Of a stretch of DNA of 64,000 bases, positions 1 to 64,000 are shown one piece after another. Numbering within the stretch: the stretch's first letter is position 1; each line of letters opens with the position of its first letter. Made by a program: the position numbers and the translations under genes. The stretch spans positions 30,658 to 94,657 of the forward strand of contig CAYQCW010000004.1 of NCBI GenBank assembly GCA_964416155.1, in the 5' to 3' direction. Source of the stretch: an uncultured Nitrososphaerota archaeon. GTDB taxonomy: Archaea > Thermoproteota > EX4484-205 > JAAOZP01. The notes beneath the pieces are model-generated. The model saw only the letters and a list, made by a program, of their open reading frames with translations. It was not told the DNA's origin and made no database searches.

Positions 1-147
1 CAGGCTAGGCCGATGCTCAGAGGGGTTGTGGAGCTGGAGATAGGGCCATTGGCGAGGACGGACAGGATATTCAACATAGCTAGGAGGTTTAGAGATATAA
101 GGGCGGAGTACGAGGGTATGAGGGAGGCTGGGGGAGGAGAGGCTTGA
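1..147 (+). CDS. 3' end of a gene entering from the left, possibly the NurA-like partner of the downstream HerA
   Basis: Frame 1 is open from base 1 (QARPMLRGVVELEIG...EAGGGEA*); stop TGA at 145-147 overlaps the next start by 4 nt. NurA identity is inferred only from adjacency to HerA. Confidence 0.4.
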   Translation, partial: QARPMLRGVVELEIGPLARTDRIFNIARRFRDIRAEYEGMREAGGGEA

Positions 148-1934
148 GCCTGAGGGAGGAGCAGCTTTTCGACGACCTTGAAGGAAGGTTCCAGGCCAGG
201 GTTAGGACGCACGGAGCCTCTTACTTGAAGACTTCCATAAGGGGCTCTGAGGTTACGCTTAGAAGCTCGACGGCAACGCTTGAAACAAGGTTCAACATGC
301 AGGTTCTCGACAAGCTTCACTCACCGTCCTTCGTGGGGATTGAGAGGCCTACCGCGGCAAACCCTAAGACATACCTGGTGCACGAGGTTGTCGGGGTTAG
401 GGCTACGCACCTCCAGGAGCTGGGCGTCAGAGTATCCATGCCCGGAGTGCTTAGAGAGGAGTTTCTACAGACCATTGAGAAGGATTGGGACACGGCCAGG
501 GAGAACTGGATAGACGTTGTCGCAGCACCCACAGGCTACTTGGCCAGGGTTGTCAACAGCATTGTGGAGTTCAAGAAGACAACAATGACGCCGCTCACAG
601 GCAAGCAGGCGCACCTTCTTTCGAAAGAGGCTGTGGAAGCATTCGTATGCGTTGAAAACGGGGCTGAGGTTGGGAGGCTGATGGGGCTTGATGTGACTGT
701 GACCGCTAGGATAGACGCTATGATAAGGTACCATACCGGGGTGTTCGGGTTCACTGGAACGGGTAAGTCGAACCTGACCTCGATGCTGGTTAGGAAAGCG
801 GTTGAAACAGTTGAGGGCCTGAGGGTGGTGGTTTTCGACGTCGCAGGAGAGTATGTTGTGAACCTGCTGGACCTTCTGGAGAACAGCGTTGTCTACACGA
901 CGGAGAGGGGGGCTGTTGAAAACATGGAGGAGTTCGTAAGGTCTCAGACAATTCCTGAGTCGCTTGAGGAAGCATTGGGCGAGGGAAGGATTGAGAAGGC
1001 CCTGAGAATGCTTCACGGGAACGAGAGGGTTCGCCGGCTGGTTTTAACTAAGCAGAGCAGGATGGAGGTACGGGTGGAGGATGTTTTGAACCTTCTAGAC
1101 TCGATTGTAAGCTCTGAAAAACCTGGAGCAATCGCGGCGAAAATAGCCCTTGGGAGGCTGATAAGATTTATTGAGGAGAACAGCGTCAGAGAGACAGATA
1201 GGCTGCTGGACGTGGCTTCTGACCCTGGGAAAGCCGAGGCTTTTCGAAACATTCTCGGGGAGTTCGCGAGAGAGCTTCACGGAATGTCGTCCGAGGTGAA
1301 GGCGGTGGGCACGATTCTAAGGGTTTTGGAGAACCCTCGAGAGATAACAGGGTTTGGGAGGGAGACGGCGGTGAACCCTGAGCGGCTTGCCGAGCTGGTG
1401 CTCAGCGACGAGGCTCCGAGCCTAACCGTTGTATACACGCCCAACCTGGTTGACGCTAGGGAAGTGGTCTCCAGGTATGTTGAACGCCTGCTTGAGTTGA
1501 AGAAGAAAGGCTTCTCACGGGTAAACGTTCTGACGGTGCTTGACGAGGCCCAGGAATTCGTTCCAGACAAGGCGAGGAAGGAGGACGGTACGGAGCAGTC
1601 TAACACGGCTGTTGAAACCCTTCTCAGACAGGGTAGAAAATACAGGGCGGGGTGCTGGCTGAGCACTCAGAGAGTAGCCCATCTTAACGTTAACGCTCTG
1701 CAGCAGCTCCACACGTATTTCACCAGCACGCTTCCACGGTCCTATGACAGGATGGTTATTGCAGACGCTTACTCGCTTGACTACGAGGTTGTTAACAGGG
1801 TTGCTGAACTCGACACTGGGGAATGGATGTTCGTCTCCTACAAGGCGACGAAGAGGAGGAACGTGCCAGTGTTCATAAGCACGCCTAACAACGAGAAGAA
1901 AATCATCGAGCACGTTAAGAAGCTACCGCCATAA
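144..1934 (+). CDS. HerA/FtsK-superfamily ATPase (DUF87-type)
   Basis: Walker A GFTGTGKS, Walker B TVLDEAQ, LRQGRKY motif, N-terminal beta-rich HAS-barrel-like region. Confidence 0.85.
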   Translation: MSLREEQLFDDLEGRFQARVRTHGASYLKTSIRGSEVTLRSSTATLETRFNMQVLDKLHSPSFVGIERPTAANPKTYLVHEVVGVRATHLQELGVRVSMPGVLREEFLQTIEKDWDTARENWIDVVAAPTGYLARVVNSIVEFKKTTMTPLTGKQAHLLSKEAVEAFVCVENGAEVGRLMGLDVTVTARIDAMIRYHTGVFGFTGTGKSNLTSMLVRKAVETVEGLRVVVFDVAGEYVVNLLDLLENSVVYTTERGAVENMEEFVRSQTIPESLEEALGEGRIEKALRMLHGNERVRRLVLTKQSRMEVRVEDVLNLLDSIVSSEKPGAIAAKIALGRLIRFIEENSVRETDRLLDVASDPGKAEAFRNILGEFARELHGMSSEVKAVGTILRVLENPREITGFGRETAVNPERLAELVLSDEAPSLTVVYTPNLVDAREVVSRYVERLLELKKKGFSRVNVLTVLDEAQEFVPDKARKEDGTEQSNTAVETLLRQGRKYRAGCWLSTQRVAHLNVNALQQLHTYFTSTLPRSYDRMVIADAYSLDYEVVNRVAELDTGEWMFVSYKATKRRNVPVFISTPNNEKKIIEHVKKLPP

Positions 1935-2099
1935 TCTTCTTCAACGTGGCTGAAACGAGCTTAAAAAGCACTTTTTAAGGCAGTGTTTCGGCGTTCAGCT
2001 AGATCATATGACTGATTATGCGGCGAATCCTCGTTAAGCTTAAGGGCCTCTCCTGGGCTGTTGAGATTCACCTCCCTAAACGTATAGTCGCTCGTTAAA

Positions 2100-2150
2100 T
2101 ATGGAATAGTATTCCATAAATTTTATAAGTAACTTTGGAATATTATTCCA
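2100..2150 (+). promoter_or_regulatory. Two palindromic operator-like sites flanking a TATA box
   Basis: TATGGAATA-G-TATTCCATA at 2100-2118 and TGGAATA-T-TATTCCA at 2136-2150, with TTTTATAA between them, directly before ATG 2154. Confidence 0.7.
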
Positions 2151-2153
2151 TAA

Positions 2154-3386
2154 ATGGGGCAACTGTTAGAGATCACTTACGAGTATCTGGATTCGTTAAA
2201 ATATGTTAACGAGATTCGGAGAGAAATCATGTTGCCTGCTGCAAGTCCCGACGTAGTAGCTATAGTGGGACCAAGAAGATCCGGTAAAACTTTTCTTATG
2301 CTTAAAACAGCAAACGATATGTTAAAGAACAATAGGCAGACTGTTTACGTTTCATTCGATGAACCTTCGCTTAGAAAGATTCCTGTTAGGAGGTTTGCCG
2401 AGCTTGTGCGGAAAGAGTATCCGGAGGACAAGGTCAATCTTTTTCTCGACGAAATACAGGAATGGAAGGATTGGGATTTCAATTTAAGATGGTTACATGA
2501 TGTTAAAGATTTCACTATCTTCATTTCCGGCTCTTCTTCGTCACTGCAATCCTCAAAAATACCATCAAGATTAAGGGGAAGGTATGCTTCGAAGCTAGTA
2601 ACCCCCTTTTCATTCAGAGAGATCTGTAACTTTTCCCTGAAAACCTTCAGGGAGAAGGGTCGAGTGCAAAATGTTTTCGAGGAATACGTGAAATGGGGAG
2701 GCTTCCCTGAGGTGTGGATCTATAAGTCTAGAGAGAAAATCGTGTCATTACTCGAAACAATCTTCTACAGAGACCTTGTGGAGAGGTTTAGAATACGGAA
2801 CATGGCAGAGTTTCAAAGCATCTTCTATTTTGTTCTCTCAAACTACTCTAACTCATTCACCTGGAACTCTTTAAAAAAATTCATGGAAACACTGGATGTT
2901 AAAATCGACACTAAAACACTCATAAATTACATAAACTACATGAGTCAGGCTTTCCTAATATTCACTCTCCAGAAGTTTTCATATTCAGAAAGGGAGAAAG
3001 CAGTTTCACCGAAGAAAATCTACGTTATTGACCTTGCTTTTTCAAATCTCTTCGAAAAACCCTTAGACTTAGGCAGAAAAATGGAGAACCTAGTATTCAT
3101 CGAGCTTTTAAGAAGGCTTCAAAACAGGGCTTCTCAAGTTTTCTACCATACGACAAAAGATGGGAAGGAAGTAGATTTTATTGTTAAAACCGGCGGTCGA
3201 ATCGAACAGATAATCGAAGTATGCCATGAAGTAGACGAAGAACACGTAAAGAAGGTTGTGAAAGCAAGCGAAGAACTAGACTGTAAAAAACTGTTATGCA
3301 TCACTAGGAATCAGGAGGGCGAAACCAGAGTGAAAAATAAAGAAATAGAATACATGCCTATATGGAAATGGCTTCTCGGAGTTTAA
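2154..3386 (+). CDS. COG1373 AAA+ ATPase with C-terminal DUF4143 (PD-(D/E)xK-like) domain
   Basis: GPRRSGKT, LFLDEIQ, GGFPE, MENLVFIEL, EVDFIV...IIEV motifs; AT-rich relative to flanks. Confidence 0.9.
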   Translation: MGQLLEITYEYLDSLKYVNEIRREIMLPAASPDVVAIVGPRRSGKTFLMLKTANDMLKNNRQTVYVSFDEPSLRKIPVRRFAELVRKEYPEDKVNLFLDEIQEWKDWDFNLRWLHDVKDFTIFISGSSSSLQSSKIPSRLRGRYASKLVTPFSFREICNFSLKTFREKGRVQNVFEEYVKWGGFPEVWIYKSREKIVSLLETIFYRDLVERFRIRNMAEFQSIFYFVLSNYSNSFTWNSLKKFMETLDVKIDTKTLINYINYMSQAFLIFTLQKFSYSEREKAVSPKKIYVIDLAFSNLFEKPLDLGRKMENLVFIELLRRLQNRASQVFYHTTKDGKEVDFIVKTGGRIEQIIEVCHEVDEEHVKKVVKASEELDCKKLLCITRNQEGETRVKNKEIEYMPIWKWLLGV

Positions 3387-3415
3387 CATACTGCTGACAA
3401 TTCTAGCGCGCGCTG

Positions 3416-3679
3416 CTAGGATACGTTGTAAGAGTATTTTTCAACCTCCGTCTTGATTCGTTTAACATCTTCTTCTGAAATAACGTTTTGCTCCTTAAGC
3501 GTCTGGAAGAAGCTTCTCAAGTTAGAGATGTGGAGCACGGTGACCGTGAGGTTCCATGTTTCCAGCCTGGTTTCAAGGTTTGTGAAGCAGACGATACCGT
3601 TAACATAAGTGTTGATTCCAAGCCGCTTCGGGAGGAATCTTCTCAATGCAAGCGCGTTCCCCTGCACCTGACTAGGCCC
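3416..3679 (-). pseudogene. 5'-truncated fragment resembling the C-terminal part of a NERD-domain nuclease
   Basis: Reads GPSQVQGNALALRRFL...VNGIVCFTN after an in-frame TAA at 3680-3682; no N-terminal catalytic part. Confidence 0.45.
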
Positions 3680-3681
3680 TT

Positions 3682-4400
3682 ATGGTTCTCAGGGTAACGG
3701 CCATGAAGGACGGGCAGGAGTGCGAAAAACTAATTCTATTAAAACCTCACAAGCAGGAAATAGTCAGGACGAGAGTCGAAGAGATAGCGAACCCTAAAGA
3801 CATCGTTATCTGCGAGTTCGAAGTAGAACAGTGGCAGGGGAAGATACTGAGTGTGGATGCGGCTGAGGTATCTTCCGAAGCCAGTATGGGATTAAAAATG
3901 AAATTACTATCAAAGATTTAGCACAGGACCTTCATAAGGTAATGCTACTAACGGATGAAGAAGGTTTGACATTAACAGATAGCCAGTGGAAGGGAGATTT
4001 TGGTCATTGGATGGGCTTCCGAATACTATGGGACTACGGCTTATTCGAAGATTACCAAGTGGGTATCGAGGGAACGAAGGGAAGCATAACTGCCGATTTA
4101 AAGGTGAAAGGGGAGCATTTAGTTGAAGTGAAGAATATTGATCCTAATACTGTCTACAAGACTGAGTGGCTGGAGGATCTGAAGGGCGAACTCGTAAAGT
4201 ACGAGGGAGCTGTGGAAGCGGGGAACGCGAAGGAGCTTGCATTATTCTTCTGCGGACCCCTTGGAGAAAAAGAGACTGCTTATTTGAATGACAAATTGAA
4301 CGAATGGTTTGATGACCTCAGCTGGCTGAAAATATGCAATGGAAAGGGAGAGTTTGAAGAATACGCGAAGCTTTTGGCAGAATCCTGGACTGAGACGTAA
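3682..4400 (+). pseudogene. Frameshifted fragment of a larger protein with a C-terminal PD-(D/E)xK-like nuclease motif
   Basis: ORFs 3682-3921 and 3942-4400 join if one G is added at about 3866 (DAAE|GIFRSQYG...); span 719 nt = 3n-1; motif ADLKVKGEHLVEVKN. Confidence 0.5.
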
Positions 4401-4924
4401 TAGTCGCCAGCATACATCTCAGCAGGTGTCATTATGAGGTGTTCAATGATGCTTGCTATTTCTCTCCTTATCTCCTTTGGCGGAGCATATTTGGACTTAT
4501 CATGTTCCTCCTTAGGTACGAGGTGAACCGAATTAATTCTTAACGATCGACGCTGAAGGTCATCGTGTACATTGAAGACGTATCCTTTATACCTCAGGCT
4601 GAAGGTGTAGACGGAGCGGGGTGGGGTGTGGAAAATGGAGAGAGGAGGGCCGAAATACCAGAGCAACCTGTAAGCCGCTAACGCCATTCGCTGGACTATG
4701 GCCTCAAAGCCCTCCTTCTCTTCCTCTTTCTCAAAGAAAAGGGTCCACGTAGCTATGTATTGGATAGAGAGGTTCTCCTTCTTCCCGCGTTCACACAGCT
4801 CCTTCCAATCCTCATCGGTGAACTTCTCAACCCTCACTTTCTCTCCATTAACCTCAAGCTCCAAGTATCTTCTGTCAGGGTCATGCTTCAATACTTTTAC
4901 ACTATGCTTAGCCTCTCTCATCAC
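4280..4924 (-). CDS. Hypothetical protein; last ~35 codons probably run-on
   Basis: 214-aa ORF with protein-like composition; overlaps the convergent ORF by about 120 nt. Confidence 0.6.
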   Translation of the reverse strand: MMREAKHSVKVLKHDPDRRYLELEVNGEKVRVEKFTDEDWKELCERGKKENLSIQYIATWTLFFEKEEEKEGFEAIVQRMALAAYRLLWYFGPPLSIFHTPPRSVYTFSLRYKGYVFNVHDDLQRRSLRINSVHLVPKEEHDKSKYAPPKEIRREIASIIEHLIMTPAEMYAGDYYVSVQDSAKSFAYSSNSPFPLHIFSQLRSSNHSFNLSFK

Positions 4925-5127
4925 ACTAAAATACCGAATGGAGATATTTAAGCAACTCCACGTTTTTAAGGCTCGTCCTCAGCCCTAGACATTCCGACAA
5001 GCCCTGAATAACCCTAATAAAAAGCGCTTTAAACCCAATATTCCGGGAGACAACCATATGCAGAGGAAAAGGCTTAATAACCCTTTTTAAGAGAAACCCT
5101 TGTCAACGCTAAAGGTGTCAACCAGAA

Positions 5128-7314
5128 TTGCCCAGATACAAAACAACAGAGGAAGTGCTACGGCTCTCGAAAAGCCTAGAGAACATTAGAAATATTTCTA
5201 TCTGTGCCCATGTTGACCACGGCAAGACAACTTTATCGGATTCTCTGCTCGCAGCCTCAGGATTGTTGTCGCCAACGGTTGCGGGCGAAGCGCTAGCACT
5301 AGACTACCTTAAAATTGAGCAGGAGAGACAGTTCACGTATAAGGCTGCAAACGTTTCGCTATATCATGAAATCGATGGAAAATCATATATTGTCAACCTG
5401 ATAGACACTCCTGGTCACATTGATTTTACGGGGAATGTTACTCGTAGTTTGCGTGCTATTGATGGTGCTGTTATTGTGGTTGATAGTGTTGAGGGTGTTT
5501 TGGTTCAGACCGAGACTGTTACTCGTCAGGCTTTGGAGGAGTATGTTCGTCCTGTGCTTTTTGTTAATAAGGTTGATCGTTTGATTCGTGAGCTTAGGCT
5601 TTCTCCACAGGAGGTTGAGAAGACTTTGCTTCGTATTATTGCTGATTTCAACAGGCTTGTTGAGCTTTATGGTCCTGAGGAGTTTAGGTCTGTGTGGCGT
5701 GTTGACGCGTTGAAGGGTATGGTTGCTTTTGGGAGTGCTAAGGATAGGTGGGGTTTCACTATTCCTATGATGCAGAAGGCTGGTTTGAAGTTTAGTGATA
5801 TTGTTTCCTCTTATGAGAAGGGTGGGCAGGCTGAGCTTTCTAAGGTTTTGCCTTTGCACGAGGCGGTTTTAAACATGGTTGTGAGGTTTCATCCTCCTCC
5901 TTCGGTTGCGCAGGCCTATAGGATTCCTAGGATTTGGAAGGGTGATTTGGATAGTGAGGTTGGGAGGGCGATGTTGAAGTGTGATCCAAACGGGCCTATT
6001 GTGATGGCTGCTTCGCATATTAGGGTTGATCCTCAGGCTGGTGTTGTTGCCACCGGCAGGCTTTTCTCGGGTACTGTTTACGAGGGTCAGGAGGTTTACT
6101 TGGTTAACTCTAGGAGTAAGGGTCGGGTTCAGCAGGTTTGCCTCTATATGGGTCCGCACAGGGAGGTTGTCGGCGCGATGTCTGCTGGTAATATTCCTGC
6201 TTTGTTGGGTTTGGAGGCTTCGAGGGCTGGTGAGACTATTACCACTGTGTCTGCTCTTGTTCCGTTTGAGAGCATTAGGTATGTTTCTGAGCCTGTTATG
6301 ACTATTGCTGTTGAGCCCCGGAATCCTGCTCAGCTTCCCGAGCTTATTGGCGCGATGCATAAGCTTAGTATTGAGGATCCGAATCTTAGGGTGACTATTA
6401 ACGAGCAGACTGGGGAGTATCTCTTATCGGGGATGGGTCAGCTTCATCTTGAGGTTGCTACCACGTTTATTCAGGAGGCTGGTATTCAGATCGTTACGTC
6501 TCGCCCAATCGTAATCTACCGTGAGAGTATTCGTAGGAAGGGTGGGCCTGTGATGGTGAGGTCTCCGAACGGGCATAATAAGATTATGATTGAGGTTGAG
6601 CCTCTTGAGCCGAGGGTTGTTGAGCTTGTCGCCACGGGTAAGATTGGAGAGTTTACTGACAGGAGGGAGGTTGCCAGGATGCTGAGGGAGTGCGGTTGGC
6701 CTGCTGACGAGGCTCGGGGTGTTGAGGCGGTTAGCGAGAGCTTCAGCCTTCTGGTTGACGCTACGAAGGGTGTTCAGAGGCTTGAACAGGTTTCCGGCAG
6801 CATTAGGATGGGCTTCATCGAGGCGGTTAACGAGGGGATTCTAGCTAGAGAGCCGGTTAGGGGTGTGAAGGTTAAGCTTCTCGACGCGACTGTTCACGAG
6901 GATCCTGCTCACCACGGTCCAGCGCAGATTATTCCAGCGGTTAGGAGGGCTACGCATGCTTCAATACTCTTGGCTGACCCTGTGATTCTCGAGCCTATTC
7001 TTAGGCTGGATGCTAGAACCGGTATGGATCAGGTTGGAAACGTGACTAGGGTTATTAGCCGTGCGAGGGGCAAGGTTCTGAACATTGAGCAGAAGGGCTT
7101 GATGACCTATATTGTCGGCGAGCTTCCCGCTGCTGAAAGCTTCGATCTTTCAGAGGTTTTGAGGAGCGCTACCGGTGGCAGGGTTTTCTGGGACACTAGC
7201 TTCGCAAGATGGGAGCCTGTTCCAAGCCAGCTTCTGGGTAACGTTGTTGCTGAAATAAGGAGGAGGAAGGGTCTTCCCGCTGAGGTTCCTAAGGTGGACG
7301 ACCTGATAGAGTAA
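5128..7314 (+). CDS. fusA: Translation elongation factor EF-2 (possibly the aEF-2 paralog)
   Basis: AHVDHGKTT, DTPGH, NKVD and domain IV HEDPAHHGPAQ; 728 aa. Confidence 0.95.
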   Translation: MPRYKTTEEVLRLSKSLENIRNISICAHVDHGKTTLSDSLLAASGLLSPTVAGEALALDYLKIEQERQFTYKAANVSLYHEIDGKSYIVNLIDTPGHIDFTGNVTRSLRAIDGAVIVVDSVEGVLVQTETVTRQALEEYVRPVLFVNKVDRLIRELRLSPQEVEKTLLRIIADFNRLVELYGPEEFRSVWRVDALKGMVAFGSAKDRWGFTIPMMQKAGLKFSDIVSSYEKGGQAELSKVLPLHEAVLNMVVRFHPPPSVAQAYRIPRIWKGDLDSEVGRAMLKCDPNGPIVMAASHIRVDPQAGVVATGRLFSGTVYEGQEVYLVNSRSKGRVQQVCLYMGPHREVVGAMSAGNIPALLGLEASRAGETITTVSALVPFESIRYVSEPVMTIAVEPRNPAQLPELIGAMHKLSIEDPNLRVTINEQTGEYLLSGMGQLHLEVATTFIQEAGIQIVTSRPIVIYRESIRRKGGPVMVRSPNGHNKIMIEVEPLEPRVVELVATGKIGEFTDRREVARMLRECGWPADEARGVEAVSESFSLLVDATKGVQRLEQVSGSIRMGFIEAVNEGILAREPVRGVKVKLLDATVHEDPAHHGPAQIIPAVRRATHASILLADPVILEPILRLDARTGMDQVGNVTRVISRARGKVLNIEQKGLMTYIVGELPAAESFDLSEVLRSATGGRVFWDTSFARWEPVPSQLLGNVVAEIRRRKGLPAEVPKVDDLIE

Positions 7315-7322
7315 GGGTTTCT

Positions 7323-7649
7323 CTAAGTTTTTGTTTCAACCGGCTTTATCATGGTCCAGTCTATTCTTTCAACGAGTTTTTTAAGGGTGGCTTTCAACTC
7401 CGTGATCGCGGCCTCCTTCCCCATTTGGCTCGCGTTCCAGGTTACGAAGGGAGGGTAGAAGCTTGCCTCCTTGAACTTGGGTTTTCCGTCGACTGTTTCA
7501 AACTTTATGTATCCTACTTCCCTCAGGTAGCAGTTGTCGTTCGGGCATAGGATGTCTATCTCGTTAAGCTCCTTCTTAAGATATAGGAGTTTAAACTCTG
7601 AAGCGTCTTCAATACTCCTGCCGCAGGGGCAGATTAAAGCTGGGCTCAT
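7323..7649 (-). CDS. Hypothetical small protein with CPCG and CPNDNC motifs (probable Zn binding)
   Basis: 108-aa ORF with two Cys pairs, divergent from the thermosome gene. Confidence 0.7.
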   Translation of the reverse strand: MSPALICPCGRSIEDASEFKLLYLKKELNEIDILCPNDNCYLREVGYIKFETVDGKPKFKEASFYPPFVTWNASQMGKEAAITELKATLKKLVERIDWTMIKPVETKT

Positions 7650-7757
7650 TTCTATTATTGGAGGGGAAGGATAGACTTAAGTTTTTCACTTTTCAACGCT
7701 TGAAATAAAGTTTTTATACCCCTTTTTTATTAATCGGGTTTCTGAGGTGAGGTTGAA

Positions 7758-9413
7758 ATGGCTACTGCTATACCTGCAACAGTGGGTGGAACACCAGTAC
7801 TAATCCTTAAAGAGGGAAGCACTAGGACGAGGGGCAAGGAAGCCCAGAGGAACAATCTTAACGCTGCAATAACTCTCTCAGAAATAGTCCGTTCATCCCT
7901 TGGCCCAAGAGGAATGGACAAGATGCTCGTCGACTCCCTCGGGGACGTTACGATAACTAACGACGGCGCAACCATTCTGAAGGAGATGGAGATTGAGCAC
8001 CCGGCTGCGAAGATGATGGTTGAAGTCGCTAAGAGCACTGACGTTGAGGCTGGGGATGGAACAACCTCGGCGGTCGTCCTCGCTGGGGAGCTTTTGAAGA
8101 AGGCTGAGGAGCTTTTAGACATGGATGTTCATCCGACGATCATAGTGGACGGCTACAGGAGGGCCACCAGCATGGCGCTCCAGTTCCTGAAGGAGATTGC
8201 TCAAGAGGTTAAGCCGACGGACAGGGAGATCCTTAAGCTGATAGCTATGACTGCTCTGAGGAGCAAGGTTGTGAGGGAGTACAGCGACCAGCTTGCTGAG
8301 ATTGCTGTCGACGCTATTCTGAAGGTGGCGAGAGAGGAGAACGGGAAGTACATCGTTAGGCTCGACGACGTTAAGGTTGAGAAGAAGGCCGGTGGCTCAG
8401 TGATGGAGACCAAGCTGATAAACGGCATCGTTCTGGATAAGGAGATCGTCCACTCCGGAATGCCTAGAAAAATCGTTAACGCTAAAATAGCTATTCTAAA
8501 CAGCCCGCTTGAGATTGAGAAGACGGAGTTCGACGCTAAGATAAGCATCGAGAGGCCTGAGCAGATCAAGGCCTTCTTGGAGGAGGAGCAGAAGATCCTG
8601 AAGGAAATGGTTGACAAGATTGTTGAAGCAGGCGCCAACTTAGTGCTCTGCCAGAAGGGTATTGACGACATTGCTCAGCACTATCTTGCTAAAGCAGGGG
8701 TGATCGCTGTCAGAAGGGTTAAGGAGTCTGATATTGAGAAGGCTTCTAAGGCAACCGGTGCTAGGATTGTGACTAGCGTGAACGAGCTTACTAAGGACGA
8801 CCTGGGGTACGCCGGCTTAGTGGAAGAGAGGAAGGTCGGCGAGGACAAATGGGTCTTCATCGAGCAGTGCAAGGATCCGAGGTCTGTGACGATTCTGATA
8901 AGGGGTGGGACGGAGAAGATGGTGGATGAGGCTGATAGGGCTCTTCACGATGCTCTCTGCGTTGTGAAAGATGTGGTCACGTACCCGTACATAGTCGCCG
9001 GCGCTGGTGCTCCTGAGATAGAGGTTGCGATGAGAATAAGGAAGAAGGCTGAGACTATAGCTGGGAAAGAGCAGCTTGCGGTACTCAGGTTCACAGACGC
9101 GTTGGAGTCAATTCCTTCAGCGCTTGCTGAAAACGCTGGGATGGATCCGATAGACATAATCGCCGAGCTTAGGAAGCAGCATGAGTCTGGGAACAAGTGG
9201 TACGGTATCGACATCGTCTCCAAGAAGACCTCTGACAGCTGGGATAACAACGTTATTGAACCGCTGCTCGTGAAAGAGCAGATAGTGAAATCTGCTAGCG
9301 AGGCTGCAAGCATGATCCTGAGGATTGACGATGTGATTGCTGCGGGCAAGCTTAAGGAGAAGGGTCCTCCTAAGCCACCCTCTGAGGAAGGCGGTGTTGG
9401 AGAACTAGACTAA
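7758..9413 (+). CDS. thsA: Thermosome (group II chaperonin) subunit, canonical
   Basis: [28 protein letters not shown] all intact. Confidence 0.97.
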
Positions 9414-9473
9414 AACCCTAAAATCTTTTCAAACCTTTTTTTAAATCTTTTCTAATGGTTTTCAGGCCTTACT

Positions 9474-9771
9474 CTAATCCGGCTTATCGTTAAGCCCTTG
9501 GATGCTCTTAGCAGCTTCGATAAAGCTTTCACTTGTTACTCCGAACTCTTCACTCATCTCCTTAAGTATGTTCCTCTCTATTACCCTGGCTCTTGGGCCA
9601 TACATTTTTCAAGGCCATTCAAAAACTCCTCAGGCTTTTCAGGTATATCTTCCCTCTTCAAACCGTATTCGTTCTCAACATACCAGTATATCACGTTTTT
9701 ATGGTTTCCCCCAGGTAGTTTAAACCCTTGTCGACGCATGCTTAAACCCTGTCACCGGGTTTCCTCGTCAT
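9474..9771 (-). pseudogene. Decayed small protein resembling DUF3227/NitrOD5-type domains
   Basis: Reconstructs to ...ACVDKGLNYLGETIKNVIYWYVENEYGLKREDIPEKPEEFLNGLEKMYGPRARVIE... only with one A added at each of 9696-9700 and 9605-9609; in-frame TAA at 9742-9744. Confidence 0.55.
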
Positions 9772-10000
9772 CTCAAACTCGTTCTAGGAGGGTCTTCTAA
9801 ACATCCTCTCGAAAGCCTTTGCCAAGCTTGATTACAGTACTGGAGTTGTAGAGCCTTTCCGGATTCTTCGGCATACCGGCAGTATACGCCGCCCGCATGT
9901 ATTCTTTTTAACGGCGTGAAAACACCCTTGTCAACAGGGTTTTCTGATTTAGTGATGGAAGCTGCCTCGAGGCGCCTTAAGCAGCTTACGAGGGTGAAAA

Positions 10001-10074
10001 TGCGGCGCCCGGGATTTGAACCCGGGGTTCCCAGCTTGGGGGGCTGGTGTCATACCAGGCTAGACCAGCGCCGC
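10001..10074 (-). tRNA. tRNA-Gly(CCC), with C at position 33
   Basis: Cloverleaf GCGGCGC...GCGCCGC-A, anticodon arm CCAGC-CCCCCAA-GCTGG, T-loop TTCAAAT. Confidence 0.92.
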
Positions 10075-10277
10075 GGTACCAGAGGTAAAACAGGTTGGAT
10101 GGTTAAAAGTTTTATCCCCCGTGGCGTCATGCTGCTGGGAAAGTATTACGCATTTTATTAAACAGTTTTAACCGGCGGTGCAAGTAGAGGCGTCTTTTGA
10201 ACAAGACTTATCTTTAAGTCCCTACCTGTGTTCCCAATGGGAAAGCTTAAAAGCCTCTGTTTTCAAATACTCCTAAC

Positions 10278-10349
10278 GCGGTGGAAGACGATGAATTCTC
10301 TGGCCTTTGAGCCGTGTGCTCGTGATCTTGAGTTATGAGCTTCCACCGT
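10278..10349 (+). ncRNA. Candidate structured RNA (terminal stem, degenerate C/D-like boxes)
   Basis: CGGTGGAAG (10279-87) pairs with CTTCCACCG (10340-48), enclosing 52 nt that begin ACGATGA and end ATGAG. Confidence 0.3.
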
Positions 10350-10366
10350 AAGGAGGATGTTTAAGA

Positions 10367-11308
10367 TTGAGCCTTGCTGAACCCGTTGGTGCCCCGCTGA
10401 AGGTTTCAGACGTCTCCTTCAAAAAGGGTGAGCACACGCTGCTTTCGAAAGCAAGCTTCGTCTTGGATAGTGCTGAAATACTCGGGATTGTTTCGAACAG
10501 GACTGAGCCCGTCGAATGCCTTTTCAAACTCCTGCTTCTCCTAGAGAGGCCTTCCTCAGGAAGCGTAATATACTTTAACAACCTGAGATTCAGCAGAAGG
10601 GATTTCAGCAGGAGGGTTGGGTTCTACTCCTGCACCATGAATCTGGTTGAAGACTTAACGGTCATGGAGAATTTTCTCCTAACTGCTTCCCTGCACGGCA
10701 TGCCTAGGGAGAAGTCTGCTAAAAGGATTGAGGAGCTGCTCTCTCTCTTCGAAGCAGCCAACTTTTCAAGGGTTAAATGGTCTAGGCTTTCCCTCTCCCT
10801 CAGGAGGAAGCTCTGCTTCGCCTCAGCATTCATCCACGACCCAGGCGTGATTCTTCTCTACGACCCCTTCAGGGGAGCGACGTACGACGTCGCCTCCTTC
10901 ATGCGGAACTTCATAAAAACCTCGACGGACCTAGGTAAGTCCGTGATAGTGTTCTCAACAGTACCCATTCTCCTAGACGATATTTGCGACAGGATAATTA
11001 TCTTCCACAACGGGCAGCAAGCCGTCCTAGACCATACTGAGAGCTTCGTCACCGGTGTCAGCGGCCCGGGGACGCTTTCAATACATGTTTCAGGCTTCAG
11101 CATTGAAAGCAACATTGGAATGCTTGAGAAAATGGGTGTAAGCTGGTATGCGACGGGTGAGAAAGAGGCGATAATAGAGCTTGAAAACACTCCGGAGAAA
11201 ATACAGAGGACGCTGGAGTTCTTGGTTAAGAACAACGCTTCTGTGAACAAGATAGTTAGCAGCAGGCAGCACCTGCTTGAGTCTGCTAACAGGTTTATGG
11301 AGGAGTGA
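10367..11308 (+). CDS. ABC-type ATP-binding subunit with degenerate catalytic motifs
   Basis: ABC fold recognisable (LTVMENF, AFIHDP, ICDRIII) but Walker A, signature, Walker B and H-loop are substituted. Confidence 0.8.
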   Translation: MSLAEPVGAPLKVSDVSFKKGEHTLLSKASFVLDSAEILGIVSNRTEPVECLFKLLLLLERPSSGSVIYFNNLRFSRRDFSRRVGFYSCTMNLVEDLTVMENFLLTASLHGMPREKSAKRIEELLSLFEAANFSRVKWSRLSLSLRRKLCFASAFIHDPGVILLYDPFRGATYDVASFMRNFIKTSTDLGKSVIVFSTVPILLDDICDRIIIFHNGQQAVLDHTESFVTGVSGPGTLSIHVSGFSIESNIGMLEKMGVSWYATGEKEAIIELENTPEKIQRTLEFLVKNNASVNKIVSSRQHLLESANRFMEE

Positions 11309-11314
11309 CACGCC

Positions 11315-11980
11315 TTGGCAAGCCTGATTGACCGGGAGCTGAAGTTCTTCTTAACCTCGCCACTCTTTATGGTCTTGGAGCTTGTTCCAGCAGCATCGGT
11401 CGCCTATGTTATACTGTATTCCGGTTTCTTCAAATCCGTTATTCCTTTTATTACAATAATATGGATAATGATAGTTCTCTTCTCAACCTTTTTCGAGCTC
11501 GAGGTCTGGCGTGGGAATTTTTTAAATAGGGGTTTCAAGTTGAAACTTTATGTTAACACTTCCGAGTACAAACCCTTCTTAGCCCACTCCTTGGCTTCCC
11601 TTATTCTCCTAGAGCTTAAAACACTTATAGCACTTTTAGTAATTCTAGTGCCTTTACAGGCTCCGCCTTCTATTGAGATAGGGTTCTTTGTTTTAGCGAC
11701 GCATGCTTTCTGGCTTTTCGCATTATCCGTCGGATACGTTGTTTCTAAAGAAGTTTTAAGGAGGTCTTCGAGCTTAACTGCATTTTTCATATACATGCTT
11801 ATTTTCAGCGCAGTGACGTTTAGCATGCCTATTCAGCAATCTGATCAAACACTTTCACTTTTCGGTTTAAGACTTGATACATTCACATTAATCTTTCTGT
11901 TCGTTTCACTGCTGCTTTACGTCTTAGCCTTATATGCTTGCTCGGTGGAAGCCAGGAATATTCGTATCGACGATTTTTAG
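11315..11980 (+). CDS. Multi-pass membrane protein, ABC-2-like permease
   Basis: About six hydrophobic segments; 6 nt after the ABC ATPase. Confidence 0.65.
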   Translation: MASLIDRELKFFLTSPLFMVLELVPAASVAYVILYSGFFKSVIPFITIIWIMIVLFSTFFELEVWRGNFLNRGFKLKLYVNTSEYKPFLAHSLASLILLELKTLIALLVILVPLQAPPSIEIGFFVLATHAFWLFALSVGYVVSKEVLRRSSSLTAFFIYMLIFSAVTFSMPIQQSDQTLSLFGLRLDTFTLIFLFVSLLLYVLALYACSVEARNIRIDDF

Positions 11981-11993
11981 CCTGCTTAAGGGG

Positions 11994-12173
11994 AAAGGTT
12001 AATATAGGCCTCCCAGTGGGCACACTGCTTAGGAGGTGCGCTGAGTGTACCATAGTATTCACGCTCCAAGGGGGCGGGACACCGTCCACCAACTGCAGAG
12101 GCCCCGCTGCAAGCCCAGCCTCCGCTAGGGAAACAAGGGTTTTCAACAGGCTGTTTGCAAGAGGTGTTTTAAA
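11994..12173 (+). promoter_or_regulatory. ilvBNCD promoter and long conserved leader
   Basis: AAAGGTTAATATAG promoter, GCTTAGGAGGTG (12027-38), ACGCTCCAAGGGGGCGGGAC (12061-80); mirrored upstream of leuA. Confidence 0.75.
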
Positions 12174-13847
12174 ATGGTTTCAGGGTCAAGACTACTGGTG
12201 GAGAGGCTGAGGGAGAACGGGGTTAAAACCATCTTCGGAGTGCCTGGCGGTGCGGTGCTCCCGTTCCTGGACGAGCTGTATAAGGCGAACGACATAGAGT
12301 TCATTCTGACTAGGCATGAGCAGGGTGCTGCCCACATGGCTGACGGTTATGCTAGGGCAACCGGCAGAATCGGCGTAGTCCTAACCACATCCGGCCCCGG
12401 TGCAACTAATCTTGCAACAGGCATTGCCAACGCCTACTTGGATTCCACACCGGTTTTAAGCATAGCCGGCCAGGTTGCGACGCCGCTCATAGGCTACGAC
12501 GGTTTCCAGGAGGCTAATATTTTCTCCATGATGATAGGGTTGACTAAGATGAACTTTCTACCCAGGGATTTGAACGAGCTTAACTCCGCCCTTGAAAACG
12601 CTTTTAAAATAGCCTTATCCGGAAGACCGGGGCCTGTTCACATAGATGTTCCTAGGGATGTTCAGCTGATGGAGGGTGAGCCAGACGATGATTTCTACGT
12701 TTACTCTTATACTCCTCTCTCTCCTTCAGACGAGGAGATTCTAACAGCCTCAAGGATGCTGGTTGAGGCTGAGAGGCCTGTTATCATCGCCGGGGGAGGA
12801 GTAATAATGTCAGGCGCGCACAGCGAGCTTATTGCTCTCGCCGAGCTTCTAAACGCTCCCGTGGCGACGACGCTGATGGGTAAGGGAAGTATTCCTGAGG
12901 ACCACCCGTTGTCCCTGGGGATGCTTGGGATGCATGGGAGGCTCGGCGCGATCAAGGCTGTTCAGGAGAGCGACCTGGTTCTCGCCGTAGGCATGAGGTT
13001 CAGCGACAGGACTACGGGTAAGCTAAGCGGCTTCGCGCCGGGGGCTAGGAAGATACATGTTGACATAGATAGGTCTGAAATCGGGAAGCTGCTTAAGCCC
13101 GAGCTTGGTATCGCCGGGGACGCTAAACAGGTTTTAAACAGGATTCGCGAAGCTGTTCTCAGGCTTTTCCAGAAGGATAAGGCTGGCACATGGGGTGAAA
13201 GAGTGAAGCAGCTCAGGAAGGAGTCTGAATTTCTTTACGATTACGATGCTGTCCCAGTTGATCCGAGTGCCGCCGTTAGGGTTCTCAGCGACTACGTTAG
13301 GCCTGAAGACTTTGTGACGACTGAGGTTGGCCAGTGTCAGATGTATGCTTCGCTTCACTTCACAGCTAGGCGTCCAAGGCAGTTCATATCCTCCGGCGGC
13401 CTGGGGACAATGGGATTCGGGCTTCCGGCTGCAATCGGGGTTAAGGCGGCCTTCCCGGGGAGCCGTGTTTTCGACATAGCTGGGGACGGCAGCTTCTTCA
13501 TGACTTGCAACCAGCTTCCTGTTTCAGTCGACTATAATCTACCGATCATAGTCATGGTTCTCAACAATTATTTCCTGGGGATGGTGAGGCAGTGGCAGGA
13601 GCTCTTCTACGGCAGAAGGTATATTGCCGTGGACTTGAAGGGTAGGGCTGACATAACTAGGGTTTCAGAGGGTTTCGGCGCCAGAGGGTTTAAGGCGACG
13701 AGGATAAGCGAGCTTAAAGACGCTCTTGAAACCGCTTTAAAACAGGATGAGACGACTGTGCTCGACGTTATTGTCGAGAGGGAGGACAATGTTTTCCCAA
13801 TGGTTCCCCCGGCTTCCCCGCTTGACAGCGTTATCGTAAGGAGGTAG
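12174..13847 (+). CDS. ilvB: Acetolactate synthase large subunit
   Basis: FGVPGG, RHEQGAAHMADGYAR, TSGPGATN, GLGTMGFGLPAAIG, GDGSF...NN TPP motif. Confidence 0.97.
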   Translation: MVSGSRLLVERLRENGVKTIFGVPGGAVLPFLDELYKANDIEFILTRHEQGAAHMADGYARATGRIGVVLTTSGPGATNLATGIANAYLDSTPVLSIAGQVATPLIGYDGFQEANIFSMMIGLTKMNFLPRDLNELNSALENAFKIALSGRPGPVHIDVPRDVQLMEGEPDDDFYVYSYTPLSPSDEEILTASRMLVEAERPVIIAGGGVIMSGAHSELIALAELLNAPVATTLMGKGSIPEDHPLSLGMLGMHGRLGAIKAVQESDLVLAVGMRFSDRTTGKLSGFAPGARKIHVDIDRSEIGKLLKPELGIAGDAKQVLNRIREAVLRLFQKDKAGTWGERVKQLRKESEFLYDYDAVPVDPSAAVRVLSDYVRPEDFVTTEVGQCQMYASLHFTARRPRQFISSGGLGTMGFGLPAAIGVKAAFPGSRVFDIAGDGSFFMTCNQLPVSVDYNLPIIVMVLNNYFLGMVRQWQELFYGRRYIAVDLKGRADITRVSEGFGARGFKATRISELKDALETALKQDETTVLDVIVEREDNVFPMVPPASPLDSVIVRR

Positions 13848-13853
13848 GGTGAG

Positions 13854-14342
13854 ATGGCTTCCGACGAGAATAAGAGGTTCATCGTGCTCAGGGTTATCAA
13901 CATGCCTGGGGTGATGGAGCGGATATCCTCAATATTCGCGAGGAGGGCGATAAACATTGACACGATTACAGTCGGCATGGTGAACGGGAGGACTTCGGAG
14001 ATATCGCTGACCTTCAGCCTGCCTGAGGAGAAGTTTGAAAACATAGTGAAGGTTCTTGGGAAAAACCCCTGTGTCTCCGAGGTTAAGATAGGTTCTCTCG
14101 AGTACGACGTGATAAGGGAGGCATTCGTAGCTGTTCTGAAGGATTGCGACACGAGTGTGAGCGACTATATTAGGGTCAGGTACAGGGCTAGGACAACCCT
14201 GCTGAGCGGCTCCAGGCTTCTAGTTGAGCTCCTGGCCGATCCCAGGATGGTTGACGATTTCAAGGAGGAGTTTAAAGACCGTATTGAAAGCTTTTCGAGG
14301 AGCGGCGTGATGATTCACACTCTGAACCGTTTCAGAAAGTAA
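13854..14342 (+). CDS. ilvN: Acetolactate synthase regulatory (ACT) subunit
   Basis: NMPGVMERISSIFARRAINIDTI ACT motif, directly after ilvB. Confidence 0.9.
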   Translation: MASDENKRFIVLRVINMPGVMERISSIFARRAINIDTITVGMVNGRTSEISLTFSLPEEKFENIVKVLGKNPCVSEVKIGSLEYDVIREAFVAVLKDCDTSVSDYIRVRYRARTTLLSGSRLLVELLADPRMVDDFKEEFKDRIESFSRSGVMIHTLNRFRK

Positions 14343-14385
14343 AAAGCTTAAAAGAAAAGTGGCCGTGGAGTAGGGGTGACTGAGG

Positions 14386-15369
14386 ATGGCTAGGATAATA
14401 AGGGATGGTGAGATAAGCATTGAGCTGATTAAGAATAAGACTGTAGCCGTGATAGGCTACGGCTCGCAGGGTGAGGCACAGGCTAAGAACATTAGGGACA
14501 GCGGCGTTAAGACGATAATAGGCTTGAGAAGAGAGGGCGCTTCATGGAAAAAGGCCTCTGAAGACGGTTTCGAAGTCTACGAGATAGGTGAGGCCGTTAA
14601 GAGGAGCAGCATTATTCTCATGCTCATCCCGGATCCTGCTCAGCCGGCTGTCTACAGGGATCACGTTGAGCCGAATGTTTCCAAGGGTTCGACACTGGTT
14701 TTCGCGCATGCTTTCAACATTCACTACAGGCAGATAGTTCCCTCCCCTTGGCTCAACGTCGTCCTCGTGGCTCCTAAGGCGCCTGGCCCTGCGTTAAGGG
14801 ACGCGTATGTTCGCGGAACCGGGGTTCCGGGCTTAATAGCTGTCCACCAGGATTACACTGGGGACGCCTCGAAAACAGTCAGAGAGGTTGCGAAGGCTGT
14901 GGGGCTGAGCAGAATCGGCTTGATAGAGACATCTTTCAAGGAGGAGGTTGAGACGGATCTTTTCGGCGAGCAGGCTGTGCTGTGCGGCGGGGTATCGTCG
15001 CTTATTAAAAGCGGCTTCGAAACCCTTGTTGAAGCAGGATACCAGCCTGAGGTGGCGTACTTCGAGGTTTTAAACGAGCTGAAGCTTATCGTCGACCTGA
15101 TATGGTCTAAAGGCCTATCCGGCATGTGGCAGTCTGTTAGCGACACTGCTAAGTACGGCGGTCTTACGCGCGGCCCCTATCTTATAGATGAGGATGTTAA
15201 GAGGAAGATGAGGAAGCTCCTTGAAGACGTTCAGACGGGTGTTTTCGCAAGGGAATGGATACTGGAGAACAGCTCCAATCAGGTTGTTTTGAAGACACTT
15301 GTTGAAAGGGAGGGAAACCACCTGATAGAGACCGTTGGAAGGAAAATAAGGTCGATGGTGTACGGTTGA
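14386..15369 (+). CDS. ilvC: Ketol-acid reductoisomerase
   Basis: GYGSQG, VAPKAPG, ETDLFGEQAVLCGG, SDTAKYG. Confidence 0.97.
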   Translation: MARIIRDGEISIELIKNKTVAVIGYGSQGEAQAKNIRDSGVKTIIGLRREGASWKKASEDGFEVYEIGEAVKRSSIILMLIPDPAQPAVYRDHVEPNVSKGSTLVFAHAFNIHYRQIVPSPWLNVVLVAPKAPGPALRDAYVRGTGVPGLIAVHQDYTGDASKTVREVAKAVGLSRIGLIETSFKEEVETDLFGEQAVLCGGVSSLIKSGFETLVEAGYQPEVAYFEVLNELKLIVDLIWSKGLSGMWQSVSDTAKYGGLTRGPYLIDEDVKRKMRKLLEDVQTGVFAREWILENSSNQVVLKTLVEREGNHLIETVGRKIRSMVYG

Positions 15370-15376
15370 GAAAGGC

Positions 15377-17011
15377 TTGATGAGGAGCGACGCTGTAAAG
15401 AAGGGTGTGGACAGGGCTCCGCACAGGTCTCTGCTCCACGCCTTGGGCTTGAGGAGCGAGGACTTCGACAAGCCTTTCATAGGCGTGGTCAACTCCTACA
15501 CCAACGTTGTGCCGGGGCATGTTCACCTCGACATGATTGCGGAGAAAGTTTCCGAAGGCGTTAGAGACGGGGGCGGAGTGCCTTTCGTCTTCAACACGAT
15601 TGCTGTCTGCGACGGTATTGCTATGAACCACGATGGAATGAGGTTTTCACTGCCTAGTAGAGAGGTTATTGCAGACTCGGTTGAGATAATGGTTTCAGCA
15701 CACATGTTCGACGCCCTTGTCTTCATATCCTCGTGCGACAAGATTGTCCCCGGCCACCTGCTGGCGGCAGCAAGGCTGAACCTTCCATCCATATTCGTTA
15801 CAGGCGGCCCCATGTATCCAGGGGTTTTCAAGGGGAGGAGGGTGGACCTTGTTTCAGTCTTCGAGGCCCTCGGCGAGTACCGTGAGAGGAGGATTACGCT
15901 TGAGGAGCTGAGGGAGTTTGAACGGGTCGCCTGCCCGGGTGCCGGGAGCTGCGCCGGCCTGTTCACCGCGAACACTATGGCCTGCCTTGTCGAGGCAATG
16001 GGCATGTCGCTTCCAGGCATGGCTGCTACTCACGCTGAGGACGATGCTAAGAAGACTCTCGCATACGAGTCTGGAAGAAGGATAGTCGGGCTCTGGAGGG
16101 AGGGCTTAAGGTTCAAGGATATTGTTAAGCCTGAAAGCCTTGTTAACGCGATAATTGTCGACAATGCTCTCGGAGGCTCCACTAACACTGTTCTCCACCT
16201 GAATGCTCTCGCTAAGGAGGCTGGCTACGATCTTTCGCTGAAGATTTTCGACGAGCTGAGCAGGAGGATACCCACGCTGGTTATGATAAGGCCGTCTGGA
16301 GAAGGATTCATGGTTGACTTATGCAACGCGGGCGGAATCCCCTCGCTTATGAGAACCCTTAGAAAACATCTTAACTTGGATGTTCTTACTATTACCGGTA
16401 GACGCCTCAGGGAGCTTGTTGAAGGGTTTCCGGACCCGAGGGGCACGTTCATACGTTCCCCGGATAACCCGTACAGGGGGGAAGGAGGCATAGCGGTGCT
16501 ATGGGGATCATTGGCGCCGGAGGGTGCTGTGATTAAGCTCGCCGGGACGCCTGTTCAGCTTAGAACGTTCAGAGGCAGGGCTAGGGTTTTCAACTCTGAG
16601 GAGGAGGCTGTTGAAGCGCTTGAAAAGGAGGATTTCACGGTGGACACTGTGGTTGTCGTGCGCTACGAGGGGCTTCTAGGCGGACCCGGGATGCGTGAAA
16701 TGCTCATGCCCACCTCGCTCATAGTCGGCAGGAAGCTTGTTGAAAGGGTTGCGCTGGTCACTGACGGAAGGTTCTCAGGCGGCACGAAGGGTATTGCGAT
16801 AGGCCATGTTTCTCCAGAGGCTTACGCGGGAGGACCCATAGCGCTCGTGGAGGATGGTGACGAGATACTTGTAGATGTGTCGGGCAGGAGGCTGGACCTG
16901 CTTGTCGACAGTGATGAGCTTGAAGAAAGAAGGCGGAAATGGGCTCCGCCGGCTAAGAGGCTTGAAAGCCGGTTCCTAGCTAAGCTGAGGGGAAACAGGT
17001 TTTTCACCTAG
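15377..17011 (+). CDS. ilvD: Dihydroxy-acid dehydratase
   Basis: PGHVHL, CDGIAM, SCDKIVPG, GGSTN, GGPGMREM, TDGRFSGG. Confidence 0.97.
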   Translation: MMRSDAVKKGVDRAPHRSLLHALGLRSEDFDKPFIGVVNSYTNVVPGHVHLDMIAEKVSEGVRDGGGVPFVFNTIAVCDGIAMNHDGMRFSLPSREVIADSVEIMVSAHMFDALVFISSCDKIVPGHLLAAARLNLPSIFVTGGPMYPGVFKGRRVDLVSVFEALGEYRERRITLEELREFERVACPGAGSCAGLFTANTMACLVEAMGMSLPGMAATHAEDDAKKTLAYESGRRIVGLWREGLRFKDIVKPESLVNAIIVDNALGGSTNTVLHLNALAKEAGYDLSLKIFDELSRRIPTLVMIRPSGEGFMVDLCNAGGIPSLMRTLRKHLNLDVLTITGRRLRELVEGFPDPRGTFIRSPDNPYRGEGGIAVLWGSLAPEGAVIKLAGTPVQLRTFRGRARVFNSEEEAVEALEKEDFTVDTVVVVRYEGLLGGPGMREMLMPTSLIVGRKLVERVALVTDGRFSGGTKGIAIGHVSPEAYAGGPIALVEDGDEILVDVSGRRLDLLVDSDELEERRRKWAPPAKRLESRFLAKLRGNRFFT

Positions 17012-17014
17012 CCA

Positions 17015-18031
17015 ATGTCTACACCATGCTCCGAGGGTTTTTCGGTTAAGCTGGACCGTTTCGCAACCATTCGCCTCAGGGAAGGGGAAACGCTTCTGAA
17101 AACAGGCTTAGACGAGGCTTTAAACTATCTTTTCATATCTCACGCTCACTTCGACCATCTGGTTAAGTCTGACGCTAAGAGAGCAATGGCAGTATGCTCG
17201 GAGGAGACTCTTCTGCTTTCAACGCTCAGAGGGCTTGAAGTAAATCGTGCTGAGCAGAACCGTTTTACCCTTCTCGACTCAGGCCATATCCTTGGGTCTA
17301 AAGCCCTGCTCATAGAAACCGATAAGGGTGGAATACTGTACACTGGGGATGTTAACACTTCGCCGGTTGAAGGCATACCTAGGCAACGCTTCCCCCGGGT
17401 TCACACGCTGATAATAGAGTCTAACTACGGTCGCCCCAGCCTGGTTTTCCCTCCTAGGAGACAGCTGATAGGGGAGATTGTTGACTACGTGAGTGAAACA
17501 GTTAAGAGGGGTAGGCCCATGGTTCTAATGGGGTATCCGCTGGGGAAGTCTCAGCATGTTCAAATGGTTCTGGACACTGTCCTCCAAAGCGTTGTCGAAA
17601 CATACGTTTCACCATCCATAGCGGAGTATAACAACGTTTACAGGCTTTTCTCAGTGGGAATAGGGGGGAAGAAAGTTTTCACGCCTCAGTCCCCGGAGCT
17701 GCCGGATGGCTCTTGGGCTCTCTACTATCCCAATGTCTCAGGCAGGAATGCTTTCATGCAGCTCGTCAAGAGGAAGTATGACGCTGTCTCCATAAGCTTC
17801 TCAGGCAGGTCGCTTTTCAACTGGTATAGTGAGACGCTGGGTGTGGACAAGGCTTTCCCCTTGAGCGACCATGCTGATTTCAACGGCCTGATGGAGGTCG
17901 TGAGGGAAACCTGTCCGGAGAAGGTTTTCACAGTCCACGGTTTCCCGGAGGAGTTTTCAAGGGAGCTTAGGAGGCTCGGCTACGATTCTAAACCATTACG
18001 TCCAAGCATGGAGGCCAGCTTCAGGCTTTAG
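17015..18031 (+). CDS. MBL-fold (beta-CASP-like) hydrolase/nuclease
   Basis: HAHFDH, GHILGS, YTGD, ESNYG, SDHAD motifs. Confidence 0.85.
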   Translation: MSTPCSEGFSVKLDRFATIRLREGETLLKTGLDEALNYLFISHAHFDHLVKSDAKRAMAVCSEETLLLSTLRGLEVNRAEQNRFTLLDSGHILGSKALLIETDKGGILYTGDVNTSPVEGIPRQRFPRVHTLIIESNYGRPSLVFPPRRQLIGEIVDYVSETVKRGRPMVLMGYPLGKSQHVQMVLDTVLQSVVETYVSPSIAEYNNVYRLFSVGIGGKKVFTPQSPELPDGSWALYYPNVSGRNAFMQLVKRKYDAVSISFSGRSLFNWYSETLGVDKAFPLSDHADFNGLMEVVRETCPEKVFTVHGFPEEFSRELRRLGYDSKPLRPSMEASFRL

Positions 18032-18038
18032 AGGATTT

Positions 18039-19164
18039 TCACGGTTTACGGATGAAAACAACATACTCGTCTGCATAACCGATCTTGACAACCCGGTCCC
18101 TGGTTGCAACCCTCCTGTTAACCAGCCAGAGCATCTCGGTTTCGAAACCGGTTTCCTCAGCTATTTCAACGAATGTTTCCTCTGTTTTTACAACGCCGGT
18201 CGGGAAAACTCCTTGAGCTATGACGAAAACACCCACCCCGTTCTTTTTGAGAACACGGTGCAGCTCAGATAAAACCCTGCGGAGATCTTGGAAGTAGGCT
18301 TCAACTATCGCAGGCATGTTTCCAACGTTTTCAGAACCCTCTGTGAGCCTAACGGCGTCGCCTATGTATGAGCGCAGCATGGGCTCGGAGCCCTTGAAGA
18401 AAAGCTCGTTTTCAACGCTGTAAACCCTAGTGTACTCTATCTTGTTCAAGTAGGGTGGTGAAGTGGTGACCGCGTCGAACGTCTCCTCCCCCAAGAACCC
18501 TAGGTTTCTCGAGTCAGCTTGGTAAGTCGCCACCTTAGGGTTAAGCATTCTGGTGGCTTCAACATCCTTAATCATCCTCCTAATCCTGTTTCTATAGAAC
18601 TTTCTGAAAGGCGGCACGTTTCTCTCCTTAACTATTCTAATGAGGCCGCCGTCCTTCACGACGTAGGATGCTTTCATAGCGGTGCTTACTAAGCCTAGTT
18701 TGAAGAAGCCTTTCACGGCCTCGTCCTCAATGTTTTCAACGATCTCTCTGAAGAACAGTACGTCCTCCAGAACATGCCTCGGGAAGGCTCTTCTAACAAG
18801 CCTGCTCAAGCCTCCTAAGCTGGGCCTCCTGAACTTTTCTGAGAAAACCTTTTCGAAAACTCTTCTCAGTTGCTCAACATCGTAGTTGGCGGTCTTAACC
18901 CTGGAGGCGAAAACAGGGAGCTCAGCCACGTCGACGCCGACGGTGTTTATTCCAAGCTCCTTCCCCGTGAGCTGGGTTGTGCCAACGCCGCAGAACGGGT
19001 CCAGCACCCAGGAGCCTTCTCCAAGTCCCAGCCGCCTGCTCACGAGGGCTACGAAGTCGCGAGAAAAGCCTTCCTTATAGAAAAAACCAATTATGTATTG
19101 GAATACGCTTGTTGGGCACGAATGTGACGAGCCTTCCGAGTTCCAGCCTCTCCTCTATATTCAT
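18039..19164 (-). pseudogene. Orphan amino-type DNA methyltransferase interrupted by one extra T near its 5' end
   Basis: DPFCGVGTT and TSPPY motifs; upstream ATG at 19164 gives ...IHNWFF, joining YKEGFSRDF only if the T6 run (19081-86) is T5; span 1126 nt = 3n+1. Confidence 0.8.
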
Positions 19165-19280
19165 GACGGCTCTTCTAAAAAATACTTGTTTCCGGGGCTT
19201 TTAAGTTTTCCGAGAGGTTTTCCGGAAACGCCTTATGTAACCCTTATTAGCCGGTTTCCACATGTTCATCCGGTTTAGGG

Positions 19281-20801
19281 TTGCCCATGGAGCAGGATGC
19301 TGGTGGAGGCATATACCGGAGCAGGCTGGGGCCGGTTTCCTCAGAGGCCACGAGATACGTGTCCAGCATCAGGGAAGATCTCTGGATATTCAACGAGGAT
19401 ATTGAGTGCACCGTTGCACATGACCTGATGCTTATGAAGCAGGGCTATATTACTGAGGAGCAGCTTAAACGGATTCTCGAGGCTCTTAAAAGGCTGTGGG
19501 ACGAGGGCTTGAGCCGGATCGACCTTGAAAAGTATGAGGATGTTCATGAGCTGATAGAGTCTTACGTGGTTAAGCAGGCTGGTCTAGAGGTTGGAGGTCT
19601 TGTTCACACGGCGCGCTCCAGGAACGACCAGGTTGTAACGGCGGTGAGGCTTAAAACGAGAAGAGAGGTTTTAAGCATCATGGGGGAACTGCTTGAGCTT
19701 GAGGAGACTCTTCTAAAGAAGGCTGGGGAGACTGTTGACCTAGTGTTTCCGTTCTACACTCATCTGCAGCAGGCTCAGGCCGCTCCCCTTTCACACTACT
19801 TCCTAGGGTATTTCGACATTTTTCTGAGAGACTTCAACCGTCTATCAGAATCGTTTAAAAGGGTTAACCAGAACCCCCTTGGAAGCGTTGCTATAGTCGG
19901 CTCCTCGCTTAAAATAGATAGAGGCCTCACTACGAGGCTCCTAGGGTTCGACGGGATGTTGGAGAACTCGTTCGACGCTGTTTCCTCAAGGGACTTCGCG
20001 CTGGAGGTTATTTCAAACCTTAACATCCTCATGCTTAACCTGAGCAGGATTATGGAGGACCTCATAATCTGGCTTACCTCCGAGTACGGTTTCTTCACGC
20101 TTCCAGATGAGCTGGCTTTCCCGTCTAGCGCGATGCCTAACAAGAAGAACCCCTGCATACTTGAGCTGACCCGTGCGAGAACGGGACGGGTTTTCTCAAG
20201 CCTAGCCCAGCTTTCAATGGTTTGCAAGGCGGTGCCCAGCGGCTACGTTAGGGATCTTCAGGAGACTAAACCCCCGTTGATCGAGGCGATTGAAACAACC
20301 AGGGAGGCGGTTAGAATCGTCAGGATTGTTCTAGAGAACCTGAAGGAAAACCGTGAGAGAATAAGGTCTTTAACTGAGCCGAACATTATTGCCCTGGATG
20401 TTGCTGAAAGAATAGTTGAGGAGGCTAAGGTTCCCTTCAGGCTTGCCCACAGGCTGGTGGGGGGGATGGTGAAGCTCAGCGTTAAGACGGGTAGGAGGAT
20501 GACTAGTCTCAACGAGGATGATCTCAGAATGGTTTCCCTGAGTGTGCTGGGCAGGGACATTAGTAGTCTACTGGCGAACATTCTGAAAGAGGCTGACACC
20601 AGTGTTCTCGTTTCTAAGCGAGTATCCTTGGGCGCCGGCTCCCCGGAGGCTGATAAAATGATGCTTGCAGCCAGGCGGAACGTTTTACAGGAATGTTTTT
20701 CCAGGCTTAGCCTGATGATTCGGAAGGACAGGGAGGCTAGGATGCTTCTCTCGGATTCTGTAAGCAGGCTTGTGGAGGGCTTCTCCTTATCCAAAGATTG
20801 A
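19281..20801 (+). CDS. argH: Argininosuccinate lyase
   Basis: HTARSRNDQV, YTHLQQAQ, SSAMPNKKNP. Confidence 0.93.
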   Translation: MPMEQDAGGGIYRSRLGPVSSEATRYVSSIREDLWIFNEDIECTVAHDLMLMKQGYITEEQLKRILEALKRLWDEGLSRIDLEKYEDVHELIESYVVKQAGLEVGGLVHTARSRNDQVVTAVRLKTRREVLSIMGELLELEETLLKKAGETVDLVFPFYTHLQQAQAAPLSHYFLGYFDIFLRDFNRLSESFKRVNQNPLGSVAIVGSSLKIDRGLTTRLLGFDGMLENSFDAVSSRDFALEVISNLNILMLNLSRIMEDLIIWLTSEYGFFTLPDELAFPSSAMPNKKNPCILELTRARTGRVFSSLAQLSMVCKAVPSGYVRDLQETKPPLIEAIETTREAVRIVRIVLENLKENRERIRSLTEPNIIALDVAERIVEEAKVPFRLAHRLVGGMVKLSVKTGRRMTSLNEDDLRMVSLSVLGRDISSLLANILKEADTSVLVSKRVSLGAGSPEADKMMLAARRNVLQECFSRLSLMIRKDREARMLLSDSVSRLVEGFSLSKD

Positions 20802-20933
20802 AAAACGTTAAAGGCTTTTTGATGCCTTGAAAACCGTTTAACTGCTGGTTTAACGCCATGCCTAAGCTGTTAGCACTGTGTACTAATATGGAGATAAAGA
20901 ATAAAAGTCACCCCGAGAGAATTCCTCTAAGGG

Positions 20934-21500
20934 TTGCTAATTAGAAAGGACAAGATAATAGGCCTACAGGTTTACGATAAGAGAGGCCGGTACGTCGGCA
21001 AAGTTAAGGACATAGGGTTTGTCCTAGGCGAGAACCTTGTTGGAATAGTCGTTGTTGGTAGAGACAATAGGGAGATGGAGTTCATCTGGAGCGAGGTTGA
21101 TGCCGCTGAAGACATAGTGATACTTAAGAAGGAGGTGACTGTTCCCGCTGCACCCCCTGCGCCGGCGAAGCCGGCTGTCGAGACGCGTGAGGAGCCGAAG
21201 GCCCAGGTGAGGGAACAGGTTTCAGCGAAGCCTCCCACATACTTGCCGAGGGAGCCGGAGGTTCAGGTTGCTTCAAGCAGTGATGCAGCCAGGGTTCCTG
21301 AGGCTCAGTCTTCTTTCAAGGAGCCTGCTGAATTCGAGGAGGCAGAACTGGAGCATGGTGAAACCGTGGCCGCTGCACCGCGGCCTGCTCCCGAGGAGAC
21401 GGCTGGCGGTGCAGGAACCAAGTCTTGTCCGAAGTGCGGAGCCATAAACAATGCGCGCTACAAATTCTGCTTCAGATGCGGAACCAGGCTGCCCGCTTAG
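20934..21500 (+). CDS. PRC-barrel protein with Pro/Ala/Glu linker and C-terminal zinc ribbon
   Basis: IIGLQVYDKRGRYVGKVKDI...EDIVIL PRC pattern; CPKCG...KFCFRCG. Confidence 0.85.
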   Translation: MLIRKDKIIGLQVYDKRGRYVGKVKDIGFVLGENLVGIVVVGRDNREMEFIWSEVDAAEDIVILKKEVTVPAAPPAPAKPAVETREEPKAQVREQVSAKPPTYLPREPEVQVASSSDAARVPEAQSSFKEPAEFEEAELEHGETVAAAPRPAPEETAGGAGTKSCPKCGAINNARYKFCFRCGTRLPA

Positions 21501-22339
21501 CTTAACGGTTCTTTAAGAACTATTCCGCGGCCCCTCTCTATTTCAAACCTGTAGATTATTGGGTTCACAGCGGTCCAGCGCATCTTCCTTATGAACATCG
21601 TTCTTATGATGGAGTTCCCAACCCTAGATAGGGAGAGTATTATGACGCCGCTCGCCAGAAACTCTTCAACACCATACCTGCTCATCATGTTCTCCCCGGT
21701 GGGGACCTCTGATGTTATCACGGTGGTTACGCCAAGCTTCTCCTCAATCGAGAATATGAGGCTCCTAATGTATTCTCTAACCCATGCAACCTCGTTCGAG
21801 TAGGTGGTGACCAACGGGGCTATCGGATCTATGACGAGCCTCTTGGCCCCTATTTCCCTCCTCCTCTTGTCAAGCTCCTCTATTATGTTGTTGACTATAG
21901 TGTCCATTTCCCTTCCCCACATCTTGGAGGTGAAGTATCTTCTAACCGGGAGGATCGCGAGCTTCCTGGTCTCTATAAGGGGCTGAAGATCCCAGCCGAA
22001 GTTTCTCACGTCTCTCACAAGCATCTCCGGCCTCTCGTCTATCGTAACGTATATCCCGGGCTCGTTGTTCTTAGCCCCGTATAAAAGGTACTGTAGGCTG
22101 AAAATCGTCTTCCCGGTTCCAGCCTCTCCGGCGAGAAGGCATGTTTTGCCGGATTCGAACCCGCCCTCCAGGATCTCGTCTATCGCGGAGTTGCCTGTTG
22201 AAACCCTTCTAACATAGGAGACTCCTTTCCGCGGGGTTCCACAGGCTGGGCAGAACTTGTATTCGGGGCTGAGTGGACGCCCACATTCACAGTAGTAAGC
22301 GCCTACAGCCTCTCTTTTAACCGCCTCTCTCCGCTGCAA
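21497..22339 (-). CDS. Single-domain KaiC/RAD55-like ATPase with N-terminal zinc ribbon
   Basis: STGNSAIDEILEGG, GEAGTGKT, LVIDP, RKMRWT; CECG...KFCPACG. Confidence 0.9.
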   Translation of the reverse strand: MQRREAVKREAVGAYYCECGRPLSPEYKFCPACGTPRKGVSYVRRVSTGNSAIDEILEGGFESGKTCLLAGEAGTGKTIFSLQYLLYGAKNNEPGIYVTIDERPEMLVRDVRNFGWDLQPLIETRKLAILPVRRYFTSKMWGREMDTIVNNIIEELDKRRREIGAKRLVIDPIAPLVTTYSNEVAWVREYIRSLIFSIEEKLGVTTVITSEVPTGENMMSRYGVEEFLASGVIILSLSRVGNSIIRTMFIRKMRWTAVNPIIYRFEIERGRGIVLKEPLS

Positions 22340-22402
22340 CAGTAATAGGTTTATGCGGAGGCGGTTTATAAATAGTTATCGGGCCTCGCTTTCCACTGGG
22401 TT

Positions 22403-22900
22403 TTATCTGCGTTTCTCCAAAAAATAGTTTATTAAACCTCCCGCCTCTATTATTTTCATCATGAATTCGGGCATTTTATCGCAGGAAAACTTTTCCCCGG
22501 TTTTAATAATCGTTAAAACCCCGTTGGCAACGTCGAGCTCAGCCTCATCCTCATCCTTAAGCCTTTCTAAACCCTCGGTCTTCCTGATGATGAGCGCGGG
22601 AAGACCCAGGTTTATAGAATTCCTGTAAAAGATTCTCGCGAAGGACTTGGCGACTATCGCTTTCACTCCGGAGTGTTTCAACGCTATTACCGCGTGCTCC
22701 CTGGAGCTCCCCAGTCCAAAATTCTCGCCGGCAACTATTATTGCTCCACCTGAAGCCTTCGCCCTGAACTCAGGGTAATAGTCTTCGAAAACATGCTTCG
22801 CAAGAACCTCAGCGTCGTGAGTCACCAAGTATCTAGCAGGTATTATCACATCCGTGTCCACATTGTCGTCAAGCCTGATAATCCTGCCGCGTATTTTCAA
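22403..22900 (-). CDS. leuD: 3-isopropylmalate dehydratase small subunit
   Basis: DNVDTDVIIP, NFGLGSSREHA, SFARIFYRN. Confidence 0.95.
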   Translation of the reverse strand: MKIRGRIIRLDDNVDTDVIIPARYLVTHDAEVLAKHVFEDYYPEFRAKASGGAIIVAGENFGLGSSREHAVIALKHSGVKAIVAKSFARIFYRNSINLGLPALIIRKTEGLERLKDEDEAELDVANGVLTIIKTGEKFSCDKMPEFMMKIIEAGGLINYFLEKRR

Positions 22901-24162
22901 GCCAGAAGCCTCCTAGGGTCAGTTATTCTACCCTCTACTGCTGAAGCAGCCACCGTCGCTGGGGAGGCGAGGAAAACTTTGCTCCTCTTATCGCCCATCC
23001 TGCCTACAAAGTTCCTGTTGCTGCTTGAAACCGCAACCTCGCCTTCTGCAAGAACCCCTCTAGACATTCCCAGACATGCGCCGCAAGTGGGGCTCGTAAC
23101 TATTCCGCCTGCTCGCACAATCTCCTCGATGACTCCTGTTCTCAAAGCCTCCGCGTAAACCTTGACTGAAGCTGGGCTAACCACCAGCCTCACACCCGGC
23201 GCGATACTTCTACCCCTAAGTATCCTGAGAGCTACGAGAAGATCGTCCAGCCTCCCGTTCGTGCAGGAGCCTAGGAAAGCCTGGTCTATCTCAAGGCCTT
23301 CAACCTCTGCGACGGGCTTAACGTTGTCCACGCTGTGCGGCAAGCTTACAACAGGCTCCAGGTTTGAAACATCCATCTCGATCCTCTCAAGGTCCGCGTC
23401 AGGGTCGCTCCTCACTTCCAGCAGCCCGCAGCATCTCCCCCAGCTCTCAGCATACTCGGTGCTTTTAGAATCTGTTTGAACAATCCCGGTTTTAGCACCC
23501 GTCTCAACAGAGAGGTTTGCAAGAGTGAGGCGTTCAGACAGGGTCATTAGGCTTACTGTTTCACCCGAGTACTCTAGGGCCTTGTAGGTTGCTCCGTTGC
23601 TGCCGATTTCCCCGACGATGCTTAAAGCAACGTCTTTCGCGAAAACGCCTTTCCCAAGCCTCCCCTTAACCTCAACCAGCAGTGTTTCAGGAATCCTCAG
23701 CCATATTTCTCCCGTTGCTAATACAACAGCAGCATCAGTGGAGCCGACGCCTATTCCAACCGCGCCGGTTGCTCCAGCTGTGCAAGTATGGCTGTCCGCG
23801 CCAACTATCAGGCAGCCCGGCACGTCGAAGCCTTCTTCAAAGAGAACCTGGTGAGCTATACCTCCCCTCCCTATTTCGAAGAAATTGCTTACCCCGTGTT
23901 TTTTAACGAAGCCCCTCATCCTCCTCATCTGGTTGGCCAGGTCTATCGTGCTCGGGGGAACATCATGGTCGAAAACCACTATCACCCTGCTCGGGTCCCA
24001 GACTTTCCCGGAGATTTTTTCAAACTCTTCAACAGCCAGCGGCCCAGTCACCTCGTGCAGCATCAGGAAATCCACCTTAGCCTCGACTATTTCACCCACT
24101 TCCACGCGGGGCCTGCCTGTTTTCCTGGAAACCACTTTCTGTATTGCTGTTAAACCAGTCAT
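22897..24162 (-). CDS. leuC: 3-isopropylmalate dehydratase large subunit
   Basis: GADSHTCT, GSCTNGR, PTCGACLG, NRNFVGRMG. Confidence 0.95.
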   Translation of the reverse strand: MTGLTAIQKVVSRKTGRPRVEVGEIVEAKVDFLMLHEVTGPLAVEEFEKISGKVWDPSRVIVVFDHDVPPSTIDLANQMRRMRGFVKKHGVSNFFEIGRGGIAHQVLFEEGFDVPGCLIVGADSHTCTAGATGAVGIGVGSTDAAVVLATGEIWLRIPETLLVEVKGRLGKGVFAKDVALSIVGEIGSNGATYKALEYSGETVSLMTLSERLTLANLSVETGAKTGIVQTDSKSTEYAESWGRCCGLLEVRSDPDADLERIEMDVSNLEPVVSLPHSVDNVKPVAEVEGLEIDQAFLGSCTNGRLDDLLVALRILRGRSIAPGVRLVVSPASVKVYAEALRTGVIEEIVRAGGIVTSPTCGACLGMSRGVLAEGEVAVSSSNRNFVGRMGDKRSKVFLASPATVAASAVEGRITDPRRLLA

Positions 24163-25694
24163 CCGCCAACCCTCTTAATCTGCAGAAGCCTGTTGGCCCC
24201 GTTCAGTATTGCGTAAACCCCTGCTAGCACAATGTCCTCGCTGAATCCTTTCGCAGTCACGCTCCGCCCCTCATCGTCTGAAACCCTTACCGTAACCTCT
24301 GCAAGCGCGTCTGTGCCTCCTGTGATCGCCTCCAGCCTGAAGCTTTCAAGCTTTATCTTAACCAGGTCGCCGAGAAGCCTGCTGACAGCCTTCATCGAGG
24401 CGTCTATCGGCCCGACTCCGAACTCAGCCCCCCTCCACGCCTGTTCTCCTCTCCTTATCTTTATTGTTGCTGTCGGCGTCGTGTTCAACCCTGTAACCAC
24501 GAGAAGCTCTTCAAGCTCTATACGGTCCTTATCACTAACCCCGTACCCTATGACGCTTTCAGCTATCGAGGCGAGCTCAGCGTCAGTAACCTTCTTACCC
24601 TTGTCGCCAATATCCTTGACTATTTTAAGAACCTGCTTCAACTCTTCTTCGCTCAGCCTATACCCCATTTCTTCAAGCTGCGCTGAAATCCCGTGGACAC
24701 CGGCGTGCTTCCCGGCTACCAGCCTTCTCCTAGCCCCGACGAACCCGGGGTCTATAGGTTCATAAGTCTCTGGGGATGCCAGTATGCCGTGAGTATGGAT
24801 CCCGCTCTCATGGGAGAAAGCGTTTTCCCCAACTATAGGCTTGTTCACAGGTATTGCTATGCCGGTTATCAGGGAGACCAGCCTACAGGTGTTGTATATC
24901 TCTTTAAACTTCAAGCCTGTTTCAACACCGTACAATACTTTAAGGGAAACCGCTACCTCCTCTAGGCTCGCGTTGCCTGCTCTTTCTCCCAGCCCGTTCA
25001 CCGTCACGTGTGCCTCAGCAGCCCCTCCCTCGATTCCTGCAAGCGTGTTCGCGACAGCTAGGCCCATGTCGTTGTGGCAGTGTACCGCAACCGGGATCCT
25101 CAGGGCTTCACAAATCCTTTTAACAATCTCCCGCATGGCTAATGGGGTTGCAACGCCAACAGTATCGGGGATATCGACTGTGCTTGCCCCGGCTTCTTCA
25201 ACCCTCCTGTAAAACTCCACTAGGAAATCAATACTTGTCCTGGTGGCGTCTTCGGCTGAAAACTCTATTTTCATACCGTAGGATTTAGCGAGGTCTATGG
25301 ATTCAACAGCCCTGCGTATGGCTTCATCCCTGCTTATCTGCAACTTCTTATTCAAATGTATGTCCGAGGTCGCTATGAAGAGATGGATTCTCCCCGCTCC
25401 AGTTGAAGCAGCCTTCTCAATATCCTCCTTCATGCATCTGGATAGGGCAGCGATCTCCGCGTTCAACCCTTCCCTAACTATCAGCTTAATAGCCTCCTCC
25501 TCGCCGCGCGACGTCGCAGGGAAGCCTGCCTCCACCACGGGTACTCCAAGCGCGTCAAGCTGTCTCGCTATCCTAAGCTTATCCTCAGGCGTAAGCGCGA
25601 CCCCTGGAGTCTGCTCACCGTCCCTTAGAGTAGTGTCGAAAAGAATCGCCCTGTCAGGTATTTTAGCCTCAGTAAGGTATCCTCTCCAAACCAT
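24159..25694 (-). CDS. leuA: 2-isopropylmalate synthase (LeuA/CimA family)
   Basis: DTTLRDGEQTPG, HCHNDMG, GLGERAGN, HESGIH, C-terminal regulatory domain; citramalate synthase cannot be excluded. Confidence 0.9.
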   Translation of the reverse strand: MVWRGYLTEAKIPDRAILFDTTLRDGEQTPGVALTPEDKLRIARQLDALGVPVVEAGFPATSRGEEEAIKLIVREGLNAEIAALSRCMKEDIEKAASTGAGRIHLFIATSDIHLNKKLQISRDEAIRRAVESIDLAKSYGMKIEFSAEDATRTSIDFLVEFYRRVEEAGASTVDIPDTVGVATPLAMREIVKRICEALRIPVAVHCHNDMGLAVANTLAGIEGGAAEAHVTVNGLGERAGNASLEEVAVSLKVLYGVETGLKFKEIYNTCRLVSLITGIAIPVNKPIVGENAFSHESGIHTHGILASPETYEPIDPGFVGARRRLVAGKHAGVHGISAQLEEMGYRLSEEELKQVLKIVKDIGDKGKKVTDAELASIAESVIGYGVSDKDRIELEELLVVTGLNTTPTATIKIRRGEQAWRGAEFGVGPIDASMKAVSRLLGDLVKIKLESFRLEAITGGTDALAEVTVRVSDDEGRSVTAKGFSEDIVLAGVYAILNGANRLLQIKRVGG

Positions 25695-25864
25695 TACGAC
25701 CCCCTCCTAAAACAGGTTTAAAACAATATCGTTTTTCAACAGTCTCTAATAGAGGTGTCACTGTTTCTGGAACGCAGGTGGTCTCGCCCCCTTTGGGCGT
25801 TACGAGTCATGAGTATGCTACACACCTCCTTAGCGGAGACTGCTTGACTACTATATTAACTTTT
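25695..25864 (-). promoter_or_regulatory. leuACD promoter and long conserved leader
   Basis: On the minus strand: AAAAGTTAATATAG, GCTAAGGAGGTG (25834-25823), ACGCCCAAAGGGGGCGAGAC (25800-25781). Confidence 0.75.
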
Positions 25865-25870
25865 CTACGG

Positions 25871-26509
25871 TCAGCCGGATAAAGTTAGAAATCCTTCTAA
25901 ACCGTTTCTAATCATAACTATTCCGAAAGCCACTATTATCAGGTTGAATATTTTAGCAACAAGCTTCGAAGGCGTTCTGCCGATACTCACCATAATCCTC
26001 TCACCGTTCACGAGAATCACGTATGCTAAAACAGCGTTCAGCAGTATTACTAGTATGCAGGTGAAAATATTGTAGGGAGGATTAGATATTATTATGACTG
26101 TGGAAATACTCCCTGGGCCTGCGAGAAGCGGCGTCGCAAGGGGGAAGACAGATATCTCCTCAGCCCTCTCCCCTCTCAGCTCGCTCTCCTCCCCCACAAG
26201 TATGTACTTCAAGGATATTGCTACGAGAACCATTCCTGAGGCAACGTAGAAGTCGTAAAGCCTTATCCCTAGGAAGTTGAACATTACAGTTCCAAGTAGG
26301 GCGAAGAAAACTAACACCACTGTTGCGGCGACAACAGACTCCCTTATTATTTTCCTCTTCCTCCCGCTTGAGAAGGATTCTAGGAAAGTGTGGAAGACAG
26401 GGATGTTTCCGACAGAATCCAGTATGACGAACAATAGTATGAATGCTTTCGTGAAACGCTCCGCTTCAGCCGCAAGCTCTAGACTCATGCCTGGTCGAAT
26501 AGGCTTCAA
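25871..26509 (-). CDS. MarC family integral membrane protein
   Basis: ILDSVGNIPVF, FPLATPLLAGPGSI; true start probably slightly downstream. Confidence 0.9.
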   Translation of the reverse strand: MKPIRPGMSLELAAEAERFTKAFILLFVILDSVGNIPVFHTFLESFSSGRKRKIIRESVVAATVVLVFFALLGTVMFNFLGIRLYDFYVASGMVLVAISLKYILVGEESELRGERAEEISVFPLATPLLAGPGSISTVIIISNPPYNIFTCILVILLNAVLAYVILVNGERIMVSIGRTPSKLVAKIFNLIIVAFGIVMIRNGLEGFLTLSG

Positions 26510-26831
26510 AACCAGGATTCTTATCTTTTTCGTGGAAAACAGGAATAAGCTTGACGCCGCCGCACTTCAGACAGATAAGCCCCACCCCCTTGCCTTTCAA
26601 AATTCTAATCCTCAGGCTACGGCCCGGTATCAGCGGGTTCTTACACTTGCTACACCTGAAATATCTTCTCAAAACAGTTTTCCTCCTAAGATTATACTTC
26701 TCAGCAATCCTCCAGGCAAGCCTAGCGTATGATTCAGCCCTGCTCAAGTCGGATTCCGCGGTTTCCAGGGCAAGCCTAAGCAGGATGTCTATCCTCTCCC
26801 TCGCGATGCTCACCGCCTTCCTCTTCCCCAT
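26466..26831 (-). CDS. rnp4: RNase P protein component 4 (Rpp21)
   Basis: IARERIDIL...YARLAWRIA, CSKC and CLKCG zinc ribbon. Confidence 0.9.
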   Translation of the reverse strand: MGKRKAVSIARERIDILLRLALETAESDLSRAESYARLAWRIAEKYNLRRKTVLRRYFRCSKCKNPLIPGRSLRIRILKGKGVGLICLKCGGVKLIPVFHEKDKNPGFEAYSTRHESRACG

Positions 26832-26874
26832 TTAAACGCTTAGGGGAAAACGCTAGAAGGTTATTATGGTTTTA

Positions 26875-26949
26875 TGCGGCGCCCGGGATTTGAACCCGGG
26901 GTTCCCAGCTTGGAAGGCTGGTGTCCTAACCAGGCTAGACCAGCGCCGC
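26875..26949 (-). tRNA. tRNA-Gly(TCC)
   Basis: Cloverleaf with anticodon loop CTTCCAA. Confidence 0.97.
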
Positions 26950-27034
26950 CGTCTCCTTAATAGGAAATGGTGGTTAATAAAAGTTTTAGTCCTCCTTTTT
27001 CTGTTCATTTATTGTTTTTATCAGTTGAAGCTTC

Positions 27035-27694
27035 TCAGCGTGCTTCGGCTTGCCTGGTTCTCCTGTCCACTAGACTGTAATTGTTCATCCCGTATTCTAG
27101 GGTAATCACGTCTCTGAAGCCTGCTCTCCTAAATATCGCGTCAAGGGTTTTCGCATCCATGAGGAAGTAGAATCTTCTATGCGGCCCCCAGTTGACCATG
27201 AAATAGTTCCCGCTGATCCTTCTAGCTCTGCGTAGAAACTTCTTATCCCTAGTCATCCTTATTGACCATGAGGAGGCAAGCATCCACCCCTTGTCGCTCA
27301 GAACCCTCTCCATCTCCCTGAGCGCTTTCTCAGCATCATTCTCCCTCAAATGGTGTATCGCTGAAACACATATCATGCTGTCGAAAACCCTGTTCCTGAA
27401 AGGCAGGTGCGTCAACTCGTACTGCACATAGTGAACCTCTCTTCCTGAAAAGTTTTTCACACATTGTTTAAGCATGTTTCTAGAAAAGTCTCCTGCAACC
27501 ATGGTGCCGCCTTTAAACGCTTTCAGGTTCCTGCAGTTTCCACAACCGTTGTCAAGCATTAAGCTGGCTTCTCTTGAAAACCCCCTGCTGACCAGTGTTT
27601 CGAGAAAAGGGTCCGGTTTAACCCTCGTCCTGTCAAACTCCTCGAATATGGTGTCGTAGAGCCTACGGACCTCTCCCCGGTAATCGCTGGCCAT
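27035..27694 (-). CDS. Class I SAM-dependent methyltransferase, Trm9-like
   Basis: LDNGCGNCRN, LPFRNRVFDSMICVSAIHHL, RFYFL. Confidence 0.8.
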   Translation of the reverse strand: MASDYRGEVRRLYDTIFEEFDRTRVKPDPFLETLVSRGFSREASLMLDNGCGNCRNLKAFKGGTMVAGDFSRNMLKQCVKNFSGREVHYVQYELTHLPFRNRVFDSMICVSAIHHLRENDAEKALREMERVLSDKGWMLASSWSIRMTRDKKFLRRARRISGNYFMVNWGPHRRFYFLMDAKTLDAIFRRAGFRDVITLEYGMNNYSLVDRRTRQAEAR

Positions 27695-27808
27695 CTGAAG
27701 TCTCTCCCATACTGGAGTTATAAGCTTGAAGACCCTTTACGGGGATCGGTTTCAAATTTATAAGCTACCATTCTAAGAACCTAATGATTTAATCAGAAGG
27801 AAAAAATC

Positions 27809-28831
27809 ATGGTTAGGAAGAAAGCTGAGGAAGAGAGTGAGGAGGAGTCCAGGGGCGTGGAGGTTTTCGAATCAATAGAGGACATACCCGGCATAGGTCC
27901 CTCTACTGCCGCTAAGCTCAAGGAGCTTGGTTACACTACTGTTGAAGCATTGGCAACGGCCACTGTAAACGAGCTTGTAAGCGGAGGCATTCCTGATAAG
28001 ACTGCCGCCAAGATAATATCGTTGGCGAGAAGCAGCATCGAGGTTAAATTCGTTTCAGCCCTAGACATTCTTAAGCAGCGGGAGCACATTCAGAAGCTCA
28101 CTACGGGGAGTAAGAAGCTGGATGCTCTCCTAGGGGGAGGGCTGGAGACAATGACGATAACCGAGTTCTTCGGGGAGTATGGGACGGGAAAATCCCAGAT
28201 AAGCCATCAGCTTGCTGTTAATGTTCAGCTACCCGTGGAGAGAGGGGGTTTAAACGGAAACGTTGTCTACATCGATACTGAAAACAGTTTCAGGCCTGAG
28301 CGTATTGTTGCGATGGCTAAGTATCTGAAACTGGATCAGATTAAGACTGTTGAAAACATCACCGTGGCGGAAGCCTTTAACTCGGACCACCAGGTACTCA
28401 TAGCTGAGCGTCTCGACGAAATCATTAAGAGTAAGAGGGTGAAGCTCGTCATAGTCGACTCCCTGACGACCCACTTCAGAAGCGAATACTTGGGTAGAGA
28501 GAGCCTTGTTAAAAGACAGCAGAAGCTGAACGCTCACCTTCATAGGCTTGACCGTCTTTCTAAAGCCTTCAACCTTGTAATCGTTGTTACAAACCAGGTT
28601 ATGGCTAAGCCGGATGAAATCTTCGGAATGGGAGCCTATCCTGTTGGCGGCCATATTCTTGCACACAGGAGCCACACGAGAATATACCTGCGTAAGGCTA
28701 GGGGTGAACAGGGTTTGAGGGTCGCCAGGCTGATAGTTAGCCTAGACAGGCCTGAGGGAGAATGCTTGTTTAAAATAACTGAGAACGGCATAACTGACGT
28801 TGAGGAAGAAGCCTATGGTGAAGAAGGCTAG
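27809..28831 (+). CDS. radA: DNA repair and recombination protein RadA
   Basis: N-terminal HhH, GEYGTGKS, YIDTENSFRPER, TNQVMAKP. Confidence 0.97.
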   Translation: MVRKKAEEESEEESRGVEVFESIEDIPGIGPSTAAKLKELGYTTVEALATATVNELVSGGIPDKTAAKIISLARSSIEVKFVSALDILKQREHIQKLTTGSKKLDALLGGGLETMTITEFFGEYGTGKSQISHQLAVNVQLPVERGGLNGNVVYIDTENSFRPERIVAMAKYLKLDQIKTVENITVAEAFNSDHQVLIAERLDEIIKSKRVKLVIVDSLTTHFRSEYLGRESLVKRQQKLNAHLHRLDRLSKAFNLVIVVTNQVMAKPDEIFGMGAYPVGGHILAHRSHTRIYLRKARGEQGLRVARLIVSLDRPEGECLFKITENGITDVEEEAYGEEG

Positions 28832-30129
28832 GGCTCCAGTCTGAACCTATCCCTTGGGTATAGCGTTGCTTCCCTGATGTTGTCGAGTCTAAGGATGCTC
28901 ATTAAAAGCCTTTCAAGACCTATTGCCCAGCCCGCGTGAGGAGGCATGCCGTATCCGAAAGTCTTCAAATGGTATGAGAAGTCGCTTGGGTTCAGGTTTT
29001 TCTCTATCAACTGGCTTACAAGCTTCTCCTTATTCTCCTCCCTCGTCCCCCCGGAGCCCAGCTCCAACGGGCCGTAGTTCAAGTCAAAGGATTGCGAAGT
29101 ACCGTCCTGGTTAACCTTTATGTAGAAAGGCTTGATTTTACTCGGCCAGTGGGTTATGAAGTAATACTCGTCCTTCAGCTCCTCAAGGTTCCTCAGCTCC
29201 TCGCTTCCAACGTCGTCTCCGAAACTTACTTGAACACCTTTCTCGTTAAGCATTGAAATAATCTCGTTATACTTGAATCTTTTCAGCGGGGTCTCTGGAA
29301 TTTTTATTTTCAAACCTAAATTTTCAAACTCATCCCTGCATTTTTCAACGATCTTCTCATGAACATACTTTATCATTTTCTCGCAGATAACCATAACGTC
29401 CTCCATATCCGCGAAAGCAACTTCAACATCTACTGAGGTAAACTCGTTCAGATGCTTTGTCGTGTTGAAGGGCTCAGCCCTGAAAAACGGGCCTATTTCA
29501 AAAACTCTTTCAAAGCCTATTACCATTTGCTCCTTGGAAAGCTGAGGGCTCTGGGCTAGGTAAGCTATCTTGTCGAAGTAAGGCAGTGGGAAGAGGGCTG
29601 CTCCACCCTCTGTTGCAGAAGCTATTATCCTAGGCGTGATTATTTCGACGAAATCGTTTTCATGGAAGAACCCTCTCAAAACCTCTAGAAGGACACTCTT
29701 GATTATGAAGATGCTTCTAACTCTTGGCCTGAAAACATCCAGGGGCCGCGCGTCCAGCCTAACGTCAAGACTGCTTTTAATCCTGTCAGTAGGGTCCAGT
29801 GGCAAGGGGTGTTCAGAAGCGTTTAAAATCTTTATTTCAACAGGATCTATTTCAAGCCCTCTGGGAGCCTGGGGTGTTCTCCTTACTCTTCCACTCACCT
29901 CTATCACGTCGTTAAGCTTTATGTTGTCAAGAGTGCTCTCAACACTAAGGTTGGATCTGCCCCTGACCCACGTTATCTGTATTCTGCCCCAACGGTCTGC
30001 TAGAACGATGAACTTGACTCCACCGAGGTCCCTCCTGTCGAGTGCCCAACCGTAGACTCTAACCGTCTTGCCCTCGTCTTCAAGCGTTATGTCAACGCTT
30101 CTCTTCCTTTCTCCAAACATTCTCATCAT
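28828..30129 (-). CDS. aspS: Archaeal-type aspartyl-tRNA synthetase
   Basis: OB fold, YLAQSPQL, FRAEP, GMPPHAGWAIGLER. Confidence 0.95.
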   Translation of the reverse strand: MMRMFGERKRSVDITLEDEGKTVRVYGWALDRRDLGGVKFIVLADRWGRIQITWVRGRSNLSVESTLDNIKLNDVIEVSGRVRRTPQAPRGLEIDPVEIKILNASEHPLPLDPTDRIKSSLDVRLDARPLDVFRPRVRSIFIIKSVLLEVLRGFFHENDFVEIITPRIIASATEGGAALFPLPYFDKIAYLAQSPQLSKEQMVIGFERVFEIGPFFRAEPFNTTKHLNEFTSVDVEVAFADMEDVMVICEKMIKYVHEKIVEKCRDEFENLGLKIKIPETPLKRFKYNEIISMLNEKGVQVSFGDDVGSEELRNLEELKDEYYFITHWPSKIKPFYIKVNQDGTSQSFDLNYGPLELGSGGTREENKEKLVSQLIEKNLNPSDFSYHLKTFGYGMPPHAGWAIGLERLLMSILRLDNIREATLYPRDRFRLEP

Positions 30130-30131
30130 CT

Positions 30132-30629
30132 TCAGGAAGTCTGAATCCTGACGTTAATACCCAATTTTTTAGCGAGTTTCTCGAGCTTCTGAACCTGCTT
30201 CTCATCCCGCTCTTTCCCCTCAACCATGATTTTAAACTCGGTAATATTACCTGGAAGCCACACCTTGCTTAAGCCAACTATTCTAAACGGGTATACTAGT
30301 TCCTCAAGCTTCCTCTTCTGATCCTTCCTGTAATCCACGACTGTTATTTTCTCAACGCCAGTATCCCTCATGATTCTCTCAACAATCTCCTTCCTATCCC
30401 TGAAAATCCTCACACCATCGTTATTGCTTAAAATAAGTAGGAAACCGTCTTCAACATGTGTCTTCTTAAACTCGATTTTTTCAAGCTCGCGGATCCTGCT
30501 GGCTTCCTCAAGCAGGATCCTTGATATTTTTAAGTCAAAATCACTATTCCTACCACTATCTATGAGCTCTCTGCATTTCTGACATAAGATTCCGCTTTTC
30601 ACACAGAAATCGCAGAAAGGTATTTTCAT
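30132..30629 (-). CDS. NusA-like protein with N-terminal Cys cluster
   Basis: IPFCDFCVKSGILCQKC followed by a KH-like region. Confidence 0.75.
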   Translation of the reverse strand: MKIPFCDFCVKSGILCQKCRELIDSGRNSDFDLKISRILLEEASRIRELEKIEFKKTHVEDGFLLILSNNDGVRIFRDRKEIVERIMRDTGVEKITVVDYRKDQKRKLEELVYPFRIVGLSKVWLPGNITEFKIMVEGKERDEKQVQKLEKLAKKLGINVRIQTS

Positions 30630-30726
30630 ATATGGTCTTGTGGGCTATTAAACTCTTTTTAAATCTTCCCTCTTTCCAAAGGCCGCGTAAACCTTTTAAA
30701 TACTAATTTGAAGCGTGATTTCTGGC

Positions 30727-30894
30727 ATGAAGATAGGCGACCCGGTGCTGATCGAGATCGTTAAGAAACGGAGACTGCGGTTCATGATATGCAGGAACTG
30801 CGGCGCTAGGAATGCTATTAATACGAAGAAGTGTAGGAAATGCCACAGTAAAAATTTAAGACCGAAGAGGACTGAGAGGAGAGCCAAGAAATAG
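30727..30894 (+). CDS. rpl40e: 50S ribosomal protein L40e (not in the ORF track)
   Basis: 55 aa, MKIGDP...ICRNCGARNAINTKKCRKCHSKNLRPK. Confidence 0.93.
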   Translation: MKIGDPVLIEIVKKRRLRFMICRNCGARNAINTKKCRKCHSKNLRPKRTERRAKK

Positions 30895-30937
30895 GGTGCA
30901 TAGAAAAGAATATAAAACGGGCGTTGAGTTTTTAACC

Positions 30938-31031
30938 GGGCCGGTCGTTCAGATGGTTAGGACGCCGCTCTCACACAGCGGAGGTCGCCGGTTCGAAAAA
31001 TAGGGATTAATCGGAAATCCGGCCCGGCCCA
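30938..31031 (+). tRNA. tRNA-Val(CAC) with a 20-nt intron in the T-loop (59/60)
   Basis: Anticodon loop CTCACAC; removing 30998-31017 restores GCCGG-TTCGAAT-CCGGC. Confidence 0.92.
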
Positions 31032-31046
31032 TGTTTTCCGCCTCTA

Positions 31047-32330
31047 TTAGATAGTGTAACTTTCTCCGAGCTCCGGGGCTGCTGCGTCAAGCCCGAGACG
31101 GTTTCTGGCGTATTCCGCCAATTTCTCGCAGTTATCTGAATCACCGTGGACTATGAAAGTTTTCTCAGCCTTAATCCTACCTATCAGTTCTTCAAGCTGA
31201 TCCTTCCCGCTGTGCGAGGAGAGTTCGAAATGCTTTACTTCAGCCTTGACCTTAGCCAGTTTCCCATCCACCGTCACTATTTTCCTCTCTAGGAGAAGCC
31301 TTCCAGGTGTTCCTTCAACCTGGTAGCTGACGAACGCTATTAGGTTTCTGCTTAATTTCCCAACCTCTTTAAGATAGAAGTTGACAGGGCCTCCTTGAAG
31401 CATACCGGCTGGCGTAACGATCACGCCGGGCCTCTTTAAAGCATCCTCCCTCTGCCTCTGGGTGGTTATCCATGTTACTTGCTTGGCTGCTTTCTCAAGC
31501 AGATTAGGGTTGGACAACCATTCTGGGAAATCAAAAAGTATCTCCGTCACAGTCCTAGCCATGCCGTCGTAATAGACGTTGTGGGGGAAACCGTGTTTAG
31601 CAAGTATTGTTATCGCTTCCTGCGACCTACCCAGTCCGAAGGCTGGGACAAGCGCTATGCCGCCTCTTTCAACAGTTTCACTAAGCTTTCTGACGAACTT
31701 CGCTTCAACCTCCTCCCTGGGAGGATGGTTCTTATTCGCGTAAGTGCTTTCAACAATCGCTATGTCGAGTGGAGGATAATCAGTGTAAGCCCCTTTCAGC
31801 AGGGTTGTTTCAATCGTGTTAATGTCTCCGGTGTAAAGCACCCTTTTTCCGTCAAGCTCGAGCAAAACCTGTCCTCCTCCAGGGGTATGGCCTGCTGACA
31901 GGAAGACAAGTTTAAAACCGTTTCGAGAGAACTCCTCCTGGTAACCAAGTTTTCTCGCCTTGCTTACGAACCTGTCTACTTCAAGAACTTCAAACGGAAC
32001 AGTTTCTTTCGACACCCTTATGAAGTCTAACAGTATCAGTTTAGCAAGCGGTGCTGTTAAACTTGTTAGGAAAGATTCTCTTCCCCCGCTTATGAAAAAT
32101 ATTGGGGCAGCTCCAACATGATCTAGATGGGCATGAGTTATGATTATGCCGTCTACTTCTCTGGGCGGGATATGCATTGGGTATTTAACCTGCCTCCCGG
32201 AAAGCATTACTCCAACGTCTAGGAGGAGGCGTTTCTCCCTGCCCGCTAGATAAACAGCGGATCTTCCTACTTCACGTACTCCGCCAAGAAATTTTATAAG
32301 CATGTTTCGATCCTCTTCACCGCTTTCCAC
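31047..32330 (-). CDS. Beta-CASP MBL-fold ribonuclease (aCPSF-like)
   Basis: FLGGVREVGRS, HAHLDHVG, AGHTPG, ESTYA, FELSSHS; real start probably ATG about 32303. Confidence 0.9.
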   Translation of the reverse strand: MESGEEDRNMLIKFLGGVREVGRSAVYLAGREKRLLLDVGVMLSGRQVKYPMHIPPREVDGIIITHAHLDHVGAAPIFFISGGRESFLTSLTAPLAKLILLDFIRVSKETVPFEVLEVDRFVSKARKLGYQEEFSRNGFKLVFLSAGHTPGGGQVLLELDGKRVLYTGDINTIETTLLKGAYTDYPPLDIAIVESTYANKNHPPREEVEAKFVRKLSETVERGGIALVPAFGLGRSQEAITILAKHGFPHNVYYDGMARTVTEILFDFPEWLSNPNLLEKAAKQVTWITTQRQREDALKRPGVIVTPAGMLQGGPVNFYLKEVGKLSRNLIAFVSYQVEGTPGRLLLERKIVTVDGKLAKVKAEVKHFELSSHSGKDQLEELIGRIKAEKTFIVHGDSDNCEKLAEYARNRLGLDAAAPELGESYTI

Positions 32331-32384
32331 CAGCCTTTTATTTAAAGTTTTAATAGGACACCAGCCTTTTCAGAGGGGAAAGGC

Positions 32385-33020
32385 TTGTTGGAGAAAGTTC
32401 TTAGAAAAGAGGATTGGACTGCGGACTGCATGCTGATATGTCTCCCCGGCATCGGGCTTGTAGGCTTATTGACTGGCGAGCTTCTCATTGAGTCGGCGGT
32501 TGAAAACATCCCCCTGCTAGAGCTTTATCCCGAGTCTCTCCTATACGTGTCGGTAACCTCTAGGGAAGGTTCCATAACTCTTCCGAAAATAACTGTCAAC
32601 AAAATCCGCACAGGGGAGTTTAGAGGCGTTATTATAGTCAGGGGAGCTTCTCAGCCTACAACTCAATTTGGCCAGTATGAGTTGGCTAGAAGGCTAGTGG
32701 ATGTTGCGGAAGAATCGGGGGTCAGGATCGTCATAGGTATAGGCGGGTACGCAATAACCCGTGTTGGCGAGAAAAGAAAAGTCTATATTTCTTCGACCAA
32801 CTGGAGGATTTCAATGCTGGGGGCCTCCCTCGGGTTCCTGCCTTTAAGAGGTACCGTGGTGGGGGCTGCTGGCCTAATACCTGGGCTTGCAAGCCTGCAT
32901 GGTTTGGATAGCGCGTGCATTCTCGTGGAGACTAATGGGGAGAGCCCCGACCTTGCTGCCGCTAAAACAGCGCAGAGTGGTGTCCTCAGCTTTCTTAAAA
33001 AATATTTTTCCGAGGATTAA
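32385..33020 (+). CDS. PAC2-family proteasome assembly chaperone-like protein
   Basis: LPGIGLVG, IGIGGY, GAAGLIPG, PDLAAAK. Confidence 0.85.
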   Translation: MLEKVLRKEDWTADCMLICLPGIGLVGLLTGELLIESAVENIPLLELYPESLLYVSVTSREGSITLPKITVNKIRTGEFRGVIIVRGASQPTTQFGQYELARRLVDVAEESGVRIVIGIGGYAITRVGEKRKVYISSTNWRISMLGASLGFLPLRGTVVGAAGLIPGLASLHGLDSACILVETNGESPDLAAAKTAQSGVLSFLKKYFSED

Positions 33021-33481
33021 GCAGGAGGAACCTGTTCTCTCTCTACGGAACTCTCCTTAATGAAATCATTATATATTTCGCTCACCTTCTCGGCGGCCAG
33101 CCCGCTTCCCTCTACAACACCATTCTCAGTAACCCTTATCCTGTTCATCACTATTATGACTCCAGCCTCCTCGTTGTACTGAACCATTTTCGGGAAGACT
33201 CTTTCTATTCTTTCAGCAAGCTTCCTTAAATCCAGTATCACTGTCCTCACTTCTATTCTCTTAACATCATTCCCGTTGAGTACCGCCTTAGGAATCTTCT
33301 TGCCTCCTTTCAACTCCACATCGTTCAAAATCACTGAAAAAGTATCAATATCTAGCGAAGCTAAAACCCCTAGGAGCTCCTCTCCGCCCTGAGTGACGAC
33401 TGCGACTTTCTTGCCTATTAAACGATTAATCTCTGTCATGAACCCTGTTCTCATCATTTTAACATCACTTTTACAGTACAC
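33017..33481 (-). CDS. Sm/Lsm protein with C-terminal extension (SmAP3-like)
   Basis: Sm1/Sm2 fold followed by DLRKLAERIERVFP...VIIVMNRIRVTENGV. Confidence 0.85.
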   Translation of the reverse strand: MYCKSDVKMMRTGFMTEINRLIGKKVAVVTQGGEELLGVLASLDIDTFSVILNDVELKGGKKIPKAVLNGNDVKRIEVRTVILDLRKLAERIERVFPKMVQYNEEAGVIIVMNRIRVTENGVVEGSGLAAEKVSEIYNDFIKESSVEREQVPPA

Positions 33482-33539
33482 TCCCTGTTTTTAATACTTT
33501 CTGAAGTATAGGGCTTATTCTAAAACATAGCTTTTTTTC

Positions 33540-34493
33540 ATGGCTACTTTTATTTCTCTACCAATAGTATTTCTAGAAATGAAGCAGGAAACTGTTCAAC
33601 CATTTGCCTCAGCCAAATGTCCAAACTGCAACTCCCAGCTGGTTAACTCGGAGAACGAGCTTGTCTGCAGCAAGTGTGGCCTAGTAGTCGACTTCCTAGA
33701 CAAGTACGTCGCATCCTACGATCAGGATCACGCGTTTCATGGAGACTCCTGCTACGGGAGTCTGATTGCGGAAAGCGGTTTCAAAAACGATGTCTCTAGG
33801 CTTCAGAGAAACATTTTCTACTCGGCCACTAGGAAGGAGAACGAGCTGAAATGGATAATAGACAAGGTCTGTAGCAATTTTCACCTGGGGCCTTCGATAA
33901 GATTGTTTTCACATAGTATTGGTTTAACACTGCTGCGTAATTCTAAAAGTAGAAAGATCAACTTGGCGGCAGTTGCAACATACTCCGTGGTCAGCGCAGC
34001 GAGGTCCTGCAGTTTAAACATAGTTCCACACTATAAGAAGATACAGGCGTACCTGTGCGGCATAGGTTTTAAAATCCGGCCGAGGGACCTTTTCAACGCG
34101 ATTTCTATTGCAAGGGAAGTTGGGATTGTGGAAGCAAAATACGATACTGGTAAAACAATCAACGAGATAATATCTCTGGTAATGAGGAATAATCGGAAGC
34201 TTCAGGCCCTCGCTGAAAGAGAAATGTTTCTAAACATTCTTAGGGCGGTGTCAATCAGGCTCTTCAACGATTTAAAATCTAAGCACTATTATTTTCATGG
34301 TAAAAACCCCATGATATGTTTAGCAGCCGCTGTCTACGCAGCTTCGAAGGAGGCTGCGGCTATGTTGAAAATCAAAAATCCTGTGACTCAGAGGGAGCTA
34401 GCTGGGTACGTGGGGTATGCTGAGTACAGCGTTAGAGAAACATATGAAGAGTTTTTCGGAAAAACTCTCAACCTGTTGAATCCTGCCGTTTAA
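33540..34493 (+). CDS. Divergent TFB/TFIIB paralog
   Basis: CPNC...LVCSKCGLVV ribbon; GKNPMICLAAAVY and VTQRELAGYVGYAEYSVR cyclin-repeat motifs. Confidence 0.8.
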   Translation: MATFISLPIVFLEMKQETVQPFASAKCPNCNSQLVNSENELVCSKCGLVVDFLDKYVASYDQDHAFHGDSCYGSLIAESGFKNDVSRLQRNIFYSATRKENELKWIIDKVCSNFHLGPSIRLFSHSIGLTLLRNSKSRKINLAAVATYSVVSAARSCSLNIVPHYKKIQAYLCGIGFKIRPRDLFNAISIAREVGIVEAKYDTGKTINEIISLVMRNNRKLQALAEREMFLNILRAVSIRLFNDLKSKHYYFHGKNPMICLAAAVYAASKEAAAMLKIKNPVTQRELAGYVGYAEYSVRETYEEFFGKTLNLLNPAV

Positions 34494-34917
34494 CCGTGTT
34501 GTGAACACGTTCGAATACGAAGAAGCCTTCAGAATCGCTCACGCGGAGCCTGCACGCGATTTCTACTGAAAACTCTTCCTCACGGGTTTCAATAGTATAG
34601 TCAAACTGGACAATTATTTCAAACTCTTTGAAACATTCTTCATGAAGATTTTCCGTTTTGAAACGTTCCATCTTGTCCATCAGGTTTTTCTTAAACTCGG
34701 AGAAATTGCCTCGGGAAGAACCCATGCTTACTTCCGCAATGTTTTCCACGCTGTTGAAAATATCTTTTGCCAAAGAATCGGCTAAAAGGAGCCTCGCCCT
34801 CTGTTTTAAAAAGCCTACTAGAAGGATGCTTCCTGATTGAACCGTCAGGTTCACTATCAACAATGACACCATGATGATTGTCGAGCCGACTATAGGTATC
34901 ATCCATGTTTTAATCAT
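34468..34917 (-). CDS. Single N-terminal TM protein, minor pilin/Tad accessory-like
   Basis: One hydrophobic N-terminal helix; last gene of a coupled minus-strand run. Confidence 0.55.
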   Translation of the reverse strand: MIKTWMIPIVGSTIIMVSLLIVNLTVQSGSILLVGFLKQRARLLLADSLAKDIFNSVENIAEVSMGSSRGNFSEFKKNLMDKMERFKTENLHEECFKEFEIIVQFDYTIETREEEFSVEIACRLRVSDSEGFFVFERVHNTVKRQDSTG

Positions 34918-35297
34918 TTTTCAACACTCACCACTATACACACGGTATCTTCGCTGCTGACTCTGATTATTCGAACAAGTCTAGTGCACTGTTCCCAAGG
35001 ATTATTCGAGGCCTGCTTGTTCTCCACCACTATTCTTCCATTCTTCTTACTCAGAAGCTCTATTTTGCTCCACTCAACCCTGTTAGAGCTCAGGATACTG
35101 ATGACTTCGCGGAGCAGGGCTTCAGAATCAGCCAGGTTTCGAGGAGGAATCTTCGCGAGGCTGCTCTCTAAAGCCAAGTCTGTTCTCATCGTTTCTATTT
35201 TTTCAAACAGGGTTCTGATGCTTTGCGAGACGGTTATTATCGGTATTAACAGGAGAGTGCTTAGGACGATTGCAATAATGCCCTCTAAAAACTGCAT
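34914..35297 (-). CDS. Pilin-like protein without a leader
   Basis: Starts MQFLEGIIAIVL (Glu at +5) followed by a TM helix. Confidence 0.55.
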   Translation of the reverse strand: MQFLEGIIAIVLSTLLLIPIITVSQSIRTLFEKIETMRTDLALESSLAKIPPRNLADSEALLREVISILSSNRVEWSKIELLSKKNGRIVVENKQASNNPWEQCTRLVRIIRVSSEDTVCIVVSVEK

Positions 35298-35303
35298 TCT
35301 TCT

Positions 35304-35435
35304 TCACACTTGCTCGGCCAACCAGGTTAGTGTGGAAACATTATTTAAGGTGAGAAGAACAGCCAACGCTAGTTCTAAGACTAGCAGAAAAATCAGGAAT
35401 GATGAAGCTAGGAAATCTAGAAGCTTGTCGCTCAT
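35304..35435 (-). CDS. 43-aa hydrophobic protein (not in the ORF track)
   Basis: MSDKLLDFLASSFLIFLLVLELALAVLLTLNNVSTLTWLAEQV; ATG overlaps the upstream stop. Confidence 0.5.
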   Translation of the reverse strand: MSDKLLDFLASSFLIFLLVLELALAVLLTLNNVSTLTWLAEQV

Positions 35436-35812
35436 CGTTTGGTTAAAACAAACCCGTTCTCCGATGTTTTAACAGAGTATGCTCCACCCGGCTCTAAAGA
35501 CACGTTGTTAAACCTGTATTTCCAGGTCCCGTGGAAGACTCGAATCCCATGAATCACGATAGAGTATTCATTATCCTTAAGCAGGATCGTATAGTTGAAC
35601 AAGAGTGTTCTTGGAATAGATAGTGTGAATTCCCCCCCATACTCTGCTGAAAGATCAGCATGTTTCCCTATTAAAAACAGGATGCTGTTAAAAACATTGT
35701 TTAAGCAAACTGTTCTAACAGTATTTGCGGCGTAGAGCAGTGTAAAGCTTGCCGTGAGTGTTAAAGATATCCAGAGAGCGTCTTTCAAATGTTCCTCGAG
35801 AATCTCGTTCAA
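35432..35812 (-). CDS. Single-TM pilin-like protein
   Basis: MNEILEE...WISLTLTASFTLLYAA followed by a beta-rich domain. Confidence 0.55.
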   Translation of the reverse strand: MNEILEEHLKDALWISLTLTASFTLLYAANTVRTVCLNNVFNSILFLIGKHADLSAEYGGEFTLSIPRTLLFNYTILLKDNEYSIVIHGIRVFHGTWKYRFNNVSLEPGGAYSVKTSENGFVLTKR

Positions 35813-35823
35813 GCTGTTTCACC

Positions 35824-35967
35824 CTAGCCTGCAGCAAGCAGTTTAGCCACGCTTTCATAAATCTGCTTAAGCAGGGGTATCACTCGCTCCGATAAGTAGG
35901 CTAAGCCTAGCCCAAGGAGTACTGTAGAAAGCAGTATTAGCAAGGTTTTCTCAAGCAGGCTGCTCAA
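35824..35967 (-). CDS. 47-aa Flp-like small pilin candidate (not in the ORF track)
   Basis: GGAGGG SD then TTG; MSSLLEKTLLILLSTVLLGLGLAYLSERVIPLLKQIYESVAKLLAAG. Confidence 0.55.
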   Translation of the reverse strand: MSSLLEKTLLILLSTVLLGLGLAYLSERVIPLLKQIYESVAKLLAAG

Positions 35968-36212
35968 AGGTATCCCTCCTCTTGAGCCGTTCAGCCTCCG
36001 CGTGCATTTTTAACCCCGAGTTATACCAGGGTCACGAGCCTTATAACCGCCAACGGGTCAGTATTGGTGAATAAATAGGTTTTCCACCATTCTGGTTTGT
36101 AAATGATCTTTCAAGACGACCTGCTGGTTAACGCAATACTTCAGGAGATAGAGGATTTAAAGGTTAGCATAGGGAAGTTGAACACTAGAATTTTAAATCT
36201 TGAGAAGAAGTA

Positions 36213-38129
36213 TTGGGAGTTGAGCGAGCTCGTAAAGGTTGCTCCAAAATGAGCAGTGTCCAACAGGATTCTCTACATGCTGGTTTTGAAAGTAAATGGG
36301 TTTTGGACAGTAGAGGTAAAACCTTGTATCTGTCATACCCGGAATCCCAGGAAACGGATCCGTGGCTTATCTGCGACATTATGCATAAGCTCACGTATTT
36401 CAAGCCGGAGAGAATACTGGTGTGTGCTAAAGGGCGTTTGCTAGAAGTCCGGGAGCAATATGTTGAACTGTTAAAGGATTTCTCTAGAGGGGTTGAAAAG
36501 GAGAAGGAGGAGCTTTACAAAAGACTTTTGGAGAAACATGATGAGAATATCCTTGATTTGAAAACTGCTCGAGGAATGCTTTCCATCAGGCCATTCTATG
36601 GGATCGTATATTCTCAGCAGTTACTGCGATTTCCAGTATCCGTTGAACTTTTCTCTGAACGCAGTCTTCAAGAATTTGAAATGGCTTTTCAAGGCTCGCG
36701 GCAGGCTGAACACAGCTACGTGCTTGGCCACTTGTTGTACTGTGTGAATGCTAAAGACGGTTCCTACAGGGTTTTTTTCAAGTCTGACGATTACTTCTGG
36801 GTTGAAAAGGAGCTTTCAAAAATTCTGCGCCTCGCCTACTCTAAGAGAATGCTTAGAACCGGGAGGCTTAAAGACATATTTAGCTACAGGTTTAAAGCCG
36901 GCTTAAGGTTTCTGAAGGTTTTAACGCAGGTGGAGGCGGGGGAGCCGGCAAGCTCCATAGTTAGGCATGCCGTATACTCTTCCATAGGCTTGTCGAAAAT
37001 ATATCCCTTGTTGAATGATAGCGGTGTTCAGTGTTTCTTCCTAGACGATGTTGGGAAGAGGGTTTACGTTAACCATGCCCGTTTCGGAAGGCTTAGTACA
37101 AACCTCGTGTTTAAAGAAAGGGATTTTGAAAGCCTCGTGTCACTCGTGAAAAGAGAGTCCGGCCTAAACCTGGATTACTCTAACCCCTCGATTAAAACCG
37201 CTATTGTCTTCGACAGGGTTTTGACAAGGGTGTCAATAGATGTTCCTCCCCTAGCTTTGGGAAAAGGCGTATTAGATGTGCGGAAACACGTGACTAACGT
37301 GCTTCACCTAAGGGACCTTTTAGAATCAGGATATTTTTCAGTTGAGTCTGCAGCGTTCCTAATCTTCGCCATTCTCAACCGTGCCAACATATCTATCGTG
37401 GGGGAGCCGAATTCTGGGAAAACTTCTCTTCTGAACTTTCTAAGCTACTTCGCTCCCTCATGGTGGCGTATAGTGCATGTTGAGGATGCTCTTGAAACGC
37501 TTCCCCCAAGGGTTTTCGACCAGCATAGAGTAGTGTACGTTGTGGAGCCGTTTGAAACCAAGGGGGGAAGCAACACTAAGACACTTGAAATAATTAAGGC
37601 GCTTCACAGGACTCCCTCCTACCTTATACTGGGGGAGGTTCAAACCGAGAGTCATGTTAAGGCAATGTTCCGCGCTGTCTCAGCCGGCCTGAGAATAATG
37701 CATACTGCGCACGCCGCTTCCAGCAAGGGCTTCGTTAAAAGGCTTTTAGACGTTTACAATATTCCTAGAATACTGCTTTCGGAGCTTGATCTGCTAATCG
37801 TCATGAAGAAGCTTGAAGCAAATAATTTTGTTAAACGGTTTATGGGGGAAATTGCTGTGATAGATGGAGATTCGAGTCTCACCGAAATATTTTCGAGGCA
37901 TACTGTTACGGATGAGTTGTGCTGCTACCCTGGACTGGAGGTCTCAGGATTCTTCGGGAAACTGGCTGGTTTAAGCTGCATCGATGAGAAAAATCTTTAC
38001 GGAGAGTATGAAGCTATCTTGAAAGTGGTTGAGGAGAACCGTTTTTCAGATAATTTCACCGTTAAAAGGCTTGTCCAAAAAATCCATGTGGGAATGCTTG
38101 GGAAGATTGGAGGGGGTTTTCAAAGATGA
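36213..38129 (+). CDS. Type IV pilus/Tad assembly ATPase (VirB11/CpaF family)
   Basis: GEPNSGKT, Asp box VEDALE, LILGEVQ, His box MHTAHA. Confidence 0.9.
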   Translation: MGVERARKGCSKMSSVQQDSLHAGFESKWVLDSRGKTLYLSYPESQETDPWLICDIMHKLTYFKPERILVCAKGRLLEVREQYVELLKDFSRGVEKEKEELYKRLLEKHDENILDLKTARGMLSIRPFYGIVYSQQLLRFPVSVELFSERSLQEFEMAFQGSRQAEHSYVLGHLLYCVNAKDGSYRVFFKSDDYFWVEKELSKILRLAYSKRMLRTGRLKDIFSYRFKAGLRFLKVLTQVEAGEPASSIVRHAVYSSIGLSKIYPLLNDSGVQCFFLDDVGKRVYVNHARFGRLSTNLVFKERDFESLVSLVKRESGLNLDYSNPSIKTAIVFDRVLTRVSIDVPPLALGKGVLDVRKHVTNVLHLRDLLESGYFSVESAAFLIFAILNRANISIVGEPNSGKTSLLNFLSYFAPSWWRIVHVEDALETLPPRVFDQHRVVYVVEPFETKGGSNTKTLEIIKALHRTPSYLILGEVQTESHVKAMFRAVSAGLRIMHTAHAASSKGFVKRLLDVYNIPRILLSELDLLIVMKKLEANNFVKRFMGEIAVIDGDSSLTEIFSRHTVTDELCCYPGLEVSGFFGKLAGLSCIDEKNLYGEYEAILKVVEENRFSDNFTVKRLVQKIHVGMLGKIGGGFQR

Positions 38130-38692
38130 TCTTGCGAGGGCTTTTAAGGAAAATTTTTAACGATGAGGATAAGCATTCCTATGAAGTAACAACTCCGATC
38201 GTGGCTGAAATAATAGTGGCCCAATCCGCATATAACAACCTTTACAGAACTATTCGCGACGTTTCAAGTAAAGACTATGAGGTTTTTTCCACAGCCCTTT
38301 TTCATTGTCTGGAACAGAGTCTGAACGGTGCGGATATTCAGAGAATGTTGAACAAGGCTCTCCGGAAACACCCGGATCTGCTGAACGCGATTACTCATGT
38401 GGTTCAAAACACTCCTAGGCAGAGAGTCGATCCGGAGGAGACTCTAATGCTGTTCAGAATCCTTGAGTCGAAAGCCAGGATGAAATACCGTGAGTACACG
38501 TTGAAGCTTAACTCCATGGTTTCCCTATTCTTCTTCTACGTGTTTCTCGTTCCAACACCGATAATATTGGCCTCTGGGTTTTCACCCGAGGCTTCAATCA
38601 TCATGTTCTCCGGGTTTTTCATCATAAGCATGATGGTATTCAGAATCTTTTTCAACAAGATCGGAAGGGTTAGGAGTGTCCTGCTGGGTTGA
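38126..38692 (+). CDS. TadB/TadC-like platform membrane protein
   Basis: Cytoplasmic helical domain plus two C-terminal TMs; coupled to the ATPase. Confidence 0.55.
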   Translation: MILRGLLRKIFNDEDKHSYEVTTPIVAEIIVAQSAYNNLYRTIRDVSSKDYEVFSTALFHCLEQSLNGADIQRMLNKALRKHPDLLNAITHVVQNTPRQRVDPEETLMLFRILESKARMKYREYTLKLNSMVSLFFFYVFLVPTPIILASGFSPEASIIMFSGFFIISMMVFRIFFNKIGRVRSVLLG

Positions 38693-39486
38693 GGAAAACA
38701 TACTTTTTTCTAGTAATGGGGATTGGGACGCTTGCCTTTTTAATGCCCTTGTTAAGGCTTAAACCGTATGTCGCATTTTCGATTCAGCTCTTAGTCTACA
38801 CGCTAATGCTGTCTCAGAGGAAGGAAGACGGTGCTGAAAACCTTTCGGAGACTGTTGACTTGACACTAGTAGGGAGGTTGGCGGATAACCCTGAAAACTT
38901 GAACTTTGAGGGTTCCGTTTTCAAAACGCTGTCGGATTTAGGTTTTGAAACCGATTACCGTGGTCTCTTCGAAAAGGCTTTGCGCAGAAGCATAAATGGG
39001 CATCCGGTGGAGAAAACTTTAATCTCACATTCCAGTGGGCTTGACCAAACAGGCAGGCTTCTAATCAGGCTTGTTTCAAGCCTTTTCACCAAGGATGCCA
39101 TGTCAGCTAAAAAGATCCTGAAAAGCTATGTGATCCTACTCAGGGAAAACGAGAATTTGAAGAACGAGAGGAGAACTCTGTTTTCAGAAGCCAGGTTCAG
39201 GGCTAGAATAATGCTTATAGTAAGCGCCTCCTTGATGGGTTTCCTCTCGGCTGCAACTCCTGTTCTCAACGCTTTATCGGCTTTTTCAGCCACACCCGTT
39301 TTACAGAGTGATTCCTCGCTGCTTCTTTCTCTCATCCTATACGTTTTAAGCATCTCTATACTTGTCCACCGCTCCCTAGCCTTTAGAAACCTCGCTAAAA
39401 CAATGCTTTTCTCAGCGTTAAGCTTCGCTGCTTCATTCCTAGTTTTCAACGGTATGATCAGCAGCTTCATGGTGCAAATCAACTGA
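38689..39486 (+). CDS. TadB/TadC-like platform membrane protein
   Basis: N-terminal TMs, helical domain, EARFRARIMLIV then TMs. Confidence 0.55.
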   Translation: MRKTYFFLVMGIGTLAFLMPLLRLKPYVAFSIQLLVYTLMLSQRKEDGAENLSETVDLTLVGRLADNPENLNFEGSVFKTLSDLGFETDYRGLFEKALRRSINGHPVEKTLISHSSGLDQTGRLLIRLVSSLFTKDAMSAKKILKSYVILLRENENLKNERRTLFSEARFRARIMLIVSASLMGFLSAATPVLNALSAFSATPVLQSDSSLLLSLILYVLSISILVHRSLAFRNLAKTMLFSALSFAASFLVFNGMISSFMVQIN

Positions 39487-39532
39487 CGAAGCTATTGGCG
39501 CTTAAATTGTTTAGGAACACCGTAATAGTGGG

Positions 39533-39736
39533 TTGAAGAGGATCTTGAAAACCAGGCTAAGGGGGTCGCAGCTCATAGAGGAGGGTCTGCTGATAGTGTT
39601 GGCTCTAGTCATGCTCGGAGCCGTCTTCGGGGTTTCAAAGCAAATCGTGGACAACATATCTGGGTTCTTCAACTCTCTAATAGAGGAAGTGGGCAACCTA
39701 GGTGAAAGCCTATTCGGCTGGCTGCTGCCTAAATAA
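39533..39736 (+). CDS. Type IV pilin with class III signal peptide
   Basis: MKRILKTRLRG|SQLIEEGLLIVLALVML: basic leader, Gly at -1, Glu at +5, hydrophobic stretch. Confidence 0.85.
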   Translation: MKRILKTRLRGSQLIEEGLLIVLALVMLGAVFGVSKQIVDNISGFFNSLIEEVGNLGESLFGWLLPK

Positions 39737-41595
39737 TGGCTGACGGCAGGAATAGAAAGCTGGATCCTACATACGTGGCCGTAATCATCATACTGCTGAT
39801 AAGCATGCTGAAAAACTTTCCAGGTTTCCAGTTTTTTCTAAGCCTTCCCTCGCCAGGGGTTACCCTCTCCCTAATGATGCTTCTGCTCCCCGTAGCGCTT
39901 CTCCTGCTTTACAGGCGGCCGAGCCTAGTTGAACACTTGTCTTTCAGAGAAAACGAGGACTACTTCATCGCGGAAACAGGTTCGTCGCAGCTTGTAGTGG
40001 GGGCGGTTTCAATGCTTCCTGAGGAGGGATCTGGTGGAATCAAGGTTGGAGAGGAGAACTTCTATTTGAAGACCAAGAGCCTTGTCAACGGGCTTCTTAA
40101 AGCAGGCGTCTCAATAACGTTTGTGACCCATATGCTTCCCTCGGGAAACCCTGATGAAGATGTTCTTCTCGCCCAGCTGCTCGTGGTCAGCAGGAAAATA
40201 GGGCGCGAAGGGGTTGATGAGGCGGTTAAGATGCTTGGGACAGATTTTGAAAAAGTAAAGTCTATCTACAACACTGTTTTCCCAGAGTTAAGACTCGTCA
40301 GGCTGAGAGGGGGTGAACTGTTTAAATACTTGAGGAGGATCCTGGTGGATGATTCTTTTACTCGGCGAGTTGACGCCAGCAGCTCTGTCAAGCTTCTTAC
40401 ACCACATATGCCTGATGACGAGCTCTGTTTTCTCGCATCCCCCTACGGGCCCTCTGCCGATCGTGTTGAAACCAAGGAGACTATTAGCCTCGGGTCGATT
40501 GTTTTCAACGGTTCAAGCATCATCCCGCTTAGGCTTGAGGCAGACAAGTTTAAGAAGCATATGGCTGTCTACGGCTCAACAGGATCCGGTAAGACGACAA
40601 CTGTAAAACATGTTTTAAGGGAGCTCGCTGAGCTCGGATACCCTTTTATGGTTTTAGACTGGCATAACGAGTATAGGCGTCTGACTGAGGAGCTTAACGG
40701 CATTGTTCTCACACCCGGTTCTTTCTCCCTGGACATACTTAACCCAGTTGAGGCTAACAGTCTGTCTGAGCACGTGGCTATAGTCACAGATATTTTCGAC
40801 CAGATATACGGCTTCACCCCCTCCCAATCATACATGTTTAGAGAAGTGCTTCTGCAAACGCTCACGGTGAAAGAGCTTGGAATTCCTGCTTCAAACTCTC
40901 TCAGGGGGCTTGTAGAAGCCTTGGAGAGATGGAGCATTAAATCGTTCTACGAGAACGAGACAAAGTTCGCACTTCTGAGAAGACTGAGGCCATTGGTAAC
41001 TGGGCAGAGTAGAGAAATATTCTGCAACACGAGTAAGCTGGTGAAAATCGGCGACATTATAGATAGGAACGTGGTTTTCGAGCTGGGAGACATTGTCGAA
41101 GTGGATATTCGTAAACTGGTTTCACTATTCATCTTGGCGCTACTCTACGAGTTTAGGGTGAAAAACAAGAACGCCAGGAGCCACTTTACTGTTGTCGAGG
41201 AGGCGCACAACATTCTGCCGTATAGGAGGCGTGACTCACCGCCGGGGATTGCTGAAAAACTTTTCTTGGAGATGAGAAAGTTTAACGAGAGCCTTATACT
41301 TGTGTCACAGTTCCCATCCCAAATCTCCCCTGAAATAGTCAAGTCCACAAGCCTGAAAATATCCCACAGGATATGCGAGGGGGAGGAGTCAAGAGTTTTG
41401 ACAGACATAATGGGTCTTTCACAGGGGGACTATGAGCTTCTAAAGAAGCAGACACCGGGATACGGCTTCTTAACGGCGGAGGGCTTTTCTAAACCTATGC
41501 TTTTCACCATAGGGCTTAACGGAAGAGGAAGCCCATTTTACTGGGATTCTTCAGAAGGAAGTCAACCCAGTCGACCACGTCGCCCCTACACCTGA
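39736..41595 (+). CDS. Membrane-anchored HerA/VirB4-like ATPase (CedB-like architecture)
   Basis: Two N-terminal TMs, GSTGSGKT, VLDWHNEY, VVEEAHN, EMRKF. Confidence 0.85.
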   Translation: MADGRNRKLDPTYVAVIIILLISMLKNFPGFQFFLSLPSPGVTLSLMMLLLPVALLLLYRRPSLVEHLSFRENEDYFIAETGSSQLVVGAVSMLPEEGSGGIKVGEENFYLKTKSLVNGLLKAGVSITFVTHMLPSGNPDEDVLLAQLLVVSRKIGREGVDEAVKMLGTDFEKVKSIYNTVFPELRLVRLRGGELFKYLRRILVDDSFTRRVDASSSVKLLTPHMPDDELCFLASPYGPSADRVETKETISLGSIVFNGSSIIPLRLEADKFKKHMAVYGSTGSGKTTTVKHVLRELAELGYPFMVLDWHNEYRRLTEELNGIVLTPGSFSLDILNPVEANSLSEHVAIVTDIFDQIYGFTPSQSYMFREVLLQTLTVKELGIPASNSLRGLVEALERWSIKSFYENETKFALLRRLRPLVTGQSREIFCNTSKLVKIGDIIDRNVVFELGDIVEVDIRKLVSLFILALLYEFRVKNKNARSHFTVVEEAHNILPYRRRDSPPGIAEKLFLEMRKFNESLILVSQFPSQISPEIVKSTSLKISHRICEGEESRVLTDIMGLSQGDYELLKKQTPGYGFLTAEGFSKPMLFTIGLNGRGSPFYWDSSEGSQPSRPRRPYT

Positions 41596-42115
41596 ACCCT
41601 TCTCTGTAACACTCCATAAACCGGGTGTAGGTTTTTCCGACACTAATACCAGTAGTGTCCAGCTGCACGATTCTCTTCCCCTTTAAATGGAGCTTCGCCA
41701 TCAGATAACAGTAGTCCGTAATCTCGGATTCAACGTTCCTCCTAGCCTTATCCTCACCATATCTCTTAACGCTCGTGAGCCTGCGCCAGAGAACATCTGG
41801 CCTACTTCTTAAGACTAGACAGTAGTCAACATGCTTCACCGGGGAAACCTCAGCAGCGTAATGTCCATCTATCAGGAGACGAACTCCTTCTCCGACGCTG
41901 TTTGAAACATGTTTTAACAGAGCCCTTTTCAAAATGTCCATGTCGACAATACTTGTTTCTAACGAATCATCATACCCAGTGATCGCGTTTACCTTAGCCG
42001 CAAACCTGCCGAGATCTAGGTGAACCCAGCCTTTATTCCTGCTGACAATGCGTCTACACAAAGAGGTCTTACCGGTTCCAGGAGTACCTGTTACCACTAT
42101 TACCTTGCTCCTCAC
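41516..42115 (-). CDS. AK6/Fap7-family adenylate kinase
   Basis: VTGTPGTGKT, IDGHY, LRSRPDVLWRRL. Confidence 0.88.
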   Translation of the reverse strand: MRSKVIVVTGTPGTGKTSLCRRIVSRNKGWVHLDLGRFAAKVNAITGYDDSLETSIVDMDILKRALLKHVSNSVGEGVRLLIDGHYAAEVSPVKHVDYCLVLRSRPDVLWRRLTSVKRYGEDKARRNVESEITDYCYLMAKLHLKGKRIVQLDTTGISVGKTYTRFMECYREGFRCRGDVVDWVDFLLKNPSKMGFLFR

Positions 42116-42211
42116 AACTTAGGCTGTGCACTCGGGTTATAAAAATTCATGGTTCTGAACCGTTTTTAAACAGCAAAAGATTTAACTCCCCCTCTGAAGA
42201 ATGTTTCCCCA

Positions 42212-42286
42212 GCTCCGATGGTGTAGCCCGGTCAAGCATACGAGCCTCTCGAGCTCGGGGCCCGGGTTCAAATCCCGGTCGGAGCA
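42212..42286 (+). tRNA. tRNA-Glu(CTC)
   Basis: Cloverleaf with anticodon loop CTCTCGA. Confidence 0.96.
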
Positions 42287-42537
42287 TTTTAAATATTTCT
42301 TCTTTTATTTTTTAACTTGCAGACCGGCCATCCTTCACCTCTTTTGTCACGACTTGCCACTTAGGCTCAAGACCCTGTTTTCAAAGCATTTGAATTCGGA
42401 TAAGGTAAGATACTTTAGAGCGTGATCCTGCTATGAGGATGTGTTGGTGCGGCTTGACTGTTGTAAAGAGTGTTGCTGGCTATGAAAAACATATTAAAAC
42501 AGTTCTTAACGTACGCCCACAAATCCGATGTAAAAAT

Positions 42538-42555
42538 TAGGATTTTTAAATCCTA
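42538..42555. promoter_or_regulatory. Palindrome upstream of the MFS gene
   Basis: TAGGATTT-TT-AAATCCTA, perfect 8-bp arms. Confidence 0.35.
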
Positions 42556-42661
42556 CTGTTTTCAGCATCTATTCATTATTTTTTCAAGCCCCTGCTTCCG
42601 AGCGTTTTCGTAAGGTAGACTAGTAAAATTCAAATATGCTAGGAAACAGGAGTGGAGAAAA

Positions 42662-43840
42662 TTGAAATCTGGATCGAACCGCACATTGCTAACAATATCC
42701 GTAACCGGTGGGCTGGTATGGGCCTCATTTGCACCCCTATCCATTCTGTTTGGTGTCTATCTAAGGTCCCTAGGTCTATCCTATGCTTCTATCGGCCTGC
42801 TTATGTCTGTCTCCAGCCTTCTCTCCCCCTTCCTCCAACCCTTGTTTGGCGCTGTTGCCGATAAATATCGGAACAGGAAAGTAATAGTTTCCATATCGCT
42901 CTTCTTCAGAAGCTTAGCCTACCTGCTGCTAATGCTGTCTACAGATGTTTTGGGCATGTCGATATGTTACGTTGCCGCCGGGTTATTTCTAGCAGGATTC
43001 ATGCCGCTTGCCCAATCCATGGTTGCAGATCTCTCTGAAGACAATAGGCTTGGTGTCCATATGGGAAGATATAGATTGTTCGGATCCATAGGTTGGGCAG
43101 CTGCTTGCATTCTTACTGGTTTGCTTGCCAGAGACAACCTGTGGAACATTTTTCCACTCGCCTTAGCGTTCTCCACCATTTCCTTTCTGGTAAGTTTGTT
43201 TCTGCCAAGTGTCGAGGGAATGGACGGGAGTCACCACGGCATTACTCAGCGCAGAGTGTCCTCTCTTAAGCTTGCCGCTTGCTTCACGGCAAGCATCTTA
43301 ATCTCGGGAGTAGGCATGGGAGCAACATCCTCCTTCCTTACTATTTCACTGTCGCAGCTGGGCAGCGATCCTTTTTTCATGAGTCTCGTGATCGCCATAG
43401 GGGCTCTTCTCGAAGTTCCTGCCATGTACTTAGGTGGTTGGCTATCCGATAGGATCGGGGGTCTTCCCGTCTTGGTTTTCGGAGAAGTAGGCCTAGGCAT
43501 GGTTTACTGGCTCTACGGGACCGTAGAGAACCTCTACAGCTATCTGCTGATTCAGAGTGTTCGGGGGATTCTTTACGCCTTATACACGGTCTCAGGAATG
43601 TCGATTAGCTCAAGCCTTGGTGGAAGCGGGAGAAGGGGGCTTTACGCAGGTTTTTACAACCTCTCGTTTCAACTTGGAATGGCCTCCGGCCCCTATTTAG
43701 GGGGTTTGGTCTCAGATTACCGTGGATTGTGGGCCATGTTCGCTCTGTCTTCAGCTTTATCATTGTTCTCTACAGTACTTCTCATGCCTTGGATGACGTT
43801 TTTCTTTAAAAGAAAAAATAGCCGGGATTCCTTGAAGTGA
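42662..43840 (+). CDS. MFS transporter
   Basis: About 12 TMs; GAVADKYRNRK and GWLSDRIGG motif A repeats. Confidence 0.92.
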   Translation: MKSGSNRTLLTISVTGGLVWASFAPLSILFGVYLRSLGLSYASIGLLMSVSSLLSPFLQPLFGAVADKYRNRKVIVSISLFFRSLAYLLLMLSTDVLGMSICYVAAGLFLAGFMPLAQSMVADLSEDNRLGVHMGRYRLFGSIGWAAACILTGLLARDNLWNIFPLALAFSTISFLVSLFLPSVEGMDGSHHGITQRRVSSLKLAACFTASILISGVGMGATSSFLTISLSQLGSDPFFMSLVIAIGALLEVPAMYLGGWLSDRIGGLPVLVFGEVGLGMVYWLYGTVENLYSYLLIQSVRGILYALYTVSGMSISSSLGGSGRRGLYAGFYNLSFQLGMASGPYLGGLVSDYRGLWAMFALSSALSLFSTVLLMPWMTFFFKRKNSRDSLK

Positions 43841-43892
43841 ATTGTTAAGCGTTTAAAAAAGCTACACGTTTGAAAGGCTGTTTCGAGAAGCC

Positions 43893-45503
43893 TTAGCTTT
43901 TCTCCTCAGTCTTGGGTTTCACAGTCAGTATTACTTCGTCGACACCTATTATCGTCGTAGCCAGTTCCACGGCGGAAACCAGCCAGCTTTTAACGACAAG
44001 ATATGGGTCGACTACTTTTCCGTCTAGATCGGCAACTTCTCTGCTGACAGCATCTATCCCATATCCTGAGCCATCTTTAGAATGCTTGCTGTTAAGCAGG
44101 GCCATCGTTGTCAGAGGCTTCATGCCAACGTTTGTGGCAAGGGTTCTTACAAGAGATTCGACGCTTTCGGCAAAAGCCTCGTATATCAGCCTATCCTCCT
44201 CAGACTGGTTCTCCGCGCTTCTTCTCAACGCGCGTCCTATCTCAAGTAGCTCCGCCCCGCCGCCAACAACGCATCTCGGATCCTTATACAGGCTTAGGAC
44301 TGCTGAGAGCGCGTGCTTAAACTCTCTCTCATACTCCTTCAAAAGATCCTCGTTAACGCTTCTCAGCAGTACTGAAACGGCCTTAGGCTCGCGGCAGCCC
44401 TCTACGAAAACTATTTTCTCGTTTTCGAAAACCTCCTCTTTGACGATGTCTGCCCTGCCAAGCTTGTCCTCAGAAATATCCTCCGGGTCTGAAACGATCT
44501 TCCCGTAGGTTGCCCTCTCAAGTCTCTCCATGTCTGATCTTTTAACCCGTCTCACCGCAGTGATACTGTTTTTATAGAGGTATTGCTGCGCGAGCTCGTC
44601 TATGCCCTTCTGGCAGAAAACAACGTTGGCCCCAGACTTAACTATCCTGTCAACCCTTTCCCTTATCATTTCCTCCTCTTCCCTAATGAACCCGCGGAGC
44701 TCCTCAGTAGTCTTAACCTCTATTTCAGTCGATATCTCCGTCTTCTTAACCTCCAGAGCATAGTCTATCAGCGCGATCCTAGCGTCTTTAACCGTTTTAC
44801 TCATGTTCGGGTGGACGACTTCCTTGTCGACTATAACACCGTTGACAAGCCTTGAGTCTAAAACCCCGTGTCCACGCTTCCTAACTATGCTCACCCAGTC
44901 TATGTCTGCGTAATACCCTCCATCCCTTTTTTCAACGATCCTTTCAGCGGTGCTCAGGACGATTTCAGCGATCCTCCTCCTCTCCTCCGGGGAAGAGAAG
45001 AAAGCGATCGCTGTTTCAGCGATCCTGTTCAAAGCCTCCCTGTCTGAAAAGTCAACCGGCTTAGCGTCCTTCTCGAGCTTTTCAAGAGCCTCGGTTAAAG
45101 CCTTGTTGAAGCCTCTAACTATTGAAATCGGGCTTATTCCCTGCTTGTACAGGCTGTACGCGTTTCTAACCAGGTCGCAGGTTAAAAGTATTAGCGAAGT
45201 CGTGCCGTCTCCGATTTCCTTCTCAAGAGCCTTAGCCGCGTCTATTATTATCTTGCCAACTGGGTGTTCAATGTTCGCCTCGCTGAGAATAGTGACTCCG
45301 GTCTTAGTCACCGTGACGTCTCCGACTGTGCCCACTAGGAGCTTGTTGAAGCCTCTTGGACCGTAGGCAGTTCTGACAACCTCGCCTATTACGAGCGACG
45401 CCACAATATTGTTTTCATAAGCCTCCTCCTTGCTTCTCCTCACGGTCGTTTCTTTAAGCACTATTGCTGGTCTACTCTGTCCATAGGCCATTTTTCGTAT
45501 CAC
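43893..45503 (-). CDS. Divergent thermosome subunit
   Basis: GPRGFNK, GDGTTS, NGVIVDKEVVHP, QKGIDE; catalytic Asp positions substituted. Confidence 0.93.
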   Translation of the reverse strand: MIRKMAYGQSRPAIVLKETTVRRSKEEAYENNIVASLVIGEVVRTAYGPRGFNKLLVGTVGDVTVTKTGVTILSEANIEHPVGKIIIDAAKALEKEIGDGTTSLILLTCDLVRNAYSLYKQGISPISIVRGFNKALTEALEKLEKDAKPVDFSDREALNRIAETAIAFFSSPEERRRIAEIVLSTAERIVEKRDGGYYADIDWVSIVRKRGHGVLDSRLVNGVIVDKEVVHPNMSKTVKDARIALIDYALEVKKTEISTEIEVKTTEELRGFIREEEEMIRERVDRIVKSGANVVFCQKGIDELAQQYLYKNSITAVRRVKRSDMERLERATYGKIVSDPEDISEDKLGRADIVKEEVFENEKIVFVEGCREPKAVSVLLRSVNEDLLKEYEREFKHALSAVLSLYKDPRCVVGGGAELLEIGRALRRSAENQSEEDRLIYEAFAESVESLVRTLATNVGMKPLTTMALLNSKHSKDGSGYGIDAVSREVADLDGKVVDPYLVVKSWLVSAVELATTIIGVDEVILTVKPKTEEKS

Positions 45504-45590
45504 CTCGATACTCCCTCTTTAAAAAGACTTTTTAAAAGCTTTTCCCGGGAGACAATATTTATTAGGTCATGGGTCTTCTTCCCCCCGAGT

Positions 45591-45818
45591 TTGGGAAAGA
45601 TCTATGACAGCCGGGTTAAGGGGGTTGCGAGGATGCTGCTGCTTAAATACGGTGATCTCTTCAGCAACGATTATTATGTGAACAAGCAGGTTTTGAGGAA
45701 GATAGCGGTTTTCCGGTCTAAGAAGCTTTTGAACAGGGTTGCCGGATATATTACGTCGGTTAAATCCTCTGAGGGAGGAAAACAACAGGAGGAGGTGATT
45801 GAGGTTGGAGAAGAGTGA
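45591..45818 (+). CDS. rps17e: 30S ribosomal protein S17e
   Basis: MGKI...FSNDY..NK...SKKLLNRVAGYIT. Confidence 0.88.
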   Translation: MGKIYDSRVKGVARMLLLKYGDLFSNDYYVNKQVLRKIAVFRSKKLLNRVAGYITSVKSSEGGKQQEEVIEVGEE

Positions 45819-46182
45819 TTTCCCAATCTTCCTGTCTGTCCTCGACTACGGCTGGTTGAAGAGGGCTCTGAGGGAGGCCGAAGCCTATCTCAAGGAGTCT
45901 AAGAAGGCTTCTCCGCCTTTGAAACTCATATACGCAAGAATGTCAATCCTTTCAAGCAGAATGTTTGTAACAATGCTTTTCCCGCCGATGAGCAAGTATG
46001 AAAGCGCTAACGTCAGCGAGGAAGCTTTAAACCCTGTTGAGTATAGGCTTAGAAGCCTATACGACAAGGCTCTTGAAAAAGTTGAAAAAATACAGCTTTC
46101 AGAGGAGGAGGCCGTGGAGATAAGCGATTTCCTGTATAATCTTTCCTCCACAATCCTCGAACAGATTTTAAGAAAAAACTAG
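45799..46182 (+). CDS. Hypothetical helical protein
   Basis: 127-aa ORF coupled to rps17e. Confidence 0.6.
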   Translation: MRLEKSDFPIFLSVLDYGWLKRALREAEAYLKESKKASPPLKLIYARMSILSSRMFVTMLFPPMSKYESANVSEEALNPVEYRLRSLYDKALEKVEKIQLSEEEAVEISDFLYNLSSTILEQILRKN

Positions 46183-46276
46183 TTAGATTAGATAACAATG
46201 TGCTTTTCAGGTTTAAATAGTTCTTTGAACATTGTTTTTCGAATGATGTGAACTGACCTGCTCTGAGAGAATGTCT

Positions 46277-46900
46277 CTATGAAGACCATGCACCTCTCTG
46301 AGGTTTCTCAACCATGTTTAAAATGGAGAGTCTTTTCAAGTAGCTGTCGACGATCATGGGCGGCAGCCCAATGTCTATTAGCATATCTCTGAATTCATCA
46401 ATGGTTTTATCGCCTTCCTTAAGGTTCTTCTGAGCAAGGCTTCTAACAGTTTCACCAATCTCGTGGGGGAAAATAATCCATTTCTCTGTCTTCTTGACGT
46501 AGTAGTCCGGCTTAAAAGTGCTCCAAGGCTTGTAGTAGACGGTTGCAACCCTAACCTCGCGAGCACCCTTGCCTTCGAGATGCCTGCGAACTATCTCTAG
46601 GCTTCTACCTGTGTCTGCAACATCATCAACAACCAGTACCTTCTTCCCGTTAACGTCAACGTTAACATCCTGCAGTATCCTTGGCTCACGGCCTGTTTTT
46701 TCGACATCCTCGTAGAAGGCAACCCTTATGATGCCTATTTCAGGTTTTTCAAACTCGTCCGAAAAAATCCTGAGCGGGACCAGTCCTCCTCTTGAGACTC
46801 CGATCATCACTTCCGGCATATATCCGGATTTCAAAACTTTCTCAACGAGTTCTAGGGTAAGCTGGTAGAAATGCTCCCAGCTTATTACTTCGAACTCCAT
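46277..46900 (-). CDS. Type I phosphoribosyltransferase (purine salvage-like)
   Basis: GVSRGGLVP, VLVVDDVADTGRSL, WIIFPHE. Confidence 0.93.
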   Translation of the reverse strand: MEFEVISWEHFYQLTLELVEKVLKSGYMPEVMIGVSRGGLVPLRIFSDEFEKPEIGIIRVAFYEDVEKTGREPRILQDVNVDVNGKKVLVVDDVADTGRSLEIVRRHLEGKGAREVRVATVYYKPWSTFKPDYYVKKTEKWIIFPHEIGETVRSLAQKNLKEGDKTIDEFRDMLIDIGLPPMIVDSYLKRLSILNMVEKPQRGAWSS

Positions 46901-46966
46901 TCCGGCTTTAACACTTAAATGCTATAAAATAAATGTTTTTATCCGGTTTCACGGCCAAATATCCTG

Positions 46967-47506
46967 TTGGAACCCGTTCGAAGCATAGATTCACTGGGCA
47001 CGTGCTTCACGCTTCTATTGGTTGACAGCCTCCCGGAAGAATGGGTTAGTATAGCAGCTGAGTTAAAGAAGAATAGGAGGGTTTTCATTCAGTTTTTCAA
47101 CCCGGCCTGCCTAGTGAGCGAACTAATACCTTTCCTAGTCTACAATGTTCATCAAGCTTTCAAACATGGGTATAACGTGCTTAGGGGTTTTGAGCAGGAG
47201 CTTCTAGTGGCGCTTTACGGAAAGAGGAGCTTCCAAGAGGCGTTATCCACGCTTGGAGCACCAGTTTCGCAGCGGGCAGCTATACTAGTGGTTTCAGAGG
47301 ATGTTGCAGTTTTAAAGGAGGCGGTTACTGCTTTAAATGAAGAGTTTTCGAGGAGAGGGCTGTCTGTTGAACCTTTCAGGGATGATGAGCGGTTGTTCAC
47401 ATCCTTCTGGAGCAGCCTGCTTTCCAAGGGTCTTAACGTTGAAGCCTTAAAGTATTCCGAAGTGCTTAAGCTTGTCAAGGAAAGGATAGCACTCCTATAC
47501 GTTTAA
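46967..47506 (+). CDS. cgi121: KEOPS subunit Cgi121-like
   Basis: IQFFNP...AFKHGYNVLRGFEQELLVALYGKRSFQEAL..LG pattern. Confidence 0.65.
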   Translation: MEPVRSIDSLGTCFTLLLVDSLPEEWVSIAAELKKNRRVFIQFFNPACLVSELIPFLVYNVHQAFKHGYNVLRGFEQELLVALYGKRSFQEALSTLGAPVSQRAAILVVSEDVAVLKEAVTALNEEFSRRGLSVEPFRDDERLFTSFWSSLLSKGLNVEALKYSEVLKLVKERIALLYV

Positions 47507-47638
47507 AACAGGCGTGTGGAAGAAGGCGGCTTATAGAAATCATGCTTTGAACGTCTTTGAGGCTTTCCTGGAAGCCCAGACGGTTTAAGCAGAGGCTAGC
47601 AAGATTAAAATACTAGTTTTCATGCATAAGAAACAGCC

Positions 47639-48364
47639 TTGGAGGCACCGGAAATAGTAGTGGACGTTAAAGAGGTCACTAAGAATTATGTTCTTAGGAG
47701 CGGTGTGGTGAAGGCTTTAAAGGGGATTGACCTACAGGTGAAGAGAGGCGAGTACGTGGTTGTAATGGGCCCCTCTGGAAGCGGTAAGACGACGTTGTTC
47801 AACATGATCGGCGGCCTAGATAAGCCTACGAGCGGAAGCGTCTCCATAGATAGTATAAACCTGGCGCAGATGAATGACCGGCAGCTCGCATGGGTTAGAA
47901 GCAGGAAAATAGGCTACATATTTCAAACATTCAACCTGATACCGGTGCTCTCAGCCCAAGATAATGTTGCGCTGTCAATGGTCTTCCTCGGGATAAGCAA
48001 GGAGGAGAGGCGTAAGAAGGCTGCTGAGCTTCTTAGCCTAGTCGGCTTGGGAGACAGGCTTAGCCATAGGCCGCAGGAGCTTTCCGGCGGACAGCAACAG
48101 AGGGTCGCGATCGCAAGAGCGTTGGCGAACAATCCTTCTATAATACTTGCAGACGAGCCTACGGGTAACCTCGACCTCTCCACGGGGCTTTCAATAGTCC
48201 AGCTGCTGTACAGGCTTAAGGTGGAGAGAAACACTACTGTGATATGTGCTACTCACGACCTTAAAATGGTGGACGTGTCGGATAGGCTGGCATGGCTTAG
48301 GGACGGAGTTATAGAGAGGATTGAGGAAAGGACGACGGTAACCCTGACCGCAGGAGAAATGTAG
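47639..48364 (+). CDS. ABC ATP-binding protein, LolD/MacB type, with no adjacent permease
   Basis: GPSGSGKT, FQTFNL, LSGGQQQRVAIARAL, ADEPTGNLD. Confidence 0.95.
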   Translation: MEAPEIVVDVKEVTKNYVLRSGVVKALKGIDLQVKRGEYVVVMGPSGSGKTTLFNMIGGLDKPTSGSVSIDSINLAQMNDRQLAWVRSRKIGYIFQTFNLIPVLSAQDNVALSMVFLGISKEERRKKAAELLSLVGLGDRLSHRPQELSGGQQQRVAIARALANNPSIILADEPTGNLDLSTGLSIVQLLYRLKVERNTTVICATHDLKMVDVSDRLAWLRDGVIERIEERTTVTLTAGEM

Positions 48365-48441
48365 ATTGGGAAGCATGCTTCACAGTTTTTAACCAAGGGA
48401 TATGTTTTTATACTGCTTTTCAAAGTTTCTTCCGACCCAAA

Positions 48442-48549
48442 ATGAGCGAGGATTTTGACGAGGAGGAAGAAGAGGAGGAAGAATGGGAGGAAGAGGAAGA
48501 GGACTGGGAGGAAGACTGGGAAGAGGAAGAACTAGAGGAAGAATGGTAG
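48442..48549 (+). CDS. 35-aa hyperacidic Trp-containing micro-protein (not in the ORF track)
   Basis: MSEDFDEEEEEEEEWEEEEEDWEEDWEEEELEEEW with mixed GAA/GAG codons; TTTTTATA upstream. Confidence 0.65.
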   Translation: MSEDFDEEEEEEEEWEEEEEDWEEDWEEEELEEEW

Positions 48550-48606
48550 ACAAGGCAACGCTTTTTCTCAAGTAGTTTTTCAAAAGTTTTCCATGGTTGA
48601 TACGGA

Positions 48607-50385
48607 TTGGTTAGAGTAGCCGTAGTAGACAGGGACTCCTGCAAACCCGAGAAGTGCGGAAAACCCTGCAGGAAATACTGTCCAATAGTTAGAATAGGCC
48701 AGGAGGCAATATACTTCGTTGAGGATGAGAATCCTCCTGTGATTAACGAGTACCTGTGCAGCGGATGCTGCATATGCGTTAAGAAGTGTCCTTTCAATGC
48801 CATATGGGTGGTAAACCTTCCTGATGAGCTTGAGAAAAAGGTTTTCCACAGGTATGATGTTAACGCTTTCAAGCTCTATGGTTTTCCAGTTCTCTCTAAG
48901 GATGCTGTTACAGGCATTCTTGGTGAAAACGGAATAGGCAAGTCGACGGTGTTGAAGATAATCAGCGGTATTGTTAAGCCTAATCTGGGCAGGGTTGGTG
49001 AAGACGTGGATGTGAATGAAATCCTGTCTTTCCTAAGGGGGAATGTTTCGTTCAACTTGGTTGAAGACATTTTCAAGGGTAGGGTTAGATGCATCTATAA
49101 GCCACAGTACCTAGACGATATTCCCAGGATTATCGGAGGTAAAAGCGTCAGGGAAACGCTTGAGAAGGTGGACGAGAAAGGAGTTTTAAACGAGGTTCTG
49201 GAAAAACTGGATCTGAAAAGCATCGTTGACAACAAGGTTAACAGCCTGAGCGGTGGGGAACTGCAGAGGCTGGCTGTGGCAGCAGCCTTCATGAGAAGGG
49301 GAGACGTGTACTTGTTCGACGAGCCCTCGAGCTTCCTAGACGTGAAGCAGCGTCTCAAGGTGGCTGAGCTAATATCCTCTTTGAAAGAGGATGGTAAGAT
49401 AGTCGTGGTTGTGGAGCATGATCTCACGCTGCTCGACTATCTTGCCGACTATCTCGTCATAATCTACGGGCAGCCATCTGTTTACGGTATTGTCTCACAG
49501 GTTCTCTCAGCACGCGTCGGAATAAACTCCTACTTGGAAGGATACATAAGGCAGGAGAACATTCGTTTCAGGAGGGACAGGATAAGGTTTCATGCTCACA
49601 GCCCGGCGGAAGAGTCTCCAGCATTGAAAATGTTTGAATGGCCATCTATACGGGTTTCGCTAGGAGGCTTCACTCTTAAGGCTGAGAAGGGCTTCATAGG
49701 GGTTGGGGAAGTCATAGGCATAGCCGGCCCAAACGGGATAGGTAAGACAACGATGTTGAAAGAACTGTTGAAATATTTCTCCGGCGGAGAATCATTGTCT
49801 GACAGCGTTCTGGCTAAGAGAATAGGATACAAGCCGCAGTATGTCTCCGGCATGTTTAACGGGGTTGTAAGCGACCTTTTGAAAGAGGCTTACGGGGGCG
49901 ATGTGCCCGAGGTTCTTGAAAGCGAGCTGGTAAAGCCCCTTAAGCTAGACAGGCTTCATGATAGGCTTGCTGAAACCCTTAGCGGCGGCGAGCTTCAAGC
50001 GCTTGCAATAGCAATAGCTCTCTTAAAGGATTCTCCGATATACTTCTTAGACGAGCCATGCGCGTACTTGGATGTTGAGCAGAGGCTTGTCGTTATACGT
50101 GCGATACGCCATGCCGTCATGACTAAAAAGGCTTCAGCATTCATTGTTGAACACGATGTTGTCGCCCTAGACTTTCTTTCAGACAGGCTCATCTTCATTC
50201 AGGGTGAACCTGGTGTCCAGGGATATGCCTCTGAACCATTGAATGTCGCCGAGGGCATGAACAGCCTTCTCAAGTATCTGGATGCGACTCTTAGAAGGGA
50301 GCCTGAAAACCTCCGTCCTAGGATAAACAAGAAGGATTCTAAGACGGACAGGCTTCAAAGGGCTCAGGGAAAGTATTACTATTAG
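48607..50385 (+). CDS. rli: Ribosome recycling ATPase ABCE1/RLI
   Basis: N-terminal Fe-S Cys motifs and two ABC domains (GENGIGKS, GPNGIGKT, LSGGELQ twice). Confidence 0.97.
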   Translation: MVRVAVVDRDSCKPEKCGKPCRKYCPIVRIGQEAIYFVEDENPPVINEYLCSGCCICVKKCPFNAIWVVNLPDELEKKVFHRYDVNAFKLYGFPVLSKDAVTGILGENGIGKSTVLKIISGIVKPNLGRVGEDVDVNEILSFLRGNVSFNLVEDIFKGRVRCIYKPQYLDDIPRIIGGKSVRETLEKVDEKGVLNEVLEKLDLKSIVDNKVNSLSGGELQRLAVAAAFMRRGDVYLFDEPSSFLDVKQRLKVAELISSLKEDGKIVVVVEHDLTLLDYLADYLVIIYGQPSVYGIVSQVLSARVGINSYLEGYIRQENIRFRRDRIRFHAHSPAEESPALKMFEWPSIRVSLGGFTLKAEKGFIGVGEVIGIAGPNGIGKTTMLKELLKYFSGGESLSDSVLAKRIGYKPQYVSGMFNGVVSDLLKEAYGGDVPEVLESELVKPLKLDRLHDRLAETLSGGELQALAIAIALLKDSPIYFLDEPCAYLDVEQRLVVIRAIRHAVMTKKASAFIVEHDVVALDFLSDRLIFIQGEPGVQGYASEPLNVAEGMNSLLKYLDATLRREPENLRPRINKKDSKTDRLQRAQGKYYY

Positions 50386-50419
50386 TGTTTTTCAAAAGGG
50401 TTAAGTTTTTAAACAATAG

Positions 50420-51130
<711 letters not shown>

Positions 51131-51165
51131 GTCCAGCTGGTTTATTAATCCGCAAAACTCGTTAA

Positions 51166-51641
51166 CTATTTTCTGAAGGTTTTCTCCATCCCATAATTAT
51201 AAATTTTGAAACCGAGCTTCCTGTAAAGCTTAACCGCTGCCTTGTTCTCTTTCAACACGCTAAGCCTAACAGCGTTCACGCCTCCAGCCTTCAAGGTTTT
51301 CAAGCTTTCAACAACCAGCTTCTTGCCCACACTTCTCCTGCGAAACCCTGGCGATACGTAGAGGTTGTCTATAGTGCCGATGGGTCTGTAAACATTAAGA
51401 GGATAGTCAGGAAAAGAGCCCTGTATAAACCCCACGGGCTTATTGTTTATCTTAGCAACGAAAAGGAAGGTTTTTCCACTTGCTAAACTGCCGCGGATAA
51501 AACTAACCATCTATTAGCGTTCTCTTTCGAAGGCAATATGAGACGCTCAACCTTAAAAATTTCACGGGCTAGGCTTAACCATAATTGCTTTAACAAGTCG
51601 TCAACATTCTCCGCCTCATACTTGCAGATTTCTATAAACAA
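51166..51641 (-). pseudogene. GNAT acetyltransferase with a single-base deletion
   Basis: TTG at 51641 frame (…ENANRW) joins VSFIRG only with one more G at about 51508; YVSPGFRRRSVG and AVKLYRKLGF motifs; span 476 nt = 3n-1. Confidence 0.75.
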
Positions 51642-51751
51642 CGGTCAACACTAAAATATGGTTAAGATATAAAGATTCCGAGTTTCAGAGGATTTTAAAA
51701 AGCTAGCGGCACGATGTTTAGGCTTAAGGCGTTACTACCTCGTATTCCTCT

Positions 51752-52305
51752 TCGTTGCGCGAGGTCGCGAAAAAGAGGCTATGAGGCTGTTGGGCTAGAT
51801 TCAAGCCCTTAGATGCTCACTATTTGCGGCGAAAGGCGAAGGAGGAGGGTTTAAAAATAGAGACGTTGCGGGCAGACATGTATGGTTTCAGGCTGAAGAG
51901 AAAGGCGGATTTCGCCTTCATAATGATGGGTTCATTCAACGCGGGCTCGAACGACGAGCTTAGCCATCTGGCTTCTGTAGTGCGTTCTCTTTAAAAGGGT
52001 GGGCTTTATTTCATTCAAAACATGGCTGTAGACTGGACGCAAAACGCGGAACAGAGCTGGACGATGGAAAGGGATGGAATAACCGTTAAAACAACCTATA
52101 GTACTAGCGCGCTTTATACGGAAAAGATTACTCTGAAGGTAAATGACCATGGAAGACTGCTGAAGCTCGAGGATGAGGAGGACTTGTAGTTCTTTTCCCA
52201 CAGGGATTCAAGATGCTTATAAGGCTGAACGGGAAATTCGAGTTCCTAGGCTGGTGGGAGGAATCTGAAAGCAGATGGTTCCTAGACAGGACTCGAGAAG
52301 GCTGA
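51752..52305 (+). pseudogene. Class I SAM methyltransferase remnant
   Basis: Reconstructs to KRGYEAVGLDSSP*ML, ADMYGFRL, SL*KGGLY, FPQGF; two in-frame stops plus frameshifts. Confidence 0.7.
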
Positions 52306-52424
52306 GAAACCGGGAAACATTAACATGGTTCTTCTGAGAAGAAAATATTTTTCTATGAGCATTAACACTACTGTTCTATCATCTACTCCGCCGGTTGCAT
52401 ATTTTTATCTGCTAGAGTTAAAAA

Positions 52425-52500
52425 CGGGCCCGCTGGGATTTGAACCCAGGTTCTCCGGCTCCGCAGGCCGACGCCTTTATCCTGGCTTGGCCACGGGCCC
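52425..52500 (-). tRNA. tRNA-Arg(GCG)
   Basis: Cloverleaf with anticodon loop CTGCGGA. Confidence 0.95.
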
Positions 52501-52526
52501 TTTAAAAGTTTCGACGTAGGGCTTAT

Positions 52527-54425
52527 TTAAACTTCATTCAGCTTCTCAATCCCCGTTATTTCAAACGCGTTGCCCATGGTTATCACGAAGGCTTTAACCA
52601 GCGCCAGCCTGTCCATTCTGATGTCTTCGCCCGTTATCACGGGACACTTCTCGTAGAAACTGTTGAACATGTCTGCAAGATGCCTCATGTATACTGCGAT
52701 AATGTTCGGCGCCAGTGTTTCACTAGCCATGTTTAAAATCCATGAGAATTTGCCTATCTGCCTAACCAAGCTCAGTTCCTCAGAAGTGTTGAAGAAGACC
52801 TCGGTCAGACTGTTCACGTCGACACCTGCTTTCTCAAGTATTCTGCATGCTCGAGCATAGGTGTATTGAAGATATGGGGCAGTGTCGCCCTCTAGCCTCG
52901 TAGCGTCCTTAACGTCGAAAACTATAATGTTGTTCTTATCAGTCTTGAAGAGCGAGTATCTTATGGATGCGACGCTCAGATGAGTGCTAACGCTCCTAAT
53001 CCATTCCTCATCTTTAGACGGGTTTCTCCTCCGGGTTTCCCCATAAACCTTCTGAAACACCGTTTTAAGAAGGTCGTCAGCATTGAAAACTATTCCTTTC
53101 CTACCGGACATGTGAACCATCTTTCTTTCCCTCAACTCCTCGACCCCCGTCAGCTCGCTGGCCGTCTCTCCGGAGAGGGCGACAACCTCGTAGAGATATG
53201 GGAGATACTTTTTCTCAGGCGGGGCTCCAAGCTTTCTCAAAGCATGCTCAACCACTTTCTGCGGGTACTCTTGCCTCTTGTCAACAACCGTTATTGCCAA
53301 GTCTGCTCCACGGTAATCGTATTCCTCCCCGTCCCAGTGCGTCGTTAAAAGGATCCTCCCGTTCGGCTGCTCAACCCATTTCTTCACCCTGAACCTCCTC
53401 GACGTCAAGCCGAGCTTCCACGCTGCGTAAGCAATATCCTTTCCCACGTAGGTGGCGGTACCGTCTGACCTCACGAGGACCTCGTCGGGCGCCTTAAGCC
53501 TGCTGAACTCTTCAACATCCCTGAGCCTGATCATTAAACACCCCTTGTTTTCACCCTCCTCTTCCAAGTAGGCTTCACCACTGTTTTTCAACTCGTTCAC
53601 AGCCCACTCGAATATTCCTGACCTCAACACGTCCGTCTCCCAGTTTAGCAAGTCGTAAAATATTCTGAAGCCCCAAGCAGTTTCAAGCTGGCATTCAACA
53701 ACCTTCTCCGAGAAAAACCTGGCGAAATCAGCCACGTCGTTCCCACCTTCCTCAATCCTTCTTATTATCTTGCTCCTCAGCCTCCTAAGCCCCTCATCCT
53801 TCTCAATCTTCTTACTATACTCGGCGTAAACCCTGCCGCTGTACTCGTCGAACCTTGTGCCCTCCGGAGGCTCCAGAGGCGTCTTCATAAAGTAGTGGGC
53901 GAGAATATTATCGGCAACCTGGGAGCCGCTGTCGTCAATATAGTTTACAACAGTTACCTCGTGACCCAGAAACCTTAGGAGCCTCGCCAAAACGTCTCCG
54001 ATTACAGCGTTCCTCAGCGTCCCGACGTGAAGAGCCTTATTCGGGTTAGAATTAGTATGTTCTATGAGTATTTTCCTACTGGCGACAGGAAACTTTCCGT
54101 AATCATCGCGTTTAGAAAGAGCCTCGTTCAACACTTTGACGGAGTATTTCACTGGGTCGAAGCGGAAATCGATGAAGCCGTTCACGTTTTCAACACGCTT
54201 CAAAACCTCCATCTTGCTCGCGTCTATGGCTGCTATAATCCTGTCAGCCGTCTCCACAGGGTTTAAACCGTGTTTCCTAGCCAAGTCGAAGGCCACGGGG
54301 GTTGCAAGGTCGCCGAGCTCAGGGATGGGCGGCTCCTCAACCCTAGCCCTGGCAGTAAACCCGAGTCTTTCCAGCGCCTGGTCCACTTGAACCCTTATTC
54401 TTTCAGCCTCCTCCAGAAACCCCAT
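52527..54425 (-). CDS. argS: Arginyl-tRNA synthetase
   Basis: EHTNSNPNKALHVG, MSGRKG, GDTAPYLQYTYARA. Confidence 0.96.
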   Translation of the reverse strand: MGFLEEAERIRVQVDQALERLGFTARARVEEPPIPELGDLATPVAFDLARKHGLNPVETADRIIAAIDASKMEVLKRVENVNGFIDFRFDPVKYSVKVLNEALSKRDDYGKFPVASRKILIEHTNSNPNKALHVGTLRNAVIGDVLARLLRFLGHEVTVVNYIDDSGSQVADNILAHYFMKTPLEPPEGTRFDEYSGRVYAEYSKKIEKDEGLRRLRSKIIRRIEEGGNDVADFARFFSEKVVECQLETAWGFRIFYDLLNWETDVLRSGIFEWAVNELKNSGEAYLEEEGENKGCLMIRLRDVEEFSRLKAPDEVLVRSDGTATYVGKDIAYAAWKLGLTSRRFRVKKWVEQPNGRILLTTHWDGEEYDYRGADLAITVVDKRQEYPQKVVEHALRKLGAPPEKKYLPYLYEVVALSGETASELTGVEELRERKMVHMSGRKGIVFNADDLLKTVFQKVYGETRRRNPSKDEEWIRSVSTHLSVASIRYSLFKTDKNNIIVFDVKDATRLEGDTAPYLQYTYARACRILEKAGVDVNSLTEVFFNTSEELSLVRQIGKFSWILNMASETLAPNIIAVYMRHLADMFNSFYEKCPVITGEDIRMDRLALVKAFVITMGNAFEITGIEKLNEV

Positions 54426-54464
54426 TCTACAGACGGTTTTAAAGCAGAACAGGGTTAATAAGGA

Positions 54465-55010
54465 TTAACGGTGGTAAACCGGCTGCTGGATTTTCAGCTT
54501 TTCTTTCAGCCTCCACTTTGATGCCAGCTTTTCAAAATCCTTTTTGAAAACCTTTCTGAGGTAAGGCAGGTAGAAGTTTATTTCTTCACCAGTCATGTAT
54601 TGAAACTGGTACTCACCCTCGTATGGAGAAGGCTCTCCAGCCCTGGTTATGAACTCTAGGTGCATGAAGGGGTCTCCCTTTTTAACCACTACGGGTTCCC
54701 TTTCGTTGTTCAGGTTCACAATCTCCAGTGCAAGCCTCCCAACGAAGCCGCTGTGAACCTTGGCCGCGTTTAAAAAGGACAGGCCTGCTCTGCCGTAACG
54801 GCTTTTAGCAGTAAGGTGTGCGACAATGTTTGGCGGCGTGAAAACTATCTCGTTAGATATCACGTTCTTATGCTCCAAGTATTGAAGCTTAACATCGTCC
54901 ATCACTGTTAAAACATACCCGTCTCCATCCATGTACTTTTCGTCGAACGGGTGTATTATCGGCATTCTCTTCACCATTCTAAGCAGCTCGCTTTTCCCCA
55001 GTATGCTCAT
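54465..55010 (-). CDS. dCTP deaminase/trimeric dUTPase family protein
   Basis: AKSRYGRAGL, HSGFVGRLALEIVN, YEGEYQFQ. Confidence 0.8.
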   Translation of the reverse strand: MSILGKSELLRMVKRMPIIHPFDEKYMDGDGYVLTVMDDVKLQYLEHKNVISNEIVFTPPNIVAHLTAKSRYGRAGLSFLNAAKVHSGFVGRLALEIVNLNNEREPVVVKKGDPFMHLEFITRAGEPSPYEGEYQFQYMTGEEINFYLPYLRKVFKKDFEKLASKWRLKEKLKIQQPVYHR

Positions 55011-55032
55011 CAGCCTTTAGGCTCAGGGGACA

Positions 55033-55929
55033 CTAATATAAATTTTCAATAAGCCTTTTCAGCTTCCTAACCCTGTCTTCAACCTCGTCAACGCTGAAGT
55101 CGAAGAAGAGTCCTGTTTTCTCAGCCTTAATGCTTGAGCAGGCTGCCGCGTAAAGACTTGACTCCAGCAGGCTTCCTGTTTCAAGATGCTTCGCAAGGAA
55201 AACAGCCGCGTAAACATCCCCCGCACCAGTCGGGTCAAGCGTTTCCACGCTGAAAACAGGCATGTAGAAACACCCCTGCTTGTAAACAATCATGGAGCCG
55301 TGTTCAGAGTTAGTCAGCTCAACAATCATCCTTGGGTTGATTTCGAAAAGCTCCTTAACGTCACGGTTCAAGAAGAAAAACTGCTCGTCAACATTCATGT
55401 GAACATAGTCCACCCTGCTTAGAGCATCCTCGGGAAGCATTCTCTTAACGTGTTTAACACACCCGTCGACACCGCTAGTTCTGATGAACCCCTGCGCGTC
55501 AACAGAAAGCCTGAAGTCTGCCTCCTTAAACTCCTTGAAAAAACTATGGTCAACCTCGTTTAAAACAGGTGTAACATGTATAGCGTCAAACCCTATAAGC
55601 CTACTCCTTTCAACAACAATCTTTCTAGAAGGCTCTCCAGACGTCTTCTGAATCCTAGAGGAATCCTGGTAAACATTTTCAAACAGGATGCTTCTATCAA
55701 GCTCCGTAACGTAAACCTCGACACCCTTCTGCTTAAGACTCTCCACCCACTCCGGGTTCATATCCGGCCCGTAGGCTGTGAAAAGAACTGTTTCAACACC
55801 TATTCTAGAGAGGCTGAGCGAAGAGTAGAATCCTCCCCCACCCATGTAACTGTAGGATCCGCCCCTGCTCCTGTTAACGTCTATCGTTAAAGCACCTATC
55901 ACGCCGATTCTATGAGGCATCCTAGACAT
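55033..55929 (-). CDS. PfkB-family carbohydrate kinase
   Basis: GGGGFY, DPTGAGDVYAAVF. Confidence 0.9.
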   Translation of the reverse strand: MSRMPHRIGVIGALTIDVNRSRGGSYSYMGGGGFYSSLSLSRIGVETVLFTAYGPDMNPEWVESLKQKGVEVYVTELDRSILFENVYQDSSRIQKTSGEPSRKIVVERSRLIGFDAIHVTPVLNEVDHSFFKEFKEADFRLSVDAQGFIRTSGVDGCVKHVKRMLPEDALSRVDYVHMNVDEQFFFLNRDVKELFEINPRMIVELTNSEHGSMIVYKQGCFYMPVFSVETLDPTGAGDVYAAVFLAKHLETGSLLESSLYAAACSSIKAEKTGLFFDFSVDEVEDRVRKLKRLIENLY

Positions 55930-56103
55930 TTAGACGAAGAAACAGGTTAAGCCCCCTATTTAACCACTATCAGCATTAGGTAGGAGCCTCCATCTAAAAG
56001 CTTAAAAAACCTTCTGGCTAAACCATTGGTTAAAATTTTTCCACTCTAAAGGCCCAGGGTTAGGGCAAAGTGTATAAGCCAGTGTTTTCCAGCTTCCCCG
56101 GGG

Positions 56104-56682
56104 ATGATGAGGATGGTGAAAACAAGCAGGATTGTTGAAATAAGGTGGCACGGCAGGGGCGGTCAGGGAGTTGTCCTAGCAAACCAGCTGATAGGAATGG
56201 CTCTCTTCGAAGAAGGCAAAAACATACAGACTTTCCCGGATTTCGGACCGGAGAGGACCGGTGGGCCGGTGAGGGGCTACACGCGTTTCTCAGAGGACCC
56301 TATAGACATACATTCCTCAGTATACGAGCCGGATATTCTGGCGGTTATAGACCCTTACTTGGCTGAGGATCCAAGCGTCTACGCAGGCCTTAAGCCGGAG
56401 GGTGTCGCGGTAGTCAACTCAGCTAAAAACCCTGGGGACCTGAGGAGGAAACTGGGTTTAAACGTTAAGACCCTGGGCGTCGTAGACGCCGCTAGGATCT
56501 CGAAGGAAGTTTTCGGAGCTTATGTTTTCAACACGCCTGTCCTAGGCGGCCTAGTGGGGCTGACGAGCATAGTTAGGCTTGAGACACTTGAAAAACTGTT
56601 TTTAAACAGGTTTCCGGGCAGGGTTGGGGAGCTGAACGTGAAAATGCTTAAGAGGGGGTATGAGGAGGTGGCGGCCCAATGA
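56104..56682 (+). CDS. porG: 2-oxoacid (pyruvate-type):ferredoxin oxidoreductase gamma subunit
   Basis: HGRGGQG, FGPERTGGPV, NTPVLG. Confidence 0.93.
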   Translation: MMRMVKTSRIVEIRWHGRGGQGVVLANQLIGMALFEEGKNIQTFPDFGPERTGGPVRGYTRFSEDPIDIHSSVYEPDILAVIDPYLAEDPSVYAGLKPEGVAVVNSAKNPGDLRRKLGLNVKTLGVVDAARISKEVFGAYVFNTPVLGGLVGLTSIVRLETLEKLFLNRFPGRVGELNVKMLKRGYEEVAAQ

Positions 56683-56957
56683 GTACAACCGTAACCTGGA
56701 GAGAGATAGACCTGGGTGGAAGCGTCGCCGGCGGAACAAGCGAGAAGTATAAGACCGGCAACTGGAGGGTTGAAAGGCCAGTCATAGACTATGAGAAGTG
56801 CGTGAGATGCTTGATATGCTGGCTCTACTGTCCTGAGCCCGCGATAATTAGAAACGGGAGCGGGGTCAAGATAGACTACGACTATTGCAAGGGCTGCGGA
56901 ATATGTGCCGAAGAATGTCCAAAGAAAGCGATAACAATGGTTCCGGAGGAGATTTAG
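56679..56957 (+). CDS. porD: 2-oxoacid:ferredoxin oxidoreductase delta subunit
   Basis: KTGNWR, two CxxCxxCxxxCP motifs. Confidence 0.93.
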   Translation: MSTTVTWREIDLGGSVAGGTSEKYKTGNWRVERPVIDYEKCVRCLICWLYCPEPAIIRNGSGVKIDYDYCKGCGICAEECPKKAITMVPEEI

Positions 56958-56958
56958 A

Positions 56959-58155
56959 ATGATGATGGAAGCCTTAGCAAGGCAACACAGGATCGCGTTA
57001 ACCGGGAATGACGCTGTAGCCTACGCGGTTAAACAGGCTAACGTCGACGTGATAAGCGCATACCCGATAACCCCGCAGACATTCGTCGTCGAAGCGCTTT
57101 CAAGGTACGTGAACGACGGCGAGCTGAACGCAAAGTTCATAAACGTGGAGTCTGAGCACTCCGCCCTCTCAGCAGTAATAGGGGCATCGCTAGCGGGGGC
57201 TAGAACGTTCACAGCGACAGCAAGCCAGGGCCTCGCCTACATGTGGGAAGCGCTTTACGCAGCATCAGGATTAAGGCTGCCGATAGTCATGGCTTTAGCG
57301 GCGAGAGCATTGTCGGCACCGATAAACATTCACAACGATCATTCAGACTTCTTCGGAATGAGGGATGCAGGCTGGATAATGTTCAACGGCGAGGAGGCGC
57401 AGGAAACCTACGACCTCACAATTATGGCTTTCAAAGTCGCTGAAGACCCCAGAGTACTTCTGCCGGTCGTAGTCTCGTACGACGGCTTCATAGTCTCACA
57501 CGCGATAACCAACTTCTACGCTTTAAACGACGACGTCATCAAAGAATTCTTGGGTGTGAGAACAACCGGGCCAAAAATAGACCCGGAAAACCCGAGAACC
57601 TTCGGCGTCCTCGCCCTTCAAGACTCCAACTTCGAGTTTAAAAGACAACAGTACGAGGCGATGGAGAACTCTAGGCAAGTAATAAAAGAAGTATTCCAGA
57701 AATACGGAGAGATCTCCGGCAGGAACTACAAGCCTCTGAAAGAATACATGACGAGCGACGCGGAAACCTGCATAGTGGCAATGGGAAGCACAGTCGGAAC
57801 AGCTAGACACGCGGTTAAAAACCTCAGGGAAGCAGGCGAGAAAGTAGGCGTAGTGGGGATACTTCAATACAGACCTTGGCCGGTTAAAGAGGCTGAACAA
57901 CTATTCGCAAGGTTCAGAAGAATCATCATCATGGAGAAGGTGATGAGCCCGGGAGCAAGAGCAGGGCCAGTCTACGAGGATATCGCTGCAACACTATACT
58001 CCAACTGCAACGTTAAAATGATAGACTTCACATACGGTCTCGGCGGGAGAGACATCTCAACACAGGGAATCATAGAAATCTACAAAAAGGGCAAGGAGCT
58101 CATAGACAAGGGTAAAACAGACAGGGTCTACTTCCACGGGGTGAGAGGAGAATGA
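56959..58155 (+). CDS. porA: 2-oxoacid:ferredoxin oxidoreductase alpha subunit
   Basis: YPITPQT, ESEHSA, TASQGL, RALSAPINIHNDHSD. Confidence 0.95.
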   Translation: MMMEALARQHRIALTGNDAVAYAVKQANVDVISAYPITPQTFVVEALSRYVNDGELNAKFINVESEHSALSAVIGASLAGARTFTATASQGLAYMWEALYAASGLRLPIVMALAARALSAPINIHNDHSDFFGMRDAGWIMFNGEEAQETYDLTIMAFKVAEDPRVLLPVVVSYDGFIVSHAITNFYALNDDVIKEFLGVRTTGPKIDPENPRTFGVLALQDSNFEFKRQQYEAMENSRQVIKEVFQKYGEISGRNYKPLKEYMTSDAETCIVAMGSTVGTARHAVKNLREAGEKVGVVGILQYRPWPVKEAEQLFARFRRIIIMEKVMSPGARAGPVYEDIAATLYSNCNVKMIDFTYGLGGRDISTQGIIEIYKKGKELIDKGKTDRVYFHGVRGE

Positions 58156-59099
58156 GCAAGCTTAACCAAGTAGCGAAAATATCTGATCTGCCCGAAGACT
58201 CAAAATTCAGGCCAGGACACAGACTCTGTGCAGGATGCGGCCCAGCAATAACCGTGAAACTAATAACACTCGCCGTCCCGGAAGCAATAATAGTGAACTC
58301 AACAGGCTGCGTCGAAGTCGGAACAACAATCTACCCTTACTCCGCATGGAAAACACCATGGGTTCATGTGCTCTTCCAGAACAACGCTCCAGTCGCATCA
58401 GGCATAGCCGCAGCACTTGAAAAACTCTCGGTAGAAGGGAGGGCTAAGAAAATCCCCGTCATAGCACTTGGAGGAGACGGCTCAGCATTCGACATAGGAC
58501 TGGGAGCAATATCAGGTGCACTCGAAAGATTAGACAAAATTACATATATATGTTATGATAACTTTGCGTACATGAATACTGGAATCCAACGTTCAGGAGC
58601 TACTCCTTTGGGTGTTGCGACTACTACGAGTCCTGCCGGCAGGGTGATTCCGGGTAAGCAGGAGAACAAGAAGGATTTGATCGGCATTGTCGCTTCACAC
58701 CATATTCCTTATGCTGCCACTGCGACATTTTGGCTTTGGCGCGACATGGTTAACAAGATTCGTAAGGCTGTCAGCTATAATGAGCAGGGATCCGCGTTCC
58801 TTCATATTCTTGCTCCATGCCAGTTCGGCTGGCGTTATGAGCCGCATTTAACGGTTAAGGTTTCCCGGATGGCTGTTGAAACAAGGCTGTTCCCTGTTTA
58901 TGAGGTTGAGGATGGTCAGCTAAGAATTAACTATAGGGTTTCTAAACCAATGCCGGTTGAGGAGTTCTTGAAGATCCAGAGGTGGTCTCGTCATCTTCTC
59001 GAACCCAAGAATGCTGATGCTCTTCAACGTCTTAAGAACTGGATTGAGTGGAACTGGCAGCGCTTGGAGAACCTGGAGAAGGCTGGCAAAGTATTCTAG
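58152..59099 (+). CDS. porB: 2-oxoacid:ferredoxin oxidoreductase beta subunit
   Basis: GHRLCAGCG, GGDG, YDNFAYMNTGIQRS; substrate could be pyruvate or ketoisovalerate. Confidence 0.95.
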   Translation: MSKLNQVAKISDLPEDSKFRPGHRLCAGCGPAITVKLITLAVPEAIIVNSTGCVEVGTTIYPYSAWKTPWVHVLFQNNAPVASGIAAALEKLSVEGRAKKIPVIALGGDGSAFDIGLGAISGALERLDKITYICYDNFAYMNTGIQRSGATPLGVATTTSPAGRVIPGKQENKKDLIGIVASHHIPYAATATFWLWRDMVNKIRKAVSYNEQGSAFLHILAPCQFGWRYEPHLTVKVSRMAVETRLFPVYEVEDGQLRINYRVSKPMPVEEFLKIQRWSRHLLEPKNADALQRLKNWIEWNWQRLENLEKAGKVF

Positions 59100-59368
59100 A
59101 GACTCTTTCCCAAGTTTTTTTAATTTCTAAAGTGTTTAGACGTGTTTCTCTAAAATTTGTCCATGCGTCAGGTTTTCCTCAGAAGCCGGTTAATGTTTTA
59201 AACGGCTGTGAAAATCGAAACGGATGGCTCCACCCTAAAATAAACCTTTAATACTATACTGTTTCCATGGCTAGTGAAACTTGAACAGTTGGATAGTAAC
59301 CATGGTCCACTGCTTCTGTTATACTCAAATACTACTGTCTGGCGGGAATCTATGGTTACCACGTATAG

Positions 59369-60178
59369 GTGGCGGTTCAAATGGCTAGGTGTGAGGTATG
59401 CGGTTCAGAAGTAGTCTTGCCGTTCATCTGCTCCTACTGCAAGGGTGCGTTCTGCTCCCATCATAGGCTTCCCGAGGCGCATAACTGTCGAATGCTGCAC
59501 TTAGCCAGGGTTCAAAAACCAATGTATGGCGAGGCCCCCTTGGTTCAACCCATGAACAAGTCTCGAGCCGGAAGAATCACCAGTAAGGCTGAGGTCACAC
59601 ATCTTTTAGCTGCATGGGTTGTTCTAAGCCTTTGTTTCTCCACTGGATACTTTTTCAGGGCCGGTTTGACACTGCTGTTAGTGCCTGTCATCTACTTGTG
59701 CGCTGTTGGAACAGGATTCGTTTCCCACGAGCTGGCGCATAAGTTTACTGCTCAGAGATACGGCTACTGGTCTGAGTTTAGACTCTGGCCCTGGGGGCTA
59801 GCGATGGCTCTACTTTCTTCTCTACTTACACTAGGCTCGTTCATCTTTGCTGCCCCGGGTGCAACATACGTGGCGCCACGTTACCATGCTTTCGAATTGT
59901 CCAAGGTGTCTGAAAAAAGGCGGATGGGGCTGATTTCTCTAGCAGGCCCTTTATCTAACGTTGCCTGGGCCACTGCATTCTTTTTCTTAAGCGGGCTAGG
60001 CGGCTTGCCTGGTCTGGTTGGCAAAACTGGTTTTCAAGTAAACCTGTGGCTTGCAGCTTTCAACATGATTCCACTGAGAGGTTTAGACGGTAGAAAAGTT
60101 TTAGCATGGAATATTACTGCTTGGGTGATTGTGGCAATCCCATTATGGGTCATAGAAGCATTCTTAATGCTTTTTTAA
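59369..60178 (+). CDS. AN1 zinc finger fused to an M50 (site-2) metalloprotease
   Basis: CEVC...CSYC...FCSHHRLPEAHNC; HELAH, AGPLSN, FNMIP...LDG. Confidence 0.88.
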   Translation: MAVQMARCEVCGSEVVLPFICSYCKGAFCSHHRLPEAHNCRMLHLARVQKPMYGEAPLVQPMNKSRAGRITSKAEVTHLLAAWVVLSLCFSTGYFFRAGLTLLLVPVIYLCAVGTGFVSHELAHKFTAQRYGYWSEFRLWPWGLAMALLSSLLTLGSFIFAAPGATYVAPRYHAFELSKVSEKRRMGLISLAGPLSNVAWATAFFFLSGLGGLPGLVGKTGFQVNLWLAAFNMIPLRGLDGRKVLAWNITAWVIVAIPLWVIEAFLMLF

Positions 60179-60219
60179 GCCGGCGTGTTCTTTACACACC
60201 GTCTGCAGCCACCTCATCG

Positions 60220-60531
60220 TCATACTGGAAAAAACGAGGGTTCCTTGCAGCCGTATTTCACAGTCCTGGAAACCCTGAAGGGGAACATTCTGCAGGCGTA
60301 CGGTTTCTCACCGTGGATCCTGTAGATGAAGAACACGCCTCTTCCTGAGGAAGAAACACCTGCCGTCGGGAAGGATCCTAAGGTAAAACTCCTTCTCCCC
60401 GGGCTCGACGGATCTCGGTCCATACTTAGGCTCTATCCTAGCATACTCTTTGAAAAAGGAGGGGAACCCTGTGGTTTATGCAGCATCTTTGAGACACACC
60501 TCCAGTTTTCGGCGAGCCTCCACGGCACAAG
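60220..60531 (-). pseudogene. YkgJ-like Cys-cluster protein remnant
   Basis: Fragments in different frames: VPWRLAENWRC, RCC, DGRCFFL, IHGEKPYACRMFPF. Confidence 0.6.
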
Positions 60532-60794
60532 GCTTTCACCTTGCGTGCTGGTCAAGCCTTGGTTTTTCAACCAGTTTTTTCCGGTTAAAAGTTTTCACCA
60601 CTGGAAACCGGCTTCCGAATCGCTGGGGAACAAGCCTTTTAAGCCTCAGAGAGAAAAATCCAGCTTACTGTCAACGTTGAAAAACAGGTGGCGCTATTAA
60701 CCTTTACAGGTGGAAAAACATGCTTAACTTGGATGTAGCCATTTTCACACAACCCTCTCTCTCAAACATTTACCTTCTCAATCCTTAAGAAGCT

Positions 60795-61007
60795 TTGAAA
60801 GATTTTCAAACAGGCTTGATCAGCGAATACTCGCTTGAGGATATTGACGGTGTTGGGCCTGCGACTGCAAAGAAGCTGAGGGAAGCAGGATACGTGACTG
60901 TTGAGTCGCTGGCTGTCGCCACGGCTTTCGAGCTCTCCGAGGCTAACCCGGCGTTAACAATATGGCCTACTGCCACTCCTGCTGAGCATTATAATGGGCT
61001 GCAATAA
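60795..61007 (+). pseudogene. Isolated RadA N-terminal HhH fragment
   Basis: [32 protein letters not shown] then unrelated sequence and a stop. Confidence 0.7.
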
Positions 61008-61143
61008 TCATGGGGCTGGTGGGGGTTCGGGAAGCAGGTGAAACAGAGAATTATATTACCATACATTATGACCAGTATTAACTAGACATGTCTCAGCATC
61101 GAATCAAGATTTATAAAAGTCCTGTGGGAAGCCTAGTTGAAAA

Positions 61144-61989
61144 ATGGCTGGAAAACACGCCGGCCCCTTAGTATTGTCAGTAGCCGGGGCAATACTGATT
61201 CTTATAGGCGTTCTTATTCTCACCTTCAGCAGCCACTACCTGTCTCTTCAACCGGTTCTCTATTTCGCCACCCTTATTCTCGCAGCAACCATCTTGGCGG
61301 GAGCGCTGTTAACCAGTCAGGAGAACGAGAAGAGGATTGTAGCCGGTTCGACAATAGTCCTAGGCCTCTCAACGGTTGTTTTCTACTTCTCCCTTCTGCC
61401 GGTTCTCCTACAGTACGCGGGAAGATTCATACCTATGCCGTCCAACCTGGGCACTTCAGGCCTCCTAGATTTTCTAGGAGGCTTTGTGCCGTCGACCATC
61501 GGGACAGTGGGCGTCGTACTTTGCATTATTGGAGGAATATTTGGATTAAGGAGGAAGCCCTTACTCTTACCGTCCTCTTTGGCTAAAGCGCAGGTGAGCG
61601 AAGTTGAAGAATCAACAACCTGCCAAGAATGCGGGGCAGTGAACAATGCGAGCTACAAGTTCTGCTTCAAATGCGGAGCAAGGCTGAAACCCGAGAAGCC
61701 GAGGAAGACTGAGGAAGCAATGACAGTGGAGCCGTTGATTTGTCCCGTCTGCGGGAAAACATTGCTTGGAGGCTCTAAGTTCTGCAGCCAGTGTGGCACA
61801 CCACTATCTTGGGGTGAGCAACTCCCCCCGCCGCCGCCAGACATAGAGAGCAGACTTGAAAAACTGGAGGAAAAAATTGAGAGGCTGGAGAAAACCATAG
61901 AGAAGGTTGAGCGGCTGGAAGTCAAGGAGGAACGCCAGGAGGAGGGCGAAGCCGGAGAAAGCATATTCGAAGACTACACTCCTGATTAG
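61144..61989 (+). CDS. Membrane protein with two zinc ribbons and a coiled-coil tail
   Basis: About four TMs; CQECG...FCFKCG and CPVCG...FCSQCG; PPPPP; IESRLEKLEEKIERLEK. Confidence 0.85.
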   Translation: MAGKHAGPLVLSVAGAILILIGVLILTFSSHYLSLQPVLYFATLILAATILAGALLTSQENEKRIVAGSTIVLGLSTVVFYFSLLPVLLQYAGRFIPMPSNLGTSGLLDFLGGFVPSTIGTVGVVLCIIGGIFGLRRKPLLLPSSLAKAQVSEVEESTTCQECGAVNNASYKFCFKCGARLKPEKPRKTEEAMTVEPLICPVCGKTLLGGSKFCSQCGTPLSWGEQLPPPPPDIESRLEKLEEKIERLEKTIEKVERLEVKEERQEEGEAGESIFEDYTPD

Positions 61990-62060
61990 CGTTCAGGCTG
62001 ACGACTCTAATCCGTGTTGAAAAGCAGATTGCTTAATGGCTTCTTGCTTCAGGCATAGGC

Positions 62061-63443
62061 TTAGGCTTTAAGCCTCTCCGAGACCACATGGCCCACGTAG
62101 AGGCCTGAGGCCGCTGCTTGAGAAAGCCCTCTTGTGATGCCCGCGCCGTCTCCAACTGCAAACAGGTTTTTAACAGGGGTCTCGCCGCGCTCGTTGACCT
62201 CAACCCTGGACGAGTAGAACTTGGCTTCAACACCGTAGAGAAGCGTGTCATGCTTCGAGAAAATCCCTGGAATAAGCGTGTCTAAAGCCCTGAGCATTTC
62301 AACAATGTTTGAGAGAACCCTGTAGGGAAGGATGAAACTGAGGTCTCCAGGCGTCGCGTCTGGCAGCGTCGGAGAGATAAGGCTCCTGCTGAGGCGCTCG
62401 TAAGTAGACCTTCTTCCCTGCAATAGGTCGCCTAGTCTTTGAACAACCACGCCGTTTGAAATAAGGTTTGCAAGCTTAGCTATCGACATGCCGTATTCAA
62501 TCGGCTCTTTAAAAGGCTCCGTGAAATCCGTTGACACAAGCACAGCGAAATTAGTGTTGTCTGTCCTGTAACTGTTGTAACTGTGGCCGTTCACGGTTAC
62601 TATCCCCTCATAGAACTCTGTTAAAACCTCTCCATGCGGGTTGACGCAGAAAGTCCTAACATTGTCGTCAAACCTTTTCGAAACATACTTCAGCTTCGGC
62701 TCATAAAGGTCCCGAGTAATGTCGTCCATTATTTCAGCCGGAACCTCTACTCTGACACCAAGATCTACAGGGTTACGTTTCATAGGGATATTGAGCTTCG
62801 TGAACTCCTTCCTCAACCATCCTGCTCCAGACCTGCCCGGGGCGACTACGATGAACCGTCCAAACATGTTTTCACCATCCTTAGTCTTAACACCCCTGGC
62901 AACACCGTTTTCAACAATGAAGCTTTCAACTTCAGTCATAACCCTTACTTCAACACTCTTCTCAAGATCATCCTTCATTCGGCTCAGTATTTTGAAAGAC
63001 AGATCTGACCCCATGTGCCTAACAGGGTTCCTTTGAAGCTTCAAGCCAGCTAGGCTAGCCCTCCTCCTCCACTCCTCGAATGAATCCTCGTCGTCACCGT
63101 AAACCTTCTCCGGCGCCCCGTGGCTAAGGAAAACCTCGTCAACCCTCTTTATGTATTGACGGGTCTTCTCGGACGATAAGACCTCTGGAAGCCAGCCTCC
63201 AACCTCCGGGTCAAGAGTTATCTTCCCGTCTGAGAAAGCTCCTGCACCACCCCAGCCGCTGTAAACGTTGCAGACGCCACACCTGACGCACAGCTTGTTA
63301 AGCCTCCTCGCGGGGCATGTTCTATCATCAATGTCACGTCCCTTTTCAAGAATCAGGATCGCCGCGTCCGAATGCTTCTCAAGAACGCTTAAAGCACAGA
63401 ATATTCCAGCCGGACCCCCTCCCACTATTATCACGTCATGCAA
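62061..63443 (-). CDS. FAD-dependent oxidoreductase (COG2509-like)
   Basis: GGGPAG, GWGGAGAFSDGK, GVEAKFYS, GDGAGITRGL. Confidence 0.9.
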   Translation of the reverse strand: MHDVIIVGGGPAGIFCALSVLEKHSDAAILILEKGRDIDDRTCPARRLNKLCVRCGVCNVYSGWGGAGAFSDGKITLDPEVGGWLPEVLSSEKTRQYIKRVDEVFLSHGAPEKVYGDDEDSFEEWRRRASLAGLKLQRNPVRHMGSDLSFKILSRMKDDLEKSVEVRVMTEVESFIVENGVARGVKTKDGENMFGRFIVVAPGRSGAGWLRKEFTKLNIPMKRNPVDLGVRVEVPAEIMDDITRDLYEPKLKYVSKRFDDNVRTFCVNPHGEVLTEFYEGIVTVNGHSYNSYRTDNTNFAVLVSTDFTEPFKEPIEYGMSIAKLANLISNGVVVQRLGDLLQGRRSTYERLSRSLISPTLPDATPGDLSFILPYRVLSNIVEMLRALDTLIPGIFSKHDTLLYGVEAKFYSSRVEVNERGETPVKNLFAVGDGAGITRGLSQAAASGLYVGHVVSERLKA

Positions 63444-63512
63444 TACTGCTTCCTTTTCCCAACCCTCCCCACTGATACTTTTAAGTTTACCGTTTAGATA
63501 GGCTCCTCAGAC

Positions 63513-64000
63513 TTGAGGAGAATAGGGATAATAGGCTCCGGAAAAGTAGGGTGCTCCGCGGCAACCTTCCTATTAACTGAGGCTGACGAAATAGTGCTTT
63601 ACGACATAGTGCCTAAGCTTCCAGTCGGAGAGGCCCTAGACCTGCAGAACGCGGCTGAAGCCCTTGGTTTAAATGTTGAGGTTAAGGGGACTAACGATCT
63701 CTCGCTGCTTCACGGCTTGGACGTCGTTATCGTGACGGCGGGTTTTGGAAGAACCCCGGGGATGAGCAGGATGAACCTGTTGAGCAAGAATCTGCCGATA
63801 ATAGAGGGTATAGCTAGGGAATACGCTGGTGGAGGAGACAGTGGAACCGTCTTCATAATGGTCACCAATCCTGTTGACGTTTTAACCTATGTTTTCTGGA
63901 GAAGAGCCGGCGTTGAGAGGCACAGAGTGGCGGGCTTAAGCGGCGTCCTTGATTCAAGCCGTTTAAAAACGATAATAAGACTGAGCAGGAGAATCAGGAT
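63513..64000 (+). CDS. mdh: Malate dehydrogenase (LDH-like), runs off the window
   Basis: TTG start, GIIGSGKVG, TAGFGRTPGMSR (Arg at the MDH specificity site), VTNPVD, GVLDSSR. Confidence 0.88.
   Translation, partial: MRRIGIIGSGKVGCSAATFLLTEADEIVLYDIVPKLPVGEALDLQNAAEALGLNVEVKGTNDLSLLHGLDVVIVTAGFGRTPGMSRMNLLSKNLPIIEGIAREYAGGGDSGTVFIMVTNPVDVLTYVFWRRAGVERHRVAGLSGVLDSSRLKTIIRLSRRIR

Follow-up and report, generated by a model that had tools for sequence, protein, structure and literature searches.

What kind of machine is encoded where a compact type IV pilus (T4P) operon runs directly into the gene of a membrane-anchored CedD-family ATPase, beside a diverged transcription factor B (TFB) paralogue? 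The question arises from a 64-kb stretch of DNA (the window) of an uncultured, Brockarchaeota-type archaeon, in which this operon is chromosomal and conserved. We tentatively propose, at a probability of roughly 45%, that the locus encodes a machine in which a type IV filament is coupled to a DNA translocase of the CedD family, since a conserved pilus operon joined to an ATPase of the family that Sulfolobus needs for DNA import makes a good candidate for a DNA-uptake machine. A pilus-coupled machine of this kind has not yet been described. An earlier note on this DNA called the locus a candidate inducible DNA-transfer system; both 'inducible' and 'DNA transfer' are interpretive labels.

Gene content and pilus components

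All genes named in the earlier note were recovered where it had placed them, and a sixth small gene (36103-36252) had been overlooked. The locus comprises the following features:

33540..34493, + strand: diverged full-length TFB/TFIIB paralogue, 317 aa (Pfam Zn_Ribbon_TF, AF2 model, Foldseek)
34468..34917, - strand: 149-aa protein with N-terminal TM helix, last gene of the minus-strand operon (ORF, hydropathy)
34914..35297, - strand: 127-aa protein, N-terminus MQFLE5G followed by a TM helix; pilin-like, leaderless (ORF, hydropathy)
35304..35435, - strand: 43-aa membrane peptide, conserved in group A (ORF, hydropathy)
35432..35812, - strand: 126-aa protein with acidic N-terminus and weakly hydrophobic helix (ORF)
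35824..35967, - strand: 47-aa leaderless pilin-like protein, N-terminus M-S-S-L-L-E-K, first gene of the minus-strand operon
35968..36102, no strand: putative divergent promoter region (alignment of nine group A loci)
36103..36252, + strand: 49-aa soluble coiled-coil protein (ORF), opening the + strand operon and overlapping the next start by 4 nt
36249..38129, + strand: type IV filament assembly ATPase (FlaI/TadA/VirB11 family), 626 aa (Pfam, NCBIfam)
38126..38692, + strand: 188-aa membrane protein, first of the platform-like pair; helical domain in the cytoplasm, 2 C-terminal TM segments (hydropathy)
38689..39486, + strand: second platform protein, T2SSF-like, 265 aa; 1 N-terminal TM segment, cytoplasmic domain and ~3 C-terminal TM segments (hydropathy)
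39533..39736, + strand: Flp-like prepilin, 67 aa (~56 aa mature); charged leader, site RG/SQLIEEG, then ~20 hydrophobic residues
39736..41595, + strand: membrane-anchored CedD-family HerA/FtsK-type ATPase, 619 aa (NCBIfam CedD, Pfam DUF87, AF2)

The T4P character of the + strand operon is supported by a T2SSE ATPase, a T2SSF match in an orthologue, a G/SQLxEEG site, and two platform genes with a short pilin, an arrangement also seen in Epd and Tad systems (PMC6668835). Its genes are translationally coupled, with junctions that overlap by 4, 4 and 1 nt and a single gap of 46 nt. The opening 49-aa coiled-coil protein has no family match; its orthologues were called in loci L001-L005 and L009 and seen in groups B and C. 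The assembly ATPase matches Pfam T2SSE (PF00437, 45.7 bits against a cut-off of 24.9) and, among NCBIfam models, scores best with FlaI (96 bits; TadA 55). Its Walker A (GEPNSGKT), Walker B (ILGEVQ) and His box (HTAHA) motifs are intact, and its N-terminal region is long and lineage-specific. The start most likely lies at 36249 rather than 36213, since the orthologues, which are 53-92% identical, are annotated at 626 aa.

The 265-aa platform protein of the window has no Pfam T2SSF match, and a PDB profile search with it was empty; its sister-lineage orthologue (L058:9148-9945) does match T2SSF (27.6 bits against 25.2, E 3e-6), as does that of L074 (E 0.024). The 188-aa protein shares with it a weak profile similarity that includes an ...l..slnG.d... 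motif (hhalign E 0.012), and may correspond to one half of T2SSF; its group C orthologue carries an extra N-terminal TM segment.

The prepilin has no Pfam match. It would be cleaved at RG/SQLIEEG, a site invariant across more than 50 orthologues. No prepilin peptidase was found in the locus or anywhere in the window, which we counted against the DNA-uptake reading; a GxGD-type peptidase-like gene is present in groups B and C and speaks for the T4P character. In conservation the prepilin surpasses every other protein of the neighbourhood, the thermosome included: between groups it is 58-69% identical, and the thermosomes of those groups 41-44%. Exposed adhesive pilins usually evolve fast. Conservation above that of housekeeping proteins is odd for an exposed pilus, and it too was counted against DNA uptake.

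The CedD-family ATPase and its linkage to the pilin

The start of the last gene overlaps the pilin stop by 1 nt. The encoded protein combines two N-terminal TM segments with an N-terminal domain specific to the lineage; its ATPase domain matches Pfam DUF87/HerA (61.6 bits) and was modelled by AF2 with a pLDDT of 80-95; Foldseek finds HerA and VirB4 about equally similar. Catalytic residues are intact in this as in the assembly ATPase, with Walker A, Walker B (E489) and R514 invariant. The earlier note had taken the protein for a CedB-like translocase, but the CedB model (NF041017) gives no match and the protein is CedD-like: it belongs to the CedD clade, scoring 188 bits (E 2.6e-55) on the NCBIfam CedD model, far below the equivalog cut-off of 600 bits. 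It does not group with repair HerA, whose model gives 51 bits. The ATPase of every lineage likewise matches CedD best (188, 176, 156 and 138 bits), with HerA at 42-52 and CedB at no more than 24 bits. An exhaustive profile search of 1.84 billion representatives returned bona fide CedD proteins, which score 610-746 bits on the CedD model, within the top 150, among the nearest relatives of the protein, and all ten of the top matches that were scanned had CedD as best match (HerA at most 110 bits).

The alignment with CedD is confined to the ATPase domain; Sulfolobales CedD has an N-terminal domain of unrelated sequence. The T4P-linked ATPases share a distinct N-terminal domain and, in a rough NJ tree, group in a region apart from bona fide CedD, which suggests that their function may have diverged.

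Linkage to T4P genes holds in every relative examined. The CedD-like gene directly follows the pilin gene in 41 of 41 informative metagenome loci, with stop and start overlapping or at most ~20 nt apart in every case, and the T4P ATPase (T2SSE) lies upstream in 31 of 31. At least four groups keep this linkage, with only about 33-41% identity between their ATPases. In L085, where the locus has been split, the pilin and CedD-like genes are still together. This pair is the invariant core of the locus. The surroundings read PAC2, Lsm, then thermosome, S17e and RLI/Urm1, housekeeping flanks whose order is conserved, with RPB8 and Lsm-type genes nearby in some relatives (L006, L085). CedD of S. acidocaldarius occupies the same thermosome/Urm1 neighbourhood, Saci_0667 adjoining the thermosome beta gene Saci_0666 (PMC4569737, PMC10653856). 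The locus is vertically inherited and chromosomal, and is characteristic of archaea of the Brockarchaeota type along with several deep lineages related to them.

Minus-strand genes, putative divergent promoter and TFB paralogue

Upstream of the + strand operon, and divergent from it, lies an operon of five small genes (47, 126, 43, 127 and 149 aa). Hydropathy shows a clear N-terminal hydrophobic helix in four of the five proteins and a weaker one in the 126-aa protein. The N-termini of the 47-aa protein are conserved in groups A, B and C and in L081; once Met is removed, its glutamate would fall at +5, in the register of the mature pilin (S-Q-L-I-E5). The 127-aa gene overlaps the next by 4 nt. 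The latter encodes the 149-aa protein, a candidate minor pilin or assembly protein that has orthologues in all group A loci and no family match.

The region between the operons probably functions as a promoter, judging from two invariant boxes, CTTATAACCGCCAAC (36040-36054) and ATTGGTGAATAAATA (36063-36077), which enclose an inverted repeat, CCAAY-N8-10-ATTGG. The boxes are unique within the window, and groups B and C contain related ones. A TATA-like ATAAATA ~26 nt ahead of the first ATG points to a leaderless mRNA.

The earlier note placed the TFB paralogue at the end of the small-gene run; instead, it lies on the + strand, convergent with that run, the 3' ends overlapping by 26 nt. Pilus genes, membrane HerA-type ATPase and TFB paralogue are indeed located together, as had been suggested, but the TFB gene stands outside both operons: it has a separate promoter, oriented divergently to the Lsm gene, and is co-transcribed with neither. 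Nor does it resemble TFB3, being of full length, with a zinc ribbon (residues 33-52) and two cyclin folds (98-194 and 203-310) in the AF2 model. It passes the Pfam Zn_Ribbon_TF cut-off narrowly (29.9 against 29 bits) and reaches only 29.5 bits on NCBIfam TFB, where the cut-off is 384; a profile of its orthologues matches canonical TFBs at 1e-17, and the best Foldseek matches are TFIIB and P. woesei TFB. The paralogue is present in 26 of 26 loci, so the linkage is not peculiar to this genome. Nor is TFB-T4P linkage new, since TFIIB homologues inside archaeal T4P loci were reported in 2016 (PMC4858521).

Proposed function, alternatives and known systems

Based on these genes, we envisage a compact Epd/Tad-style machine with a FlaI-like ATPase, a two-piece T2SSF-type platform and one very short Flp-like major pilin, served by five leaderless pilin-like or accessory membrane proteins and by a membrane-anchored, hexameric-type CedD-family ATPase. 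The minor subunits would prime the polymerisation of the pilin, by the assembly ATPase and platform, into a short filament or pseudopilus. This filament could capture DNA, or reach a partner cell, and bring DNA to the membrane. Beside the filament base, the CedD-like ring, held by its own two TM helices, would then pull DNA into the cytoplasm at the expense of ATP. This would parallel the part that CedD plays in the Sulfolobales Ced importer; ComFA and similar motors that serve the competence pili of bacteria offer an analogy. The TFB paralogue would direct or modulate transcription from the strongly conserved, putative divergent promoter. DNA import requires CedD in two Sulfolobales species (PMC11868833, PMC11823120), and natural transformation of M. 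maripaludis needs the Epd pilus, the archaeal DNA transporter being unknown (PMC10133366). The molecular role of CedD itself is hypothetical, which we counted against DNA uptake.

An ordinary Epd/Tad-like adhesion or surface filament, in which the CedD-like protein is a secondary ATPase that moves no DNA and has a structural, gating, positioning or retraction role analogous to TadZ or FlaH, is possible but rather unlikely. In studied organisms, Epd and Tad pili act as adhesins, and their loci regularly hold a second ATPase beside the main one (PMC6668835); T4P-type systems often have such a non-translocating partner (TadZ, FlaH), a slot that the CedD-like gene might fill. The N-terminal domain unlike that of CedD, the separate T4P-linked clade, and the failure to recognise a CedA/VirB6-like or ComEC-like channel, a DNA-binding receptor or a nuclease in the locus also favour this view. 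However, the pilin is conserved beyond the thermosome, unlike exposed adhesive pilins, TadZ is of MinD/ParA type and FlaH of another arCOG, neither described as a TM-anchored ring translocase (PMC6668835), and the nearest characterised relatives of the ATPase are those required for DNA import (PMC11868833, PMC11823120).

We consider it improbable that CedD merely kept an old, fixed place beside thermosome and Urm1 while a T4P module and the TFB paralogue, working independently, were inserted there. CedD-like genes without T4P genes do occupy this neighbourhood in other TACK lineages (L006, L008) and in S. acidocaldarius (PMC4569737), and the flanking housekeeping genes keep their order. Yet the pilin and ATPase genes abut in all 41 loci, the pair stays intact where the remaining T4P module is displaced, and the T4P-linked ATPases share their own domain and cluster, as co-evolution with the module predicts. 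Export, by a conjugation-like donor or by protein or nucleoprotein secretion with the ATPase as VirD4-type coupling protein, has similarly long odds. It would accord with weak Pfam matches to TraG P-loop and TrwB_AAD_bind, with the proposal that CedD is VirD4-like (PMC11823120), and with the HerA-like TdtA/HepA, which send DNA out in Thermus transjugation according to work cited in PMC11868833. In S. islandicus, however, CedD is needed for import only (PMC11868833), and the locus, chromosomal, syntenic and absent from viral contigs, contains no relaxase, integrase or mobile-element signature.

The candidate uptake machine has partial counterparts in several known systems. Clade 4D T4P-like systems (Pyrobaculum/Thermoproteus), together with the TFIIB homologues arCOG01981 and arCOG05559 of archaeal T4P loci (Makarova, Koonin, Albers 2016), resemble the window locus in that a TFIIB paralogue is fixed inside a T4P-type locus of TACK archaea, a likeness that does not imply homology; the RPB8 and Lsm-type neighbours of some relatives (L006, L085) are a further point of resemblance. 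Unlike the window locus, the 4D systems lack pilins and encode only one protein with 4-5 TM segments, and a HerA/CedD-type ATPase is not described there. Bacterial Com/T4P pseudopilus systems (ComEC channel, ComFA or PriA-type motor) share, by analogy only, the logic of DNA brought to the membrane by a type IV filament and moved by an ATPase at the cytoplasmic face, and HerA-family motors (TdtA/HepA) acting alongside T4P in Thermus transjugation are again only an analogy. ComEC, ComEA and DprA homologues are absent here, and bacterial motor and pilus genes do not form one operon with a pilin-motor gene pair.

Epd of Methanococcus maripaludis and Tad (Flp) share with the locus two separate single-domain platform genes, a FlaI/TadA-type ATPase and a pilin that is very short and bears Glu at +5. 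In contrast to them, the minor subunits here lack leader peptides, the window's locus lacks a peptidase, the pilin matches neither Pfam Flp nor a class III signal, and a CedD-type ring ATPase stands in place of the FlaH- or TadZ-type second ATPase. CedD/TedD of Ced and Ted import (Sulfolobales, Desulfurococcales, Thermoproteales) match the window protein in architecture, combining a TM anchor and an N-terminal domain with an ATPase of HerA/VirB4 type; among curated HMMs its best match is CedD, which also shares its neighbourhood, and TedD is likewise encoded beside pilus-system genes. They differ in the low score, the unalignable N-terminal domain and the separate place in the tree. CedA, CedB and Ted genes were not seen within the window, and the partner of the ATPase here is a type IV filament (FlaI/T2SSF/Flp-like) rather than a VirB2/VirB6/VirB4-type pilus.

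Gene content of the pilus locus

The window is archaeal, with genes for RadA-like, AspRS, L40e, beta-CASP, PAC2 and Lsm proteins on one flank of the locus (33540-41595), and an AAA_18 kinase, tRNA-Glu, an MFS transporter and a thermosome subunit on the other. The GC content of the locus (0.43-0.48) is near that of its flanks, and its genes are arranged as follows.

Features of the locus
33540-34493, plus strand: TFB-like gene (TFB paralogue), converging on the minus-strand operon with the 3′ ends overlapping by 26 nt
Minus strand, divergent from the plus-strand operon: genes for proteins of 47, 126, 43, 127 and 149 aa, each with an N-terminal hydrophobic helix (weak in the 126-aa protein)
36103-36252, plus strand: coiled-coil gene, 49 aa, opening the plus-strand operon
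36249-38129, plus strand: T2SSE/FlaI-type assembly ATPase (Pfam T2SSE, PF00437, 45.7 bits against a cut-off of 24.9; NCBIfam FlaI, 96 bits)
38126-38692, plus strand: membrane protein, 188 aa, platform-like
38689-39486, plus strand: membrane protein, 265 aa, platform-like
39533-39736, plus strand: prepilin, 67 aa
39736-41595, plus strand: ATPase, 619 aa, two N-terminal TM helices and a DUF87/HerA domain, last gene of the operon

The junctions of the plus-strand operon are, in order, three overlaps of 4 nt, a gap of 46 nt and an overlap of 1 nt, and the start of the T2SSE ATPase is best set at 36249 because its orthologues have 626 aa. The plus-strand genes named in the earlier note were all confirmed, and the 49-aa gene at 36103-36252 is added to them, having been missed there. 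The same note had the divergent run of small genes end on the TFB gene, which is incorrect since this gene lies on the plus strand and is convergent with the minus-strand operon; it must have a promoter of its own, beside the Lsm gene. Neither the small proteins nor the products of the coiled-coil and prepilin genes matched any Pfam or NCBIfam family.

Several neighbouring genes deserve mention. A putative RadA-type recombinase gene (27809-28831, plus strand), called by eye from its Walker A motif and overall sequence, lies in a housekeeping context 5 kb upstream of the locus. Two thermosome paralogues are present in the window (7758-9413, plus strand, and 43893-45503, minus strand), of which the second is part of the neighbourhood conserved around the locus. 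The tRNA-Glu gene (42212-42286) and the MFS transporter gene (42662-43840), which the synteny table shows in just a few close relatives (L033-L035 and L039), sit between the AAA_18 kinase and the thermosome gene and look like a local insertion into this neighbourhood.

Hallmarks of the Epd-like/Tad clade, according to Denise et al. (PMC6668835), are a platform encoded by two separate genes and a pilin of very small size, and the predicted features of the pilus module point to an Epd/Tad style of type IV filament. The motifs of the assembly ATPase are intact. The platform-like proteins have a topology consistent with a T2SSF-type platform; in the window they gave no T2SSF match in Pfam or further profile searches, and a PDB profile search with the 265-aa protein returned nothing. 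In group B, a sister of the window's own group A, the 265-aa protein has an orthologue that exceeds the Pfam T2SSF threshold (27.6 against 25.2 bits), and the one in group C, another sister group, is weakly positive. At one locus of a relative (L010), a distantly related ATPase gene is followed by two T2SSF genes, and profile comparison of their products with the 188-aa and 265-aa proteins was not significant.

The prepilin site, MKRILKTRLRG/SQLIE5EGLLIVLALVMLGAVFGV (slash, predicted processing site), is invariant in the alignment and in 48 metagenome loci, the general pattern being a basic leader with G or A as its last residue, followed by S-Q-L-[IV]-E-E-G and a hydrophobic helix. By inspection of the motif, the predicted pilin is of the Flp pattern, with Glu at +5. 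That this small protein is instead a VirB3-like adaptor is less likely in view of the conserved [KR][GA]/SQLxEEG site and of the peptidase-like gene present in sister lineages. On the minus strand, the 47-aa protein and its orthologues begin with M-[SGA]-x-L-[LIV]-E-K and look like a leaderless pilin, since Glu would stand at +5 once Met is removed, and the 127-aa protein begins with MQFLE. We infer that the small minus-strand proteins may be minor pilin-like or assembly subunits.

No A24-type prepilin peptidase was detected in the locus or elsewhere in the 64-kb window. In groups B and C, an iterated search found a multi-TM gene of 186-211 aa heading the minus-strand operon at 22 of 22 loci (for example L009:9212-9772(-), L058:5968-6555(-) and L074:5419-6054(-), with 19 more loci). 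Its product combines a G-x-[GA]-D motif with VPFIP near the C-terminal end and with an Asp that is invariant within the first helix. It matches Pfam A24 weakly (E 0.03 and 0.39) and is a candidate for a divergent prepilin peptidase; a PDB profile search with the family returned nothing. The window's group lacks this gene, both in the locus and throughout the 64 kb. In the distant relative L085, a presenilin-family GxGD protease (PF01080; 4337-5167, plus strand) is encoded among housekeeping genes, between displaced T2SSE and platform genes and the pilin-CedD pair.

Affiliation of the second ATPase

The best NCBIfam model for the 619-aa ATPase is CedD (NF053655; 188.1 bits, E 2.6e-55, residues 242-591, corresponding to the ATPase domain), followed by HerA_Thermprot at 51.5 bits, and the orthologues of groups B and C give the same ranking, with CedD first. 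The score does not reach the CedD equivalog cut-off of 600 bits, and the alignment is limited to model positions 191-524, leaving the N-terminal domain unaligned. Because of this distance from the cut-off and the unaligned N-terminal domain, the protein is assigned to the CedD clade in the broad sense, outside the curated equivalog.

The earlier note had described the ATPase as CedB-like. This reading of 39736-41595 is ruled out by the HMM scores, as the CedB model (NF041017) gave nothing at E ≤ 0.1 against the window protein and 24 bits against a group C orthologue, for a cut-off of 700. The NCBIfam VirB4 model scores 26 bits. A repair HerA of the HerA-NurA-Mre11-Rad50 type, which the note had named as the grouping that would speak against its proposal, is likewise rejected on scores and gene context: the repair HerA equivalog models reach 51.5 and 38.9 bits where 800 and 970 would be needed, and the neighbours of the gene are pilus genes and a kinase in place of NurA, Mre11 and Rad50.

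The AF2 model comprises helices at residues 11-59, an alpha/beta N-terminal domain (65-203) and an ATPase domain (249-592), and is confident for residues 270-590. Hydropathy places two hydrophobic segments within residues 13-61, so that the protein is built like CedD, with a TM anchor, an N-terminal domain and an ATPase. In a PDB profile search the nearest solved protein was S. solfataricus HerA (E 2e-35), followed by anti-phage HerAs, VirB4 and FtsK. Foldseek matched the model about equally to HerA (E 2e-17) and to the VirB4 C-terminal domain (9e-17), and the fold therefore leaves the subfamily unsettled. Together, the HMM, PDB and model results agree with published work that puts CedB and CedD into the HerA clade and gives them a VirB4-like structure (PMC11868833). 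Catalytic motifs are intact in both the T2SSE and the CedD-like ATPase.

An exhaustive profile search of 1.84 billion representatives returned 1010 relatives of the ATPase at E ≤ 1e-30. Ten of the top 150 were scanned and all ten have CedD as their best model, including four full-length, bona fide CedD proteins (610-746 bits against the 600-bit cut-off). A rough NJ tree, which has no support values and places one outgroup inside the ingroup, separates the T4P-linked ATPases from the bona fide CedD proteins.

The sole other HerA-superfamily ORF in the 64-kb window (144-1934, plus strand, 596 aa) is unrelated to the CedD-like ATPase. Its best NCBIfam model is anti-phage HerA at 78 bits, far under the cut-off, and it scores just 48 bits on CedD, so the CedD signal of 39736-41595 is specific. 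It is followed by a 410-aa ORF (2154-3386, plus strand) without a family match, with which it may form a HerA-partner defence pair.

Conservation, genomic setting and the TFB paralogue

Scanning metagenomes with the pilin alignment yielded 48 loci, whose synteny was scored by phmmer. The CedD-like gene is immediately 3′ of the pilin at 41 of the 41 loci with at least 1 kb past the pilin, the T2SSE ATPase lies upstream of the pilin at all 31 loci with sufficient upstream sequence, and the TFB paralogue is found on the Lsm side at every locus with at least 8 kb upstream (26/26), its zinc ribbon missing in two. The same operon occurs in three further contexts from the representative search (L081, L083 and L084). 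The linkages on which the earlier note had made its proposal depend are thus neither unique to this genome, in the case of TFB and T4P, nor broken in relatives, in the case of the ATPase and the T4P genes. The loci can be divided into at least three or four deeply separated groups; MAGs with relatives of the locus proteins were labelled Brockarchaeota or Thermoproteota by their submitters, a label carried by only some members of groups B, C and D (D being a further group). Carriers of the locus include the MAGs GCA_017601345, GCA_038850895 and GCA_029259355 and two JGI contigs of 1.4 Mb, Ga0315314_1000002 and Ga0315312_1000004.

Identity to the window proteins in groups B and C
Pilin: 58-69%
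Lsm: 42-50%
Thermosome: 41-44%
T2SSE: 37-41%
CedD-like: 33%
Platform: about 23%
TFB: 20-24%

By these values, the pilin is the best conserved protein of the neighbourhood. Its 58-69% identity (at L009, L058 and L074), where thermosome, Lsm and beta-CASP reach 41-50%, indicates unusually strong constraint for a pilin, which hints at an internal pseudopilus or at tight contact with the adjacently encoded ATPase. At L085, the T2SSE gene and a fused platform gene (377 aa) are displaced by 6 kb, across housekeeping genes, and the pilin (A/SPLLEEG) is still adjacent to a CedD-like gene, here without TM helices. Since this pair is intact despite the displacement, we regard it as the invariant core. 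The pilus genes are absent from a basal relative, L086. A mobile-element origin is ruled out by the absence of pilin relatives from the viral contig collection, with the housekeeping flanks and similar GC in support; the locus contains no recognisable integrase or relaxase.

The order in the window is PAC2, Lsm, locus, AAA_18 and thermosome, and L006, L084 and L085 share this neighbourhood. More widely, the housekeeping order PAN/PAC2/TGT/Lsm/RPB8 ... thermosome/histone/S17e/Urm1/RLI/FBPase/TIM is kept across distant TACK lineages (L006/L007, L084, L085 and the window flanks), and the CedD-type gene is a regular member of this PAN-to-TIM neighbourhood. In L006/L007, a 356-aa CedD-like protein (278 bits on CedD) is encoded between Lsm-RPB8 and the thermosome, with pilus genes absent. 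The gene order of all these contigs matches the Urm1 neighbourhood of S. acidocaldarius, where CedD is Saci_0667, thermosome beta Saci_0666, PAC2 Saci0658 and PAN Saci0656 (PMC4569737, PMC10653856, PMC11823120), and the window gene occupies the position of CedD between PAC2 and thermosome/Urm1, as Saci_0667 does. Because the housekeeping neighbourhood is kept, including in L006/L007 and S. acidocaldarius, the CedD-type gene has an old, fixed genomic place. In the T4P-bearing lineages, the pilus module and the TFB paralogue lie directly upstream of it.

The TFB paralogue is full-length and strongly diverged, as judged from its zinc ribbon, two cyclin folds and low scores on canonical TFBs. The zinc ribbon is at threshold (PF08271, 29.9 against 29 bits), with four conserved Cys and a three-stranded ribbon in the AF2 model, which also contains helical cyclin repeats at 98-194 and 203-310. 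With Foldseek, the model comes closest to TFIIB from pre-initiation complexes and to the core of P. woesei TFB (1d3u, 1ais; TM 0.54-0.56). Both cyclin repeats and a C-terminal HTH are present and the motif AEYSVRETYEE is conserved, with the Pfam TFIIB repeat under its cut-off at 17 bits. The linker at the B-reader/B-linker position (53-93) has a pLDDT below 50 and varies in length among groups. The family profile matches canonical TFBs at about 1e-17, and the NCBIfam TFB model gives 29.5 bits for a cut-off of 384. This paralogue is presumably other than the general factor. It is also unlike the TFB3 of Sulfolobales, a short protein with a truncated C-terminal domain that lacks the B-finger and HTH (PMC6101591): at 317 aa and with both repeats, the architecture of 33540-34493 rules out a TFB3-type regulator, the Sulfolobales parallel drawn in the earlier note. 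In an AT-rich Brockarchaeota subgroup (L062/L063, 4118-4930, plus strand), the TFB paralogue has 270 aa and no zinc ribbon, and still fits the family profile (E 5.7e-26).

A 2016 study had already reported TFIIB homologues within archaeal T4P loci, among them a Pyrobaculum/Thermoproteus T4P-like system that has both TFIIB and RPB8 (PMC4858521), so the TFB-T4P linkage is not new. To that description can be added a conserved, putative promoter region between the divergent operons (35968-36102). Its boxes CTTATAACCGCCAAC and ATTGGTGAATAAATA flank an inverted repeat, CCAAY-N8-10-ATTGG, and are invariant in group A loci whose proteins are 50-60% identical; related boxes are present in groups B and C, and a TATA-like element is positioned some 26 nt ahead of the first ATG. 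With a single paralogue, a single strongly conserved divergent promoter region and a single pair of operons, the locus offers a clean case for the study of lineage-specific TFB paralogues.

Possible function and relation to known systems

A type IV filament assembly set is coupled in one operon to a CedD-clade ring ATPase, and this coupling is deeply conserved. DNA import in both S. acidocaldarius and S. islandicus needs CedD, a protein that is TFB3-dependent and UV-induced (PMC11823120, PMC11868833, PMC6101591). Natural transformation of M. maripaludis depends on the Epd pilus, and for naturally competent methanogens the pilus has been identified but not the DNA transporter (PMC10133366). We propose that the filament, perhaps a short pseudopilus given its unusually conserved subunit, would bring DNA to the membrane, and that the CedD-like ring, anchored beside the pilus base by its own TM helices, would pull the DNA inward. 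To this reading of filament delivery and ring-driven import, a function that we infer throughout, we assign a probability of about 0.45.

The main rival, itself rather doubtful, is an ordinary adhesion filament whose second ATPase happens to be of CedD type and would do something other than move DNA. It is improbable that the neighbouring genes function independently of one another, and a role in export or secretion seems just as remote; both are less likely than adhesion. The conserved operon, from uncultured hosts, is a concrete candidate for the missing step in archaeal DNA transport and would be a specific and testable lead on DNA uptake.

Taken singly, the components of the locus all belong to known kinds. 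An Epd/Tad-like filament and a CedD-family motor, joined through a fixed pair of pilin and motor genes, are a widespread combination among uncultured archaea of the Brockarchaeota type and their relatives, one that was not found in the literature searched: the 2016 T4P census makes no mention of a HerA-type ATPase in T4P loci, and the one paper that names both Brockarchaeota and pili deals with another lineage. Papers on CedD cover Crenarchaeota only, and the locus extends the family well past the 46 crenarchaeal species so far surveyed (PMC11868833).

Ced and Ted importers are known only from Thermoprotei-type crenarchaea, and DNA transport across archaeal membranes is largely an open question. 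TedD is encoded inside the Ted pilus locus (PMC11823120). We tentatively suggest, as a possibility that we rate below an even chance by some way, that the pilin-CedD pair forms the core of an unrecognised archaeal DNA-translocation machine, with a dedicated TFB paralogue as its switch. In such a machine an Flp-like pseudopilus, not the VirB2-type pilus of Ced and Ted, would feed DNA to a CedD-family ring ATPase acting as the long-sought motor at the cytoplasmic membrane in archaeal DNA uptake. The conserved operon suggests that motors of the CedD type are able to serve two unrelated kinds of pilus, and in this reading they would be modules interchangeable between T4SS-like and T4P-like filaments.
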